NCBI GenBank assembly: GCA_027028245.1
Contig: JALVJO010000021.1
Coordinates: 7,639 to 71,638 of the forward strand
Direction: 5' to 3'
Source: Deltaproteobacteria bacterium
Lineage (GTDB): Bacteria > Desulfobacterota > Dissulfuribacteria > Dissulfuribacterales > QOAL01
Length of the DNA stretch: 64,000 nucleotides
The position numbers and the translations under genes were made by a program. This document shows, piece by piece, positions 1 to 64,000 of the stretch (the stretch's first letter is position 1; the number at the start of each line of letters is the position of its first letter). Below the pieces are notes generated by a model, which saw only the letters and a program-made list of their open reading frames with translations, was not told the origin of the DNA and made no database searches.

Positions 1-120
1 GGCGTGAACGATCTTTCGGTAAAGCGGGCAGCATATGCAAGCTTTCTGAAAGATCACACCATAGACCAGCTTATCGCCAAGCTGGACGCTTATACCCAAA
101 AATGCGTCTCCCCTGCATGA
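1..120 (+). CDS. 3' end of unidentified gene (partial at window edge)
   Basis: Frame +1 is open from base 1 to TGA 118-120 (40 codons, ends ...LDAYTQKCVSPA). The stop overlaps an ATG at 117 (ATGA). No family recognised. It is absent from the ORF track because it has no start in the window. Confidence 0.35.
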   Translation, partial: GVNDLSVKRAAYASFLKDHTIDQLIAKLDAYTQKCVSPA

Positions 121-815
121 TTGAAAAGTCAGAAAAAATAAAGGCCGTCTTCTTCGATTACGGCGGCACCCTTGACGCCCAGGGGGTAGCCTGGAAGGAA
201 CGCTTCTATCCCTTGTATCTTCAGGCCGGCCTGAGGATAGAGCCGGACACTTTTGCCAGGGCTTTCTATGCCTCAGATGACAGCCTCGTTGCAGAAAATC
301 CCCGGCACCTCAACCTTTCGCAAATCGTACACGAGCAGGTAAAAAGGGTTCTCCTCCACCTTGGAACCCTTGAAAAAGGCCTTGAAAACCAGATTGCCTC
401 GAGGTTCCTGGCTGATTCCTTTTCTGCCATAGAAAGGAACAAGCCCCTTCTGAAAATGCTTAAAAAGCGTTTCAAGCTTGGGATTATTTCCAATAATTAC
501 GGCAACCTTGAAATGATATGCAGGGAAACCGGTCTGGATACCCTTTTGGACGTCATGGTAGATTCCAACCTGGTGGGATGCACGAAACCTGAGCCAAAGA
601 TCTTCTGGGCCGGGCTTGAGGCGCTGGAAACCGAGCCGTCTCGTGCAGTCATGGTGGGTGATTCCCTGGCCAGGGACATCAAGGGGGCAAAAGCCCTGGG
701 AATGAAGGCAGTTTGGCTTGATGGCACTGGCAATAATCCGTCCGGAAGGCAATGGGCCGGGGCATGTTGTGTCATCTCTGATCTCAAAAGGCTGCTGCCT
801 CTTTTAGGCCTCTGA
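102..815 (+). CDS. HAD-superfamily hydrolase
   Basis: 237 aa ORF. HAD motif I region AVFFDYGGTLD; C-terminal GDSLARDIKGAKALGM motif. An alternative ATG at 117 overlaps the upstream stop. Confidence 0.8.
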   Translation: MRLPCMIEKSEKIKAVFFDYGGTLDAQGVAWKERFYPLYLQAGLRIEPDTFARAFYASDDSLVAENPRHLNLSQIVHEQVKRVLLHLGTLEKGLENQIASRFLADSFSAIERNKPLLKMLKKRFKLGIISNNYGNLEMICRETGLDTLLDVMVDSNLVGCTKPEPKIFWAGLEALETEPSRAVMVGDSLARDIKGAKALGMKAVWLDGTGNNPSGRQWAGACCVISDLKRLLPLLGL

Positions 816-828
816 CAGGAAGACAGGC

Positions 829-1524
829 ATGGAGGGAGGAATAATTGCAGCCGGGCTGGGCAGCCGGTTCAAGGAAGCAGGGCTGGATACCCCCAAGCCT
901 CTCTTGGAAGTTGGAGGGCGCCCCCTTTTATACTGGACGCTCCAGCAGTTCAAGGATGCCGGGATAACAAGTATCCGCATCATATTCCGCAAGGCCATAT
1001 GCCGACAGTGCACTGATTTTGTTGAGGAAGCATTTCCGGAACTGGAGCTTAGTTTCATCTGCAAGGACACCGGAAGCTCTTCTGAAAGTTTCCTGACCCT
1101 CTTGAACAGCTGGGATTGCAGCAAAAGGGTCCTTGTTACCACGGTGGATTCCATCTATCTTCCAGGAATGCTGAAGCATTTCAGACAGCGTGCAGAAAGA
1201 TGCCGAAAAAACAGTTTGTTTCTCGGCATAACCTCCCATGTTGAAGATGAAAAACCGCTTTTCGTTGATCTTGACAGCGATTTTATAATCACTTCCATGG
1301 GACGCCCCCATGGGACATTTGTAACCACAGGGGCATATTTGCTTGAACCAGGTCTTGCCCAGGGGAAAGATCCCAAAGGATACAGCGCCCTCAGGATACT
1401 CCTCAAGGAGCTGGTACTTTCGCCCGGGATAACCGCATTCGGGGTGGACCTTGGAAAGGTGCTGGACGTGGACAGACCGGAAGATATCCTTTCGGCAGAA
1501 AGATTCATCAGAGCATTTACCTGA
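829..1524 (+). CDS. Nucleotidyltransferase (NTP_transferase fold, sugar-phosphate nucleotidylyltransferase-like)
   Basis: N-terminal GIIAAGLGSRF...TPKPLLEVGGRPLL signature. It lies 13 nt after the HAD gene. Confidence 0.75.
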   Translation: MEGGIIAAGLGSRFKEAGLDTPKPLLEVGGRPLLYWTLQQFKDAGITSIRIIFRKAICRQCTDFVEEAFPELELSFICKDTGSSSESFLTLLNSWDCSKRVLVTTVDSIYLPGMLKHFRQRAERCRKNSLFLGITSHVEDEKPLFVDLDSDFIITSMGRPHGTFVTTGAYLLEPGLAQGKDPKGYSALRILLKELVLSPGITAFGVDLGKVLDVDRPEDILSAERFIRAFT

Positions 1525-1593
1525 ATGGCTTTCAAGACACTCAAAAAATCCTTTCTTTAAATACATGCTGCAAGGTGCTTGACCGCTGCTTTC

Positions 1594-1622
1594 TTGACAA
1601 TAGAGCGGCAGTAGTTTAATAA
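1594..1622 (+). promoter_or_regulatory. Putative sigma70 promoter of the MipA/OmpV-like gene
   Basis: TTGACA (1594-1599), 17 nt spacer, TAATAA (1617-1622). AAAGGAGGA RBS at 1721-1729 before ATG 1735. Confidence 0.45.
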
Positions 1623-1734
1623 ATGAGTGTCTTGATCCCTGGAGATGCACTATTATTCAGTTTTTCCCCGAACTTGAAAACTTCTGAATATACAGTCTCA
1701 AACACTTTTCATAGATATTAAAAGGAGGAACCAT

Positions 1735-2565
1735 ATGAATAAAACCAAGACTCTAATTGCCGCCGCTCTTTGCATATTAATGACGGCAGCCCTTTTTTTC
1801 AGCAACTCTGTCAAGGCCCAGGAGATGAACCTGGTTATTGACAACATGCCCAGGGTCATAGGCGTGGGGGTGGGGATTGTGCCTGATTACGAAGGCTCCG
1901 ATGACTATACCTGGGGTGTTGCTCCCTTTGCCAAATTCAAGCTCCAGGACCATGAGCAGTATCTCCTTATCAAGGCCTATGAAATGCAGATCAATCTCAT
2001 TGATCATCCGTGGTTCCGCCTGGGACCGTCGCTCAACTACCGCTGGGGAAGGGATGACGACGTTGAAGACCATTATGTAAAAAAGATGAAGGAAATCGAC
2101 GGCACCGTTGAGGCAGGCGGCTGGGTAGGAGTTGAATTCACAGCAAGCGACAATCCCCGCAAGCGTTTTCTGGCTGATATAGACTGTCTGGCAGACGTGG
2201 CTAATGAACATGACGGATACACTGTTTCCGCAAATGTGAGGGGATGGTATCCGCTTTCCAGGATGTTTGATGCAGGCCTGGGTTTTACAGTGGTCTATGC
2301 AAGCGATAATTACATGAAGACCTATTTCGGCGTGGACAAAAAGGATTCAGAACGTTCAGGACTGCCTGTATTCGATGCTGACAGCGGCGTTAAGGACTTC
2401 AGGATCAACCCGACACTGGTAATGCACCTGAACATGAACTGGCATGTGGCTGCAGGGCTCCAGTACAGGCGCTTGCTGGATGATGCAGATGACAGCCCTG
2501 TAGTGGACAAAAGGGGTTCATCCGATCAGTGGATCGGAGGCCTTGGCCTGGCCTACAGCTGGTAA
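1735..2565 (+). CDS. MipA/OmpV family outer-membrane protein
   Basis: Signal peptide (LIAAALCILMTAALFFSNSVKA). GIVPDYEGSDDY motif and a C-terminal aromatic beta-barrel end (GLAYSW), typical of the MltA-interacting protein family. Confidence 0.75.
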   Translation: MNKTKTLIAAALCILMTAALFFSNSVKAQEMNLVIDNMPRVIGVGVGIVPDYEGSDDYTWGVAPFAKFKLQDHEQYLLIKAYEMQINLIDHPWFRLGPSLNYRWGRDDDVEDHYVKKMKEIDGTVEAGGWVGVEFTASDNPRKRFLADIDCLADVANEHDGYTVSANVRGWYPLSRMFDAGLGFTVVYASDNYMKTYFGVDKKDSERSGLPVFDADSGVKDFRINPTLVMHLNMNWHVAAGLQYRRLLDDADDSPVVDKRGSSDQWIGGLGLAYSW

Positions 2566-2585
2566 ATTAAAAGGAGCAAAATTAC

Positions 2586-3146
2586 ATGAACAAATTTACC
2601 AAAATCTTTCTCGTTACCCTTATGTCTGCAATGTTTCTGTCCGCAGGCAGCATGGCTGCTCTTGCTACTTCTGCTGCAGAACTGGACAGAGAGGTGATAA
2701 AGGCGCTTCACCAGCTCTACAGCACGGCTCCTGCTGCAGCCAAGCTCGGCAAAACGGCCAAGGGCATCCTGGTCTTTCCGAAGATCTACAAGGCAGGTTT
2801 CATAGTGGGGGCCCAGTACGGAGAAGGAGCACTTATAGTAAACAACAATATTGTAGGCTATTACAAGACCATGGGCGGCTCGTACGGGCTTCAGGCAGGA
2901 GCCCAGGCATTCGGCTATGCGCTTTTTTTCATGTCTGACAAGGCCCTCAAATATCTCCTTAACAGCCAAGGCTGGGAGATAGGAGTCGGGCCGAGCATCG
3001 TAGTGGTAGACCAGGGGGCGGCAACAAGCCTGACCACAACCACCGGCAAAGACAACATCTATGCCTTTTTCTTCAGTCAGAAGGGGCTCATGGCCGGCCT
3101 TGGTCTTCAGGGCAACAAGATCACGCAGTTCCAACCCGACAAGTAA
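2586..3146 (+). CDS. SYLF (Ysc84-like, DUF500) lipid-binding domain protein, secreted
   Basis: Signal peptide. Core KGILVFPKIYKAGFIVGAQYGEGALI...GGSYGLQAGAQAFGYALFFMSDKAL matches the SYLF domain pattern. Confidence 0.75.
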   Translation: MNKFTKIFLVTLMSAMFLSAGSMAALATSAAELDREVIKALHQLYSTAPAAAKLGKTAKGILVFPKIYKAGFIVGAQYGEGALIVNNNIVGYYKTMGGSYGLQAGAQAFGYALFFMSDKALKYLLNSQGWEIGVGPSIVVVDQGAATSLTTTTGKDNIYAFFFSQKGLMAGLGLQGNKITQFQPDK

Positions 3147-3207
3147 AAGACAGGGCTGATTCTGAAATTAATGTCGGGGGCGGCACATCAGGCATCATGC
3201 AAGCCTG

Positions 3208-3238
3208 AAAAAACGGCTCTACTGCCTGACAGAGCCGT
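3208..3238 (-). terminator. Rho-independent terminator at the end of the long minus-strand gene string
   Basis: On the minus strand: ACGGCTCT, 10 nt loop, AGAGCCGT, then TTTTT. The hairpin includes the TAG stop (3219-3221) of the dCMP deaminase gene. Confidence 0.6.
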
Positions 3239-3722
3239 CCCCGTCCAGATGGATGAGCTCTATGCCTGCCTCCTCCAGCATCTGTCTGGAAAGCTCATCC
3301 GGGTAGCCCTCCTGGAAATAGATCTTTCTGATACCGGCATTTATCAACATCTTGGTACATATGGAACAAGGCAGGTTGGTACAGTACAGAACCGCCCCTT
3401 CCACTGCGATTCCGTGAAAGGCCGCCTGGATAAGGACATTTTGTTCCGCGTGAAGGGCCCGGCACAGCTCGTGTCTTTGGCCGCTTTTTACTCCAAGCTG
3501 CTCCCTCAGGCATCCTGTTTCAAGACAGTGACTGAGCCCGGCAGGTGCTCCGTTGTAGCCGGTGCAAAGAATCCTTTTCCCCTTGACAAGAATTGCTCCC
3601 ACCTTACGCCTGAGACAGGTTGAACGCTCTGCCACGAGCCTGGTTATGGACATGAAATACTGGTCCCAGGAGGGCCTTTCATGTAGAGACGGAGGAGAGG
3701 ATTTTCCAGTGATGTCTTTCAC
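3219..3722 (-). CDS. Deoxycytidylate (dCMP) deaminase, ComEB-type
   Basis: Zinc-deaminase motifs HAEQNVL and [15 protein letters not shown]-terminal PSWDQYFM typical of dCMP deaminases. Confidence 0.9.
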
Positions 3723-3730
3723 CTTTGATC

Positions 3731-5032
3731 TTAACTGCCGTATTCCTCCATGGTAGCCTTGTATCTGGCAAGTCTTTCTTCATAAAGGGGATAGGCCCGG
3801 CATATCTCACGGATTTCCTGTCTGATTTTTTCTTCAAGGCCTTCATCCCCGGGATTAAGGAGGAGATCTGCTATGAAATTGCCCACCCTTTCCATCTCAT
3901 CCTCCTTGAGCCCCCTGGTGGTAACAGCAGGGGTCCCTATTCTAATGCCGCTTGTCACACGGGGAGGCTTGGGATCAAAGGGAATGGCATTTTTGTTCAC
4001 TGTGATGCCTGCCCGTTCCAGTATTTGTTCCGCTTCTGCACCGGTAAGATCCTTGCTGGAAAGATCCACCAGAATGAGATGATTGTCCGTACCGCCGGAT
4101 ACAAGCCTGAAGCCCCTCTCCTTTAATACTTCTGCCAATTTTGCGGCATTTGCTACTATCTGCTGGCAGTAGAACTTGAATTCATCGCCCAGGGCCTGCT
4201 GAAACGCCACGGCCTTTGCAGCTATCACGTGCATCAGGGGGCCGCCCTGGATCCCAGGGAATATCTGGCTGTTGAGGAGTCTTGAAAATTCTTCCCTGGA
4301 AAGGATGAAGCCGCCTCTGGGCCCGCGAAGGGTCTTGTGGGTAGTGGAAGTGACGAAATCTGCAAAAGGAACAGGAGAAGGATGGATGCCTGCTGCAACC
4401 AGCCCTGCAATGTGGGCCATATCCACCATGAAATACGCCCCATTTTCCTGGGCTATGGCCTGAAAGGAGGCAAAATCTATGGTCCTTGGATAAGCGCTGG
4501 CCCCGGCAACTATCATCCTGGGTTTATGTTCCCTGGCCTTTTCTGCCACCTGATCCATGTCAATGGTTTCGGTATCGGCACTTACCCCGTAATGGACCAC
4601 ATTAAAGAGCCTGCCTGAAAAACTGACAGAGGAGCCGTGAGACAGGTGACCTCCATGTGCCAGGTCCATGGAAAGGATGGTATCACCTGGGTTCAGTGCA
4701 GCAAAATATACGGCCATGTTGGCTTGGCTGCCCGAATGAGGTTGGACATTGGCAAATTCAGAGCCAAAAAGCATGTTAAGACGGTCAATGGCAAGCTGCT
4801 CCACCGTATCCATGTTTTCACAGCCGCCGTAATAGCGGCGCCCCGGATAACCCTCGGCATACTTGTTCATGAATACGCTGCCTTCAGCCTGCATTACCGC
4901 CTCGCTGACAAAATTTTCCGAGGCTATCATCTCGAGCTGGCTGGTCTGACGTTTTATCTCCGACCAGAGGGCCTTGAATACCTGAGGATCAGTCCTGCAT
5001 AATTCTTTCACTTCCTGCTCCCAAAATTCCAT
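3731..5032 (-). CDS. glyA: Serine hydroxymethyltransferase
   Basis: [19 protein letters not shown] and [14 protein letters not shown] (PLP-lysine) motifs. The ORF track start is 5062; the internal ATG at 5032 (MEFWEQEV...) gives a more typical N-terminus. Confidence 0.93.
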
Positions 5033-5120
5033 GCAGCCTGTTGTTGGCCTGCAGCCATGCATTGAAAGAAACTGAAATTGCTGGATATTTTCATGAAAAG
5101 ATTTTTCCCCGGCCCTGCAT

Positions 5121-5552
5121 TTATGCCGGATCTATGAGGGCAAGTCTTCGTTTGTGCCTTCCCTCTTCAAAAGGGGTCGTCAGCCAGATTTTAACCATTT
5201 CCAGGGCCAGCTCCGAACCGATAACCCTGCCGCCCATGCATAAAACATTTGAATCATTGTGAAGCCTGCTCATCTTCGCGGTAAAGAGCTCATGGCAGAG
5301 GGCCGCCCTGATACCCCGTTTCCTGTTGGCTGCAATGGACATCCCTATGCCGGTTCCGCAAATAAGAATACCCCTTTCTGCACGGCCGCCTAGGACAAGG
5401 TCGGTTACTGCCTGGGCCTGTTCCGGGTAATCAACGGAATCCCTTGAGAAACATCCAACGTCTTCCAGCTCATGGCCCATTTCTGCGATAAAGGGTTTCA
5501 GGAATACCTTGAGTTCGTATCCGCCGTGATCAGAGCCAATGGCAATCTTCAT
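5121..5552 (-). CDS. rpiB: Ribose-5-phosphate isomerase B
   Basis: [15 protein letters not shown]...[14 protein letters not shown]...NVLCMGGRV, the classic RpiB/LacAB pattern. 143 aa. Confidence 0.93.
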
Positions 5553-5578
5553 GAGATCTTTCCTGCCTTTCAGGGCGC

Positions 5579-6832
5579 TTATTGAAATTTTTTAAAGATC
5601 AAGACCCCATTTGTCCCGCCAAATCCGAAAGAGTTGCTCATCACAGTTCGAATATCTGCTGACCTTGCCTCGTTGGGCACGTAATCCAGGTCGCATTCGG
5701 GATCGGGATTTTCATAATTTATGGTTGGCGGAATCAATCCATCCATAAGGGTCTTGATGCTGAAAACAGCTTCTATGCCTCCGGCACCTCCAAGAAGATG
5801 CCCTGTCATGGACTTGGTGGAACTTACCGGGATCTTGTATGCATGATCTTGAAAGACCTGCTTGATGGCACTGGTTTCGCAGCTGTCATTAAGAGGCGTG
5901 CTGGTGCCGTGGGCATTGATATAATCCACGTCCTCGGGGCTCATTCCCGCATCCTTGAGTGCTTCTTTCATGCACCTGGCCCCGCCCTCTCCGTCGGCAG
6001 GAGGTGCAGTCATATGATATGCGTCACCAGTCACGCCGAAACCGCATATTTCTCCAAGGATCCGGGCGCCCCTTTTTTCCGCATGTTCCAGGCTCTCAAG
6101 TATCATCATCCCTGACCCCTCGCCTATGACAAACCCGTCCCTGTCCCTGTCAAAGGGCCGTGAAGCGCGCTCCGGATCATCGTTTCTGGTGGAAAGGGCC
6201 TTGAGGGAGGAAAAACCTGCAAGGGCAAGTTCTGTGATTACTGCTTCCGTGCCTCCGCAGAACATGGCATCTGCTGTCCCCCTCTGGATTTCCTTGAAGG
6301 CCTGGCCGATTGCATGGGTCCCGGCGGCGCAGGCTGTGCATACGACAGTGTTGGGCCCCTTGGCATTGAAAAGTATGGAGATCTGGCCAGAGGCCATGTT
6401 TGGAATAGCCATGGGAATGAAGAAAGGGCTCACCCTTCTTGGCCCCCTGCTTACCAGCACGTCCCTGAAATATTCTATGCTGCCCAGGCCGCCAAGCCCG
6501 CACCCGGTGATAACCCCGATACGGTCCGGGTTCATATCCGCCGTTTCCAGCCCGGAATCCTCCCAGGCCATGCGCGAAGCCGCTATGGCGTACTGAACGA
6601 AAGGGTCAAGCCTTCTGACCAGCTTCCTGGGCATGAACTCTTCAGGCTTAAAGCCCTTTACTTCCGCTGCGATCCGGCATGAATAGCCTTCTGTGGAAAA
6701 CTTGGTAACAGGCCCTATGCCTGACCTGCCCTCTACGATGCTTGACCAGCTGTCATCTACTCCGATTCCAACAGGCGTAATCAGGCCAAGGCCCGTGACC
6801 ACTACCCTGCGGTCAGATGCATAATTACCCAT
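5579..6832 (-). CDS. fabF: Beta-ketoacyl-ACP synthase II
   Basis: RRVVVTGLG, active-site [14 protein letters not shown] and the GHLLGGAGG...FGFGGTN C-terminus. Confidence 0.95.
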
Positions 6833-6853
6833 GAAAGAAATTCCCCGGGGGAT

Positions 6854-7087
6854 CTATCCCATGTGCTGTTTTACGTAATCGATTGTATCCTTGACAGTCT
6901 GAAGCTTTTCTGCGTCCTCGTCGGCTATTTCCATGCCGAATTCTTCCTCCATGGCCATGACAAGCTCCACCAGATCAAGAGAATCTGCTCCAAGATCGTC
7001 GGTAAAAGAGGCCTGAGGAACCACCTTTTCCTTTGGAACGCTGAGCTGGCTCGATATGATTTCCGTTATCTTTTCCTGAACATCCAT
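6854..7087 (-). CDS. acpP: Acyl carrier protein
   Basis: [20 protein letters not shown] phosphopantetheine-site motif. Start chosen at ATG 7087 (GGAGG 10 nt upstream), because the track's TTG at 7096 is only 1 nt after the SD. Confidence 0.93.
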
Positions 7088-7118
7088 TTTCTTCAATCCT
7101 CCTGAATAAATATATCAA

Positions 7119-7874
7119 TTACTGGCAGACCAGGCCGCCGTTTACGTGAAACGTGTGTCCGGTGACATAGGATGCAGCCTCCGATGCAAGAAAACCCACT
7201 GGCCCTGCGATCTCTTCTGGAACGCCCATTCTTCCCGCTGGAATCTGGGCCAGGAGACCAGTCTTTATCTTTTCTGGAAGGCCGGCTGTCATGTCGGTCT
7301 CGATAAATCCAGGTGCCACCAGGTTGACTGTAATACCCCTTGCGGCCATTTCCCTTGCAGCAGTGCGTGTAAGACCTTCAAGCCCGGCCTTTGCGGCACT
7401 ATAGTTTGCCTGGCCGATGTTGCCCGTGGTTCCCACAACAGAACCTATGTTTATAATGCGGCCCCAGCGGCTTTTCATCATGGCCATGGCACATGCCTGT
7501 ATGCAGTTGAATGCCCCCTTGAGATTGACGTTCATTACCTGGTCCCAGTCGGCCTCCTTCATCCTTGCCAGTAGTCCGTCACGCGTAATCCCCGCGTTGT
7601 TTACAAGAACCTGGACTGGACCGTATTCCTTTATGAGACCAGACACTGCACCCTTTACAGCCTGGGCATCCGAAACGTCGAAGGGACATAGGACAGCCTG
7701 TCCTCCAGCTGCCTCGATTTCAGAAAGCACCTTCTGGGCTGCCTCCTTGTTGCTGGTAAAATTTATGAACACCCGGGCGCCCATGGCGGCCAGTTTCAGG
7801 CATATGGCCCGTCCGATCCCCCTGGACCCTCCTGTGACCAGTGCATTTTTCCCTTCAAGATCTCTTCCGGGCAT
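7119..7874 (-). CDS. fabG: 3-oxoacyl-ACP reductase
   Basis: SDR motifs TGGSRGIGRA, NNAG and YSAAKAG. ATG 7874 shares a base with the etfA stop (TGATG). Confidence 0.93.
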   Translation of the reverse strand: MPGRDLEGKNALVTGGSRGIGRAICLKLAAMGARVFINFTSNKEAAQKVLSEIEAAGGQAVLCPFDVSDAQAVKGAVSGLIKEYGPVQVLVNNAGITRDGLLARMKEADWDQVMNVNLKGAFNCIQACAMAMMKSRWGRIINIGSVVGTTGNIGQANYSAAKAGLEGLTRTAAREMAARGITVNLVAPGFIETDMTAGLPEKIKTGLLAQIPAGRMGVPEEIAGPVGFLASEAASYVTGHTFHVNGGLVCQ

Positions 7875-9079
7875 CAATCATTCCCCCGTTCCTGACAAAT
7901 TCGGCGTACCAGCAGGGGAAGAATATCCTTGACATCCCCTACTATTCCGTATGTGGCCACATCAAAAACAGGCGCATCAGGGTCCTTGTTGACTGCCACA
8001 ATAATCTCCGAACCCTGCATTCCCACAAGATGCTGTATTGCGCCGCTGACCCCGAAGCCCATGTACAACTTGGGAGAGACAGTGACCCCGGTCTGGCCTA
8101 TCTGGCAGCGTCCAGGCAGCCATTCAGCATCCGTGACCGCCCTTGTGGCACCTACTCCGCCTTCCATGCAATGGGCGAGTTTCTCAATAAGTGCTATGTT
8201 TTTTGGGTTTTCAACACCTCTTCCCGCGGTAATTACTACCTCGGCCTCTGTGAGCATGGGTCCCTCTGCCTCTTCCATCACCGATTCCAGGACCTTTATG
8301 TTGCTTTTAAGCAGATCTTCGTGGGGGTCGATCTTTATGACTTCTCCCTGCCTCGAAGCATCGGGTTCCATGGCCTTCAAGACATGAGGCCTCACAGTGG
8401 CCATCTGCGGTCGTGTGGAATCGCAAATGATGGTCGCCATGAGGTTTCCGCCAAATGCCGGCCTCGTCTGGAGCAGGTCTCTTCCTTCCGGGGCTATCTC
8501 TAAACCTGTACAGTCTGCAGTAAGACCGGTTTCCAGGATGGTTGCCACCTGGGGTATAAAGGCCCGGCCCATTGCAGTAGCTCCTGCAAGGATGATCTCC
8601 GGTTTTTCCTTCTGGGCCATGTCAGCCAGTATCCTGGCGTAGACATCATCCAGAAACTGTTCCAGCCTAGGACTGTCTACCACAAGCACCTTGTCAGCGC
8701 CCCTTTCTATGAGGGACTCGGCATATTCACCCACACCGCTGCCCATGAGAACGGCGGTAAGATCCGTCTCAAGATCATCTGCCAGCTGTCTGCCCTTGCC
8801 CAGAAGTTCAAATGTGACCGGGGCGAATCTATCGTGCCTGAACTCAGCAACCACCCAGACGCCCCGCCACGCATCAAGGTCCATGCCCCCTGCCGGGCTG
8901 ATGTCCTCTCCCTCTATTTCTATTGCCCCTTCGGGACAGGCCTCTTCACAGGCACCGCACAACGTACATGTATCCGGGTCAACAACGGCCTTTTCATCCA
9001 CTATGGATATTGCACCAAAGGTGCAGACATCCTCGCACTCGCCGCAGCCCACGCATTTTTCGAGATCTACAACTACCAT
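7874..9079 (-). CDS. etfA: Electron transfer flavoprotein alpha subunit with N-terminal 2x[4Fe-4S] ferredoxin domain (CarE/FixB-like)
   Basis: N-terminus has two CxxCxxCxxxC(P) motifs (CVGCGECEDVC; CTLCGACEEACP). The rest is a typical EtfA (VVITAGRGV...PKLYMGFGVSGAIQHLVGM). ATG 9079 overlaps the etfB stop (TGATG). Confidence 0.9.
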   Translation of the reverse strand: MVVVDLEKCVGCGECEDVCTFGAISIVDEKAVVDPDTCTLCGACEEACPEGAIEIEGEDISPAGGMDLDAWRGVWVVAEFRHDRFAPVTFELLGKGRQLADDLETDLTAVLMGSGVGEYAESLIERGADKVLVVDSPRLEQFLDDVYARILADMAQKEKPEIILAGATAMGRAFIPQVATILETGLTADCTGLEIAPEGRDLLQTRPAFGGNLMATIICDSTRPQMATVRPHVLKAMEPDASRQGEVIKIDPHEDLLKSNIKVLESVMEEAEGPMLTEAEVVITAGRGVENPKNIALIEKLAHCMEGGVGATRAVTDAEWLPGRCQIGQTGVTVSPKLYMGFGVSGAIQHLVGMQGSEIIVAVNKDPDAPVFDVATYGIVGDVKDILPLLVRRICQERGND

Positions 9080-9867
9080 CAAATGATCCCTGCTTCCTTT
9101 AATTTATCAACCAGGGCATCCACCTGCTCTTCTGCCGTACCAGGCAGCATCTCCCGCCTGGCCTCGAACTTGGGAATATGAGTGGAAAATACCTTGGTGG
9201 GAGAACCGGCAAGACCGATCTTATCCTTTTGTGCCCCGATATCCTCTGCACTCCAAAGGGGAATATCCGCCTTCCTGGCCCTCATCTTGCCCTTTAGAGA
9301 CGGAACGCGCGGAGTGTTAAGAGATGCCAGAACAGTAAGAAGGACCGGGAAACCTACTTCCACAACATCGTAGCCCTGCTCGCACATGCGCTTTACCCTG
9401 AGCCCCGCGCCTCCTTCCATTATTTCCATCTCTCCCACACAAGTGACGCAGGGAAGACCCAGCCTTACGGCAAGTCCTGGCCCCACCTGGGCGGTATCTC
9501 CGTCAATGGCCTGCTTGCCGCAAAAAACAGCGTCCACGCTGCCCAGTTTGCGGATGGCCCGGGAGAGGGTATAGGTGGTGGCAAGGGTATCTGCGCCTGC
9601 AAATGCCCTGTCAGAGATGACGACTCCGTGGTCAACACCCATGGACATTGCTTCCCTTATGGCATCCTGTGCCTGGGGCGGCCCCATGGTAACAGCCGTG
9701 ACCTTACCGCCGAGCTCGTCCCTGAGGCTCAGGGCGGCTTCTATGGCATTGTAGTCAAAGGGGTTGATTACACTCTGTACTCCGTCCCTGATAAGGGTGC
9801 CTGTCTTGTGGTCCCATTTGACGCTTGCAGCGTCTGGGACCTGTTTTATGCAGACTACGATATCCAT
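9079..9867 (-). CDS. etfB: Electron transfer flavoprotein beta subunit
   Basis: MDIVVCIKQVPD...INPFDYNAIEAAL...AVFCGKQAIDGDTAQVGP, the canonical EtfB pattern. It starts 2 nt after the ACAD stop. Confidence 0.92.
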   Translation of the reverse strand: MDIVVCIKQVPDAASVKWDHKTGTLIRDGVQSVINPFDYNAIEAALSLRDELGGKVTAVTMGPPQAQDAIREAMSMGVDHGVVISDRAFAGADTLATTYTLSRAIRKLGSVDAVFCGKQAIDGDTAQVGPGLAVRLGLPCVTCVGEMEIMEGGAGLRVKRMCEQGYDVVEVGFPVLLTVLASLNTPRVPSLKGKMRARKADIPLWSAEDIGAQKDKIGLAGSPTKVFSTHIPKFEARREMLPGTAEEQVDALVDKLKEAGII

Positions 9868-9869
9868 GA

Positions 9870-11033
9870 CTATTTTCTGGCGTATTCCTTGTTTAGGGCC
9901 TGTCCTATCACGTTTTTCTGGATCTGGTTTGTGCCTTCATAAATCTGCAGGATCTTTGCATCCCTCATCATTTTTTCAACGGGATAGTCCTTCATGTAGC
10001 CGTAACCACCAAGGATCTGGACAGCATCCGTGGTCACCTTCATGGCCACATCTGTGGGAAAGAGCTTTGCCATGGCCGAAAGCTTTGAAAAATTCTTTGC
10101 ACCGGCGTCAATGGTGCGTGCCACAGCATAGACCAGGGCCCTGGAGGCCTCTATATAGGTTGCCATGTCCGCAAGCATGTGCTGGATTGCCTGAAAGGAT
10201 ATAATGGGCTGGCCGAACTGCACCCTTTGCCGGGCATAGACAACGGATTCATCCAGGGCAGCCTGTGAAAGCCCTACGGCAATTGCCCCAATGCCAGGCC
10301 GTGCCAGGTCCAGGGTCCTCATTGCGATTATAAAGCCCTGCCCCCTCTTGCCAAGCAGCCTGTCCTTTGGTATTCGGCAGTCACTGAAGACCAGCTCCCT
10401 GGTGGAAGACGCCCTGAGGCCCATCTTTCTCTCCTTCTTGCCGAAATTGAAGCCTTCGTCTCCCTTTTCCACTATAAAGGCAGATGCTCCCCTGGCACCT
10501 TTTGCCTTGTCAGTCATGGCAATGATGGTATAAATCTCCGCCTCTCCGCCGCTTGTAATCCACTGTTTTGTTCCGTTGAGAACCCAGTAATCACCGTCTT
10601 CAACCGCAGTGGTCTTAATGGCAGCTGCATCACTTCCTGCCCCTGCCTCTGTAAGACCGAAGGCCACGAGACGTTTTCCTGCTGCTATGTCCGGGAGGTA
10701 TTTGGCCTTTTGTTCATCTGTCCCGTAGAGACATATTGGATATCCGCCCAGGGCGCTTGCGGCAAAGGTGGTCGTGATGGCTATACATCCGTATGCCATC
10801 TGCTCGACTGCAAGGCAGTTTTCAAAACAGCCTCCTCCAAGCCCTCCATATTCTTCAGGGATATAGAGACCAAACAGATCTGCCTGGGCAAGATCCTTCA
10901 TGATATCCCAGGGAAATTCCTCTGTCTCATCAAGCCTGGCCCTGACCGGGATAATCTTATCCCGGGTAATCTGCCTGGCCAGATCCACTATCATCTGCTG
11001 TTCTTCTGTCAGAAAATAATTTACGTTACTCAT
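9870..11033 (-). CDS. Acyl-CoA dehydrogenase (short/medium-chain, butyryl-CoA dehydrogenase-like)
   Basis: ACAD signatures AFGLTEAGAGSD, WITSGG and GGYGYMKDYPVEKMMRDAKILQIYEGTNQIQ (catalytic Glu). Confidence 0.92.
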   Translation of the reverse strand: MSNVNYFLTEEQQMIVDLARQITRDKIIPVRARLDETEEFPWDIMKDLAQADLFGLYIPEEYGGLGGGCFENCLAVEQMAYGCIAITTTFAASALGGYPICLYGTDEQKAKYLPDIAAGKRLVAFGLTEAGAGSDAAAIKTTAVEDGDYWVLNGTKQWITSGGEAEIYTIIAMTDKAKGARGASAFIVEKGDEGFNFGKKERKMGLRASSTRELVFSDCRIPKDRLLGKRGQGFIIAMRTLDLARPGIGAIAVGLSQAALDESVVYARQRVQFGQPIISFQAIQHMLADMATYIEASRALVYAVARTIDAGAKNFSKLSAMAKLFPTDVAMKVTTDAVQILGGYGYMKDYPVEKMMRDAKILQIYEGTNQIQKNVIGQALNKEYARK

Positions 11034-11083
11034 TAACCGAGCCCCTTCTTATGCCCTCAAATAAAAAATGCACCCGAAAGCAG

Positions 11084-12067
11084 CTACCAGCGCATTGTGA
11101 CCCCTGCCCAGGTAAAGCCTCCTCCAAAGGATATCATCAGGACGTTATCTCCTTTTTTAAGCCTGCCTGAACGCCAGGCCTCGTCAAGTGCTATGGGAAT
11201 GCTTGCCGCTGAGGTATTACCATACTTATCAATATTGATAAAGACCTTCTCCTTTGGAAGATTCAACCTTTCCCTCAAAAAATCCAGGATCCTGATGTTG
11301 GCCTGGTGGGCAATAAGAAGATCAAGGTCATCGTTATTCCACCCGGCCTTTTCCATGGATTCATGGGCAACGGATTCCAGTGCCCTGACCGCGTGCTTGA
11401 AGACATCCTTCCCCTTCATCTCTATATACTGCCAGCCCTTGGAAAGAAGCTCCTGATCAATGGGATGGGCAGTCCCCAGTCCCTTGATGGTAAGAAGATC
11501 CCACACGCTGCCGTCTGCATGGAGACAGGTGGAAAGAATGCCGCTGTCACCGTCTGATGCCGTGACCACGGCGGCCCCTGCCCCGTCTGCAAACAGTACG
11601 CAGGTGGTCCTGTCCTCCCAGTTGGTTCTTCTGGAAAGGACCTCACTGCCTATGACAAGGATCTTCATTGAAGGATTGTCCCTTACGAATTTATCTGCAA
11701 TAGAAAGGCTGTAAAGAAACCCGGAACAGGTGGCTGAAACGTCAAATGCCCCTGCCTTCCCGGCTCCCAGCTCCCTTTGGACAAGGCAGGCCACAGAGGG
11801 CATGGGCATATCAGGCGTCAAAGTGCCGACAATAATAAGATCTATCTCGGATGCTTCGACGCCGGCCATTTCCAGGGCTGCGCGAGAGGCACCGACGGCA
11901 AGATCAGAATTGTTTTCACCCACACTGACGATATGGCGCTGTCTTATGCCGGTTCTCGTGGTTATCCACTCGTCAGAAGTATCTATCATAGATTCCAGGT
12001 CCCTGTTGGTAAGAACCTTTTCAGGCACACAGGAACCCGTTCCTGTAATTTTAGACCTTTTTGTCAT
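11084..12067 (-). CDS. fabH: Beta-ketoacyl-ACP synthase III
   Basis: Active-site ATCSGF, HQANIRI and GNTSAASIP motifs. 327 aa. Confidence 0.95.
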   Translation of the reverse strand: MTKRSKITGTGSCVPEKVLTNRDLESMIDTSDEWITTRTGIRQRHIVSVGENNSDLAVGASRAALEMAGVEASEIDLIIVGTLTPDMPMPSVACLVQRELGAGKAGAFDVSATCSGFLYSLSIADKFVRDNPSMKILVIGSEVLSRRTNWEDRTTCVLFADGAGAAVVTASDGDSGILSTCLHADGSVWDLLTIKGLGTAHPIDQELLSKGWQYIEMKGKDVFKHAVRALESVAHESMEKAGWNNDDLDLLIAHQANIRILDFLRERLNLPKEKVFINIDKYGNTSAASIPIALDEAWRSGRLKKGDNVLMISFGGGFTWAGVTMRW

Positions 12068-12079
12068 GTATCTGGAATG

Positions 12080-13087
12080 TCAGACTATCCTCAGGAAATC
12101 CCGACGGCTGTTGATGGATGCCTCCAGTTTGCCGGCAAGATCAAGGGCAGCAAGATTGTGTGCAACGGCTATGGCGTTTCTGACGGCCTTGGGGCTGGAA
12201 CTTCCGTGGCATATTATGGCAATGCCCTTGATGCCTAAAAGAGGGGCGCCGCCGATTTCGGAGTAATCCACCCTTTTTCGAAACCTTCTGAATGCCTTTC
12301 GTGCAAGCCCGTAACCCATGGAAGCCAGGATGCTGCCTTCGAGTTCGGTCTTGAGCATGGTCAAAATGGCCTCTGCCAGGCCTTCGCTGAGCTTAAGACA
12401 TATATTGCCGACAAAGCCGTCACAGACTACCACGTCCACCTCTCCCCTGAAAATATCTCTCCCCTCCACGTTTCCTACAAAATTCAGATCGCTGCTGGCC
12501 AAAAGATCAAAGGCCTTCTTCACCTGCTGGTTGCCCTTGGAGCCTTCCTCCCCTATGCTCAAAAGCCCCACCGAAGGCACGTGTTTCCTGTTGACTTCCC
12601 TGACAAAAAGGGAGCCCATTATGCCGAACTGCAGCAGGTGATGAGGCTTGCAGTCTACGTTCGCCCCTACGTCTATAATCAGGGACTGCCCCTTGAGGGT
12701 TGGGACCAATGTGGCAATGGCCGGCCGCACCCCCTTTATCCTGCCGAGAATGAACATGGCAGTAGCCAGAGTCGCGCCGGAATTTCCTGCACTCACCACT
12801 GCATGGGCAAGACCCTTTTTGACCAAGTCAAAGGCTACTCTGACAGATGAATCCTTTTTCTTCCTGAGGGAATCAGACGGTGCTTCCTCCATGCTGACCA
12901 CCTGAGAGGCGTCCTTGATGGTTATAGGCAGGCCGTCTCCGCCAGCATTCTTCAGCTCACTGTTGAGTAGACCGGAACGCCCGACCAAGATGATCTCGGT
13001 GCCGAGATCACGGGCTGCTGCCACAGCTCCTTCCACCAGGATGGCGGCACCGTGATCTCCGCCCATGGCATCAAGGGCAATGGTCAT
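12080..13087 (-). CDS. plsX: Phosphate acyltransferase
   Basis: IALDAMGGDHG N-terminus and GFVGN motif. Conserved rpmF-plsX-fabH synteny. Confidence 0.95.
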   Translation of the reverse strand: MTIALDAMGGDHGAAILVEGAVAAARDLGTEIILVGRSGLLNSELKNAGGDGLPITIKDASQVVSMEEAPSDSLRKKKDSSVRVAFDLVKKGLAHAVVSAGNSGATLATAMFILGRIKGVRPAIATLVPTLKGQSLIIDVGANVDCKPHHLLQFGIMGSLFVREVNRKHVPSVGLLSIGEEGSKGNQQVKKAFDLLASSDLNFVGNVEGRDIFRGEVDVVVCDGFVGNICLKLSEGLAEAILTMLKTELEGSILASMGYGLARKAFRRFRKRVDYSEIGGAPLLGIKGIAIICHGSSSPKAVRNAIAVAHNLAALDLAGKLEASINSRRDFLRIV

Positions 13088-13102
13088 GGATTGATTGGCT
13101 CC

Positions 13103-13285
13103 TTATTCTTCATCCGATGAAAAAAAATCCTTGCCCTTGTATGTACCGCAATGGGGACAGATCCTGTGAGGCGCCTTTGGTTCAGCACATTGAGGACAGC
13201 TTGAGACTGCCGGTTTCCTGAGTGCATCGTGAGAGCGCCTGTTTCCGCGCCTGGACTTGGAAATCTTTCGTTTTGGTACAGCCAT
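13103..13285 (-). CDS. rpmF: 50S ribosomal protein L32
   Basis: [19 protein letters not shown]...CPQC...CPHCG. 60 aa. Confidence 0.95.
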
Positions 13286-13318
13286 GATGTATAATCCTCC
13301 AAATATGAAAAATTGTAT

Positions 13319-13873
13319 TTATTTCCCTTGGGAAGAGCTTAAAGACTCTTTCAGGTTGGCCAGCACTGAAAACGGTCCGTGCCCTGTGATTTCTTTGCAC
13401 TGGCATCTTTCCTCGTTGAGATCGGCACCACAGCCGGGACAAAGACCCATGCAGTCCTTTTTGCAGAGTATTCTCATGGGCACCTGCAGAAGGATTTGCT
13501 CCCGGAAGAGATCTTCCACCCTTATTTCCCCATCTTCGTACCAATAGACCTCGATTTCATCACCGCTGACCTCATGGTCCGGATCGAGATCTGAATGGAA
13601 ATCTCCAGGCGGCTTGAGAAGGTAGAAAAAGGGGGTGTTCACTTGGAATGGGAACCTGTTGAGACATCTGTCGCATGAAAGGTGCAGAATACCTAGAACA
13701 TGTCCTGAAATCCTGACCTCAGAGCCCGAACGTCTCACCTCAAGTCTTCCCCTGGCACTTGAAATGGTGGAGTAATCATCTATCTCTGGTATATGCCCGG
13801 ACAATTCCTCAAAATTCAAAAACAGCCCTTCTTCAGGAATGTCCGATACCTTTATGTGTAATTCCGAAATCAT
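13319..13873 (-). CDS. yceD: YceD/DUF177 family protein
   Basis: C-terminal Cys cluster CKKDCMGLCPGCGADLN..CQC. Conserved position upstream of rpmF. Confidence 0.85.
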   Translation of the reverse strand: MISELHIKVSDIPEEGLFLNFEELSGHIPEIDDYSTISSARGRLEVRRSGSEVRISGHVLGILHLSCDRCLNRFPFQVNTPFFYLLKPPGDFHSDLDPDHEVSGDEIEVYWYEDGEIRVEDLFREQILLQVPMRILCKKDCMGLCPGCGADLNEERCQCKEITGHGPFSVLANLKESLSSSQGK

Positions 13874-14059
13874 GTTTCAAAAAATAAACACCAATAATGT
13901 TGAAATATGTGCCCGGGCTGCATTTTATCCGATTGTATGAAATAACTAAAATTCCTTTACTGACCGACAAAGTCGGACAATCGGTTAGGGCAGCCCTGAA
14001 ACAAGCCCTCTCCTGCCGGCATGCAGATGACTGTTGACCTATTTTAAAGGAAATTTAAC

Positions 14060-14087
14060 AATATAAATGGCTCTGTGTGCTTGTCAA
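14060..14087 (-). promoter_or_regulatory. Strong sigma70-type promoter reading into yceD-rpmF-plsX...
   Basis: On the minus strand: TTGACA (14087-14082), 16 nt spacer, TATATT (14065-14060). It lies about 185 nt upstream of the yceD ATG. Confidence 0.55.
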
Positions 14088-14097
14088 GTAATGTAGC

Positions 14098-14841
14098 TCA
14101 ATCCCTGGTGTTGAGCCTTGCTATTATTATGCCCATTTCGTAAAGGAGGTAGAGAGGAATACCCATGAGTGCCATGTTAACCACGTCCGGCGTGGGTGTG
14201 AGCACGGCTGCCAGGATGGCGATTACGAGTACGGCATAACGCCGGATCCGGCTGAACATCGAATAATGGCAGATACCCAGTCTGCAGAGGATTGTCATGA
14301 GGAGCGGAATTTCAAATATGAGGCCGAAACCCAGGAGAAAAAGTCCTGTGAAGCTCACGAATTTGCCTACGCTGATTACAGGCTTGACCACTTCCGACTG
14401 ATAACCCAGCAGAAAGTTTATGCCAAAGGGCAGGGTGATGAAAAAACAGAAGGAGGCACCTGCATAAAAAAGCAGCAGGGCGGACAAGACAAAGATTGCT
14501 GCAAAGGTCCTGGTCAGTCTGAAGGTGACCACCAGAACCTGGGCAATTCTCCACAAAATCCAGGGTGCAAGAACAAGAATGGCCAGGACGCTGGCAATCT
14601 TGACAAGGGCCAGAACCGGCTCCATGACTCCGAAGAAGGCAAGCTTTTGATCCAGGTCAGTCTGCAGAAATAACAGTATGTCAGGCGCATACCAATAAAA
14701 GAAAAAGGTCAGGCTGAAAAAGGCTATTCCTAACTCAAGTATGAATTTTCTGAACTGAACCAGGAACAGGATAAGCTTCCTGGCAGGGTAGTCATCACCT
14801 TCCGACAGATTATGGAGGCCTGCAGCCTGCTCAGAATTCAT
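14098..14841 (-). CDS. tatC: Twin-arginine translocase subunit TatC
   Basis: 247 aa polytopic membrane protein with TatC-like helix layout and length. No tatA/B gene is adjacent. Confidence 0.7.
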   Translation of the reverse strand: MNSEQAAGLHNLSEGDDYPARKLILFLVQFRKFILELGIAFFSLTFFFYWYAPDILLFLQTDLDQKLAFFGVMEPVLALVKIASVLAILVLAPWILWRIAQVLVVTFRLTRTFAAIFVLSALLLFYAGASFCFFITLPFGINFLLGYQSEVVKPVISVGKFVSFTGLFLLGFGLIFEIPLLMTILCRLGICHYSMFSRIRRYAVLVIAILAAVLTPTPDVVNMALMGIPLYLLYEMGIIIARLNTRD

Positions 14842-14878
14842 GGGCCCTGTGTCACATACCCCTTCACAATTCGGGGTT

Positions 14879-15709
14879 TCAGAGAATATTCTGCCGAATA
14901 TAGGAGACTGCGTTTCTGAACATTGCTATTCCCGCCCCTTCCTCTTGGGGAAACTGCCGTCTGGTCCACTGGGGATGGTTGGTGAAGTGGTGATATGCCT
15001 CTGGATGAGGCATAAGCCCCATGAGCCTTCCGGAAGGATCACATATCCCTGCAACAGCCAGCTCGGAACCGTTGGGATTAAGGGGATAATCATAGGTGAT
15101 GCTGCCTGTATCCGGGTTCACATACTGGAGTGCTATAAGGTTCTGCTGTTCAACAGCATTCAGGATTTCGGGATCCAGGCCGACAAACTTTCCTTCGCCG
15201 TGGCGGACGGGAAGCTCGATATCCTCGATTCCCCTGGTAAAGACACATGGAGAATCAGCGTTTGCCCTGCAGGTAACCCAGCGGTCCTCGAATCTTCCAG
15301 AGTCGTTATATGTCAGGCTTACAACCCTGCTTTCATAGTTTCCGTCAAGGCCGGGCAAAAGCCCTGTCTTTACCATGAGCTGGAAACCGTTGCAGACCCC
15401 GAGGATGAGACCGCCCTGTTCAACAAATTCGAGGATCTGGTCCATCAGCCTCTGGCCCGAGCCCTTAATCCTGGCATACCTTAGCCGGTGGGCACCGGCC
15501 TGGGCAGCCCCCATGTTGTCTCCATCCAAAAAGCCGCCGGGCAGATTCAGAAAATGATAATCCGTTATCCTTACAGTGCCGTCCAGGATGTCACTAAGGT
15601 GAACTATATCCACCTGCCCTGCTCCTGCCATTGAACAGGCATGGGCCATTTCCATCTCGCAATTTGTGCCATAACCTGTAGTAACGATAACCTTAACCTT
15701 GGTTGCCAT
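14879..15709 (-). CDS. purQ: Phosphoribosylformylglycinamidine synthase glutaminase subunit (PurQ-like class I amidotransferase)
   Basis: Nucleophile elbow LGVCNGFQ and HPE triad end (MPHPE). N-terminal TGYGTNCE typical of FGAM synthase I. Confidence 0.75.
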   Translation of the reverse strand: MATKVKVIVTTGYGTNCEMEMAHACSMAGAGQVDIVHLSDILDGTVRITDYHFLNLPGGFLDGDNMGAAQAGAHRLRYARIKGSGQRLMDQILEFVEQGGLILGVCNGFQLMVKTGLLPGLDGNYESRVVSLTYNDSGRFEDRWVTCRANADSPCVFTRGIEDIELPVRHGEGKFVGLDPEILNAVEQQNLIALQYVNPDTGSITYDYPLNPNGSELAVAGICDPSGRLMGLMPHPEAYHHFTNHPQWTRRQFPQEEGAGIAMFRNAVSYIRQNIL

Positions 15710-15837
15710 GATGATTCCCCAGTCGTTGATTTTTCTTTCGTGAATCAGAAACTGCCCGATATCAGCCCAAAAGCCGCTTTTTGAGTCAAGAAGAATAATC
15801 CCTGTTCACGGCATTGGCAATTTTTTTGAATCTTTGT

Positions 15838-15904
15838 CCATGCCGGCTCCAGGGCTCGCAAGTGTAAGCCCTGATGTCCAAACGGACATCTGATTCCCGG
15901 ATGG
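15838..15904. other. Compact nested-hairpin element in the purQ/cutA divergent intergenic region
   Basis: Outer pairing CCATGCCGG (15838-46) with CCGGATGG (15897-904). This encloses AGGGCT-10 nt-AGCCCT (15851-72) and GATGTCC-AAAC-GGACATC (15873-90). Confidence 0.3.
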
Positions 15905-16009
15905 ATCTGACAAAATCCGCTTATTTCTGCGTGGATGTTGGCTAAGTGATAATACTCCTATATATAATGGTATTAAGTCCATGCGTGTTTACGGCAGGGA
16001 GGATCTGAT

Positions 16010-16339
16010 ATGCAGAAGACTAAGATATTTATTGTAGTCACCACATGCAGCGAAAGAGAAGATGCGGACCGGCTGGCAGATATGGCAGTCAGGGAAAAAC
16101 TTGCTGCCTGCGCCCAGGTTTCGGGTCCAATTTCCAGTTACTACTGGTGGCAGGGGGCCAGGGAGAAGACCGAGGAATGGCAGGTCAGGATGAAAACCAC
16201 GGAATCAGGCTATCAGCTTCTGGAAAATTTTATAAGGCAGAACCATCCCTATGAACTCCCCCAGATCATAGCACTTGAAGCAGACAAAGTACTGCCTGAA
16301 TTTGCCCAGTGGGTTGCAGAAAATACAGAAGGGAAGTAA
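16010..16339 (+). CDS. cutA: Divalent-cation tolerance protein CutA
   Basis: 109 aa. CAQVSGPISSYYWWQG...EW...HPYELP pattern of the CutA1 family. Confidence 0.88.
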   Translation: MQKTKIFIVVTTCSEREDADRLADMAVREKLAACAQVSGPISSYYWWQGAREKTEEWQVRMKTTESGYQLLENFIRQNHPYELPQIIALEADKVLPEFAQWVAENTEGK

Positions 16340-16380
16340 TTTCCGTCACAATTTCCCGCTGATAGAAACGGTATGAAACC

Positions 16381-16773
16381 ATGAAAAAAACAGAAGCAGC
16401 CAACCTGAGATTTGACAAGGGAGACGGCCTGATCCCTGTAATCGCCCAGGATTTTGAAACAGGCCAGGTCCTCATGCTTGCCTACATGAACCGGGAAGCG
16501 TGGGAAAAGACCATGGAGACAGGAAAGGTTCATTACTGGTCAAGGTCACGCAGGAAGCTCTGGCTCAAGGGTGAAACCTCGGGACATGTCCAGGTGCTGA
16601 AGGAGGCCTTTGTGGACTGCGACCTCGACACCGTGCTGGTTAAGGTGGAACAGAAGGGCGGAGCTGCCTGCCATACCGGTCATAGAAGCTGCTTTTTCAA
16701 CAGGGTGGACGGCGGCAGGCTGGTGGCGGAAGGAGAACTCGTCTTTGATCCAAAGGAGATATACGGAAAGTGA
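16381..16773 (+). CDS. hisI: Phosphoribosyl-AMP cyclohydrolase
   Basis: GLIPVIAQD...MLAYMN...YWSRSR..LW.KGETSG...DCD motifs. Stand-alone HisI, with no HisE fusion. Confidence 0.93.
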
Positions 16774-17642
16774 ACAAGCTTAAACTCGGAATTCCAAAGG
16801 GAAGCCTGGAAAAGGCAACCATGGAGCTTCTTGCCAAATCAGGCTGGCGGATAAACGTCCATCACAGGAGCTATTTCCCGGATATAGATGACCCTGAAAT
16901 ATCGTGCAGCATATGCCGTGCCCAGGAAATGTCCCGCTATGTGGAAAATGGTACCCTTGACGTGGGCATTACGGGCCTGGACTGGATACTAGAAAACGAA
17001 TCAAAGGTGGTGACAATAACAGATCTCATTTATTCCAAGGTCAGCAGGAGGCCTGCCAAGTGGGTGCTCGCCGTACCTGCAGATTCTCCATGCAAGACCG
17101 CCAGGGACCTTGAGGGTAAAAAGATAGCCACGGAACTGGTCAATTTTACCAGGCGCTACTTTGAGAAGCAGGGTATCAATGTACAGGTGGAATTCTCCTG
17201 GGGAGCAACAGAGGCCAAGGTTGTCTCCGGGCTGGCCGATGCAATAGTGGAAGTAACAGAAACCGGAAGTACCATCCGCGCCCACGGCCTGGTGATTATT
17301 GAAGAACTCATGGAAACCAACCCCAAGCTCATTGCCAATGCCCAGGCATGGGAAAACACGTGGAAGCGGAAAAAGATAGAGCAGATCTCTATACTCATGC
17401 AGGGGGCCTTGCGAGCCGACAGGCTGGTGGGCCTTAAGATGAACTGCCCCAAGGAGAAGGTCAAGGATGTAGTTGCCCTGCTGCCGAGCCTGAATGCCCC
17501 TACGGTTTCTCCCCTTTATGATGCCGACTGGTGTTCAGTTGAAACCGTGATCAACGAGGGCCACGTAAGGGAACTGGTCCCCCAGTTGCAGGAGGCAGGT
17601 GCACAGGGCATTATAGAATATGCCCTGAACAAGGTACTGTAG
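16770..17642 (+). CDS. hisG: ATP phosphoribosyltransferase (long form)
   Basis: [11 protein letters not shown]-terminus, 290 aa long-form length including the C-terminal regulatory domain. The GTG start overlaps the hisI stop (GTGA). Confidence 0.92.
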
Positions 17643-17656
17643 GCTCCTCGAATTAC

Positions 17657-18262
17657 ATGCCTTCTGCTGCAGCTGGGATAAAGAAAGTTGAATTTATAAA
17701 AAGCTGTTATTCCCTGAAGGATCTGCCCGAGGACAACCTGCCTGAAATTGCCTTTGCGGGAAGATCAAATGTGGGTAAATCCTCCCTGCTTAATGCAATC
17801 ATGGGCAGAAAGAAACTTGTGAAGGTCAGCAGCAGGCCGGGTTTCACCCAGTCCCTGAATTTCTTTCTTGTAAACGGATCTGCCTATTTGGTGGATCTTC
17901 CCGGATACGGTTATGCAAAGGCCCCGCGTAATGTAATAAAAAGATGGCAGAAACTGGTGGAGGGCTATCTTTCCCGCAGGAAGAGCCTGAAAGGCGTGGT
18001 GTGCATCTTTGATATCCGGCGCAAACTGGATGATCTTGATCTGAATCTTGTAGAATATCTTCTGTTCATGAAGTTGAGACCCTGGGTGGTCTTGAACAAG
18101 GCGGACAAGCTTTCGGGCAGCAAGATTGCTTCCAAGCTCAGGGAAACCAGCATCATGCTGCCCCGGGACTTATCAGAACCGCTGGTGGTATCTTCCAGGA
18201 CAGGAAAGGGCGTAAAAGAACTGGTTCAGACCGTAATTCTTCCCCACATAGAGAAATCGTGA
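17657..18262 (+). CDS. engB: Ribosome-biogenesis GTPase EngB/YsxC (YihA)
   Basis: P-loop GRSNVGKSSLLN, DLPGYGYA and NKADK G-motifs. Confidence 0.92.
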   Translation: MPSAAAGIKKVEFIKSCYSLKDLPEDNLPEIAFAGRSNVGKSSLLNAIMGRKKLVKVSSRPGFTQSLNFFLVNGSAYLVDLPGYGYAKAPRNVIKRWQKLVEGYLSRRKSLKGVVCIFDIRRKLDDLDLNLVEYLLFMKLRPWVVLNKADKLSGSKIASKLRETSIMLPRDLSEPLVVSSRTGKGVKELVQTVILPHIEKS

Positions 18263-20952
18263 GTTCAAAAACACAGAATTCAGAGGCTGCAGGGCAGGGA
18301 TCCAGGAAAAAGACACCCATGCTGAAGCAGTATCTTGAAATCAAGAGCCAGTACCCTGACTGCATACTTTTTTACAGGATGGGCGATTTTTACGAGATGT
18401 TTTTCGAAGATGCCGTAACCGCATCCAAAATCCTGGAAATAACCCTTACCTCCAGGGACAAGAAGAGTGAAGATCCTGTTCCCATGTGCGGAATTCCCTT
18501 CCATGCGGCAGCATCCTATATTTCCAGGCTTGTCAGGCAGGGCAAGCGTGTTGCCATATGCGAACAGGTGGAAGATCCCAGGAAATCCAAGGGGATCGTA
18601 AAGAGGGAGGTGGTAAGGGTGGTAACACCAGGCCTCATCAGCCTGGACGGCGGTCTTGACTCCAGGGAGAATAATTTTCTGGCCGCTGTGGCAGAGGGCC
18701 TTTCGGGCAAAAAACCTGCTGCTGCTTCCCTTGACATCTCCACAGGCGAGTTCAGGGTGACAAATGCCGAAAGCTGGAATGCACTGCTGGGAGAGCTCTT
18801 CCGCATACAGCCCAGGGAACTGCTGCTGCCCGAATACCTGAAGGGCACCGAACTTCTCGCCCGCATTGAACAGGCGCTTCCCCAGGCATATCTGAGCTGG
18901 CGCCCTGCCGACTGGTTTTTGCTGTCCAGGGCCGAGGAGATCCTGAAAGATCACTTCCAGGTGCTCACCCTTGACGGCTTCGGGCTCGGGAACATGCCTG
19001 AGGCTGTCTGTGCTGCCGGGGCACTCATATCATACTGCAGGGAGACCCAGAAAAAGGGTATAGATCACATTGGCAGCATCTATCCCTACAATCTGGAACA
19101 ATACCTCAGAATAGATGAAGCAACGGTCAGAAACCTTGAGCTCATCTCAAACAGTCTGGACGGCGGCACCCAGGACACACTGCTTTCCGTTCTGGATCGA
19201 ACTGTTACCGCCATGGGCGGAAGGCTTCTCAAGAAATGGATGCTTTATCCGCTGGTGACGGCTGAGCACATAAATGCCCGGCTTTCCTGCGTGGAAGACC
19301 TGGTAAACGCACCAGATATCCGGAGGGAGCTCAGACACCGGCTCAAGGATGTCTACGACATGGAACGGTTGCTGGGGAAGGTGTCCATGGAGACTGCCAA
19401 TGCCAGGGACCTTCTTGGCCTTAAATCCTCCCTGGCAGCCATTCCCGGGATCAGGTCCCTTGTGTCCAGGCTTCTTGCCGGCACTGGGAGGGATAATTCC
19501 CGTTTCCAAAAAATTCTGGATACCATGGATCCCCTGGAAGACCTCTGCAGCCTCATTGAATCTTCCATTCGCGATGACTGCCCTGCCCATATGCGTGAAG
19601 GTCATATTATCAAGAAAGGATTCAGTCAGGAACTGGATGAATTGCTGGAACTCCAGGAAAACGGCAGGCAGTTCATCGCCGGAATGGAGGCCAAGGAGCG
19701 GCAGCGTACCGGGATCAACAGCCTGAGAGTGGGCTACAACAGGGTTTTCGGCTATTTCATCGAGGTGCCGAAGACCCAAAACGAAAAGGTGCCTGAAGAA
19801 TACATAAGAAAACAAACCCTGGTCTCTGCAGAAAGGTACATAACCCCGGAGCTCAAGGAAATGGAGGTAAAGATACTGACGGCAGAGGAAAAACGGGTGC
19901 AGCTGGAACTCGAAATCTTTCAGGGGATCACCGGAAAAATCGCAGGTAAATCCTCGAGAATCCAGGCCACAGCCTCTGCGCTGGCTGAAACCGATGTTTT
20001 AGCTGCCCTTTCTGAGACGGCTGAAACCAACAATTACGTACGCCCTGGAATATCCCAGGGAACCTCCATTGAGATTGAAGGCGGCAGGCATCCTGTGGTG
20101 GAAAGGAATCTGCAGGATGATGCCTTTGTTCCAAATGATATCTCCCTGAACCATGATGACAGCCTGCTCATACTGATAACCGGCCCTAACATGGCGGGCA
20201 AATCCACCATTCTCAGGCAGACGGCCCTCATTGCGCTCATGGCACAGATGGGCAGCTTCGTTCCGGCCTCCAGGGCAGAGATAGGTATTGTTGACCAGAT
20301 ATTTACCCGGGTAGGGGCCACCGATTATCTTTCCCGGGGGCAGAGCACCTTCATGGTGGAGATGACAGAGACCGCCAATATTTTGAACAATGCCACTTCA
20401 AAGAGCCTGGTCATACTTGATGAGATAGGAAGGGGCACAAGTACCTACGATGGGCTTTCCATTGCCTGGGCAGTCTGCGAATATCTTCTTTTTAAGGAAG
20501 GAACAGGGATAAAAACCATGTTCGCCACCCATTACCACGAACTTACTGCCCTTGGGAAGCAGCACAAAAAGGTAAAAAACATGCACGTGGAGGTGAAAGA
20601 ACACGAAAACAGGATATATTTTCTGCATAGTCTGAAGGAAGGAGCCACCAGCAAGAGTTATGGAATACAGGTTGCAGCACTGGCTGGTGTCCCTGAAGAA
20701 GTGATAGAAAATGCACGGTCCATATTAAGGGAAATTGAACAAAAAAATTCGCACAAAAAGACTCATGTGCCTTCTGCAGCAATAGGAAGCACTGATTACA
20801 AGGTCGTAATCCAAAAGACATTGCCGCTTGCTGTTGACAACTCGGATTCCATAAGAGAAAAGTTGTTGGGTCTGGACATTAATAAAACCACTCCCCTTGA
20901 GGCATTGAATATCTTGGATAAACTCTGCAGACAGGCCAGGAAAGAACACTGA
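18259..20952 (+). CDS. mutS: DNA mismatch repair protein MutS
   Basis: TPMLKQYLEIK, GDFYEMF, Walker A GPNMAGKST and DEIGRGTSTYDG. The GTG start overlaps the engB stop. Confidence 0.96.
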   Translation: MSSKTQNSEAAGQGSRKKTPMLKQYLEIKSQYPDCILFYRMGDFYEMFFEDAVTASKILEITLTSRDKKSEDPVPMCGIPFHAAASYISRLVRQGKRVAICEQVEDPRKSKGIVKREVVRVVTPGLISLDGGLDSRENNFLAAVAEGLSGKKPAAASLDISTGEFRVTNAESWNALLGELFRIQPRELLLPEYLKGTELLARIEQALPQAYLSWRPADWFLLSRAEEILKDHFQVLTLDGFGLGNMPEAVCAAGALISYCRETQKKGIDHIGSIYPYNLEQYLRIDEATVRNLELISNSLDGGTQDTLLSVLDRTVTAMGGRLLKKWMLYPLVTAEHINARLSCVEDLVNAPDIRRELRHRLKDVYDMERLLGKVSMETANARDLLGLKSSLAAIPGIRSLVSRLLAGTGRDNSRFQKILDTMDPLEDLCSLIESSIRDDCPAHMREGHIIKKGFSQELDELLELQENGRQFIAGMEAKERQRTGINSLRVGYNRVFGYFIEVPKTQNEKVPEEYIRKQTLVSAERYITPELKEMEVKILTAEEKRVQLELEIFQGITGKIAGKSSRIQATASALAETDVLAALSETAETNNYVRPGISQGTSIEIEGGRHPVVERNLQDDAFVPNDISLNHDDSLLILITGPNMAGKSTILRQTALIALMAQMGSFVPASRAEIGIVDQIFTRVGATDYLSRGQSTFMVEMTETANILNNATSKSLVILDEIGRGTSTYDGLSIAWAVCEYLLFKEGTGIKTMFATHYHELTALGKQHKKVKNMHVEVKEHENRIYFLHSLKEGATSKSYGIQVAALAGVPEEVIENARSILREIEQKNSHKKTHVPSAAIGSTDYKVVIQKTLPLAVDNSDSIREKLLGLDINKTTPLEALNILDKLCRQARKEH

Positions 20953-21047
20953 TAGCATTAATTACTCCCCAAAAAAAGAAATGGAGGGATTTCCTGCTCC
21001 TGGGAACCTTTTCATTCATCTTCATCCTGACTTGGCTGATACTGCCG

Positions 21048-22754
21048 GTGGTCCCCTGTCATAGTGCCCAAAGCCCTGCGGAACAGCGATATATGGCCGC
21101 CAAGCAGGGTTATGACCGCCTTGCCTCCAGTGCTCCACTGCGAAAACGCCGGGAAAACTGGATTAATGTAATCAACGGTTTCAGGAAGGTGTACCTGGCA
21201 TATCCGGATGACAAGGACATCGCGCCAAAGGCCCTTTTCATGATGGGGCGCTGCTATAATGAACTATATGGCTATTCCAGGAGGCATTCCGATATTCAGG
21301 AAGCCCTGGAGCGTTACCAGGTGCTTACCGAGCGTTTCCCGGACAGCAGGCTGGCCGATGATGCCCTTTATGAGATAGGACAGATTTACAAGAGAACAGG
21401 CCGGCCCAGTAGTGCAATCAAGGCATGGAAGGAACTGGTGAGAAAATACCCTCACGGCAGCCATGCCGGCCTGGCCAAACACAAACTTTCGACAATGGGG
21501 GTAAAACTTGCAAAGCAGACCCCGGGCAGGCCATCTTCCCCAAAAAGCCAGTCCGAAAAGAAGAAGGCTGTTCAAAAGAACGGCCGTGCAGAAAAGGCAA
21601 CAGATTCACACCCAGCCATTATCCGCGACATAAAATACTGGTCTGATGAGGACTATACCAGGGTGGTCATTCATTCTTCAAAGCCGGTATCCATAAAAAA
21701 GGGGGTACTGCCTGCCAATAAAAGACTGCACCTGCCCAAGCGGTTCTATCTGGATCTTTCTCCTGCCTATAAAAAAATCGGCTTGAAGGAATATATAAAA
21801 ATCAACAACAGCCTGCTGAAATCAGTCCGGATTGCGCAGTATGCACCAAAAACGGTGCGTGTTGTATTCGATCTTGAAAAGACGGAAAAGACCAAGATTT
21901 TCTATCTCAGGGATCCGTTTCGTATAGTTGCAGATGCCTTTGGTTCACATTATTCCAAAAGGGCAAGCTGCCAGGTTAAGACCTCTAAAAAGGCCTCCAG
22001 GGGTTCTGCTGCCAAAAAAGGCGGCAGTTCCGGTAAAAGGCTTTCCCTTGCGCAGCAGCTGGGGCTTTGCGTAAGAACCATCGTTATTGACGCCGGCCAT
22101 GGGGGGAAAGATCCAGGTGCCAGGGGACCGACGGGCCTTAAGGAAAAGAACGTGGTTCTCAAGATTGCAAAGCGGCTGGCAAAGAGGCTTAAAAGGGATC
22201 TAGGCTGCCGGGTTATCCTTACCAGAAAATCGGACAGGTATCTTCCCCTTACCCAGCGCACGGCCATAGCAAATGCCAGTAAGGCTGATCTGTTTGTTTC
22301 CATTCATGCCAATGCTGCGCCTACCAGAAGGCTCAGGGGCGTGGAAACGTATTTCCTGAACTTTGCACTCGATGCCGATGCCATGCGGGTTGCCGCCAGG
22401 GAAAATGCCACATCTGAAAAACGCATCAGCGAGCTCAAAAGCATCCTCAATGACATCATGAAAAACAGCAAGGTAAACGAGTCGTCAAGGCTTGCACGAA
22501 AAATCCAGTACAGCCTGGTAGGCACCCTTAAAAGCCATTACAGAAATATCAGGAATCTGGGAGTGAAACAGGCGCCCTTTTTTGTGCTGATAGGCGCCCG
22601 CATGCCCTCGGTACTGGTGGAGGTTTCCTTTATCAGCAACAGGGAAGAAGAAAGGAGGCTGAAATCACCCGCCTATCTTGATACCATCGCAGCCGGCATA
22701 TCAAGGGGCATAGAAAGATACATCAGAGAGACCAGCATGGCCTACGCAAGGTAG
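21048..22754 (+). CDS. amiC: N-acetylmuramoyl-L-alanine amidase (AmiC-like) with N-terminal TPR/YbgF-like and AMIN domains
   Basis: Amidase_3 core IVIDAGHGGKDPGA...FVSIHANA...APFFVL. The true start is probably upstream of 21048 (see finding). Confidence 0.88.
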   Translation: MVPCHSAQSPAEQRYMAAKQGYDRLASSAPLRKRRENWINVINGFRKVYLAYPDDKDIAPKALFMMGRCYNELYGYSRRHSDIQEALERYQVLTERFPDSRLADDALYEIGQIYKRTGRPSSAIKAWKELVRKYPHGSHAGLAKHKLSTMGVKLAKQTPGRPSSPKSQSEKKKAVQKNGRAEKATDSHPAIIRDIKYWSDEDYTRVVIHSSKPVSIKKGVLPANKRLHLPKRFYLDLSPAYKKIGLKEYIKINNSLLKSVRIAQYAPKTVRVVFDLEKTEKTKIFYLRDPFRIVADAFGSHYSKRASCQVKTSKKASRGSAAKKGGSSGKRLSLAQQLGLCVRTIVIDAGHGGKDPGARGPTGLKEKNVVLKIAKRLAKRLKRDLGCRVILTRKSDRYLPLTQRTAIANASKADLFVSIHANAAPTRRLRGVETYFLNFALDADAMRVAARENATSEKRISELKSILNDIMKNSKVNESSRLARKIQYSLVGTLKSHYRNIRNLGVKQAPFFVLIGARMPSVLVEVSFISNREEERRLKSPAYLDTIAAGISRGIERYIRETSMAYAR

Positions 22755-22777
22755 TTTTCGAACCTGCGTGCGCGCGC

Positions 22778-25657
22778 CTAAGCGCACTTTTTCTCCAAGA
22801 CCTCCTTTACGCTTCTAAGAAGCTCGCTGATTCTGAAGGGCTTTTTCACAACCTGGATATTTCTGCAGGATTTTCCTGCAAAACAGTCGGGAAGATCCCC
22901 TTCATCCATTATAAAAAGCACGGGCAGGGAGCCGGCCTTTCCGCTGACTGCCTGAAATAAACCCAGGCAGTCCCGTCCAGCCAGGGCGGCATCCATTATC
23001 ACCATACTGAAGCTGCCACTGGAATTTCCAAGAACAGCCATGGCCTCGCCATCATCCCGGACCCTCAGCACCTGGTAATTGTTTTCCTGAAGGGCCTCTG
23101 CTATTACGGAACTTATTGTATCCTCGTCTTCTACAAGAAGTATTCTTTCACCGCCGCCCTCCCTTTTCCGTTCACTTTGTTCCTTCAGGAAGAAGGCAGC
23201 AGCAAGGCTTGCCGGAAAGTATATTTCAAAGGAAGATCCTTGTCCGGGCCGGCTTCTTACCTGAATGGTTCCATCAAACTGCCTCACTATGCCGTAAACC
23301 ACAGAGAGGCCGAGACCTGTTCCGGCACCGACATCCTTTGTTGTGAAAAAGGGATCAAAAATGTGCTGGAGCGTACGGCCGTCCATGCCCATGCCGGTAT
23401 CCGAGACGGTAAGCATTACGTAGCGGCCCGGGGCAAGATCATCCATTTTATCCTTTAGATAGACATTCTTGGTTTTTATGTACAGGATACCCCCGTGAGG
23501 CATTGCATCTGCCGCATTAACCACCAGATTCATTATCACCTGGTCTATTGCCTCGGAATCTGCCCTGATGCGCCAGGGATAATCCTCTAGTTCAATCACC
23601 AGATCTATGTTTTCAGTCAGCATGCCCCTGATCATCTTGGCCATCCTGGAGATGGATTCATTCAAATCGATCCGGGAAACCCGAAAGGTCTCGCGCCTGC
23701 TGAAAAGAAGGAGCTGCTGGACTAGGTCTGATGCGCGGGAAACAGAATACTGGATCTTTTGAAGATATCTTGCCACCATGCCTGCATCCCCCCGTTTTGA
23801 TCGCATAAGATCGAGGTTGACCTGGATAGCAGCAAGGATGTTGTTGAAATCATGGGCAATTCCTCCTGCAAGCACGCCCACGGATTCCATCTTCTGGGCA
23901 TGAAGAAGCTGGGCCTCGAGATTTGCCTCCCTGGTTATATCTTTCTTTACAGCGACAAAACGGTTTATGCTGCCGTCGTCGTTTTTGACTGGGAATATGG
24001 TGGTTTCATCCTGGACAAGACTGCCGTCTTTCTTCCTGTTGGTAAATCTTCCTCTCCATACCCTGCCGGCCTTGATGGTCTCCCACAGGTTCTTGTAAAA
24101 AGCCTCATCATGTGTGCCGCTCTTAAGGATTGAAGGAGACCTGCCAAGGACATCTTCCCGGCTGTAACCAGTAACGGCTGTAAATGCCGAGTTTACATAT
24201 TCTATCCTGCCGCGTGCATCTGTAATCATTACTGCCTCTGCAGCCTGTTCTATGGCCGCTGCCAAAACCCTGAGCCTTTTCTCTGCCTTTCTTCTCTGCC
24301 TGACCTCGCACTTTAACCTGCTGACAAAATCCCTGTTGTGGACAAGCTTCATAAACAGCAGGAAATAGATGAGTCCCAAGATAAGAAAAAGCAGGAGCAG
24401 TTCAAGGCGGTAGGAAAGATGACTGCTCAGTGGGTAAAATCTGGCCACGCTCACGGATTGCCCGTAGATTGGAAGGTTTACGAGCTTATAAAGCCTGCCG
24501 TCTGGAAAGCGGTACAGCCCTTTACCCAGGGCCTTGAGCCCCAATGAACGGGGATGGCTCGTCCCCAGTATCTTCTGCCTGTTGAGATACGATACGGTCC
24601 TTGGGGTCATTTTGCCTATAAGCCCCCCGGAAAACCGCTCTGGCCCGTAAAGGATGATGCCTGGTTTCACCATGAGGAGTATTTCGCTTCTTTTGAAATC
24701 CCGTCCCAGGACCTTGTCTATGTCCATCTTCATTACCAGGACACCCTGTATCTTTTTTTTCTTTATTACAGGCCGGGCAAAATAGATGCCTTCCACGCCG
24801 GTTGTAACGCCCTTTCCCAGGAACACATTGGAACGCCCCCTGAGTGCAAGCTGGAAATAGGGTCTGAAACCGTAATTTTTGCCGATAAATGCCGGCGCAG
24901 ATGACGATACAACATTCCCGGATTTATCCATGGCATAGACTGCCGAAGCCCCCAGAATCTTGGCCCAGGATTTTAATTCATGGGCTGTATTTCCTGCCTG
25001 GAAAAGCTTTTCTATGCCGGGCTGGACTGCGAGCAATTTAATCTCGGCCCTGCCGCGGCGCTCCATGTCGTAAAAAATCTTTTGATAGGTCTTTAGAGAT
25101 GCATATTCATCCGAAAGTCCATCCTGGAACTGAACCCTGTCAATCTTATAAAGAAAGATAGAAGAAACCCCGGAAATTATGAGAAAAAACACGATACCGG
25201 CCCAGGCTCTGAGGGTTATTCCAGGGAATCCGAAGAACAATTTGAGTGCAGTAAGGCATGCTGCTGCCAAAACACCTGTCTGGACCAGATAAAGCCACAC
25301 AACCTGGTTGGAAACCAGGACAACTTCCAGGAAAAAAGGCAGGGCAAGAGTAATCAGCAAGGTGGTCCAGGCGATCATGCTCCTGTAGCTGAGTGCCATG
25401 ATGGCAATTCCCAGAACTGTAAAACAGGCCACATAGAAAAAATGGACTCCTGGTGCCTGGCACCAGTTGCCGAAACAGGGAAGGCAGTGGTAGGAGAACT
25501 TGATTATCCCTGTCGAGGTGAAAATGAGGGTCAGGAGAAGAAAAAGCCTTCCTGTCCTGGCCTTGCTGAAAAGCCTTCCCGCGGACATGATCACTCCAAG
25601 CCCCAGGAAGAGGATGGAGGAAATAGTATTTAGGAGTTGAAGCTCGAAGGGATTCAC
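22778..25657 (-). CDS. Hybrid sensor histidine kinase (multi-TM + Cache-like + PAS + HisKA/HATPase + receiver)
   Basis: About 6 N-terminal hydrophobic helices. Periplasmic GKNYGFRPYF segment, PAS (ITDARGRIEYVNSAFTAVTGY), H-box GGIAHDFNNIL, DTGMGM/GTGLGLS and receiver ILLVEDED...VIMD. Confidence 0.9.
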   Translation of the reverse strand: MNPFELQLLNTISSILFLGLGVIMSAGRLFSKARTGRLFLLLTLIFTSTGIIKFSYHCLPCFGNWCQAPGVHFFYVACFTVLGIAIMALSYRSMIAWTTLLITLALPFFLEVVLVSNQVVWLYLVQTGVLAAACLTALKLFFGFPGITLRAWAGIVFFLIISGVSSIFLYKIDRVQFQDGLSDEYASLKTYQKIFYDMERRGRAEIKLLAVQPGIEKLFQAGNTAHELKSWAKILGASAVYAMDKSGNVVSSSAPAFIGKNYGFRPYFQLALRGRSNVFLGKGVTTGVEGIYFARPVIKKKKIQGVLVMKMDIDKVLGRDFKRSEILLMVKPGIILYGPERFSGGLIGKMTPRTVSYLNRQKILGTSHPRSLGLKALGKGLYRFPDGRLYKLVNLPIYGQSVSVARFYPLSSHLSYRLELLLLFLILGLIYFLLFMKLVHNRDFVSRLKCEVRQRRKAEKRLRVLAAAIEQAAEAVMITDARGRIEYVNSAFTAVTGYSREDVLGRSPSILKSGTHDEAFYKNLWETIKAGRVWRGRFTNRKKDGSLVQDETTIFPVKNDDGSINRFVAVKKDITREANLEAQLLHAQKMESVGVLAGGIAHDFNNILAAIQVNLDLMRSKRGDAGMVARYLQKIQYSVSRASDLVQQLLLFSRRETFRVSRIDLNESISRMAKMIRGMLTENIDLVIELEDYPWRIRADSEAIDQVIMNLVVNAADAMPHGGILYIKTKNVYLKDKMDDLAPGRYVMLTVSDTGMGMDGRTLQHIFDPFFTTKDVGAGTGLGLSVVYGIVRQFDGTIQVRSRPGQGSSFEIYFPASLAAAFFLKEQSERKREGGGERILLVEDEDTISSVIAEALQENNYQVLRVRDDGEAMAVLGNSSGSFSMVIMDAALAGRDCLGLFQAVSGKAGSLPVLFIMDEGDLPDCFAGKSCRNIQVVKKPFRISELLRSVKEVLEKKCA

Positions 25658-25661
25658 AGAA

Positions 25662-26696
25662 TCACAAGAATTCGTCCACCATGTTCAAGACCTGGTCATC
25701 CAGTTTAAGCAAGAGTTCCTCCATTCTTTTTTTGTTTATTATGATTTCATATCTCATGGCATTTTCCACCGGCAGATCCTCGATGGGAAAGCCCTCGAGG
25801 AGCATAACTGCCTGTCTGCCCGCCTGGTAGCCCATGTGCATGAAATCCACGCTGACACCGCCGAAAAATCCCGCCCTGGTAAAGGCCCTGTTGATGGCAA
25901 GATCAATTTTTTTTGCCCTGCTGGTGAGAACAGGTGCCAAATCCGCTATGGTCTTTCTGCGGCCGTCTCTGCCTCCAGGCAAGGACATAGTATCAGGTAT
26001 GTAGGCGACTATTTCCGGATCCTCATTGATACTGTCTACCGCTTTTAGGAGCTCCTTCAAATCAGAAACCGGGAACAATCTCAACTCATTGGAAAAACAG
26101 GTCTTCGCGAGTTCGGCCTTGACCTGTTCTTTTAAGATTTCACCCATGAAATCTGTAGAATACAAAAGGGCTACCTGACCCTTTTTCTTTAGGATCATTT
26201 GCAAAAATTCCATTTGATCCCTGAGGAAAAGGTATTCATACACCCCGGTTATATTACTGGTAGGCCTGCGGCCATTAAGAAAGGAAAACTTGCGGTTGTA
26301 AAAGGCTAGAGACCTGTTCAGGCCGGAAAAGACCACATACATGCTGTCCTTTCCTGCAAACCTGCACCCTACGCGGTAAAATGCCAGGTCATCCAGGGTC
26401 ACAATTACCTTGGGGTGCAGATTTTCAACGAGGGCAACGGCTTCTTTAACCCGATGCCGGACCCTTTCAGGTGGGAGTCTTTTGGAATCAAGAAAGATGC
26501 TTCTGACCGGGATGGTCCTGTACTTGCTTTCCTCAATTGCCTGGATAACGCCGAGATACTGGGGCCTGCCGCAGAGGTCGTCTTGGGCATAACTGGATAT
26601 TATCATTACCATTTCCTGGGCATGGAGAGCGTGAGAAGGCAAAAGAAGAAGCCAAAACAGAAAAACGGGAAACCCAAAAAGGCCTTTGCAGGTCAT
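25662..26696 (-). CDS. Periplasmic ABC-type substrate-binding-fold protein (PF04392-like), probable ligand-sensing partner of the kinase
   Basis: Signal peptide FPVFLFWLLLLPSHALHA. Type-I periplasmic-binding-fold-like sequence. Its stop lies 4 nt before the kinase start. The track start is 26741; ATG 26696 precedes the signal peptide. Confidence 0.65.
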   Translation of the reverse strand: MTCKGLFGFPVFLFWLLLLPSHALHAQEMVMIISSYAQDDLCGRPQYLGVIQAIEESKYRTIPVRSIFLDSKRLPPERVRHRVKEAVALVENLHPKVIVTLDDLAFYRVGCRFAGKDSMYVVFSGLNRSLAFYNRKFSFLNGRRPTSNITGVYEYLFLRDQMEFLQMILKKKGQVALLYSTDFMGEILKEQVKAELAKTCFSNELRLFPVSDLKELLKAVDSINEDPEIVAYIPDTMSLPGGRDGRRKTIADLAPVLTSRAKKIDLAINRAFTRAGFFGGVSVDFMHMGYQAGRQAVMLLEGFPIEDLPVENAMRYEIIINKKRMEELLLKLDDQVLNMVDEFL

Positions 26697-26815
26697 CACT
26701 TCAACAAGAAATCCTTTGCAGTCAGGAAACAATCTGCACATGGAGATTTACATTAATATACTCTTTAAACCAAGACGAAATAATTGTCCACGAACAAATA
26801 TGTTTGATCAAAAAA

Positions 26816-27703
26816 TCAGGCTGCTACGCTATTGTCCAGTTTTCTCTTGATCTTTTGCACTATTAAGTCCTTCTGGCTTGCCCATGAGGGTGCAACCAGT
26901 TCTCCTGGTGCAGGGTCCCCGGTAAGCCGATGAATAACCGTGTCTTCCGGCAGCAGCCGTATGGCATCGGCCACGGCTGCTGCATATTCATCAAGGGAGA
27001 TGGGCTGATACAAGCCGTCTGCAAAAAGTTTGTGAAGAGGGCTGTCTTTCACCACGTAAAGCTGGTGAAACTTGACTCCTTCAATGCCGAGTTCCCTGAC
27101 AAGAGCAGCTGTCTTCAGCATATGCCTGCGCGTCTCTCCAGGCAGTCCGAATATGACGTGCGCACAAACCAGGAACGGGAATTGCCTGGTAAGCCTTACC
27201 GTGTCGATAAAATCCTGTACGCTGTGGCCCCTGTTTATTCTTTTCAATGTCTGGTCCGAGGCGCTTTGAAGGCCGTATTCCATCCAGATCATCCTGCTGC
27301 CGAATATCCTGCCTATTAGTTCCAGCCTTTTTCTATCTACGCAGTCGGGTCTTGTTCCTATGGCTGCGCCTACTATTTCCGGAAACTCTGCTGCCTGACC
27401 AAAGATTTCTTCCAGCTTTTCGAGGGATGCAAAGGTATTTGAATATGACTGAAAGTAGGCGATAAAGGCCCTGGCCTTGTAGCGCCTGGCTGCCCACTCC
27501 ATGCCGCGAATCAGTTGTTCCCTTATACTCATCCCCCTGGCAAATGCTCCTGTCCCAGAACCCTGTTGATTGCAGTATATGCAGCCTCCCTGTTTTGAAT
27601 GGGGATCACGGTTGGGGCATGAAAGTCCTGCATCCAGGGGAATTTTTTGTACCCTGCACCCGAATTGGCGCCTGAGAAACTGGTTAAGAGTCAGAAAGCT
27701 CAT
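26816..27703 (-). CDS. Radical SAM protein, TIGR01212 (YhcC-like) family
   Basis: KIPLDAGLSCPNRD...GGCIYCN cluster motif and family-typical length (295 aa). Confidence 0.85.
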   Translation of the reverse strand: MSFLTLNQFLRRQFGCRVQKIPLDAGLSCPNRDPHSKQGGCIYCNQQGSGTGAFARGMSIREQLIRGMEWAARRYKARAFIAYFQSYSNTFASLEKLEEIFGQAAEFPEIVGAAIGTRPDCVDRKRLELIGRIFGSRMIWMEYGLQSASDQTLKRINRGHSVQDFIDTVRLTRQFPFLVCAHVIFGLPGETRRHMLKTAALVRELGIEGVKFHQLYVVKDSPLHKLFADGLYQPISLDEYAAAVADAIRLLPEDTVIHRLTGDPAPGELVAPSWASQKDLIVQKIKRKLDNSVAA

Positions 27704-29168
27704 CCGGGAAATGAACCTTGAGCCATGACAGGGCCTCTTCCTTTGTCTTCAATCTCCCCTCTATTCTGGCAGCTTCCACGGCTGCCAGGGCCTTTCCCAC
27801 CAGGGGGCCGGGTTCAATGGAAAAGGCCGTCATTATATCCCTGCCGTTCAAAAGGGGCTTTGTCTTCTTGACGGGCAGAAGCCTGTTCTTGTAAAAACTG
27901 TGTATGCGGTCAAACAACAGGGAAAGCTCCTGATCCAGTCCTTCCGGCTTCAGGGGACCGCAGCCTGCCATGCTGTCTGCCATTGCCAGGAGGAAGAGGG
28001 CCGGGTAGTCGGATTCTATTTCCTGCAGCAGTTTCCTCATGGCCCTTTTGCTTGGTCCGCCCTTCCTCAGGTCATTGAGCAGGTGAAAGGGACGCATGTG
28101 CATGCGGACAAGTCTTTGCACAAATTCGCTTTCCAGCCTGGACCACCTGAGACGCCGGGCAATGCCGGCTGCCATTTCGGCTCCCTGCCTGTCGTGGTTA
28201 TAGAATGTAACCCTTCCATCCTCTTTCATCCCCCTGCGGGAAGGTTTTCCAAAGTCATGCAGGAGGCCTGCCCACTTTAGATATGGCACTAATGGACGGT
28301 TTTTTCTAAGCCATTTCGCAAATACGTCGCAGGCTGAAAACTTTATGCACGGATCCTCAGCCAGCCTGTCCAGGCAGCTTACCGTCTCAAGGCAGTGACC
28401 CAGGACATCCAGGTGATGAAACCCGGGCTGGTCTACTCCTTCGGCCTCTCTTACCTCTGGAACAACAGCCTGGAGGAGGCCTGCTTTAAACATTTCTTCA
28501 AGGCTCCGGCCGGCATGTTCAGTGGCCATTATCCGCTCCAGTTCATAGTTTATCCTTTCTGATGCAGACCTCAGGATGAGATCGGCGTGACCTTGGATAA
28601 AACTTAGGAGTTCCTGGTCCAGGGTAAAATCAAGCAAGGCACGGAACCTGAATGCCCTGAGCATTCGAAGTGGATCTTCTTCCAGGTTTTTCAGGGCAAT
28701 AGCCCTGATGACCCTGGCCGTAAGGTCTCTTCGGCCGCCATGAGGATCGATCAGGGTCTCGAGCAGATATGTTTTTCTGACCAGCAGGCCCGAAGGACTT
28801 TTTTCGATAAAAGGGATCAGGCTTTTCAACAGGGATGCCATGGCATTAATGGTAAAATCCCTGAAGCCAAGGTCTTCTTCAATGGATTTTGCCCCCTTCC
28901 TGAAGGAGCTGAAGTCGAAACTGTAATCCTTCAGGACCACCCGGGCCACATCCTCCTTGGTGTCAAGGAGAACAAAGGCGCCGCCGATCATGGAGGCAAA
29001 GGATCTTGCTGTTTCAACAGCCTCACCCGGCAGCACAAGGTCGATGTCCAGAACAGGTCTTTCCAGCAGCCAGTCCCTTACAGGGCCTCCTGCAATATAT
29101 ACCGGCTGTCCTTCTGCCTCGTGCAGTATCTTTTCGAAGGCCTCTTTCATCTTCGGGGAAAGGGACAA
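27684..29168 (-). CDS. cca: CCA-adding tRNA nucleotidyltransferase / poly(A)-polymerase-family enzyme with HD domain
   Basis: Head domain YIAGGPVRDWLL...DIDLV. C-terminal HD motif GLLHDFGK. Confidence 0.85.
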   Translation of the reverse strand: MSLSPKMKEAFEKILHEAEGQPVYIAGGPVRDWLLERPVLDIDLVLPGEAVETARSFASMIGGAFVLLDTKEDVARVVLKDYSFDFSSFRKGAKSIEEDLGFRDFTINAMASLLKSLIPFIEKSPSGLLVRKTYLLETLIDPHGGRRDLTARVIRAIALKNLEEDPLRMLRAFRFRALLDFTLDQELLSFIQGHADLILRSASERINYELERIMATEHAGRSLEEMFKAGLLQAVVPEVREAEGVDQPGFHHLDVLGHCLETVSCLDRLAEDPCIKFSACDVFAKWLRKNRPLVPYLKWAGLLHDFGKPSRRGMKEDGRVTFYNHDRQGAEMAAGIARRLRWSRLESEFVQRLVRMHMRPFHLLNDLRKGGPSKRAMRKLLQEIESDYPALFLLAMADSMAGCGPLKPEGLDQELSLLFDRIHSFYKNRLLPVKKTKPLLNGRDIMTAFSIEPGPLVGKALAAVEAARIEGRLKTKEEALSWLKVHFPDELSDS

Positions 29169-29173
29169 AGGCC

Positions 29174-29527
29174 TCAGGCCTTAAAGAACAGGTAGCCGGC
29201 AAGACATGCCAGTACCACGGCAAATACCTTCTTGAACTGGGCAGTGGAAATATGCTGGAGAATCATGGCTCCGAGCTGGGCCCCAAGAATACCGCCGAGT
29301 CCGAGCAATGCCCCGGTCTTGAAATCCACGTTGTCGAACCTGCCGTGAGCTGCCAGTGCAGATATACTTATCACCAGTATTGCCATGAAACTTGTGCCAA
29401 CTGCCTTCTGGGCTGAATAACCTAAAAAGAGAAGAAGGGGCACCATGAGAAAGCCGCCTCCCAGGCCAGTAAACGATGCACCTGTCCCCACAGCCAGTCC
29501 TATTGCAATATATATCAAGCTCTGCAC
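29174..29527 (-). CDS. Half-size TSUP (TauE/SafE) family membrane protein
   Basis: GASFTGLGGGFLMVPLLLF and GLGGILGAQLG motifs, 4 hydrophobic helices. Start set at GTG 29527, preceded by AAGGAGG at 6 nt spacing; the track ORF extends to 29587. Confidence 0.7.
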   Translation of the reverse strand: MQSLIYIAIGLAVGTGASFTGLGGGFLMVPLLLFLGYSAQKAVGTSFMAILVISISALAAHGRFDNVDFKTGALLGLGGILGAQLGAMILQHISTAQFKKVFAVVLACLAGYLFFKA

Positions 29528-29600
29528 TGTGTGCCTCCTTGACCGTGTTGTCCATGCTACATTAGTAGGCATGGAAGCAGGCTTCAAGGCAGAAGCCGAA

Positions 29601-29825
29601 GGGAAGCATTCCCAGTTTGGCCCTGGACGAAGAAGAGCAAGGAAGGGGTATTTCTTTCAAGCTTCACCAAGCCGCTGTGCAGGTTTCGAATTCTTCTCGA
29701 ATACACACATGGCCAATCTTGGCGGCTTGGCTGCGGCTGAAGTTGGCTTCCTTGTGGTAAAACCTTTCAAGAAACACCCCTTCCTTGCCAGTGACACATA
29801 TGGGGGACAAACAGGGAATGCTCTC
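29601..29825 (+). mobile_element. MITE-like repeat, copy 1 (degenerate TIRs, flanking direct repeat)
   Basis: Homologous by eye over about 220 bp to the reverse complement of 60187-60406. Ends are gggaagcattcccagtttgg / acaaacagggaatgctctc. It is flanked by agccgaa at 29594-29600 and 29826-29832. Confidence 0.7.
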
Positions 29826-29970
29826 AGCCGAAGCATGGAACCTGTTTCACGTGACACATGCATCCCATAAGGGGCTGATGCCCTGAAATCAGAGGGTCTC
29901 TTTATGTAGGACTAAAAATCTGACAGGGAATAGGAAGAAGCGGATGCGGATTACCTCCCCCAGTGCATTT

Positions 29971-32952
29971 TCACCCAAAAGCTGAACAGTTGACCTGATA
30001 AAAGAGGTTAGGAAATATCCTTGAGAGCCTTTCCTGGAGTCGGCAGAACTGCGTGAGATTCTTCGGCACTTGATACCTGGAAAGAGGCTCATCATCTAAG
30101 TGTTCCTTGTTCTTGTCCAGCCACTCATGAAGCTGCCTTAGATTATATGAAAGGATATCTTCTGCAGGATGCTCCTTGGCCGCATCATTGAACCTGCTGA
30201 CAGCTTCATAAAATTTTCTCCAGGAGGAAAAATCCACCTGTTCGGTATCCCACATGGCAGCGATTACATCGTCCCAGTGGTGCTGAAAATCATATGGCCC
30301 GGCCTGGCTGCCCATGAGCAGCCTGCAGAATTCATCCAGGTGAAGCCAGTTGCATGCCGCCTTTTTCTCTCCAATGCTGCGTGCCGGTTTTTTAAGTGCC
30401 TCATACGCAATATGCCTGCCCAGGGCCCTGTAAGATTCGAACTGTTCCTCTGTAAAGAACTGGTTGGCCGTGGTTTCGTGAGGGAATGCAGGCGAACGTC
30501 TTTTATAATTTATTATTGGTGTCATCTCGTCACCGGTAAGGCTGCTTTTCAGCACCACCAGCCAGCTTGCCTGCCATGGTCTGTCAGGATAAAGGATTCT
30601 GCCTACGAGGTGGTGGCATTTGGTAAAACCCTTTTCATCCAGCACAAACTGCTGCCAGGTGTCCCTTAGATCGATCTTGATGCCCTCGTCCACATAGATC
30701 TGGCGCAGAGAACTGTTGAGGGAGCCGAATGTAAAATCGGGATCGCATTCCGCATCTGCCGAGATAATCAGTTTTGCACGTCTTTTTAGAAGGGGAATGA
30801 TTCCCAGATTATCACCGCAATGACCGCCATCGCTGATATACAAAATGCTGTCAGATGCATTGCCGGAACCGGTTAATTCCTTGAAAAGAGGCTTCATCCA
30901 ATACCTGATGCGGTCAGTTTTCTTCCTTCCGTCTGCAAGATATGCCGGATTCATCACCCAGCAGCCTAGGCGCATCCCAAGTATGGTACAGGCAAAGGAA
31001 GTGAGCCTGCTGGTCATTTTGCCCATGATGGGGGCAACAGCTGCACCACTGATGGTTATGGCCCTGGCAAGGGTGGTCTCGGCATAAAACCTTTCTGTCT
31101 CTACATAGCCTGTGCTCTCGGAGCCGGTAAAAAGCCTTGAAAATAGAAAGGGTTCGGTCTTTCGTTTCAGTCCCTTCAGGTTGTGTTCAGATGTAAGGTT
31201 CAATGTGGCATTTATGATATGATAAGGCCCCATGGCGGCAACGTTCTGCGGCCCGCGGAGTTGTTTTTTACTGCATTTTCCGAGCCTTCCATGCAGTTCT
31301 GAAAGCCTTATGCTTGTTGTCTTTCTTACTATGCAGTTGAAGAGCTCCTCGGCGCTTCTGGATTTGGGATTCAGCCCGGTAAGAACAGATGTCTGGAAAA
31401 AGGCCTCTGCAAGCCTGTCCCTGTAAAGGTAATGATTTGAGAGGCGATTGAAATTAAAACATGGCAGTCCGAAAAATACTGCAGCCGCAATGCCCAGGGT
31501 TAAGACCGGAGCACTAAAAAGGCCAGGCTCCAGGGCAATGTTTTCCAGCCACTTCCCCTCCCAGATGATCCTGTCAGCCAGCTGTCCTATGATGAGAATA
31601 AAAAACAGGATAAACAGGTAAACTGCCGCGGAAAAAAGCAGTTTTTTGGTTTTAATGGCCAACTCCTCGGAGATTATGCGGGATTTTTTTGAATCAGATG
31701 CCAGACTGTCCAGCAGGTACTTGATGCCTGCTGCCAGTATCGCCTGGATTCCCGGAAGTATTTTTCCAGGGGTCATCTTGATGAGAATAGGCAAAAGAGC
31801 GGTCAAAAGGCCCGCTACTGCCAGGGACAATAGTGAACCGGCCATAATATAGGTATTTGACCTTAGATTTAAATTCCAGAATTTTTGTGACGTGGTCATT
31901 AAGCAGTAAAACAAAAATACGATTATGAAGGCACAAATTGAAAACAAGGGGAAATCCATCAAAAAATAAGGATATCGACTGGTGGTAGTATGAATTTCAA
32001 GGGCACTGAATATCGTCAGGAGGATGGAAACAGCTGCTGCCGCCAAGAAAACTGTCCAGAAACTGGAAGGGAGAAAATGGACCTCTTCTATATCTCTTTT
32101 TCCCATTTTTAATAAAGAGAGGCCTAGACACACGACTAATATGCCGTCAAGAAAAAATACGAATTTAACATGGTCAAATGTAGCAACATAATCCTTCGCA
32201 CAGGCCTGATAAAAACCTATTACGGTCTTCCAGGAATACGGGAGGAGATTGATCGAAATATCTGCTGTACTCAAAAGCCAGGTGATAAACAGCATGTAAA
32301 TGAGGGTTATTAAGGTCAGGAAGGATGTGAACCAGAGAAATGGTGCAAGAAAGTGAAGGCTCAGGGCACCTGCAGTTCTCAATGCCTCAAAGGCGTGCGC
32401 ACCTCCTGGCAGCAGGAAATTTGAATGGTTTCTAAGATGCTTCATCTCGGCCCTGGGGCTGAACCTGCTGCTCCAGGGGGCCTTTCTTCTTTCGCTGCCC
32501 TCGATGCAGCATGGGGAAGGCCCTTTGCCTTCCGTTACTGCTTCCATCTTATCCCTCAAGGGGAATCTTTCCCAGTCGGTGCCAAAAAGGCCCCGATCCT
32601 CTTGGGAAAAATCAAATACGTCCCGGCCGGACAGACATCCTTTACCCGGATCCTTTAGAGACAAGAGGGCCGTAAGGCATCCTCCTATATAACCTCCGCC
32701 GGAGACGGTACTCAGTATGTCCACCATCCTGAGAAGACCAAGCCGGGAAAGTTCCTGCAGGACACCGAGGTTCAAAAGGGCAGATCGTATTCCTCCGCCC
32801 GAAAGGCTGAGACCAACCAGACTCGTCTGTACCGGAGGGCAGGCGCCCTTTTGATCCTTGGGCCGTTCCTCTTGAAGACGCTGTCTCCTTCTTTCAATAA
32901 CCTTTATCTCTTCTTCCCAAATCTTCCTGGTAGATCCATAAAGTTTCCCCAT
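29971..32952 (-). CDS. Patatin-like/cPLA2-like phospholipase with large multi-helix membrane insertion
   Basis: Oxyanion SGGGIRS (aa 51-57), nucleophile elbow TVSGG (Ser84) and catalytic Asp in ISDGG (Asp708). About 8 hydrophobic helices lie between roughly aa 190 and 520. Confidence 0.85.
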   Translation of the reverse strand: MGKLYGSTRKIWEEEIKVIERRRQRLQEERPKDQKGACPPVQTSLVGLSLSGGGIRSALLNLGVLQELSRLGLLRMVDILSTVSGGGYIGGCLTALLSLKDPGKGCLSGRDVFDFSQEDRGLFGTDWERFPLRDKMEAVTEGKGPSPCCIEGSERRKAPWSSRFSPRAEMKHLRNHSNFLLPGGAHAFEALRTAGALSLHFLAPFLWFTSFLTLITLIYMLFITWLLSTADISINLLPYSWKTVIGFYQACAKDYVATFDHVKFVFFLDGILVVCLGLSLLKMGKRDIEEVHFLPSSFWTVFLAAAAVSILLTIFSALEIHTTTSRYPYFLMDFPLFSICAFIIVFLFYCLMTTSQKFWNLNLRSNTYIMAGSLLSLAVAGLLTALLPILIKMTPGKILPGIQAILAAGIKYLLDSLASDSKKSRIISEELAIKTKKLLFSAAVYLFILFFILIIGQLADRIIWEGKWLENIALEPGLFSAPVLTLGIAAAVFFGLPCFNFNRLSNHYLYRDRLAEAFFQTSVLTGLNPKSRSAEELFNCIVRKTTSIRLSELHGRLGKCSKKQLRGPQNVAAMGPYHIINATLNLTSEHNLKGLKRKTEPFLFSRLFTGSESTGYVETERFYAETTLARAITISGAAVAPIMGKMTSRLTSFACTILGMRLGCWVMNPAYLADGRKKTDRIRYWMKPLFKELTGSGNASDSILYISDGGHCGDNLGIIPLLKRRAKLIISADAECDPDFTFGSLNSSLRQIYVDEGIKIDLRDTWQQFVLDEKGFTKCHHLVGRILYPDRPWQASWLVVLKSSLTGDEMTPIINYKRRSPAFPHETTANQFFTEEQFESYRALGRHIAYEALKKPARSIGEKKAACNWLHLDEFCRLLMGSQAGPYDFQHHWDDVIAAMWDTEQVDFSSWRKFYEAVSRFNDAAKEHPAEDILSYNLRQLHEWLDKNKEHLDDEPLSRYQVPKNLTQFCRLQERLSRIFPNLFYQVNCSAFG

Positions 32953-33168
32953 CAGGATACCCCCATTCCCTGAAAAGCTTCAGAAGAGAAGCGGTATTCC
33001 GTCATCTATGATGACGAGTAGTTGTGATATTTATGATTATATCATAATTTCAACGCGGGAGAATGTGGCCATTTCTGCCCAGTGGAATTGAACTTTTCTG
33101 GATTAAATATTGCATTTCCAGAGACCGGTCTTTATATTTGCATAAAAATTTTTCACTGGAGTTTGAAA

Positions 33169-33459
33169 ATGGAATGTAACACCAACAGACCGGGTTCTGA
33201 GTGCAGGTTCATGGGCAAAAAGGGCTGCACCTTTATGGGCGGTGCCTGCTTCCAGGTTGTAGAAAAGTGCCAGGGCTGCAACAAGATAGTCGAGACCTCT
33301 GCAGGTCGTTTTTGTGCTGTGTTTCCTCACCCTGAGATGAAATGGCAAAGGGGCGTATGCAACTTTGCAAGCCACGTAAAGCCGGAGATCCCACAGGATG
33401 CATCCGGAAGGGCAATCAACCCCTTGAAGGCAGCCAAGAGGGCATCTCGGGGCAAATAG
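33169..33459 (+). CDS. PxxKW-family cysteine-rich small protein
   Basis: 96 aa from ATG 33169 (GGAG 8 nt upstream). 10 Cys, and the motif PEMKW (PxxKW). The track ORF starts at 33082 with no RBS. Confidence 0.65.
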   Translation: MECNTNRPGSECRFMGKKGCTFMGGACFQVVEKCQGCNKIVETSAGRFCAVFPHPEMKWQRGVCNFASHVKPEIPQDASGRAINPLKAAKRASRGK

Positions 33460-33580
33460 GCGAATCTTTCTGTTCAGACCATTCCGGCGCTCTGTTCTCC
33501 TTTAAATCAGGAGGGGCGCCTTTGTTTTTTTTACCAGATTGTTCGTATCATCTTGTCCGTGTCATGGGCCGCACCATTCG

Positions 33581-35134
33581 TTAGCTTCTGCCAGCCATTC
33601 CCCATATCCTGGGCAGCCAGTCAGCTACCTCCCCGGCAAAATAGCCGAAGGGGCCCGTTGTCTTTGCAAGGAGATCTGCTGCCTTTCCATGTGCGTATAC
33701 CCCTGCCCTTGCAGCATCCCAAGCTGAATAGTCCTGGGCCAGAAGGGCTCCGATGATCCCGGTCAGGCAGTCTCCCATGCCTCCGCTTCCCATGCCTGCA
33801 TTGCCCGTGGAATTTATGGCTACCTTGCCCGAGGGGCTGCAAATCACAGTGGAATAGCCCTTGAGCACCACGAAAACCCCGTTGTCCTGTGCGAGCTTGC
33901 GGGCAGCACCTATCCGGTCTTCCTGCACCTCTCCAACCGAGACATCCAGCAGTCTTGCCATTTCACCTGGATGGGGCGTAAGTACTCTGGGAGCAGTACC
34001 TTTTCTCATGACTTCCTGGGCACCAGCCACCGCAGTCAAGGCGTCTGCGTCTATTACCAGGGGCAGGGGACAGCGGGCAATCACTTCCTGGCAAAATATT
34101 TCAGCCTCCCTGGACAGCCCCAGCCCCGGGCCGATGCAGACAGCCCTTTTCCTTTCATAGAGTTCCTCCAATATTTCTGAAGCATGGTAACTGGGTTCGC
34201 CCACAGGTGTTTCAGGCAGGCCCTCTGTCATGGCCTCGGTAAGCTTGCCTGCAATGATAAACTGTGAGCTTCTGGGTGCCGCAACGGTCACAAGACCTGC
34301 TCCGCTTCTAAGTGCTGCCCTTGCTGCCAGACAGACTGCACCGGTCTTCCCTCTTGAACCCCCCAGGATCAGGACATGTCCGAATGTCCCCTTGTGTCCA
34401 TCCGGCGGCCTGACCTTGAAACAGGCCGAAAATTCCTCTTCCTGGAAATATTCTGCATGGATTTGTGCACCTGACACAAAAGAAGCAGGGATGCCTATAT
34501 CCACCACGTGGAGACGGCCGGTATACAGCCTGCCCGGCCAGTTGACGTGACCGATCTTGGCCATTGCCATTGTTGCCGTACAATCTGCCTTGACGGCACA
34601 ACCCAGGACCTTTCCCGTATCCGAGGAGAGCCCTGATGCTATATCCACGGCCAGCACACCGGCGCTGCTGTCATTTATCATGTCTACCGCCCTGGCAAAA
34701 TGTCCTTCCACGTTTCGGCTTAGCCCGGTACCAAATATCGCATCCACAATCACCCCTGATTTGTCAAAAAGCAGCTGATTTGCCTGAAGGCTTGTTTCAT
34801 CGGCACACTCGAGAATGGAGATATCCAGGCCTTGACAGATGTTGAGGTTGGCAAGGGCATCTCCCCTGAATCGTTCAAGACTGCACAGGCAGATGACCCT
34901 CACACTAAGGCCTTTTTGGGAAAGATGCCTGGCTATTACAAAGCCGTCACCTCCATTGTTGCCGGGACCGGCCACCACAAGACAGCCCTGTTCCAGCCCG
35001 GGAGAAAACTCCTTTAGAAGTATCTCTGTGCAGCCCCGGCCTGCATTTTCCATGAGGACAATCCCGGGAATACCGAGGTCTTCGATGGTCTTCCGGTCAA
35101 GTTCCTGCATGGTTTTTGCGTCTGTCAACAGCAT
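33581..35134 (-). CDS. nnr: Bifunctional NAD(P)H-hydrate repair enzyme (epimerase/ADP-dependent dehydratase)
   Basis: N-terminal YjeF_N (GPGNNGGDG) and C-terminal carbohydrate-kinase domain (GGSRGKTGA...GMGSGGMGDCLTG). Confidence 0.92.
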   Translation of the reverse strand: MLLTDAKTMQELDRKTIEDLGIPGIVLMENAGRGCTEILLKEFSPGLEQGCLVVAGPGNNGGDGFVIARHLSQKGLSVRVICLCSLERFRGDALANLNICQGLDISILECADETSLQANQLLFDKSGVIVDAIFGTGLSRNVEGHFARAVDMINDSSAGVLAVDIASGLSSDTGKVLGCAVKADCTATMAMAKIGHVNWPGRLYTGRLHVVDIGIPASFVSGAQIHAEYFQEEEFSACFKVRPPDGHKGTFGHVLILGGSRGKTGAVCLAARAALRSGAGLVTVAAPRSSQFIIAGKLTEAMTEGLPETPVGEPSYHASEILEELYERKRAVCIGPGLGLSREAEIFCQEVIARCPLPLVIDADALTAVAGAQEVMRKGTAPRVLTPHPGEMARLLDVSVGEVQEDRIGAARKLAQDNGVFVVLKGYSTVICSPSGKVAINSTGNAGMGSGGMGDCLTGIIGALLAQDYSAWDAARAGVYAHGKAADLLAKTTGPFGYFAGEVADWLPRIWGMAGRS

Positions 35135-35136
35135 GA

Positions 35137-35949
35137 TTACTGTTCCTCCAATCCTTTTTTCTTCCTAACTGCCCACAAAATGATACCGAAAACAATCAGC
35201 ACAAGACTCAGAATTTGGCCCATGGTTAGCCACCCCAGGGCAATAAAGCCAAGCTGGGGGTCAGGCTCCCTGAAAAATTCCACAAAGAATCTTATTATGC
35301 CGTAGCCTGCAAAAAAGAGGGCTGTCTTCCTGCCTGTAGGCCAGGGTCTTCTGCGAACAGACCACATCAGCCAGAACAGGATCACGCCCTCGAGAAAGGC
35401 CTCGTAGATCTGGGATGGATGCCGGGGGACGAATCCCCCGTCGGGGAAAATCATGGCCCAAGGTACATCTGAAGGCCGGCCGTAAAGCTCCCCATTTATG
35501 AAATTTCCAATGCGGCCCAATCCCAGTCCTATGGGAGCTGTAATACAGAACCTGTCTGCCCACTTAAAAAAATCCGTTCCATTTTTTTTGCAAAAGAGCC
35601 AGCCTGCAATGAGCACCCCTGCTGCACCGCCGTGAAAGGACATGCCGCCGTGCCAGGTGGCAAGTATCTCAGAAGGGTGCTGAATAAAGTAAGCGGGATT
35701 GTAGAAAAGGACGTATCCCAGCCGCCCTCCGACAATCACCCCGGCTACCAGGACCACTATGATCCCGTCGAGAAGGGCAAGTTCCCTGGCGATTTTTCCC
35801 GGATCCCGGTGACCGCGTTCTTCATGTATCTGTTTTTTCACCAGGAAAAATGAGGCGAAAAAACCCAGCAGATACATGAGCCCGTACCAGCGCAAAGCCA
35901 GGGGACCAATATGGACAATGACCGGATCTATCCTTGGATAGGGTATCAT
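35137..35949 (-). CDS. lgt: Prolipoprotein diacylglyceryl transferase
   Basis: GPLALRWYGLMYLLGF, GRIGNFINGELYG and HPSQIYE motifs. Confidence 0.94.
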   Translation of the reverse strand: MIPYPRIDPVIVHIGPLALRWYGLMYLLGFFASFFLVKKQIHEERGHRDPGKIARELALLDGIIVVLVAGVIVGGRLGYVLFYNPAYFIQHPSEILATWHGGMSFHGGAAGVLIAGWLFCKKNGTDFFKWADRFCITAPIGLGLGRIGNFINGELYGRPSDVPWAMIFPDGGFVPRHPSQIYEAFLEGVILFWLMWSVRRRPWPTGRKTALFFAGYGIIRFFVEFFREPDPQLGFIALGWLTMGQILSLVLIVFGIILWAVRKKKGLEEQ

Positions 35950-35971
35950 GGAAGAGGAGATGGCGGCCCGG

Positions 35972-36421
35972 CTAACCGGGCTTTTTGTCCCTCAGCTTTT
36001 TCAGGTCAACCAATCTCGATCCTCCGCCCCTCGGCCTGTCATCAGGCGAATTATCGTCTTCAGGAGCAGGTTTGCGCACCCCGCCGAGACCCGCCTGGCC
36101 GAGAAGCTGGTTGACAAGGCCGATGTACTGGCTTCTGAGGGCCGAGGCTATGTCCCTTTCCAATACAAAATAGGCTACCCTACTCCTCTGGACCCTTATG
36201 GAAGAGGTTGTCATGGCGTTTATCACATGAGGATGGAGCATGACCCCCCTGTTCTGGTCAAAGCTGACTGTGCAGGGAAAATAGAGATCAAAAAAGGCCG
36301 ATTTTTCCAGAGCAAACAGTACGGTTTCTGTCTGCTTGTTATACCGAATTTCTCCTATAAGGAGTCCTGTGCCGGAAAGTTCCAGCAGCACCAGCTCCCT
36401 TGCATTCTGCCTGAGTTTCAT
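35972..36421 (-). CDS. Uncharacterised protein with basic/disordered C-terminal tail, translationally coupled to pcnB
   Basis: 149 aa. Its ATG overlaps the pcnB stop (ATGA). The C-terminus is Pro/Gly/Arg/Lys rich (GGVRKPAPEDDNSPDDRPRGGGSRLVDLKKLRDKKPG). No family recognised. Confidence 0.6.
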   Translation of the reverse strand: MKLRQNARELVLLELSGTGLLIGEIRYNKQTETVLFALEKSAFFDLYFPCTVSFDQNRGVMLHPHVINAMTTSSIRVQRSRVAYFVLERDIASALRSQYIGLVNQLLGQAGLGGVRKPAPEDDNSPDDRPRGGGSRLVDLKKLRDKKPG

Positions 36422-37860
36422 GAAGCTCTCCCCTCTGAATCCGGCTTGATATTTTTTCTGTGTCTCCTGGGCCCTCGTCTCTTTCCGTGCCCGGCCTTCT
36501 TTTTCGGACGTTTTTGTACCTCGTGCAGGTTTATTTCCTCTTTGTTCAGGGCGGCCTGCAGGCAGTTATATAGCTCCAGTGCCTCTGGAAAGGTGGCCTT
36601 GGAATAAACCCTTTTCTGCCACCTGTTTCTTCCTGCACAGAACTTCACGGGCCAGTGGCTGGAGATGAGTTGTGCCATTAGGTCCCTGTCTCCCCTCTTG
36701 AATTCATAGGGGACAAACATGGAATCAAGTATGCCCCTGACTTCGTAGGTGGGCCAGCGGACCTTGTCGGGCCTCAGTTCGTGCCAATCCGGCATGAAAT
36801 GAAGAAAGGGTAAGGCCAGGGCGGAAAGATAAAAGGCGTCACTGAACTGCCGGCCTTCCCTGGTCATCTGGTCGACCCTTGAAAGCACCTTTTGAACAAG
36901 CCCCTTGAGTGCTTCAGAGTCCGGTCCTGTCAGAAACGGCTTCAGAAAGGGAAACATCTCCTGGAAGAGGCCGCTATCTATCAGGTACCTGCTCCAGACG
37001 GCACTGAAACCGGACTTCAGGTCCTTCAGCCATTCATCCCTGACCCGCGGGACAGCACAGAGCTTTATCTTGCCTGCATGTCTGCAGACGGCATCCCATG
37101 TGGCGCCTTCTATGGAAAAACCGGTCCTTGCCGCATGCCTTATTGTTCGAAGCATCCTGACAGGATCTCTTATGAACCGCCTTTCAGGGTCGCCTATGGT
37201 CCTGATGATACCCTTTTTCAGGTCATCCATGCCTCCTACAAAATCTATTATGCCGAAATCTGCTATGTTGTAGAAAAGACCATTGATGGTAAGGTCTCTC
37301 CGGAATGCATCCTCACGGGGGGAACCGAATATGTTTTCTGCACCGAGACCTTCCCTTGCAGCCTCCCTGTCATCCAGTTCGATCTGTTTCCGAAAGGTGG
37401 AAACCTCTATAATCTTTCCCCCCTTGAAGTATACGTGAACCAGTCTGAATCTTTTGCCGATGATCCTGCTGTAGCGGAAAAGCCTGCGGATCTCCTCAGG
37501 CGTGGCATCCGTTCCTATGTCAAAATCCTTGGGGGTCTTGCCCAGCAGCAGGTCCCTGACGCTGCCTCCCACAAGGTAGGCCAGGTACCCGTGATCCTTC
37601 AGCCTGTAAAGCACCTTAAGGGCTTCCCTGTCTATGTTCTTCCTGCTTATGCAGTGCTGGGGGCGCTGGACAAGCCTGGGCTTGAGATCTACGTCTTCAA
37701 AGAGGCAGAGCTGGCCGTCTTCAGGGGTCCGGGGCACCTTTATGAAAAATCTGCCGCGTCTTCTCTTCTTCCTGGCTTTTCTTGCCGTGGCATTGCGGTT
37801 CTTTCTGGGAGGTGACATAAAGGATATAGGCTCAGGAAGATTTTTTGAAGGCCCTTGCAT
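36418..37860 (-). CDS. pcnB: Poly(A) polymerase I
   Basis: YLVGGSVRDLLLGKTPKDFDI and RRDLTINGLFY head-domain motifs, with a basic N-terminus. An alternative ATG at 37818 avoids overlap with the upstream gene. Confidence 0.9.
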   Translation of the reverse strand: MQGPSKNLPEPISFMSPPRKNRNATARKARKKRRRGRFFIKVPRTPEDGQLCLFEDVDLKPRLVQRPQHCISRKNIDREALKVLYRLKDHGYLAYLVGGSVRDLLLGKTPKDFDIGTDATPEEIRRLFRYSRIIGKRFRLVHVYFKGGKIIEVSTFRKQIELDDREAAREGLGAENIFGSPREDAFRRDLTINGLFYNIADFGIIDFVGGMDDLKKGIIRTIGDPERRFIRDPVRMLRTIRHAARTGFSIEGATWDAVCRHAGKIKLCAVPRVRDEWLKDLKSGFSAVWSRYLIDSGLFQEMFPFLKPFLTGPDSEALKGLVQKVLSRVDQMTREGRQFSDAFYLSALALPFLHFMPDWHELRPDKVRWPTYEVRGILDSMFVPYEFKRGDRDLMAQLISSHWPVKFCAGRNRWQKRVYSKATFPEALELYNCLQAALNKEEINLHEVQKRPKKKAGHGKRRGPRRHRKNIKPDSEGRAS

Positions 37861-39532
37861 CAATACCGTACTTCCTGATCTTGTAGTTGATGATTCTAAG
37901 GCTTGAATTGAGAATTTTTGCAGCTTTTGTCTGGTTTCCGCCTGTTTCAGAAAGGGCCTCCATTATCAACTCCTTTTCAAAACCTGCCACGGCGTCTGCA
38001 AAGGATTTCCGCCTGCCTGCTGGCTCACTGTCATCACCAAGAATCTGCAGGCTTGCCGGCAGATGGTGTATTCTGAGTACGTCTTCATCACAGATTATGC
38101 TTGCTCGTTCTATGTAATTTTGAAGCTCCCTGACATTCCCAGGCCAGTCGTACTGCATGAGGCAGTCCAGTGCAGTCTTGGAAAAACATTTTATGCGTTT
38201 TCCGTGTTCCTTGGAAAATTTTTCAAGGAAGTATTCGGCCAGCAGGATGATGTCTGTCTTCCTCTCCCTCAACGGCGGAAGATAAATGGGAAAGACATTA
38301 AGACGATAATACAGGTCTTCCCGGAATTCACCCCTTTCCATTGCATCTTCCAGATTCTTGTTGGTTGCTGCCACAATTCGGCAGTTGATCCTGATTGTAC
38401 GGGTGTCACCGACCCGTTGAAACTCCTTGTCCTGAATCACGCCGAGTAGTTTTACCTGAACGCTGTGCGGCAGGTCCCCTATCTCGTCCAGGAATATGGT
38501 ACCCTTGTTGGCCAGTTCAAAACGGCCCTTTTTCTGCTGAATTGCCCCGGTAAAGGCCCCCCTTGCATGGCCGAAAAGTTCACTTTCAATAAGGGTTTCC
38601 GGCAGGGTGGAACAGTTTACATTGACGAAGGGGCCCTTGGCTTGACGGCTGTTGAAATGTATAGCCCTGGCTACCAGGGATTTTCCTGTTCCGCTTTCGC
38701 CCCTGAGGAGCACTGTGGCATTGCTTTCTGCAACCCGGTGCACCATCTCGTATACTTCCTGCATCTGGCTGGAATTTCCAATAAGGCTTCCGACTCTGTA
38801 TTTTTCTGCAAGGGCCATCCTCAACTTTCTGTTTTCGCTGAGAAGGGACTGGCGCTCAGCATGGGCCTCCCGGAGACGGATTACCGACTGTGCAATAAGG
38901 CTGCTGATTATGGTAAGAAGCCTGAGGTCATCTTCCAGGGATACATCCGGTGCTGCGTAACGGTCTATGCTGAGGGCGCCTATGGTGCTGGAGCCGTGAT
39001 TTATGGGCACGCATATGAAGGAAACCCGGCGGTCCTCCCGGGCAATGGCCCTGGTCCTCGTCCGGTTCAGGAATCTCGGATCCTTGGTAATGTTAGGGAT
39101 GACGATGGGCTGGCCGCTCTCAACCACCCGCCCGGTGATGCCTTCTCCCAGCTTGTAATGTCCTCTTCTTTTGGCTTCGGCGCTAAGCCCATGGGCCACC
39201 TCTATCTGAAGCTCGGAAGAACCCGGCTTCAGAAGCGTGACCGTGCCCCGTACCATGCCGAGATGTTCGGCCATGATTTCCAAAACCCTGTCAAGGGCAG
39301 TCTTCAGCTTGAGGCTGCTGGAAAGTGCCCTGGTCACCTCGTAGAGGCATGAAAGCTCGGTTATCTGCCGGCTTTCAGACAGATTACCGGCCATGAAATA
39401 TTTTGTTTGCCGTGCCTGGGGTTCTTTTTTCATGATCCAAGAAGACGCTCTTCCCGCGTTGCCGGGCAGATTTACAGATATATTACAATTTTGCAATATT
39501 TTTTCGAACCATGTATCCTTTAATGGAACCAT
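37832..39532 (-). CDS. Sigma54-dependent transcriptional activator with N-terminal GAF domain (NifA-like)
   Basis: AAA+ sigma54-interaction motifs GESGTGKS and GAFTGA, plus ESELFGH. C-terminal HTH ([26 protein letters not shown]). Alternative starts are at 39433 and 39394. Confidence 0.9.
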
Positions 39533-39660
39533 CAGCCCCGCAGATGCAGCAAGTTCCTGCCGAGCCTTTCAAGGCATTTGAAGTTGAGGTACAATAGCAA
39601 TTACTGGCTTAAAAATGACGCATTCGGGTTTTCCCGGCATATTGTCGTTATATCCCTCGT

Positions 39661-40695
39661 ATGACACAGAGAAAGGAGAAGATCATGGAAAACACCGGCA
39701 TAACTGTTACTGAACATCTCCTGTTGCACCAGAAACAAAGCCCCATGGCCACGGGGCAGTTCACCAGGCTCCTCACGGAGCTTATATTCGCTGCCAAGAT
39801 CATTTCCCGGGAGGTAAACAAGGCGGGCCTTGTGGATATTCTGGGCCTTACCGGTGAAATCAATGTCCAGGGAGAACAGGTAAGGAAACTGGACGATTTC
39901 GCCAACCGGGTCCTGATTTACAGGATGCAGCAGGCTGGCATTCTCTGCGCCATGGCTTCGGAGGAAAATGCAGACATCATCGAGGTCCCGGATGACCGTC
40001 CCAAGGGTGACTACCTCCTGGTGTTCGACCCCCTTGACGGTTCCTCGAACATTGATGTCAATGTCAATATCGGCACCATATTTTCCATAAGAAAGAAGAC
40101 CAGTGACAGGAATTATGTCACCCTGGAGGATTTTCTGCAGGAGGGCTCTACCCAGGTGGCTGCAGGATATTTCATTTACGGCCCCAGCACCATACTGGTC
40201 TACACCACCGGTCAGGGGGTTGACGGTTTCACCCTCGATCCTTCAGTGGGAGAATTCCTGCTGTCGCATCCTTCCATCAAGATCCCTGAAACCGGAAAGG
40301 TGTATTCTGTCAACGAGGCATATACCTCCTACTGGGATGATAAGGTAAAGGCCACTGTAAATTACTTCAAAAGCCCGGAGAATGAACGTGGAAAGCCCTA
40401 TACGGCAAGGTACATAGGCAGCCTGGTTGCAGACTTCCACCGCAATCTCTTCTACGGCGGTATCTTCATGTATCCTGCAGACAAAAAGGATCCGGCCAAG
40501 CCCCACGGCAAGCTCCGCCTCCTTTGCGAGGCAGCCCCCCTTGCCTTTGTTGTGGAGCAGGCGGGAGGAGCAGCCACGGACGGAAGCCGAAGGATCCTGG
40601 ACATTAAGCCCACTGCCCTACACCAGAGGGTGCCCCTTTTCATAGGGAGCAAAAAGGATGTCGAAAAGGCCACGCAGTTGATGTCCGGCGTCTGA
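39661..40695 (+). CDS. fbp: Fructose-1,6-bisphosphatase class 1
   Basis: [35 protein letters not shown] and [14 protein letters not shown] motifs. Confidence 0.94.
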
Positions 40696-40856
40696 ATAAC
40701 AGGCGGGAATCTATCCGGCTTTAAAAACAGGTCTTTTCCATATCTTCACGCTCAAGGGAAGGGCCTTGAATTTTTCCAGTGAGTGATAATATTCCTGGAA
40801 GCAGAGCAGCGTAGAAAGATCTTATTTTAAAAAAACAAGGAGAACAAGGACTTACC

Positions 40857-41717
40857 ATGAATAATGTCTTAAAAACCTTTATATTTCTTGCAGGACTTAC
40901 GGCCCTTTTCATGGTTGCCGGCAGGATCCTGGGTGGGCAGAGCGGGATGATGTTTGCCCTGGTCATTGCAGCGGTAATGAATCTTGGAGCTTACTGGTTC
41001 AGCGACAAGCTTGCCCTCAAGATGAGCGGGGCAATACCTGTCAGCGAACAGGAAGCACCCCAGCTCCACAGTATTGTCGCCGGTCTTGCCCAGAGGGCAG
41101 GAATTCCAAAGCCCAGGGTCTACATCATACCCAAGGAGACCCCTAATGCCTTTGCCACTGGGAGAAACCCCAGCCATGCGGCGGTTGCCGTAACCGAGGG
41201 CATTCTGAAGATCCTGACCAGGGAAGAACTCGAAGGCGTTCTGGCCCATGAACTTGCCCACATAAAAAACAGGGATATCCTCATCAGCTCCATTGCCGCA
41301 GTCATGGCAGGGGCCATCAGCTACCTTGCAAGCATGGCGCAGTGGGCCATGATATTCGGAGGATTCGGCAGCTCAGATGACGACGAAGGCGGAAGCGGCA
41401 TCGGGGCTATAGTAATGATGATCCTGGCACCAATAGCCGCCATGCTCATCCAGATGGCCATTTCCAGAAGCCGGGAGTTTCTTGCAGATGCCACGGGCGC
41501 AAAGATCTGCAGCTGCCCCGGCCAGCTTGCCAGTGCCCTTCAGAAATTGGAGGACTGGAATCACAGGATACCCATGGAGGTAAATCCGGCCACTGCCCAG
41601 ATGTATATTGTAAACCCCTTGACAGCTTCTGCCGTGGCCAAGCTCTTCAGCACGCATCCGCCCACACAGGAAAGGATACAGCGCCTCATGGAAATGGCCG
41701 GCCGCGGCACTGGCTGA
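40857..41717 (+). CDS. htpX: Zinc metalloprotease HtpX
   Basis: [10 protein letters not shown] zinc motif. 4-TM layout with C-terminal STHPP..ERI. Confidence 0.93.
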
Positions 41718-41743
41718 TGCTGCCTGCGAACTGACCAGAATCA

Positions 41744-43549
41744 GTGGATATAGTCCTTATCTCGCCTCCGTGGCCCCTTTTCAACAGGCCTTCCGTGCAG
41801 GTCGGCGCACTAAAGTCATTCCTGAAATCAAGGGAGCCCGGCCTGCAGATAAGGACATATCATCCCTACCTCCGGCTTGCTTCTGAAATCGGATTTGATG
41901 AATATCTGAAGATCAGCCAGTCAAGCTGGGCTGCAGAATCCGTTTTTGCAGCCCTTCTCTTTCCAGGCCGGAAGGGTCCGGAAGAGCTTTTTAAAAAAGC
42001 CGCTGCAGGCAGATTTGGCAGGGGACAAGCTGTTCCCGACTTCAAAAAGATTACGGCCTGTGCCGAACAAACGGTGGAAGCATTCTTGGAAAGGCTGCCT
42101 GATGTGCGTCTTGCCGGCCTGAGCCTTTGCCTGAATCAGCTTACAGCAGGACTTTATATTGCTAAAAGACTGAAGCAGCGCCTGCCAGAAACGGCCGTAG
42201 TCGTTGGAGGGGCAAGCTGTTCGGGCATTCTGGGCAAAGGCCTTTTGGATGCCTTTTCCTTTATAGATTATGCCGTTACAGGCGAGGGGGAGTTGCCTCT
42301 TTTGGATCTTTGGCATTTTCTGTCCGGCAAAAAGGAGGAGATCACCTCTCGTGCTGTTTACTGGAGGGGAAGGGAAGGTGCCGTCAGAAAAGAACAGGTC
42401 TCTGATATCAGCAGTCTGCCTCTGCCTGATTTTGACGATTATTTTTCAGAAATCAGCCGTCTTGGTTCAAGGGCTTCTGGTATAGTGCCCCTTCTCCCCA
42501 TTGAGGCCTCAAGGGGCTGCTGGTGGTCTAGGTGCAATTTCTGCAACTTGAACCTCCAGTGGAAGGGATACAGGGCCAAGTCCCCGGAAAAGATTGCCCG
42601 GGAAATTGATTACCTATCACAAAGATACATGGTCCTGGATTTCGCCTTCATGGACAACTGTCTCCCTCCCAGGCAGGCACCGGTAATCTTCGAACTGACC
42701 AGGAGGCACAAGAGGGATTATTCCTTTTTTGCCGAACTCAGGACAGGACATTCCAGACAGGACCTTGCAGTAATGGCTTCAGGGGGGCTCAAGGATGTGC
42801 AGGTAGGGATAGAGGCCCTCAGTACCAGCCTGCTTGCCAGGCTGGGGAAGGGGACTTCGGCCATGAACAATCTTGCGGTCATGCGCCACTGCACCGAGCT
42901 GGGCATAAACCTTCAGGCAAATTTGATTCTGCACTTTCCAGGAAGTTCCGATGAAGAAATAAGACAAACCATGGAAAATCTGGATTTTGCCTGGCCCTTT
43001 GCCTCTCTTAAAACCGTCTCCTTCTGGATGGGCATGGAAAGCCCAGTGTGCAGGCACCCGGCCCGATTCGGTATAAAGGCCAAGGGACCTCACAGGTTTT
43101 ATTCACTCCTTTTTCCGCACTCCACGGCTGACAAGCTGGAAGCCCTGATCCTGGAGTACCGGGGAGACAGGAAGAAACAGCGCCGGATGTGGAAAAAGGT
43201 TGAAAAAAAGGTGAAAGAAATGAAAAGAGCCAAGGCGGCCCTTTCTGACACCCAAGGGCTGCTGACTTACCGTGACGGTAGGCAGTTTCTCATTATACGC
43301 CAGGTCCTGCCTGACGGCACAATATTGAGGCATCGCCTTACAGGGCCTTCACGCAGCCTCTACCTTGCCTGCCTGGAACCAGTGAGCCTGGATTACCTGG
43401 CTGAAACAGCTGAGGGGCTGCCCAGGGAAAAGATCGCTGCCTTTGTTGATGATCTGCATGCAAAGAGGCTGATGTTCAGAGAAGGGGAAAGGGTCATCTC
43501 CCTTGCAATAAGAGAAAATAAATACGCTCCGATAGATGGAAAGCAATAG
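41744..43549 (+). CDS. Class-B (B12-binding-domain type) radical SAM enzyme, RiPP-maturase-like (TIGR03975-like, tentative)
   Basis: 601 aa. N-terminal Rossmann-like IVLISPPW...VVVGG. Cluster region EASRGCWWSRCNFCNL. GTG start 26 nt after htpX. Confidence 0.7.
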   Translation: MDIVLISPPWPLFNRPSVQVGALKSFLKSREPGLQIRTYHPYLRLASEIGFDEYLKISQSSWAAESVFAALLFPGRKGPEELFKKAAAGRFGRGQAVPDFKKITACAEQTVEAFLERLPDVRLAGLSLCLNQLTAGLYIAKRLKQRLPETAVVVGGASCSGILGKGLLDAFSFIDYAVTGEGELPLLDLWHFLSGKKEEITSRAVYWRGREGAVRKEQVSDISSLPLPDFDDYFSEISRLGSRASGIVPLLPIEASRGCWWSRCNFCNLNLQWKGYRAKSPEKIAREIDYLSQRYMVLDFAFMDNCLPPRQAPVIFELTRRHKRDYSFFAELRTGHSRQDLAVMASGGLKDVQVGIEALSTSLLARLGKGTSAMNNLAVMRHCTELGINLQANLILHFPGSSDEEIRQTMENLDFAWPFASLKTVSFWMGMESPVCRHPARFGIKAKGPHRFYSLLFPHSTADKLEALILEYRGDRKKQRRMWKKVEKKVKEMKRAKAALSDTQGLLTYRDGRQFLIIRQVLPDGTILRHRLTGPSRSLYLACLEPVSLDYLAETAEGLPREKIAAFVDDLHAKRLMFREGERVISLAIRENKYAPIDGKQ

Positions 43550-44404
43550 ATGGATACCTGCTGGCTCAAGGAAAAGAGGGATCTTTTTATTAAGAATGCG
43601 GCAAAGGACTTTCTTGACGCGTACTCCTTTTTCATGGATCTAAAGGAACAAACAGCCAAGTACGGGGTCAGGTACGAAGGCTTTGATTTCTGGGTGGGCA
43701 CTGAACAGGCCAAGGGCAAGCTATGGCAGCTAAAGGACCTCTGCCACATGCTATGGGGAGACAGCGACCCTGCGGAGGATAATCACGGCTTTATGCTGGA
43801 CTGGATGACCGGGGCCATCTTCCACGAGGCCATGAAATTAAAAGAAAATGCCTACATGCTGAAACGCTACCGGGAGTCATATCCCCTGGGAGAAATGGCA
43901 CCTCTTAAGACCAACGGCAATGGCCAGGGCCCAGGCATAGAGTTTTTTGAGGAAACCGCCCATGAAATAAAAAAGGCGATTAAGAGGATAGAGTTCCTTT
44001 TTAAACATGCGGAGAGATATCTCATCGCCGTTATCAAAGACGAGGGAAGAAATGCGCTGCTGGTCCGCTATCTGCTGGAAGCAATTGTTTCTCCGGAAGA
44101 ACACTGGGCAGGAGATAGCGGGCCCATGAAACTTCTGAACGAGCTTTTCCCCCACGGCCTCGACGAGGCATACTGCCTTGCAGGAGAAAGCTACCTGGAA
44201 GGAAGCTGGTTCCAGGAGGCGAGAAATGCCTTCCTGACGGCCCTTGAACTCAATCCCGAATGTATGGAGGCGATATCGGGCCTGGCATTACTTGAAAGAC
44301 GCATAAAAGAGATGGCGGCCCTTCTTGAAAGGGAATTCGAAATACAAGCCAAAAACGGGAGTTCCCGAGGTCTGAAAAAGAGAAGCTCATCAGGCCAGGA
44401 CTGA
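43550..44404 (+). CDS. Uncharacterised soluble protein with C-terminal TPR-like helix pair, coupled to the radical SAM gene
   Basis: Its ATG directly abuts the radical SAM TAG (TAGATG). 284 aa, no TM segment and no recognised family. Confidence 0.6.
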   Translation: MDTCWLKEKRDLFIKNAAKDFLDAYSFFMDLKEQTAKYGVRYEGFDFWVGTEQAKGKLWQLKDLCHMLWGDSDPAEDNHGFMLDWMTGAIFHEAMKLKENAYMLKRYRESYPLGEMAPLKTNGNGQGPGIEFFEETAHEIKKAIKRIEFLFKHAERYLIAVIKDEGRNALLVRYLLEAIVSPEEHWAGDSGPMKLLNELFPHGLDEAYCLAGESYLEGSWFQEARNAFLTALELNPECMEAISGLALLERRIKEMAALLEREFEIQAKNGSSRGLKKRSSSGQD

Positions 44405-45043
44405 ATGAGATGCTATGATGGACCTGGCCAGTTCCTTGAGCTTTATGCCCTGTCTCCTGCTTTCCTTCTGCATCATCCTCATGGCCGATTCCTCATCCAC
44501 GGAAAGATGCTTCATCAGGATGCCCTTGGCCTTTTCAATAAGCTTCCTGGCCTCGAGTTCTTCGGAAAGGTTCTCAACCACGCCTTCCAGGGCATTGATG
44601 GTCTGGGCAATGGATTGAGCCATCTCTATGGCAGGTATCAGGTCATCCAGATGAACAGGTTTTACCAGATATCCCAGTATTCCCCGTCCTTTTGCCTTTT
44701 CCACCAGGTACTTTTCAGCGTATGCAGTAACAATAATGATGGGAATGAAAACACCAGGATGGCCGTTAATGGCCTTGGCCGCTTCCAGGCCGTCCAGGAG
44801 CGGCATCTTGATATCCATCAGGATCATGTTGGGATTGAGCTCGGCGGTCTTTTCCACTGCCTCGATGCCGTTGTAGGCAACACCCACCACGTTATATCCG
44901 GCCTCTTGGAGTATGCTTCTGAAGCCGTCTGCAACAGCCCTGTCATCATCGGCAAGAAGTATGCGGAGAGAATTGTTGCTTCCCAGCTTTCGTTCTGCCC
45001 CCTTTGCCTTCCCAGATTCACAGGCCGTCATGCGGTGTCCCAT
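44390..45043 (-). CDS. ANTAR-domain response regulator (receiver + RNA-binding antiterminator domain)
   Basis: Receiver ILLADDD...ILMDIKMPLLDG. ANTAR EARKLIEKAKGILMKHLSVDEESAMRMMQKESRRQGIKLKELA. The first ATG is at 45043; the track's TTG is at 45052. Confidence 0.88.
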   Translation of the reverse strand: MGHRMTACESGKAKGAERKLGSNNSLRILLADDDRAVADGFRSILQEAGYNVVGVAYNGIEAVEKTAELNPNMILMDIKMPLLDGLEAAKAINGHPGVFIPIIIVTAYAEKYLVEKAKGRGILGYLVKPVHLDDLIPAIEMAQSIAQTINALEGVVENLSEELEARKLIEKAKGILMKHLSVDEESAMRMMQKESRRQGIKLKELARSIIASHSVLA

Positions 45044-45050
45044 ATTAAGC

Positions 45051-45086
45051 AAATAATAAAATGGCGAGACTGCAATTGGTCTCGCC
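45051..45086 (-). terminator. Rho-independent terminator downstream of tRNA-Gln
   Basis: On the minus strand: GGCGAGAC, 8 nt loop, GTCTCGCC, then ATTTTATTATTT. Confidence 0.75.
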
Positions 45087-45103
45087 TTGTCTTATTCAAG
45101 AAC

Positions 45104-45177
45104 TGGCTGGGGGACTAGGATTCGAACCTAGACTAGCAGATCCAGAGTCTGCGGTCCTGCCGTTAGACGATCCCCCA
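45104..45177 (-). tRNA. tRNA-Gln (anticodon CTG)
   Basis: Reverse complement folds as a cloverleaf: acceptor TGGGGGA/TCCCCCA, anticodon arm GCAGA-CTCTGGA-TCTGC, T-arm TAGGTTCGAATCCTA, discriminator G and encoded CCA. Confidence 0.93.
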
Positions 45178-45190
45178 GCATTAGCAGACA

Positions 45191-45219
45191 AATATAGATG
45201 CGCTCTCATTTCTTGTCAA
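45191..45219 (-). promoter_or_regulatory. Near-consensus sigma70 promoter of tRNA-Gln
   Basis: On the minus strand: TTGACA (45219-45214), 17 nt spacer, TATATT (45196-45191). It ends 13 nt upstream of the mature tRNA 5' end. Confidence 0.75.
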
Positions 45220-45323
45220 GATGAAGCAGTTTCAAAATTCATCCTGGAAACTGGCAGTTTTCCTTCATTTTTATTCATGTAAGCTGACGCCGCTTGCCCT
45301 GATTCAGTAATTCAGGAGATGAA

Positions 45324-46130
45324 TTACCTGATGACAAGCCCTGCGTAACCCACTACCCTGGCGTAGTCGCCGTTGATCTCCCCGGAATTTGCATATTTAA
45401 TCAGTTCTGCCCGGGATGCCCCCATCTGGTTCGAGGCTTCCAGAACTGCAGTAGTAGGCACGTAGCCGCACATGGTTATGCCGTTTTCCTTTACGGTATT
45501 GTAAAGACCCGCCGGGTCCATGGCCAGAATCTGCTTTATGGCCATGCTGTCAAGCTCCTTTGCAATCTCAGCACTGACATAGTGGCTCATGTCCGTGCTC
45601 GCCACCATCAGAAAACCCTTGTCGAAGGAAGCTGCAGCAGACGCCAATGCACGGCCTATTTCCAGACATGATTCCAGATCCAGGGGGCCGAGACAGATAG
45701 GTACTATCTTGAGATCCGGCTGGAGAAACTGGAGAAAGGGTACCTGCACCTCCAGGGAGTGTTCGTAGAGATGGGCCTGATATCCTTCCTGAAGGACAGA
45801 AGACATGGAAAGTATGGCAGAAGCCAGATCCTGGGCTACAGGCACATCCCCAAGGGGCATCTGCCATATCCCCTCGGTCATTATCTCTGCATAGGAGCCG
45901 TAGCCGGTATGGTTCGGGCCCAGGATTACTACATGTTCCGGTACCTTGACCCTGCTGAATACAGCTCCGGCCACATGTCCTGAATAGATATAGCCGGCGT
46001 GGGGACTGACGGCTGCGATTGCCGGCTGGGCATGAGCCGTGGTAGGGATTAAGTGGGCAAGCTCTGATCTGAGCCTGACAGGATCTCCTTCATAAAACTG
46101 GTTTGCTACTGCCGGCCGTCTCAAAAGCAT
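45324..46130 (-). CDS. MEMO1-family protein (AmmeMemoRadiSam system protein B)
   Basis: RRPAVANQFY...AAVSPHAGYIYSG...ILGPNH...DMSHY pattern. ATG 46130 is preceded by AGGAG at 7 nt; the track ORF extends to 46208. Confidence 0.85.
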   Translation of the reverse strand: MLLRRPAVANQFYEGDPVRLRSELAHLIPTTAHAQPAIAAVSPHAGYIYSGHVAGAVFSRVKVPEHVVILGPNHTGYGSYAEIMTEGIWQMPLGDVPVAQDLASAILSMSSVLQEGYQAHLYEHSLEVQVPFLQFLQPDLKIVPICLGPLDLESCLEIGRALASAAASFDKGFLMVASTDMSHYVSAEIAKELDSMAIKQILAMDPAGLYNTVKENGITMCGYVPTTAVLEASNQMGASRAELIKYANSGEINGDYARVVGYAGLVIR

Positions 46131-46206
46131 ATCTTTACTCCTTAGGATATTCTCCCCCTTGATGAAAGGGCTATATTTACTCCAATATGGTATTAAAAAG
46201 ATAATC

Positions 46207-47172
46207 ATGCACTCAAAGCTGTCCAGTCACATATATTCCTCAGAGGCACCCGGCAGCCGAGGACCTGTTCGTGCTGCCGATCTGGAAGAAGGTGTCAGAT
46301 ACAATCTTTACGCAGACCTGCCCCTTTTGATTAGAAGCAAGGACCAGGCCCGCAGGGTGGGCAGGCGGGCACAGGATTTCTTGGGGCAGATAATTTACCT
46401 GCACAAGGCAGAAAGGCTCATGGATATTGCCAGGGAAGCCATCATTGAATCAGATAGACGGCGGCAGACCTTCAGCAGCTGCAGAGTGTGGTGGGCCGGC
46501 AGCCTTTCAGGTGCCAAGGGAAGGATGAATCGGCAGTGGCAGGCGGACCCAGGAGGCATTTACCTTTGCATAGCCATTTATCCGGCGCTGCTTCGTGAAA
46601 GATGGCAGCTTTACAACATTGCAGCAGGCGTCGGGATCTGCGAGATATTGAGGGAATGGGGTGTAGAAGCCGAGATCAGGTGGCTAAACGACATCCTTTT
46701 AAGGGGGAAAAAGACAGCCGGCATCCTGACAGAAACCATGACCGCACCCTGCATGGGAGAACAATATCTTCTGACCGGGGTGGGCATAAATGCCAATCAG
46801 CGGCATTTTGCACCTGAAATAAGGGGTGCTTCCACTTCCCTTTTCATTGAAACCGGCAGAAACTGGCCCATTTTAGATCTCGGAGTCCATGTGCTTTCCA
46901 GGATTGCCATTTATTATGCACTGCTCCATGACTGGGAAGCATCTTTTCTGGGTGAAGATGCAGGTGCAGGAAACTGCTGCCCGGTTATAAAGGCCTACAA
47001 GGGACTTTGCCGGTCAACCGGCCGAAAGGTCCGGTATGGAAGAGACCTGGAAAACACACCGGGCATACCGGCCGTGGCTGGAAAAATTACACAGGAAGGG
47101 GCACTTATGCTCGTCCTGGAGGACGGCCGTGAAATAACAGCAGATACCGGGGAAATCCGCTATCTTGACTAA
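46207..47172 (+). CDS. Biotin-protein ligase family protein (divergent BirA-like, no recognisable HTH)
   Basis: GAKGRMNRQW (variant of GRGRxGRxW) and WLNDILLRGKKTAGILTE (catalytic Lys region). SH3-like C-terminus. Confidence 0.75.
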   Translation: MHSKLSSHIYSSEAPGSRGPVRAADLEEGVRYNLYADLPLLIRSKDQARRVGRRAQDFLGQIIYLHKAERLMDIAREAIIESDRRRQTFSSCRVWWAGSLSGAKGRMNRQWQADPGGIYLCIAIYPALLRERWQLYNIAAGVGICEILREWGVEAEIRWLNDILLRGKKTAGILTETMTAPCMGEQYLLTGVGINANQRHFAPEIRGASTSLFIETGRNWPILDLGVHVLSRIAIYYALLHDWEASFLGEDAGAGNCCPVIKAYKGLCRSTGRKVRYGRDLENTPGIPAVAGKITQEGALMLVLEDGREITADTGEIRYLD

Positions 47173-48315
47173 GCTTGTGCCGCCCTTGCATCGGCATTTT
47201 GTTCCAGGAAGCTTTCAATGAAACGGTCCAGGTCCCCGTCCATAACATCGTTAACCCTGCCGGTTTCCATGCCTGTGCGATGATCCTTCACCATCTGGTA
47301 AGGGTGCATTACGTAGGAGCGTATCTGGCTCCCCCACCCTATATCCTTCTTCTGATCATGGAGGCGCTGTTTTTCCTGTTCCCTCTTTTCCTGTTCCAGT
47401 TCATACAGCCTTGCCTTCAAGATCTTCATGGCAATGGCCTTGTTCTTGTGCTGGCTTCTTTCATTCTGGCACTGAACCACGATTCCAGTAGGAATGTGCG
47501 TAATGCGTACCGCCGAACTGGTCTTGTTGACGTGCTGGCCTCCTGCACCGCTTGCCCTGTAGGTATCTATCCTGAGATCCTTTTCATCTATCTGAACATC
47601 TATAGACTCATCCAGTTCAGGCACAACAAACACCGATGCAAAGGAGGTATGCCTTCGGCCCGAGGCATCAAAAGGAGATATCCTTACCAGCCTGTGAACG
47701 CCCGCCTCGGATTTCAGATAGCCATAGGCGAACTGCCCTTTGACCAGGAATGTTGCCCCCTTTATCCCTGCTTCCTCCCCGGGCATCATATCCAGCATTC
47801 TTACCTGGAAACCCTGGCGTTCACACCAGCGCAGATACATCCTGAGCAGCATGTCTGCCCAATCCTGTGCCTCCGTGCCACCGGCACCTGAATGAATGGT
47901 GACAATGGCATTGCTGGAATCATGCTCACCGGACAGGAGCCTTTGAAGCTCTGCACGTTTTACCTCGCGCTCCAGCCTTGAAAGCTCCCGGGAAACCTCA
48001 TGGAGTGTGGCCTCATCATCTTCTTCCTGGGCCATCTCAAGGAGCAGTTCGAGTTCTTCCTGCTTTTCTTCCAGATTCTCTACTACTTCCTTCTGTCTGG
48101 TGATTAAAGAGCGTTCCTGGAGCAGTTTTGCTGACTCCGGACTTTCCCAGAAGCCCGGCTTAAGCATGACCTTTTCTATTTCATCAAGACGCTGGTCAAG
48201 TTTCTGCCTATCAAAGATAACCTCTTAATATGGCGGTCTTTTTCCCTGTTTCTGCAAGTCTGCCCTTAAGCTCCTGTGTATCAATACCTGGCTGTGTCTG
48301 TTTAATGCTGGCCAT
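47169..48315 (-). CDS. prfB: Peptide chain release factor 2 (requires programmed +1 frameshift)
   Basis: Frame 0 runs ATG 48315...RGY-CTT-TGA (34 codons). The +1 frame continues DRQKLDQRLDEIEKVMLKPGFW... into track ORF 47169..48167. SPF and GGQ motifs are present (ISPFDASG, ASGAGGQHVNK). Confidence 0.93.
48211..48216 (-). other. prfB +1 frameshift site CTT TGA
   Basis: The minus strand reads AGAGGT TAT CTT TGA T. The SD-like AGAGGT lies 3 nt upstream of the slippery CTT, as in the classical RF2 autoregulatory site. Confidence 0.9.
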
Positions 48316-49858
48316 GACCTTTCCTCCATCTTTTTCCCTGATAAAAATAATTCAGCAAGATAAATAACAAATTGACTGCCAAAAACCAAGAGGGCCCATA
48401 CCTGCTGTACAGTGTATCATTTGTCCTCAAACTGACCAGCCCGCTGATAAAGCAGGGCTGAAAAAGTCTGCTTTCAGCAGCAACTTCCCCCCTTGGGGAT
48501 ATAATCCTGCTTATTCCGGTATTTGCCGCCCTTACGATCCATCTTCCTGTTTCCACGGCCCTGAAGACGGCCATGTCTGCGTGCTGAAATGGTGCGGCAG
48601 TCCTGCCGAACCAGGCGTCATTGGTTATGACAGCCAGGAGGTTGGCACCCGACAGTACCTCTTCCCTGGATATCTCCGGAAAAATACTTTCAAAGCATAT
48701 CATGACACCTATCCTGAAGGGGTTGCTCTTCAGGGGGTCGGCGCTTGTCCCTGCACTGAAATCGCCGGCAGTGGGCAGAAACTCCCTGGCCCATGCCGTA
48801 AGAATCCCCCAGGGCATGTATTCCCCGAAGGGCACAAGATGAAGCTTGTCGTACCTGCCCCGAAATGAACCGTCAGGTCCTACAAGGAAGGAACTGTTTC
48901 GATAGTGAATCTTGCCCTGTTTATCGTAGTAATAGGAAGGGCTCCCAAAAAGAATTGAGATATCAAGGGCCTTGGCAAGGCCCGTCACCTCCTGCCTCAG
49001 CCTCCCCTCTTCCTGAAAATAAAAGGGCATGGCGGTTTCCGGCCAGACTGCAAGCTTGAGGTCCGGGAGTTCTTCCTTGGCCTTTGAGGTCAACGTCTTA
49101 TATCTTTCCAGGGTGGCCAGGCGGTACGAAGGGTCCCATTTTACGCTTTGATCAAATGAACCCTGTATGGCAGCCACTCTCACTTCCCCCTTTTCATGGG
49201 CCGAAAGGACATGTCTGCCGTAAATCATGGTGGATGCAGCCGCGGCAACGGCCACTGCAGTGCACCTGCAGATGCAGACCTTATTAATCCTGAAAAAATC
49301 CCTGTTTTCCAGGGCAAGGATGAGCTGCCACAGGGCCAGGTTCATGAACATTATCATAAACCCGACCCCATAGGGACCGACCAGGGCTGCAGACTGTATG
49401 AGAAGAGGAATTCTGCACAGGCTGTATGCCAGAGATCCCCATGGGAAACCGCTTAAAATCGTGCCCCTCAGAAACTCCAGCAGAATCCAGAGGGACGACA
49501 GTGACAGCACTCCCAGACAGGAAATATCCCTTTTTTCAGGCAGGATCCATCTGGCAAGCAGTGCCCAAATGGCCGGATAAAGGGCCAGGTAGCAGACCAG
49601 GGCTGCAAATACGATCCATGCGGCCCAAAGCGGCAGCCTGCCATAAGTTGAGATGGTCGGGGCTATCCACCAAAGAACAGGGCCGAAAAAGGCAAGACCC
49701 CAAAAAAAACCCAGGCGGAAGCTGTTTTTTTTACCTGTCGAATAAACAGAGTGAAAAAATGGTACAAGGGCCACAAAGGAAACAACCCCCAGGGGTGAGC
49801 CCAGATAGGCGGAAGCCAGTATTACAGCAGAAAGGACTGTGAAGAAGATACCAGCCAC
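48302..49858 (-). CDS. lnt: Apolipoprotein N-acyltransferase
   Basis: N-terminal polytopic region plus C-terminal nitrilase-fold domain (VAAIQG...WPE...ICFES). Its stop overlaps the prfB start by 14 nt. Confidence 0.9.
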   Translation of the reverse strand: MAGIFFTVLSAVILASAYLGSPLGVVSFVALVPFFHSVYSTGKKNSFRLGFFWGLAFFGPVLWWIAPTISTYGRLPLWAAWIVFAALVCYLALYPAIWALLARWILPEKRDISCLGVLSLSSLWILLEFLRGTILSGFPWGSLAYSLCRIPLLIQSAALVGPYGVGFMIMFMNLALWQLILALENRDFFRINKVCICRCTAVAVAAAASTMIYGRHVLSAHEKGEVRVAAIQGSFDQSVKWDPSYRLATLERYKTLTSKAKEELPDLKLAVWPETAMPFYFQEEGRLRQEVTGLAKALDISILFGSPSYYYDKQGKIHYRNSSFLVGPDGSFRGRYDKLHLVPFGEYMPWGILTAWAREFLPTAGDFSAGTSADPLKSNPFRIGVMICFESIFPEISREEVLSGANLLAVITNDAWFGRTAAPFQHADMAVFRAVETGRWIVRAANTGISRIISPRGEVAAESRLFQPCFISGLVSLRTNDTLYSRYGPSWFLAVNLLFILLNYFYQGKRWRKGHGQH

Positions 49859-49914
49859 TTTTCATTGGTTCACTTGCATATTAGGACATCACCTGATGTC
49901 TTGAGCCTGGTTCT

Positions 49915-50451
49915 TCAGCCGTGGGTATCATAGGAATAGAGTATCTGTCTCTCCAGGGGAACGCGGTTTTCCGGAAGCCTCGGAGGGGGCCAGCTGGCTG
50001 TCATCTTTATGAGTTCGGCCCTTGTGGGGATGGCTTCCCATCCATAGGCCAGAGCCTTTTTCTTCTTGACATCAATAAAGGAGGCATCAAAAAGATTTGC
50101 CTGCACGGCCCAGGGGACGATATAGTCCATTTCAAGGAGTCTTGCCGCTGCCACTGTACCGGCTTCCCTTGTGATGACAGAACCGGGACCGCCTCTGAGA
50201 ACCATCAGGGATCTTTCCTTGATGCGTACAACCAGGTCCACGTAGGAAATGATCTTTTCATTATTCACCTCCAGCCTGATTTCCCTGTCCAGCTGGAAAT
50301 CGTCTATCCTGTAGCCCTTTTCGTGTACGAGAAATTTTGCAAGTTTCTGCCTGATTCTTTCCCGGTCGGTATCCAGAACGAGTCTTCCTGTGAGAAAACA
50401 GGGAATTTTTACAAAGAGATCATCCTGGTTTATCTGCGAGTGCTGCTGCAT
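49915..50451 (-). CDS. Hypothetical protein (weak resemblance to HsdR-N-terminal/PD-(D/E)xK-like small proteins)
   Basis: 178 aa. E..IRQKLAKFLVHEKGY...VDLVV pattern, but no clear ExK motif. The function call is weak. Confidence 0.5.
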   Translation of the reverse strand: MQQHSQINQDDLFVKIPCFLTGRLVLDTDRERIRQKLAKFLVHEKGYRIDDFQLDREIRLEVNNEKIISYVDLVVRIKERSLMVLRGGPGSVITREAGTVAAARLLEMDYIVPWAVQANLFDASFIDVKKKKALAYGWEAIPTRAELIKMTASWPPPRLPENRVPLERQILYSYDTHG

Positions 50452-50496
50452 ATGCTGTTAAGCCCCATTTATCCTAATTTGATCACACTGCTATAT

Positions 50497-51051
50497 TCAT
50501 TTACACAGCCTTATGTTGTCAACAAAAATCGTCACGGGCCTTTGGGGTGAAACAGTGAAGAACATGAAGGCGCAGATGCTGGACGGATCGAGGTGCCTCC
50601 TGGTGCCGGAAGTCTTGAGATCTGCCAGATCCAGGGTGACAGGGTTTACCCCCTCAGGTAGCTCCACGGTTTTGTTTACCCTGTCTTCATAGGGCGGATC
50701 TTTCCTGTCGTCTATCCTGAAGGTGATGGATAGGGGAAAGGGATTCGGATTGAATATGTCAAGTTTTACCTTGCTTATGCCCTTCCATGGGCCTTTAAGA
50801 TCGGAGATGGCAAATCCGGGATAGGTCTCGGGAGGATACATCTGGACCTCGAGGCTGAAATTGCCGTGCGAGACGTGTTCCAGGCTTCTTTTGTACCAGC
50901 TGTGACATTTCCAGACCAGGCCGTCCAGCTCCTGATCTTCTTCAAAATCGTAGATGAGCCTGCAGGGCTGTACCTCCTGGGGTGAACATGCATGAAAAAA
51001 TACCAGGACCGCAGGCAAGAACAGCAGTGATGCAAAAAAGGCCCGGCACAT
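50497..51051 (-). CDS. Hypothetical lipoprotein
   Basis: Signal peptide with lipobox FFHAC. 184 aa, beta-rich composition, no family recognised. Confidence 0.6.
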   Translation of the reverse strand: MCRAFFASLLFLPAVLVFFHACSPQEVQPCRLIYDFEEDQELDGLVWKCHSWYKRSLEHVSHGNFSLEVQMYPPETYPGFAISDLKGPWKGISKVKLDIFNPNPFPLSITFRIDDRKDPPYEDRVNKTVELPEGVNPVTLDLADLKTSGTRRHLDPSSICAFMFFTVSPQRPVTIFVDNIRLCK

Positions 51052-51107
51052 TCTAAATCAAACGCCTTTCATACTTCAGAAGCTTCATAACAGAGCCACG
51101 TCTGCGT

Positions 51108-53267
51108 TCAAATCAGGGAAAGAGAAGTGTAATCGAGCCTCAAAGTCTTTTCCCCCGCAAGATCAAAGAGCACCTTTACCCTGATCTTGTCCGGTACTTC
51201 CAGGACAGTGCCTTTACCGAATATGGAGTGACGTACCCTGTCTCCTGCCTTCAGGGAACCACTTGTCTTTTTTTCCGGCTGCTGCCTGCCATGGCGAGCA
51301 CCAGCGGAGGCTTGCCTTTCTTCTGCAGGTGCCTGCCTGGCAGGAGCAGGCATCTTCATGCGGGCCAGAAGGTTGTCCGGAATTTCAGTAAGAAATCTGC
51401 TGGGCCGGGCCGGCATGAGCCCTGCACCCTGTACGTTGATAAAGGCTGGATAACAAAAATAGAGATGATCCTTTGCCCTGGTAGATGCCACGTAAAAAAG
51501 ACGCCTTTCCTCCTCGATTTCCTCTGGCCTGTTGTCAGCCATGGGCGAAGGGAAGCGTCCTTCAGCCATGGAGATTACAAAGACCACCTTCCACTCCAGA
51601 CCCTTGGCAGAATGCATGGTGGACAGCACGATCTTTCCGCTTTCGCCTGCGGCCTCATCCTTTTCCGGCGGGTCAAGTGCCAGATCGGAAAGCAGTTCCA
51701 GGGCGTCAGAGTAATTGGCGGACATGGCTTTAAGCTGGGCCAGCTCCTGCATGCGCCTGGGGTAATCGTCGCTGTAGCTGTCTTCCAGGTAAGGCCGGTA
51801 CCAGGAAATGAGCTCTCCCAGCAGTGAAGGGAGCTTGCCTGAAAAATTCTCCAGTGAGATCAGGAGACTTCCGAGATTTCGGACCTCTTCAACCCAGACC
51901 GCGCGGCCCTTGAAATTGGCAAGTGCTTCATAGGCAGATTCGGCCTTTACCATATGTGAAAAGACTTTTTCAGCACTTTTGGGCCCAAGCCGTTTCATAA
52001 GGAGCAGCACCCTGTTAAGGCTCAGCCTGTCTCTGGGATTGATAACAAGCCTCAAAAGGCATATCAGGTCTTTCACGTGGGCGGCATCCACAAGGCGCAT
52101 TCCGCCTCTTTTTACAAATGGAATCCCTGCACTATTCAGCCTTGTTTCAAGCTGGTAGGAGTGAAAGGCAGCCCTGAAAAGGACTGCTATCTCCGAAGGT
52201 TCTGTCCCGCGGTCAAGATGTTCCTGTATGGAGCGGGTTACAAAGGCGGCCTGTTCGTTCTCATCCATTGCAGTAAAAAGGACAGGGGGATTGCCTCCCT
52301 GCCTGTGGGCCGTGAGCCTTTTGGTGAACTTCTGCTTTGCATTGGCAATTATGGCATTGGTACAATCCAGGTTTGGCTGGGTAGTGCGGTAATTTTTTTC
52401 CAGTTTTATGATCCTGGTACCAGGAAACATCCTGGGAAACTCAAGGATATTCTTGAAATTTGCACCCCTGAATGAGTAAATGGATTGGGAATCATCCCCC
52501 ACGGCCATGACATTATCATGGACCGATGCCATGAGCCTGACTATTTCTGCCTGTGCCATGTTGGTATCCTGGTACTCATCCACCATGATATAGCGGAATC
52601 TCTCCCCTGTCTGCTGTCTTACATGCTCGAAGTTTTTGAGTACTGCCAGCCACTTCAGTAAAAGATCATCATAGTCCATGAGTCCGTGGGCTGCCTTGTA
52701 CTTCAAATATGCCTCTTGGAGTTCTCCAATGGGCTGGACATGTTCGGCAAGATGCGGATAATAGTTTTCCAGTACCTCGTCGATCATGGCCCCGGAATTG
52801 GCGGCCTTGCTGAATATGGCGCAAAGTGCCGCCTTTGTGGGAAATTTTTTTCCTTTTCCGATGAATTCCATCTGCTTTGCCAGAAGATGAATGAGATCCT
52901 GGCTGTCTGACTGGTCCATGATTGTAAAACCTGGCGGATAGTCTATGAGATGTGCATATTTCCTGAGCATCCTGTGGCAGAAGCCGTGGAACGTGCCGCC
53001 ATGCACCTGCCGGCATGCAATCCCTCCAAGCCTGGCTGCCCTTTCAAGCATGGTAGCAGCCGCCTTCCTGGTAAAGGTCAAAAGGAGTATATTTTCCGGA
53101 GATGTCCCCTGGAGCACCAGCCTTGCAACCCTGTAGACCAGTGTCCTGGTCTTTCCGCTGCCTGCACCTGCTATGACCAGCAGAGGGCCCTGTTGGTGCA
53201 TGACGGCCTGATACTGGCTGGAATTAAGATCTCTTTCGAAAGAAATCCCCGCAAGATCTTTTTTCAT
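51108..53267 (-). CDS. uvrD: ATP-dependent DNA helicase, UvrD/PcrA/Rep family
   Basis: Walker A AGAGSGKT, DEYQDTN, TMHSAKGLE and the C-terminal VRHSIFGKGTV tudor-like tail. Confidence 0.92.
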   Translation of the reverse strand: MKKDLAGISFERDLNSSQYQAVMHQQGPLLVIAGAGSGKTRTLVYRVARLVLQGTSPENILLLTFTRKAAATMLERAARLGGIACRQVHGGTFHGFCHRMLRKYAHLIDYPPGFTIMDQSDSQDLIHLLAKQMEFIGKGKKFPTKAALCAIFSKAANSGAMIDEVLENYYPHLAEHVQPIGELQEAYLKYKAAHGLMDYDDLLLKWLAVLKNFEHVRQQTGERFRYIMVDEYQDTNMAQAEIVRLMASVHDNVMAVGDDSQSIYSFRGANFKNILEFPRMFPGTRIIKLEKNYRTTQPNLDCTNAIIANAKQKFTKRLTAHRQGGNPPVLFTAMDENEQAAFVTRSIQEHLDRGTEPSEIAVLFRAAFHSYQLETRLNSAGIPFVKRGGMRLVDAAHVKDLICLLRLVINPRDRLSLNRVLLLMKRLGPKSAEKVFSHMVKAESAYEALANFKGRAVWVEEVRNLGSLLISLENFSGKLPSLLGELISWYRPYLEDSYSDDYPRRMQELAQLKAMSANYSDALELLSDLALDPPEKDEAAGESGKIVLSTMHSAKGLEWKVVFVISMAEGRFPSPMADNRPEEIEEERRLFYVASTRAKDHLYFCYPAFINVQGAGLMPARPSRFLTEIPDNLLARMKMPAPARQAPAEERQASAGARHGRQQPEKKTSGSLKAGDRVRHSIFGKGTVLEVPDKIRVKVLFDLAGEKTLRLDYTSLSLI

Positions 53268-53409
53268 GTCAAAAAGCTTTCCGTGATGTTATTTTGTCAT
53301 GCTCTTCATGGGGAAAAACATGAAATTGAGACTTCCCCAGCCTATTTTCTGGCAGGAGAAAAGTCAACGAAGGGACATGGCACAGCCGGTTCCAAAAAGG
53401 GAGAGATCT

Positions 53410-54573
53410 ATGCAGTACATTCCCAGCGGCTTTGGAAAGCTACTGATTCTCGCCTTCATATTCTATCTGAATTTTCTTTCCAGGATCATAGTCTCTCCGC
53501 TGCTGCCAGAAATCAAAGAGGATCTGGCGATTGGTGCAGCGCAGGCCTCGGGGATGTTCATGTTCCTTAGCATTGGTTATTTCACTGCCCTTTTAGGCTC
53601 GGGATTCATCTCTTCCATGATCGGGCACAAAAAATCCATCCTGCTGTCTGTCTGCTGTGCATCATTGTGCCTGGTCATAATAAGTCTGTCCAGCAAGCTT
53701 TACGTCCTCTATGCAGGCTTTCTGGCCCTGGGGCTTGCCACCGGCATCTACCTGCCCTCTGGAATTGCAACCATTGCCTCACTTTTTGACCAGAGATTCT
53801 GGGGAAGGGCCTTTTCCGTGCACGAACTCGCCCCAAACCTTGCCTTCATTACAGCCCCGGTAATCGCTTCCTTCTTCCTTGGAAGGTCTACCTGGCATTA
53901 CCTCATGGCCATTCTGGCTGCAGTGTCGCTGCTGACGGGCATCATCTTTCTCAGGATCAATGCCGGCAATTTTCCAGGAACGGCCCCGAACCTCGCATCA
54001 TGTTCTCTTTACCTGAAAAAAAAGGAATTCTGGCTCATGACAATTCTCTTCGGCCTGGGCATTACCAGCACCCTGGGGGTTTACAATATGCTCCCCCTGT
54101 TTCTTGTCTCGGTACATTCCATGTCCAATGCGGATGCAAATCTCCTGGTGAGCCTTTCCAGAGTAGCCACACTTTTTACCGCAATAGCAGGAGGAGTGCT
54201 GTCAGACCGTTACGGGCCGAGAAACGTAATGGGCTGGATGCTGCTTTTTACAGGTGCAGTAACTGTTGTTCTCGGTCTCACCCATGGAATCATGCTGCAT
54301 ATCAGCGTATTCCTTCAGCCCCTTCTTGCAGTATGTTTTTTCCCCGCTGCCTTTGCAGCCATCTCTGAACTCTCCGGCCCTGAAGACAGAAACCTTTTGA
54401 TCTCAATGGTGGTGCCGTTTGCATTCCTTGGAGGAGGTGGCATCATGCCCTTGATCATAGGTATATTCGCCGACCACGGACTTTTCTCCGAGGGATTCAT
54501 GCTCACAGGGCTTTTCCTTGCCTCCGGCTTCCTGCTCAGCCGGTTCATGCCTATTTCACAAAACAGGGAATGA
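53410..54573 (+). CDS. MFS transporter
   Basis: 12 hydrophobic helices, with the MFS loop motif region SDRYGPRN. Start set at ATG 53410 (GGGAGA 5 nt upstream); the track ORF starts at 53299. Confidence 0.8.
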   Translation: MQYIPSGFGKLLILAFIFYLNFLSRIIVSPLLPEIKEDLAIGAAQASGMFMFLSIGYFTALLGSGFISSMIGHKKSILLSVCCASLCLVIISLSSKLYVLYAGFLALGLATGIYLPSGIATIASLFDQRFWGRAFSVHELAPNLAFITAPVIASFFLGRSTWHYLMAILAAVSLLTGIIFLRINAGNFPGTAPNLASCSLYLKKKEFWLMTILFGLGITSTLGVYNMLPLFLVSVHSMSNADANLLVSLSRVATLFTAIAGGVLSDRYGPRNVMGWMLLFTGAVTVVLGLTHGIMLHISVFLQPLLAVCFFPAAFAAISELSGPEDRNLLISMVVPFAFLGGGGIMPLIIGIFADHGLFSEGFMLTGLFLASGFLLSRFMPISQNRE

Positions 54574-54700
54574 AACAAGGAGGCAGTGTTGCAGATATTC
54601 AAAGCCGCAGGGAGCTTGCAATTTTACTGCATCCCCTCTAGGGTATTGTATGCCAGTTGAAACACCAAACCAAAGTACTGCGAATGCCCCCTCCCCGCCT

Positions 54701-54889
54701 CTTAGGGGCTGTCCTAAAATAATTTACCGATTTCTCATCTCATCTTCAGGCCATCCTGAGCTGAACTTCAATCACAAAATCCTCAACGTAGCCCGGCTAC
54801 GCCTGCGGTTTTGCTCAATCAGTTCAACTCAGCCTGACCTAAATCTGAGCGAACTATCATCCAACTTATTTTTGGACAGCCCCTTAAGC
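54701..54889. repeat. 189 bp imperfect palindrome with about 22 bp terminal inverted repeats
   Basis: cttaggggctgtcctaaaataa (54701-22) pairs with ttatttttggacagccccttaag (54867-89). It is centred on gtagcccggctac (54788-800). The internal arms are about two-thirds complementary by eye. Confidence 0.7.
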
Positions 54890-54951
54890 GAAATTTTAGA
54901 CCCCATATTTAATTAATTGTGTACCCAGAAGGCAAAATTTGGGAAAGTAAT

Positions 54952-54980
54952 CCTGGTATTGCCACAAACCAGGCTTTTTT
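54952..54980 (+). terminator. Possible rho-independent terminator
   Basis: CCTGGT, 10 nt loop, ACCAGG, then CTTTTTT. It lies about 60 nt after the palindromic element. Confidence 0.4.
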
Positions 54981-55188
54981 GCCTCCATTCTATGATGTAT
55001 ACTATGAAATAATCGGAGGTGCAGGCGGACTTGTACCTTCCATCATGATTTTCACCTCGGGGCAGCAATATGCCTTGCCCTGAAGGTTAGAACCAGGATT
55101 ATCTTGTGTGGAGGCTGGGTAATCTCGATCCAGATTGATTTTAACGGCCCTGGTTTGTCAGGCCAGCCTGAAAATCGGAGTATATTAC

Positions 55189-56325
55189 ATGAGAATTATA
55201 GCCCGCAGCTGCTCAAATCTTGCCCATATAATCTTGAGTGTTGCAATCATTTTATCCTGCATTCTTTTATGTTCCTGTGAAAGAACACAACCTCCCATAA
55301 AAATAGGACTTTGTGTCAATCTGAGCGGCACAGGAGGTTCTGCCGGAGAACACGTGAGAAATGGGGCGTTGTTGGCAGTAAGTGATATAAATTCTTCAGG
55401 GGGCATCAATGGCAGACAAGTTGAACTGCTGGTCAGGGATGACCAGGGGACAGCCGAAGGGGCGGTAAAGGCTGACAGACAACTAATAAATGAAGGCGTG
55501 CCGGTTATAGTCGGGCACAACCGTTCAGCCACCACGCTTGCTGCCTACCCAGAAGTTGTTTCAAACAATATCCTTCTTATCACTGCCTGTACTGCTACAA
55601 CACGGCTTACCGGCAAGAAAGATCTTTTTTTCAGGACATGTGTGGACTGCAATCTTTACGGCAAAAAGACAGCGCAGCTTCTCAATGAGAAAACGGCAAG
55701 GTCCGCAGTCTTTCTCATGGACATGGCCAATCCCGGTTTTGTTACGGATTTCGTAAACTCGACCAAAAAGTATTACGACGGGACCACCTTTTTCGTAAAG
55801 TTCAAATCAAACCGGAATGAAGATTGGGACGAAATAATTCGACAGCTTTTAACTCACCATCCAGATGCGATAATCCTGTTAACCGAAGCTACAATGACAG
55901 GGATTGCCCTTCAAAAACTCAAGGCCAGGGGGTACAAAGGGCTCAGAATTGCTACCTTATGGGCCCAGACACCCGAGCTGATAAAGATTGCCTCCGTGGC
56001 AGGAGAAGGAATCTCCATCATTACCTATGTTAATCCCAATATAGATTCGCCGGAATTCAGGACATTTAAAAAGAAGATGAAAACAAGTTTTCACGAAGAT
56101 GCCAATGCCCGGTCAACCGCCTGCTACGAGTTGATGATGATACTGGCAAAAGCCATGAAAAGGGCCGATCGTCTGACAGGTCCGGACATAGCCTCAGCTC
56201 TCCTGGAGGGGACATACCACGGATTCATGGGAGATATAGCCTTTGACAGCTATGGCGATGTCATAAGACCTGTTTATGAAGTAACGATAAGCGGCGGCAG
56301 GTTTGTCTTGAGACGGGAGATATAG
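55189..56325 (+). CDS. Periplasmic substrate-binding lipoprotein (LivK/type-I PBP fold, branched-chain amino acid binding-like)
   Basis: Lipobox ILLCSC. IKIGLCVNLSGTGGSAGE...AVSDINSSGGINGRQVELLVRDDQG pattern of Leu/Ile/Val-binding family proteins. The track ORF starts at 55135. Confidence 0.8.
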   Translation: MRIIARSCSNLAHIILSVAIILSCILLCSCERTQPPIKIGLCVNLSGTGGSAGEHVRNGALLAVSDINSSGGINGRQVELLVRDDQGTAEGAVKADRQLINEGVPVIVGHNRSATTLAAYPEVVSNNILLITACTATTRLTGKKDLFFRTCVDCNLYGKKTAQLLNEKTARSAVFLMDMANPGFVTDFVNSTKKYYDGTTFFVKFKSNRNEDWDEIIRQLLTHHPDAIILLTEATMTGIALQKLKARGYKGLRIATLWAQTPELIKIASVAGEGISIITYVNPNIDSPEFRTFKKKMKTSFHEDANARSTACYELMMILAKAMKRADRLTGPDIASALLEGTYHGFMGDIAFDSYGDVIRPVYEVTISGGRFVLRREI

Positions 56326-59247
56326 TTGAAAAGCCATTCCCTCAACAGGAGGCTGACCACTATCATACTGGTCTTTGGAATCCCTGCAGGCGCAATACTT
56401 ATGCTGTTTTCAGGGATTCTGGAGTATCACTCCATGATGGAGTCCATGTCTAAGGCTGTCAAGGCAAGACTTGGATTGGCAAGGGACTTGGTACGCAGCA
56501 GAATACTTTGCGATGATGTCCTAAATGACATAAAAAAGGATGTTAGACTCCTTGTCGGCCGAGGCCAGGATGTTTATTCAAAACGTGAGATAAGCCTCTA
56601 TCCCAGGTGTGTATTTTGGTACGTGCTGGACCACAAGGGAAGAGTGGTTTTAGTGCCGGAAAGGTACCGTTCATTTCTGGGCTTGGATCTTGGTTCCATC
56701 TTCAGGAACGGAGCTGGAGCCCAGCCCCACCATTATATCTCGATTTTTACCAGGCGTTCAGTAGTGGGCGCTGCCTACCCCATGGAGCGTAATTACACCG
56801 TGATAGTCGAGAGGGACCTGGTAGACATTATTCCGACCATAAAGTATTTCAGTAAAAATCCAATATTTCCCCATGAGACCATATTTGTGCTCTCGGGCAC
56901 AGGCAGAGTTATCTACCACCCTGATGAAAACATGGTAAAGACCAGGGAAAACCTTCTGGCTGAGATGCAGGATCGCAGCGAACCCAACGATTACGGCTTT
57001 TTCTTCTACAGCCGCCTTGGAGAAAAACACCTCGTAATGTCCATGCCCTTTGCGGCTCCGGTCCAGTGGAAGATCTATTACAGTCTCCCCACAGATATCG
57101 TGCGAGACCACCTGACGCCGCCTCTGCTGACGCATTTTTTCATGCTTCTTATAACTTCGGGCATAATGTTCATACTTCTCTGGTTTTTTCTTCACAGGTT
57201 TTTTTCCAGGCCTGTAAGGAGAATAGTTGCGGCAGTTGAAAGACCGGGCCCGGACAGTGAGAAAGTCCTGGATGACAATCTTGCTGAAGGCGTCAGGGAG
57301 CTTGAACACATATTAAAGGCCATTAAGGCCAGGGATATGGCTGTCAGGAGGGCTGCTGAGCAGTTAAGTGCCATTTTGAACAGCATGGACGCCTCTGTTT
57401 ATGTGGCAGATATGGAGACCTATGAACTTCTTTTCATCAACGAAAAGATCAGGCAGTGGGCAGGAGATGCAGAGGGTAAGAAATGTTACGAGGTCCTTCA
57501 ATCAGGTCGAGATGCCCCATGTCCTTTCTGTACCAACAGCAGGCTGGTAGATGAAAATGGTGAGCCTTCAGGTGTTGTTATATGGGAAAACGAGAAGATA
57601 GAAGAAGGGCGTTGGTTTGAGTGCAGGGACAGGGCCATACCGTGGACCAATGGGAAACTGGTGCGGATAGAAATCTCCACGGACATAACCTGGAGGAAGG
57701 AGATTGAAAGAGAAATTTTTAATGAAAAGGAAAGGCTGACAGTTACCCTGAAATCCATTGGAGATGCCGTGATCACCACGGATACAGACTCCAGAATAAT
57801 GCTCATGAATCCGGTGGCAGAAAAGATCACGTGCTGGAGCCAGAAAGAAGCCGCAGGCAGGCCTTTCATGGAAGTTGTGCGCCTCTTTCATAACAAGACC
57901 CAGGGGCCCATGGAAAGTCCTGTAAAAAGGGCCATAGAGACGGGAAACATAATAACACTGGATCGAAATTGCGGACTAATCAGGAAAGACGGTACAAAAT
58001 GCAGAGTTGCAGATAGTGCTGCCCCGATTTTTGACAGGGACAGGAACATAATCGGGGCCGTAGTGGTTCTGCGGGATATAACAGAGGAACTCCGTACTCA
58101 GAAAGAACTTCTCAAGATACGAAAATTGGAGACAGTGGGTGTGCTGGCCGGTGGTATTGCCCATGATTTCAATAACATCATAGCTGCCATAATGGGAAAT
58201 ATAGAACTGGCACAATATGCCGTTAAACCTACTGACAAGGCCTACAGGCAGCTTGACAATGCCATAAAGGCATGTGCCAGGGCACATGAATTGTCGATGC
58301 AGCTTCTCACCTTTTCCAAGGGCGGAACTCCTGTAAAGAAACGGACATTTCTGCCTGAACTCATCAGGGAATCAGCAGATTTTGTTCTCCACGGCAGCAG
58401 GATCATCTGCCGGTACCATTTCGCCAAAGACCTGCGGCCGGCTGAAATCGACAGAGGGCAGATCAGTCAGGTCATTCAAAATCTGGTGCTGAACAGTATT
58501 CATGCCATGCCGCAGGGAGGAAAACTCGAGATATGCTGTTCAAATTGTTCTGATGTCAGGGTGTTGAAAAGGTTCAATCTGCCTCCTGGGCATTATGTCA
58601 AGATGGAGATAAGGGATTGGGGGAAAGGTATACCTGAGCAGATTATTGATAAGATATTCGAACCCTACTTTTCCACAAAGCACACCGGGAGTGGTCTGGG
58701 ACTTGCCATTGTACATTCCATAATATCCAAGCACGGAGGGGCTGTGAGAGTGGAATCGGAACAGGGGCAGGGGACGACTTTCACAATTCTTATCCCTGCC
58801 TGCAGCGGTCATGAGCAAGCCAAACCCGTGGAAGATACCGGCCCCAGGCAGGAAAGTACTCAAAAGGCGGTTGTCCTCGTGATGGATGATGATGACATGG
58901 TGAGAACCATTGCATCGGAAATATTGAAAACTTTTGGTCACAAGGTCATAGAGGCATCTGATGGGAAAGAGGTGGTTGAAATTTACAGGGACAGGATGGA
59001 AAAGGGAAAGCACATTGATTTATTGATAATGGACCTTACCGTCCCCGGAGGCATGGGCGGAGTTGAAGCCATGGAGGAGCTTTTGAAAATGGATCCTCAC
59101 GTCAAGGCCGTAGTGGCAAGTGGTTACTCCAATGATCCCGTGATGTCAAATTACCAAAAATACGGTTTTAAAGCCGCACTTTTAAAGCCTTATACCATAA
59201 AGGAAATAAATGAAGTGATATCCCGCATTGGAAAGAAGTTGCGTTAA
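56326..59247 (+). CDS. Hybrid sensor histidine kinase (Cache-like periplasmic domain, 2 PAS, HisKA/HATPase, receiver)
   Basis: TTG start directly after the PBP stop. H-box GGIAHDFNNII; RDWGKGIP and GSGLGLAIV; receiver VLVMDDDD...DLLIMDLTVPGGMGG. Confidence 0.9.
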   Translation: MKSHSLNRRLTTIILVFGIPAGAILMLFSGILEYHSMMESMSKAVKARLGLARDLVRSRILCDDVLNDIKKDVRLLVGRGQDVYSKREISLYPRCVFWYVLDHKGRVVLVPERYRSFLGLDLGSIFRNGAGAQPHHYISIFTRRSVVGAAYPMERNYTVIVERDLVDIIPTIKYFSKNPIFPHETIFVLSGTGRVIYHPDENMVKTRENLLAEMQDRSEPNDYGFFFYSRLGEKHLVMSMPFAAPVQWKIYYSLPTDIVRDHLTPPLLTHFFMLLITSGIMFILLWFFLHRFFSRPVRRIVAAVERPGPDSEKVLDDNLAEGVRELEHILKAIKARDMAVRRAAEQLSAILNSMDASVYVADMETYELLFINEKIRQWAGDAEGKKCYEVLQSGRDAPCPFCTNSRLVDENGEPSGVVIWENEKIEEGRWFECRDRAIPWTNGKLVRIEISTDITWRKEIEREIFNEKERLTVTLKSIGDAVITTDTDSRIMLMNPVAEKITCWSQKEAAGRPFMEVVRLFHNKTQGPMESPVKRAIETGNIITLDRNCGLIRKDGTKCRVADSAAPIFDRDRNIIGAVVVLRDITEELRTQKELLKIRKLETVGVLAGGIAHDFNNIIAAIMGNIELAQYAVKPTDKAYRQLDNAIKACARAHELSMQLLTFSKGGTPVKKRTFLPELIRESADFVLHGSRIICRYHFAKDLRPAEIDRGQISQVIQNLVLNSIHAMPQGGKLEICCSNCSDVRVLKRFNLPPGHYVKMEIRDWGKGIPEQIIDKIFEPYFSTKHTGSGLGLAIVHSIISKHGGAVRVESEQGQGTTFTILIPACSGHEQAKPVEDTGPRQESTQKAVVLVMDDDDMVRTIASEILKTFGHKVIEASDGKEVVEIYRDRMEKGKHIDLLIMDLTVPGGMGGVEAMEELLKMDPHVKAVVASGYSNDPVMSNYQKYGFKAALLKPYTIKEINEVISRIGKKLR

Positions 59248-59529
59248 GTCACGTGATTTCACAGCATCTTCACCATCCCTGCGGATACACCCCATGTCTG
59301 GATGTCTTGCATGAGAACATCAACTTTTAAATCTTTCTCACCATGGATTATTCACGAAGAGGCGGTGGCATATTGAATAATTGCGCCATACCGGCTATTG
59401 ATAATTCCAAAGGTTCCATGAGATCTTCCACCTTAGAAGTGGTTTAGATTTTCATCTAATCCAGATACATCGAATCTGATTATGAAGCTTATGGTGATTC
59501 CTATTTAATTATATGAGGAGGTTTGAAAG

Positions 59530-60153
59530 ATGATTGAATCGGAAGGCTTGATCGGGGGAGAATTTTCTTGGGGAGATGTTGAAAAAAACTGGATGTGGCA
59601 TTTGGGGCTTGGGATGTTTTTTATTGCCGCAGGCACCATTGGACTTCTTGCAATCCCTCTTGCAACTCTTTCTACAGTGATGCTTTTTTCCTTGCTCTTG
59701 CTGCTTGGAGGAATTCTTCAGCTTACAGAGGCATTAATAGCTGTTAAGGGATGGAAGGCCAGGACTCCGCATATCATTGCCAGCGTATTCTATATTGCCG
59801 CCGGGCTTGTATCATTATTAAATCCGGTTGCAGCCTCCCTCGGCCTTACCATCGTTCTTGGAACCACAATATTTGCAGCCGGTATTTTCAGGATCCTGAT
59901 GGCATTTCAGCACAGGGAAGACATGGGAGATTGGATCATGATACTGGCAAGCGGCTTGGCCTCGGTAGCCATTGCCGTCCTGATTGGTTTTTCCTGGCCA
60001 TATTCTGCCCTGTGGTCTTTAGGCCTTTTTATATCCATAGACCTGATTTCCAATGGATGGACCCAGGTTGTCATTGCCATGGCTGCGCGGAAAAAGGTGG
60101 CAGAAGCAGCCAATTCCAGTTCTGGGCCTGACATTGAATCAGCCGTCGTCTGA
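59530..60153 (+). CDS. hdeD: HdeD/DUF308 family membrane protein
   Basis: Six hydrophobic helices with repeated DUF308 pattern (GLLAI..., AAGIFRILMAF). GAGGAGG RBS upstream. Confidence 0.8.
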   Translation: MIESEGLIGGEFSWGDVEKNWMWHLGLGMFFIAAGTIGLLAIPLATLSTVMLFSLLLLLGGILQLTEALIAVKGWKARTPHIIASVFYIAAGLVSLLNPVAASLGLTIVLGTTIFAAGIFRILMAFQHREDMGDWIMILASGLASVAIAVLIGFSWPYSALWSLGLFISIDLISNGWTQVVIAMAARKKVAEAANSSSGPDIESAVV

Positions 60154-60186
60154 TCAATAAAGATCACGCTGCAGCTTTGAGAGGAA

Positions 60187-60406
60187 GGGAGCATTCCCAG
60201 TTTGTCCTCTATTAGTGGGGTGCTTTTTGAAAGGTTTCACCACAAGGAAGCCAATTTCAGCCGCAGTCAAGCCGCCGAGACAGGCGATATCTGTATTCGA
60301 GAAGAATTTGAAATCTGCACAGCGGCTTGGTGGACCTTGAAAGATATGCACGGATCCTTGCCCTTCTTCGTCATTCCTTGTCTGGGAACAAACTGGGAAT
60401 GCTCCC
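60187..60406 (-). mobile_element. MITE-like repeat, copy 2 (perfect 19 bp TIRs)
   Basis: gggagcattcccagtttgt (60187-205) is the exact inverted repeat of acaaactgggaatgctccc (60388-406). The interior is homologous to copy 1 in the opposite orientation. Confidence 0.75.
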
Positions 60407-60447
60407 GAGGGGAAGATGTTTGGATGGGTAATCAGGTGTTGTTTCGG

Positions 60448-60485
60448 AATAAAATAGGGGCTGTGCTATTCAAACCACAGCCCCT
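60448..60485 (-). terminator. Rho-independent terminator of the tRNA-Val/tRNA-Asp operon
   Basis: On the minus strand: AGGGGCTGTG, 10 nt loop, CACAGCCCCT, then ATTTTATT. It starts 10 nt after the tRNA-Asp CCA. Confidence 0.8.
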
Positions 60486-60495
60486 TGAAATATTC

Positions 60496-60573
60496 TGGCG
60501 GGGCCGACGAGACTCGAACTCGCGACCTCTGGCGTGACAGGCCAGCGTTCTAACCGGACTGAACTACGACCCC
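60496..60573 (-). tRNA. tRNA-Asp (anticodon GTC)
   Basis: Reverse complement: GGGGTCG TA GTTC..GAAC G CTGGC-CTGTCAC-GCCAG AGGTC GCGAG-TTCGAGT-CTCGT CGGCCCC G CCA. Confidence 0.93.
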
Positions 60574-60592
60574 GCTTCTTACTATTTTATTT

Positions 60593-60668
60593 TGGTAGGC
60601 GGAACAGGGCTTGAACCTGTGACCCCCGGCTTGTAAGGCCGGTGCTCTCCCAACTGAGCTATCCGCCC
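60593..60668 (-). tRNA. tRNA-Val (anticodon TAC)
   Basis: Reverse complement: GGGCGGA TA GCTC..GAGC A CCGGC-CTTACAA-GCCGG GGGTC ACAGG-TTCAAGC-CCTGT TCCGCCT A CCA. Confidence 0.93.
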
Positions 60669-60686
60669 TTTTTCAAAAGCTCGTAA

Positions 60687-60715
60687 GCTATAACATTATA
60701 AAAAAATAGTGTCAA
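60687..60715 (-). promoter_or_regulatory. Putative sigma70 promoter of the tRNA-Val/Asp operon
   Basis: On the minus strand: TTGACA (60715-60710), 17 nt A/T-rich spacer, TATAGC (60692-60687). It ends about 18 nt upstream of tRNA-Val. Confidence 0.5.
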
Positions 60716-60797
60716 GGCCTTGAAAATTATTGAACATAAACGGCTGAATGAGTTCTTGAGGGAGATTCAAGGGCGCAGCATATCCTGGGGAGGAGTC

Positions 60798-63700
60798 TTG
60801 TTCCATAAACGTGCTGGTTCTCTTGCTGGAAAGTATTTTCTGTCGGGATTATATGCCCGTTTTTTGGTGTACACTGCCATATTTTTGCTTTTTCAAGTTG
60901 TTCTTGCAGACACAGCCTCGTCGCAAGATGCGCCGATCGTACTGGAAAACCAAAAGGAACAGTACAATCTGGGCCCTTATCTCTACTACCTCGAGGATCC
61001 CAAGGGCATATTGACCTTGACGGACATAATGTCAGACGAAACAAGCCGTCGTTTTGTCCGAAGCAGTCAACTTGCTCCAGGCTTTGGATTCACCTCCTCG
61101 GCTTACTGGTTCAGATTTTCCATTCGGAACCCTGATCAAGTAGAGAAAAACCGATATCTTGAGATAGAATATCCCCTCCTTGACCACGTCGGACTATATG
61201 AACCTAAGCCTGATGGTTTATACAGGGTATACAGCGAAGGTGATAGACAGGATTTCTGGCATCGTCCTGTACTTTACCGAAATTTTGTCTTTATTCTCAA
61301 GATACCGGCTGAAACCACCCTGACCTTTTACGTCAGGGTGAAGACTTCAAGCTCGCTTAATCTGCCTGCGAAACTTTATACCCCGGCTGCATTCATCGAC
61401 AAGGTGGAAAACGAGGAAACAGCATTGGGGATGTACTTCGGCATTCTTTTTGCCATGCTGGCGTACAACATGATCCTTTATATATCCATAAAAGAACCCC
61501 TTTATCTTTATTATGTTCTTTTTGTCCTGTTGAATTTTCTGTTCCAGCTTGGCTTGACAGGAGTATCTTTTAAATATCTTTGGCCGCAGAGTCCCCATTG
61601 GGCCAATATCAGTCTCCCCTTTTTCATCTTTACTGCGTTTCTCTTTGGTACCCAGTTCACGAGGGGCATTCTGAATACCAGGAAAAACATCTGGGCAATA
61701 GATGCACTGCTCAAGGCATTTCTTTACCTTGCAGCAGCGGGAGCAGTAATAAGTCTTATCATCCCCTATACAATCAGCATAAGACTTGCAACCTTGTTTA
61801 TAATTACCGTGGTCGTTCATATAGCAGCAGGGTTCATCTGTCTGTTCAGGGGGTACCGGCCTGCCAGATATTATGTCTTTGCCTGGACAGTATCCTTGGC
61901 CGGCATGGCCATATTCGCCATGAAATCCTTTGGCATGCTTCCGAATAATTTCCTTACAATTTGGGGCATACAGATCGGGTCAGCATGGGAGGTCATTCTG
62001 CTCTCCATCGCCCTGGCTGACAGGATAAACATACTCAGCCGAGAGAAGGAACAGCTGCAGGCCGAATATACCAGCAAGTTGGAGGCGGCCAATCTCAGGC
62101 TGGAAGAATTTACCAGAACCCTTGAGGAAAAGGTAGTCCAGCGCACAAGGGAACTTGAGGAATCCAACATCCTTCTGAAAAAACAGGCCCGCGAGATGCG
62201 TATGGCTGAAGAAAGGGCCGAAGAGGCCAGCAGGGCCAAATCGGAATTCCTGGCAAACATGAGCCATGAGATCAGGACACCCCTTAATGCCATAACAGGC
62301 ATTACCGGGCTGGCTCTGGAGATGGAGGGTCTGCCTTCCAAGCTGCGTGATTATCTTGGGATAATAAGCACGTCTGCCCATTCTCTGCTGGCGTTGGTCA
62401 ACGACATACTTGATTTTTCGAAGATCGAGGCCGGCAGGATGGAACTTGAGAATACCAGATTCAGCCTGCAGGAAGTGATAGAGAACCTGGTAGACATGTG
62501 CTCCGAGCAGGGATCCAGCCAAGGAGCCGAGCTGATAATCGACATTGACAGCAGCGTGCCGGATCTCCTGGTGGGAGATCCCATGCGTCTGGGGCAGCTT
62601 CTGACCAACCTTGTTTCAAATGCCTTGAAATTCACCCCTGAAGGAGAGGTGGTATTAAGTTGCAGATGTACCGGTATACATGGTTCAAAAGCTGCGCTCG
62701 AATTCTGTGTTGAGGATACAGGGATTGGAGTAGACCCTGCCAGGCTGGACACGCTTTTCGAAATGTTTTCCCAGGCTGACACTTCCACCACCAGGAGATT
62801 TGGGGGGACGGGTTTGGGCCTGGCCATATGCAAAAAAATAGCGGATTTAATGGCCGGTGTCATTGAAGTTGACAGCACGCCTGGTGAAGGAACCAGGTTT
62901 ACCTTTAGGGTCAAAATGGAGATCTCTGACGAGCCGGAAACGCAAAAAGGGTTTTTATGCGGTTTTCCTGATGATATGGCCATAATATTGTGCTGTTCAA
63001 ATGGAAAGCTTAGCCGGGCACTGGAGAATATGCTGATATCAAGCGGCGTTCCTAATGTTTCCAAGATCCTGCCTGAAAATTTGGAAAAAACTATGGATCT
63101 GATCAAGGGCAGAACTATTTTATTTATCGATGCGGACAAAGATGTTCCTGTTTCACAACCCCTGGATTTTTTGGAGAAATATCCAGGTCTGTTCGTCGTG
63201 GCCTGCCACCGTTTCGATCTCGAATCTTCATGGCAGGAGGTTCAGGGAATATCCCGATTGATGCCCCTTCTAAAACCTGTCAAGAAGAGTGCCGTGCAGG
63301 AAATACTTAATACCATTTTGACAGGTCAACCATACCGGCCAAAGTCTGAAGAAAGATTCCTCTCCGCAGATATGGATGCATCAGTTTTTGCTGGTGCCAG
63401 AATCCTCCTGGTGGAAGACAACGAGATCAACCAGATGGTGGCAAGGGACATAATTGCCAGGACTGGGGCAGAGGTGGTAACTGCTGAAAACGGGAAGGAA
63501 GCCGTTGCCCTGGCTGAAAAGGGATTTGATCTGATATTGATGGATATACAGATGCCGGAAATGGACGGCTACGAGACTGCCAAGGTTCTGCGCTCAATGG
63601 AGGCAACCAGGGATATCCCTATTGTGGCAATGACCGCCGGTGTCTTCGAGGATGACAGGAAGCGATGCTTCCAGGCCGGTATGAATGATTTCTTGATGAA

Positions 63701-64000
63701 GCCGGTGACTCCTGAGACAGTTGCCTCGGTCCTGGAGAGATGGCTTAAAAAAATAGGAAAGGATGGAAAGGATAATTTCAAACAGGCGACTGTTCACGGG
63801 CAAAAGGATTGGCAGTCTGAAAGATTTGATCGTCTCCAGGGAATTGACCTCCACGATGCTGAGAGGAGATTCAGGGGCAACACAAAACTCTTTTTTGACC
63901 TCCTCCACAAGTTTTCCGACCAGTATAAAGATTTTGGTAACCAGGCCTGCCGATTGCTGCATAAGGGAGATATCAAGGAGCTCAAATCACTTGTGCATTC
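60798..64000 (+). CDS. 7TMR-DISM-type hybrid sensor histidine kinase (partial; continues beyond window)
   Basis: Not in the ORF track. The frame (codon starts divisible by 3) is open from 60702 to the window end. Proposed TTG start at 60798, just after GGAGGAG. Domains in order: signal peptide; 7TMR-DISMED2-like domain; 7 helices; H-box [10 protein letters not shown]; NALKFT, DTGIGV and GGTGLGLAI; receiver [11 protein letters not shown]...[13 protein letters not shown]; HPt beginning. Confidence 0.88.

What the first reader, a model, noticed from the sequence alone, without database searches (positions are those of the whole stretch)
7874..11033. CarCDE-like ACAD / EtfB / ferredoxin-EtfA module occupies the fabD slot of the FAS-II operon and is translationally coupled to fabG
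**Seen.**
- The order is plsX-fabH-[acyl-CoA dehydrogenase, etfB, etfA with two N-terminal CxxCxxCxxxC motifs]-fabG-acpP-fabF.
- The junctions are tight: ACAD stop to etfB ATG is 2 nt, and etfB/etfA and etfA/fabG both share TGATG.
- No fabD, fabI, fabK, fabV or fabZ is in the window.

**Established.**
- The canonical bacterial cluster is plsX-fabH-fabD-fabG-acpP-fabF.
- ACAD-EtfB-(Fd)EtfA in this gene order is the architecture of electron-bifurcating enoyl-CoA reductases. Examples are the Acetobacterium woodii caffeyl-CoA reductase CarCDE, whose CarE carries the extra ferredoxin domain, and Bcd-EtfAB.

**Inference.**
- The module may serve as a flavin-based, possibly bifurcating, enoyl-thioester reductase for fatty-acid synthesis.
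- Alternatively it may be an acyl-ACP dehydrogenase for anaerobic unsaturated fatty-acid formation.
- Either reading differs from its usual beta-oxidation role. I do not know of a described FAS-II system using this module.
Basis: partly seen in the sequence, partly recalled or inferred. Interest (0 to 1): 0.72.

Follow-up and report, generated by a model that had tools for sequence, protein, structure and literature searches.

The report
Bifurcating-type acyl dehydrogenase–Etf in fatty-acid operon
A three-gene flavoprotein module, normally used by fermenting bacteria to reduce enoyl-CoA while making reduced ferredoxin, sits inside the fatty-acid synthesis operon of this bacterium and of many other strict anaerobes, and is most likely their unrecognised enoyl-ACP reductase.

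Summary
The minus strand reads yceD-rpmF-plsX-fabH-ACAD-etfB-(Fd)etfA-fabG-acpP-fabF.

It is not a local oddity.
- Of 81 species-level genomes carrying this ACAD, 64 keep it next to FAS-II genes. They are mostly Desulfobacterota, plus some Nitrospirota.
- One of them is the cultured Syntrophobacter fumaroxidans (Sfum_1371-1373, directly before fabG and fabF).

"Occupies the fabD slot" is wrong as a substitution. In 11 relatives fabD directly follows etfA, so the module sits upstream of fabD. From memory, that is where fabK sits in Firmicutes clusters.

The Etf is of the bifurcating type.
- Its best solved relatives are CarE and CarD.
- The beta-FAD loop and the CarE Arg203 equivalent are present, and so is a 2x[4Fe-4S] domain.
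- The ACAD keeps its catalytic Glu. It is about 50% identical to Bcd and is the most conserved protein of the cluster.

Published data on S. fumaroxidans fit an anabolic role.
- The organism cannot grow on butyrate or crotonate, yet Sfum_1371 is abundant in all conditions.
- Its genome-scale model had to gap-fill the enoyl-ACP reductase step.

Best explanation: an NADH-dependent, ferredoxin-reducing enoyl-ACP reductase (confidence about 0.55). The substrate has not been tested. I found no prior description.

The parts
14060..14087 (-). Promoter-like site upstream of yceD; candidate operon promoter
   Evidence: TTGACA-16-TATATT, 11 of 12 matches. This is a consensus match only.
13319..13873 (-). 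yceD (DUF177), first gene of the conserved run
   Evidence: PF02620. Syntenic in 49 loci.
13103..13285 (-). rpmF (ribosomal protein L32)
   Evidence: PF01783 on the ortholog. Detected by tblastn in 54 loci.
12080..13087 (-). plsX, phosphate acyltransferase
   Evidence: TIGR00182, 343 bits against a cutoff of 243.
11084..12067 (-). fabH, beta-ketoacyl-ACP synthase III
   Evidence: NF006829, 439 bits against a cutoff of 249.
9870..11033 (-). Acyl-CoA dehydrogenase-family flavoprotein (387 aa); proposed catalytic enoyl-thioester reductase subunit
   Evidence: three ACAD domains; best solved relative is C. difficile Bcd 5ol2_C (397 bits; 51.5% identity); the catalytic Glu366 is invariant in 82 of 82 family members; below the cutoff of every NCBIfam equivalog (best is AcrC, 451 bits against 640).
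9079..9867 (-). EtfB, small subunit of bifurcating type (predicted beta-FAD/NADH site)
   Evidence: CarD 243 bits, and the other bifurcating EtfBs 200-220 bits, against 87 bits or less for non-bifurcating ones. The QAIDGDTAQVG loop is present.
7874..9079 (-). EtfA, large subunit with an N-terminal ferredoxin domain
   Evidence: CarE 6fah_A, 372 bits over residues 5-394. The QTRPAFGG motif gives the equivalent of CarE Arg203. ETF and ETF_alpha domains.
8894..9079 (-). Ferredoxin-like domain of EtfA (two CxxCxxCxxxC motifs, 2x[4Fe-4S])
   Evidence: Fer4, two stretches. Conserved in 49 of 56 family EtfAs.
7119..7874 (-). fabG, 3-oxoacyl-ACP reductase; its start overlaps the etfA stop (TGATG)
   Evidence: TIGR01830, 329 bits against a cutoff of 298. 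Junction read.
6854..7087 (-). acpP, acyl carrier protein
   Evidence: TIGR00517, 106 bits against a cutoff of 70.
5579..6832 (-). [quoted passage not shown]
   Evidence: TIGR03150, 658 bits against a cutoff of 494.

Best explanation
The ACAD-EtfB-(Fd)EtfA module is the enoyl-ACP reductase of this organism's type II fatty-acid synthase.

**Proposed mechanism, by analogy with Bcd-EtfAB and CarCDE (inferred)**
1. NADH reduces the bifurcating FAD in EtfB.
2. One electron goes uphill, through the two [4Fe-4S] clusters of the EtfA ferredoxin domain, to ferredoxin.
3. The other electron goes downhill, via the EtfA FAD, to the FAD of the ACAD subunit.
4. After two rounds, the ACAD reduces trans-2-enoyl-ACP to acyl-ACP.

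Each elongation cycle would then cost 2 NADH and return reduced ferredoxin. This recovers part of the large free-energy drop of the enoyl reduction, which would be valuable to energy-limited sulfate reducers and syntrophs.

**Shown:** gene content, operon structure, conserved linkage to FAS-II, the bifurcating-type sequence signatures, and the intact ACAD catalytic base.

**Inferred:** the direction of the reaction, actual bifurcation, and above all that the substrate is an ACP thioester.
For: 1. **Conserved linkage.** Of 81 species-level loci carrying this ACAD:
   - 49 read (plsX/fabH)-ACAD-etfBA-(fabD)-fabG;
   - 5 read ACAD-fabG;
   - 5 Nitrospirota loci read ACAD-etfBA-fabD;
   - 5 end at the contig edge right after fabH/plsX-ACAD.
   
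   Linkage survives rearrangement. For example, fabG-acpP-fabF-...-ACAD-etfBA-fabD occurs in L034 and L057.
2. **Coupling.** etfA overlaps or lies within 10 nt of fabD in 10 of 10 cases and of fabG in 17 of 43. In the window there is no terminator.
3. **Completeness of the clusters.** They hold every core FAS-II function except the dehydratase and an enoyl reductase. No FabI, FabV, FabZ or FabA hit occurs in 1.5 Mb of flanks, and the only FabK-family hits are the two discussed under evidence against.
4. **Etf type.** The best solved relatives are all bifurcating Etfs. The beta-FAD loop is present in 52 of 58 EtfBs, the CarE Arg203 equivalent in 53 of 57 EtfAs, and the Fd domain in 49 of 56. 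Arg203 is reported as crucial for bifurcation (PMC5861303).
5. **ACAD.** The catalytic Glu is invariant. The ACAD is more conserved than FabF: 75% against 65% mean identity.
6. **Cultured example.** S. fumaroxidans has plsX-ACAD-etfB-etfA-fabG-fabF.
   - Sfum_1374 is FabG and Sfum_1375 is FabF in the iSfu648 model, so the module is Sfum_1371-1373.
   - That organism cannot grow on butyrate or crotonate, yet Sfum_1371 is abundant in all conditions (PMC5947623).
   - In iSfu648 the enoyl-ACP reductase reactions seen in the stored part of the table (R04430 and R04725) are flagged 'Gapfilling'. They are assigned to a generic FabG-like SDR, Sfum_0112. The other FAS-II steps came from the automatic reconstruction.
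7. **Precedent.** ACAD-fold enzymes acting on carrier-protein thioesters exist. The MbtN, RedW and PigA families appear among the NCBIfam hits.
Against: - There is no direct evidence that the substrate is ACP-bound. No sequence feature examined separates ACP use from CoA use: family-specific residues and pocket residues are uninterpretable or inconclusive.
- Genome-wide absence of FabI, FabK, FabL and FabV could not be tested here. The only genome-level evidence is an indirect published gap-fill for one species.
- One locus (L047) carries a FabK-family protein in the same cluster. It scores 196 bits against a FabK cutoff of 453 and has a Cys-rich insert.
- Another NMO-family gene lies 8 kb from an unlinked ACAD copy (L067).
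- 17 of 81 loci, mostly Nitrospirota, show no linkage.
- 5 loci lack Etf genes beside the ACAD.
- In the S. fumaroxidans proteome the Etf subunits are less abundant than the ACAD.
Confidence: 0.55

Rival explanations
1. The module is a CoA-level enoyl-CoA reductase (Bcd- or AcrC-like). It would supply acyl-CoA primers to FabH, such as butyryl- or propionyl-CoA, or serve energy metabolism. On this reading it is co-transcribed with FAS-II for regulatory reasons only.
For: - The best NCBIfam hits for all three subunits are the acryloyl-CoA reductase subunits AcrC, AcrB and AcrA.
- The best solved ACAD relatives are butyryl-CoA dehydrogenases.
- All characterised complexes of this type use CoA thioesters (PMC5861303).
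- The ACAD lies directly after fabH in 32 loci.
Against: - All three NCBIfam scores are far below the equivalog cutoffs: 451 against 640, 235 against 475, and 324 against 600.
- No thiolase, 3-hydroxyacyl-CoA dehydrogenase, crotonase or CoA-transferase gene lies in the window cluster or in the S. fumaroxidans locus.
- Linkage persists where fabH is absent from the cluster, as in Syntrophobacteraceae. There the module pairs with fabD or fabG instead.
- S. fumaroxidans does not metabolise butyrate or crotonate.
Confidence: 0.2
2. The module is an acyl-ACP dehydrogenase for anaerobic unsaturated fatty-acid synthesis, a functional analogue of Helicobacter FabX. It would oxidise a saturated acyl-ACP to trans-2-enoyl-ACP for isomerisation.
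For: - FabX shows that 'backtracking' dehydrogenation of acyl-ACP exists (PMC8626469).
- ACADs are dehydrogenases by name.
- No FabA was found in the window or in any locus.
Against: - The Etf is the NADH-linked bifurcating type. With NAD+ as acceptor, acyl-thioester oxidation is strongly endergonic: the enoyl-CoA couple is near -10 mV against -320 mV for NAD.
- FabZ already makes trans-2-enoyl-ACP in every elongation cycle.
- No isomerase gene accompanies the module.
Confidence: 0.08
3. There is no functional link. The ACAD-Etf genes are hitchhikers that were inserted once into an ancestral fab operon and inherited vertically.
For: - 17 of 81 loci are unlinked.
- Most linked loci belong to one phylum, so vertical inheritance inflates the count.
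Against: - Linkage is kept through several independent rearrangements and in a second phylum. The arrangements include ACAD-etfBA-fabD, fabG-acpP-fabF...ACAD-etfBA-fabD, and ACAD-fabG without Etf.
- Stop/start overlaps with fabD or fabG recur.
- The ACAD is under stronger constraint than the Fab enzymes.
- The ACAD is abundant in all growth conditions tested in S. fumaroxidans.
Confidence: 0.07

Closest known systems
Caffeyl-CoA reductase CarCDE of Acetobacterium woodii (PDB 6FAH)
   Same: - The gene order is the same: ACAD, then EtfB, then EtfA.
- CarE and CarD are the best solved relatives of the two Etf subunits, at 372 and 243 bits.
- CarE shares the N-terminal 2x[4Fe-4S] ferredoxin domain.
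- The Arg203 equivalent and a full-length EtfB C-terminus are present.
   Different: - The ACAD subunit is closer to Bcd (397 bits) than to CarC (320 bits).
- The neighbours are FAS-II genes, not the caffeate-activation genes.
- The host phyla are Desulfobacterota and Nitrospirota, not an acetogenic Firmicute.
- The presumed substrate is an aliphatic enoyl thioester, probably on ACP.
Butyryl-CoA dehydrogenase-EtfAB (Bcd-EtfAB) of Clostridia and Acidaminococcus (PDB 5OL2, 4L1F, 4KPU)
   Same: - The ACAD is 50-51.5% identical to these Bcds, with the same catalytic Glu.
- The Etf is of the same bifurcating group.
- The proposed chemistry is identical: 2 NADH + enoyl thioester + oxidised ferredoxin.
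   Different: - The window's family forms its own tight group. Members are at least 68% identical to each other and about 50% identical to Bcd.
- It lacks the one-residue insertion in helix E that the two Bcds have.
- Its EtfA carries a ferredoxin domain.
- It is embedded in an anabolic operon, not in a butyrate-fermentation (crt-bcd-etfBA-hbd) cluster.
Known enoyl-ACP reductases FabI, FabL, FabV (SDR superfamily) and FabK (FMN TIM barrel)
   Same: - The proposed reaction and pathway step are the same.
- From memory, fabK lies between fabH and fabD-fabG in Firmicutes clusters. That is the position the module takes relative to fabH, fabD and fabG here.
   Different: - The fold is unrelated (ACAD plus a two-subunit Etf).
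- There are three subunits, three FAD and two Fe-S clusters.
- It would use 2 NADH and yield reduced ferredoxin, instead of a simple hydride transfer.
Helicobacter pylori FabX
   Same: It is a flavoprotein with an Fe-S cluster that acts on acyl-ACP at C2-C3 within FAS-II.
   Different: - FabX is an NMO/FabK-fold enzyme working as a dehydrogenase/isomerase.
- The module here has an ACAD fold and an NADH-linked Etf that favours reduction.
Carrier-protein-dependent ACAD-family enzymes (MbtN acyl-ACP dehydrogenase; RedW and PigA prolyl-PCP dehydrogenases)
   Same: They show that the ACAD fold can accept phosphopantetheine-tethered substrates. These families appear among the NCBIfam hits.
   Different: - The scores are far below cutoff: 59 to 251 bits against 500 to 700.
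- These enzymes belong to secondary metabolism and work as dehydrogenases or oxidases.
- They have no bifurcating Etf partner.

Membership tests
Bifurcating ACAD-EtfAB complexes (Bcd-EtfAB / CarCDE type) | An ACAD-fold subunit with the catalytic glutamate | tested here: met
   Three ACAD Pfam domains. Glu366, equivalent to MCAD Glu376, is invariant in 82 of 82 family members.
Bifurcating ACAD-EtfAB complexes (Bcd-EtfAB / CarCDE type) | An EtfB that binds a second (bifurcating) FAD where non-bifurcating Etfs bind AMP | tested here: met
   Sequence level only. Bifurcating EtfBs score 200-243 bits, against 87 bits or less for non-bifurcating ones. The QAIDGDTAQVG loop is shared with CarD and A. 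fermentans EtfB and is present in 52 of 58 family members.
Bifurcating ACAD-EtfAB complexes (Bcd-EtfAB / CarCDE type) | [quoted passage not shown] | tested here: met
   QTRPAFGG aligns with CarE residues 201-208. The motif is present in 53 of 57 family members. Its role is reported in PMC5861303.
Bifurcating ACAD-EtfAB complexes (Bcd-EtfAB / CarCDE type) | NADH-dependent ferredoxin reduction coupled to enoyl-thioester reduction | not testable with these tools
   This needs an anoxic enzyme assay.
CarCDE specifically | An N-terminal 2x[4Fe-4S] ferredoxin domain on the EtfA subunit | tested here: met
   Two CxxCxxCxxxC motifs and two Fer4 stretches. The alignment to CarE starts at residue 5.
CarCDE specifically | Caffeate-respiration gene context and a CarC-type reductase subunit | tested here: not met
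   The neighbours are plsX, fabH, fabG, acpP and fabF. The ACAD scores higher against Bcd (397 bits) than against CarC (320 bits).
Acryloyl-CoA reductase AcrABC (NCBIfam equivalogs NF042970-72) | A score above the curated equivalog cutoff for each subunit | tested here: not met
   The scores are 451 against 640, 235 against 475, and 324 against 600.
Known enoyl-ACP reductase families (FabI, FabL, FabV, FabK) | An SDR or NMO/TIM-barrel fold scoring above the family cutoff | tested here: not met
   The module proteins are ACAD and ETF folds. It could only be a functional analogue, not a member.
FAS-II operon component (functional membership) | Conserved, co-directional, tightly spaced placement among fab genes across species | tested here: met
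   64 of 81 loci are linked. Stop/start overlaps are frequent. No terminator is predicted.
FAS-II operon component (functional membership) | Activity on acyl- or enoyl-ACP | not testable with these tools
   No sequence signature for ACP docking could be established.
FAS-II operon component (functional membership) | The host genome lacks any other enoyl-ACP reductase | tested here: inconclusive
   The window and 1.5 Mb of flanks hold no FabI or FabV, and only two FabK-family genes that score below cutoff. The published S. fumaroxidans model gap-filled the step. Whole genomes could not be scanned.

The most novel reading that the evidence does not exclude
This would be a fifth, mechanistically unrelated class of bacterial enoyl-ACP reductase: a three-subunit, flavin-based electron-bifurcating ACAD-EtfAB complex. 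Housekeeping fatty-acid synthesis in many Desulfobacterota and Nitrospirota would then regenerate reduced ferredoxin at every elongation cycle. It would be the first case of electron bifurcation built into a core anabolic pathway.
Probability: 0.5. Interest if true: 0.9.

Novelty: new variant of a known kind. Interest (0 to 1): 0.78.

Why it matters
- **A missing enzyme.** If correct, it identifies the enoyl reductase of FAS-II in a large group of environmentally dominant anaerobes: sulfate reducers, syntrophs, partners of methane-oxidising archaea, and Thermodesulfovibrionia.
- **A new enzyme class.** It would add a class of enoyl-ACP reductase unrelated to the FabI, FabK, FabL and FabV drug targets.
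- **Bioenergetics.** Energy-limited bacteria would recover energy as low-potential ferredoxin during lipid synthesis. This changes estimates of growth yield and redox balance.
- **Annotation.** These genes are routinely named 'butyryl-CoA dehydrogenase' or 'cyclohex-1-ene-1-carbonyl-CoA dehydrogenase'. In metagenome studies such names can be read as evidence for butyrate or fatty-acid oxidation. If the genes are anabolic, those inferences are wrong.
- **Testability.** Cultured S. fumaroxidans carries the module (Sfum_1371-1373), so the hypothesis can be tested directly.

Tried and rejected
1. **Terminator or attenuator between fabH and the ACAD.** The T-rich spacer has no significant fold and the scan finds no site there.
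2. **accB-accC upstream of the unlinked Nitrospirota copies.** This was my guess from ORF sizes, and it was wrong. The genes read as hpt, queD and pmbA/tldD by eye from the translations.
3. **An EtfA-FabD fusion in L071.** A 710-aa ORF came from a bug in my script. A TAG stop separates the two genes.
4. **Acyl-pocket depth.** The MCAD Gln95 and Glu99 positions are small residues in this family, but they are small in true Bcds too. The result is inconclusive.
5. **Family-specific residues.** Seventeen positions were listed (for example R31, Q157, H285, R306 and K317). They cannot be interpreted without coordinates or a model of the complex.
6. **The FabK-like gene of L047 as a FabX.** It scores higher against FabK structures (166 bits) than against FabX (126 bits), and below the FabK cutoff. 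It stays unassigned.
7. **Literature.** Ten full-text searches found no paper describing an ACAD/Etf in a fab operon or a bifurcating enoyl-ACP reductase. Subscription journals are largely not covered. Garcia Costas 2017 was not retrievable.

Full report
**1.

ORF listing and family scans confirm the gene run on the minus strand:
- yceD 13319-13873
- rpmF 13103-13285
- plsX 12080-13087
- fabH 11084-12067
- an acyl-CoA dehydrogenase-family gene (ACAD) 9870-11033
- etfB 9079-9867
- etfA 7874-9079, with two N-terminal CxxCxxCxxxC motifs
- fabG 7119-7874
- acpP 6854-7087
- fabF 5579-6832
- then rpiB and glyA

All Fab proteins score above their NCBIfam equivalog cutoffs.

The ACAD stop and the etfB ATG are 2 nt apart. 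TGATG overlaps occur at etfB/etfA and at etfA/fabG. Each start has a plausible Shine-Dalgarno sequence.

The 47-nt fabH-ACAD spacer has no significant structure (z = -0.6). No terminator-like site lies on that strand between fabH and fabF. A promoter-like site lies upstream of yceD.

The window contains no fabD, fabI, fabK, fabV, fabZ or fabA. This rests on Pfam scans of the large ORFs, precomputed gene tables, and tblastn with probes that themselves score above NCBIfam cutoffs.

The window comes from an uncultured member of the Thermodesulfobacteriota. Identical copies are in NCBI metagenome-assembled genomes. The nearest species representative is labelled 'uncultured Thermodesulfatator sp.'.

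**2. It is a widespread, conserved arrangement**

Their ACADs are 68-98% identical to the window's. I mapped the window's operon proteins, plus a FabD probe, onto these loci and onto S. fumaroxidans. The 81 loci fall into these classes:

| Arrangement | Loci |
|---|---|
| (plsX/fabH)-ACAD-etfB-etfA-(fabD)-fabG-(acpP)-fabF | 49 |
| ACAD-fabG, no Etf genes between | 5 |
| ACAD-etfB-etfA-fabD, away from fabG (all Nitrospirota) | 5 |
| fabH/plsX-ACAD, then contig end | 5 |
| No FAS-II neighbour (mostly Nitrospirota) | 17 |

- The labelled taxa include Thermodesulfobacteriaceae, Seep-SRB2, Desulfobulbaceae, Syntrophobacteraceae, Desulfarculales, Desulfobacca, Syntrophaceae and Thermodesulfovibrionia.
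- Two of the five ACAD-etfBA-fabD loci (L034, L057) have fabG-acpP-fabF just upstream.
- In many of the unlinked loci the ACAD follows hpt-queD-pmbA.
- Linkage therefore survives several different rearrangements.
- Across loci, etfB/etfA overlap or lie within 10 nt in 41 of 50 cases. The figure is 10 of 10 for etfA/fabD and 17 of 43 for etfA/fabG.

**3. The 'fabD slot' reading is wrong**

In 11 loci a gene directly follows etfA: L033, L034, L038, L042, L044, L047, L057, L069, L071, L074 and L084. All match the FabD probe by tblastn (273-628 bits, split in the frameshifted L044). The L069 copy scores TIGR00128 at 377 bits against a cutoff of 261.

So the module is an addition upstream of fabD, not a replacement for it. 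In the window's lineage fabD is simply encoded elsewhere. From memory, between fabH and fabD-fabG is where the enoyl reductase fabK sits in Firmicutes fab clusters.

**4. What the proteins are**

*Etf subunits*
- The five best solved relatives of each subunit are all from electron-bifurcating systems. They include CarE/CarD (6FAH), LctC/LctB (7QH2), 5OL2 and 4KPU.
- They score 260-372 bits for EtfA and 200-243 bits for EtfB. Non-bifurcating Etfs reach at most 156 and 87 bits.
- EtfB has the QAIDGDTAQVG loop that it shares with CarD and A. fermentans EtfB.
- EtfA has QTRPAFGG. [quoted passage not shown]
- Across the family these motifs are present in 52 of 58 EtfBs and 53 of 57 EtfAs.
- The ferredoxin domain is present in 49 of 56 EtfAs. 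The seven without it include the four 333-349-aa EtfAs of the Desulfobulbaceae-type loci L013, L020, L021 and L043, and two truncated or frameshifted ones, L035 and L044.

*ACAD*
- It is 51.5% identical to C. difficile Bcd and 50% identical to A. fermentans Bcd.
- It is below the cutoff of every NCBIfam equivalog. The best is AcrC, at 451 bits against 640.
- The catalytic Glu is kept in all 82 sequences.
- The family is tight, with at least 68% identity between members.
- Over 48 loci the ACAD is more conserved than the Fab enzymes. Mean identity to the window is ACAD 75%, FabF 65%, FabG 59%, EtfB 56.5% and EtfA 54%.

**5. Evidence from a cultured organism**

- A second homology search found the ortholog in Syntrophobacter fumaroxidans MPOB (ABK17062.1).
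- Its locus reads yceD-rpmF-plsX-ACAD-etfB-(Fd)etfA-fabG-fabF-rpiB-glyA.
- The iSfu648 model lists Sfum_1374 as FabG and Sfum_1375 as FabF. The module is therefore Sfum_1371-1373.
- The S. fumaroxidans proteome study states that the organism cannot grow on butyrate or crotonate. [quoted passage not shown] It offers no function (PMC5947623).
- In iSfu648 the FabG, FabZ and FabF reactions come from the automatic KEGG-based reconstruction. The enoyl-ACP reductase reactions visible in the stored part of the table (EC 1.3.1.10; R04430 and R04725) are marked 'Gapfilling'. They are assigned to Sfum_0112, a generic SDR that is also listed as FabG and as glucose dehydrogenase.
- This is indirect but independent evidence that no recognisable enoyl-ACP reductase was found in that genome.

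**6. Mechanism**

The best-supported reading is a Bcd/CarCDE-type complex acting as the FAS-II enoyl reductase.
1. NADH reduces the EtfB FAD.
2. One electron goes through the EtfA [4Fe-4S] clusters to ferredoxin.
3. The other goes via the EtfA FAD to the ACAD FAD, which reduces trans-2-enoyl-ACP.

Direction follows from thermodynamics. The enoyl-CoA couple lies near -10 mV and NAD at -320 mV. An NADH-linked bifurcating Etf therefore drives reduction. It also matters that FabZ already supplies trans-2-enoyl-ACP.

ACAD-fold enzymes can accept carrier-protein thioesters; the MbtN, RedW and PigA families are examples. What is inferred rather than shown is the ACP substrate, actual bifurcation, and the absence of another reductase in this genome.

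**7. Caveats**

- One locus (L047, labelled 'actinobacterium') has, together with ACAD-etfBA-fabD, a FabK-family gene between acpP and fabF. That gene scores 196 bits against the FabK cutoff of 453. It carries a Cys-rich insert and is nearer to FabK structures than to FabX. Its role is open.
- Five loci have the ACAD but no adjacent Etf genes.
- In S. fumaroxidans a second Etf (Sfum_0106-0107) is as abundant as the ACAD. The partner Etf may therefore vary.
- Neither family-specific residues nor pocket residues separate ACP use from CoA use.

**8. Novelty**

Ten full-text searches found no description of this module in FAS-II, or of a bifurcating enoyl-ACP reductase. The only mention found is the unexplained 'Bcd/Etf-like complex' in the S. 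fumaroxidans proteome paper. Public names for the ACAD are generic or misleading: 'butyryl-CoA dehydrogenase' and 'cyclohex-1-ene-1-carbonyl-CoA dehydrogenase'.

I rate it a new variant of a known kind: a known enzyme architecture in a new pathway, probably with a new substrate class.

**9. Scores**

| Item | Score |
|---|---|
| A functional link to FAS-II (any role) | about 0.85-0.9 |
| The enoyl-ACP reductase role specifically | about 0.55 |
| Interest | 0.78 |

Noticed in passing
L047:15176-16156 (+): A FabK-family (NMO) gene lies between acpP and fabF in a cluster that also has ACAD-etfBA-fabD. It carries a Cys-rich insert (CRQCLQDCKKNYC) and scores below the FabK cutoff (196 bits against 453). 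It may be an Fe-S-containing FabK or FabX variant.
   Followed up: partly
L067:18868-20025 (-): A second NMO-family protein (385 aa, Cys-rich C-terminal part, 100 bits to the FabK model) lies about 8 kb from an unlinked ACAD copy in a Thermodesulfovibrionales genome.
   Followed up: partly
L088 (S. fumaroxidans CP000478.1) and papers PMC5947623, PMC4509577: S. fumaroxidans has a second Etf (Sfum_0106-0107), as abundant as the fab-linked ACAD. It lies a few genes from a FabG-like SDR (Sfum_0112) and a ketoacyl synthase (Sfum_0113). This may be a second Etf-FAS association.
   Followed up: no
L043:13962-17121: An insertion of about 4 kb, with DNA-methyltransferase and restriction-modification-like ORFs as judged by eye from the translations, splits fabG from acpP in one Desulfobulbaceae-type cluster.
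   Followed up: no
L013, L020, L021, L043 (etfA): These four Desulfobulbaceae-type loci have short EtfAs of 333-349 aa that lack the N-terminal ferredoxin domain. They keep the fab-linked ACAD-etfBA arrangement.
   Followed up: partly
window 10327-10354 (-): A strong promoter-like match (TTGGCA-16-TATAAT, 11 of 12) lies inside the ACAD coding region. It may be chance: 15 sites were found against 7.2 expected.
   Followed up: no
window 27684-29168 and 36418-37863 (-): Two separate genes of the poly(A) polymerase / CCA-adding nucleotidyltransferase family lie within 9 kb of each other. One also has an HD domain.
   Followed up: no
window 29971-32952 (-): A 993-aa protein has only a short N-terminal patatin-like phospholipase match. 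No identical product is on record in the protein collection.
   Followed up: no
window 22778-26741 (-) and 55135-59247 (+): Two large hybrid histidine kinases (PAS, HisKA, HATPase and receiver domains) each sit beside a periplasmic solute-binding protein gene.
   Followed up: no
window 41744-46208: A 601-aa radical SAM protein, two ORFs without Pfam hits, a response regulator with an ANTAR domain, and a Memo-like protein lie close together. This resembles an AmmeMemoRadiSam-type neighbourhood.
   Followed up: no
L030, L045, L054, L065, L077 and others: In many Nitrospirota the unlinked ACAD ortholog follows a conserved hpt-queD-pmbA/tldD run. The reason is unknown.
   Followed up: partly
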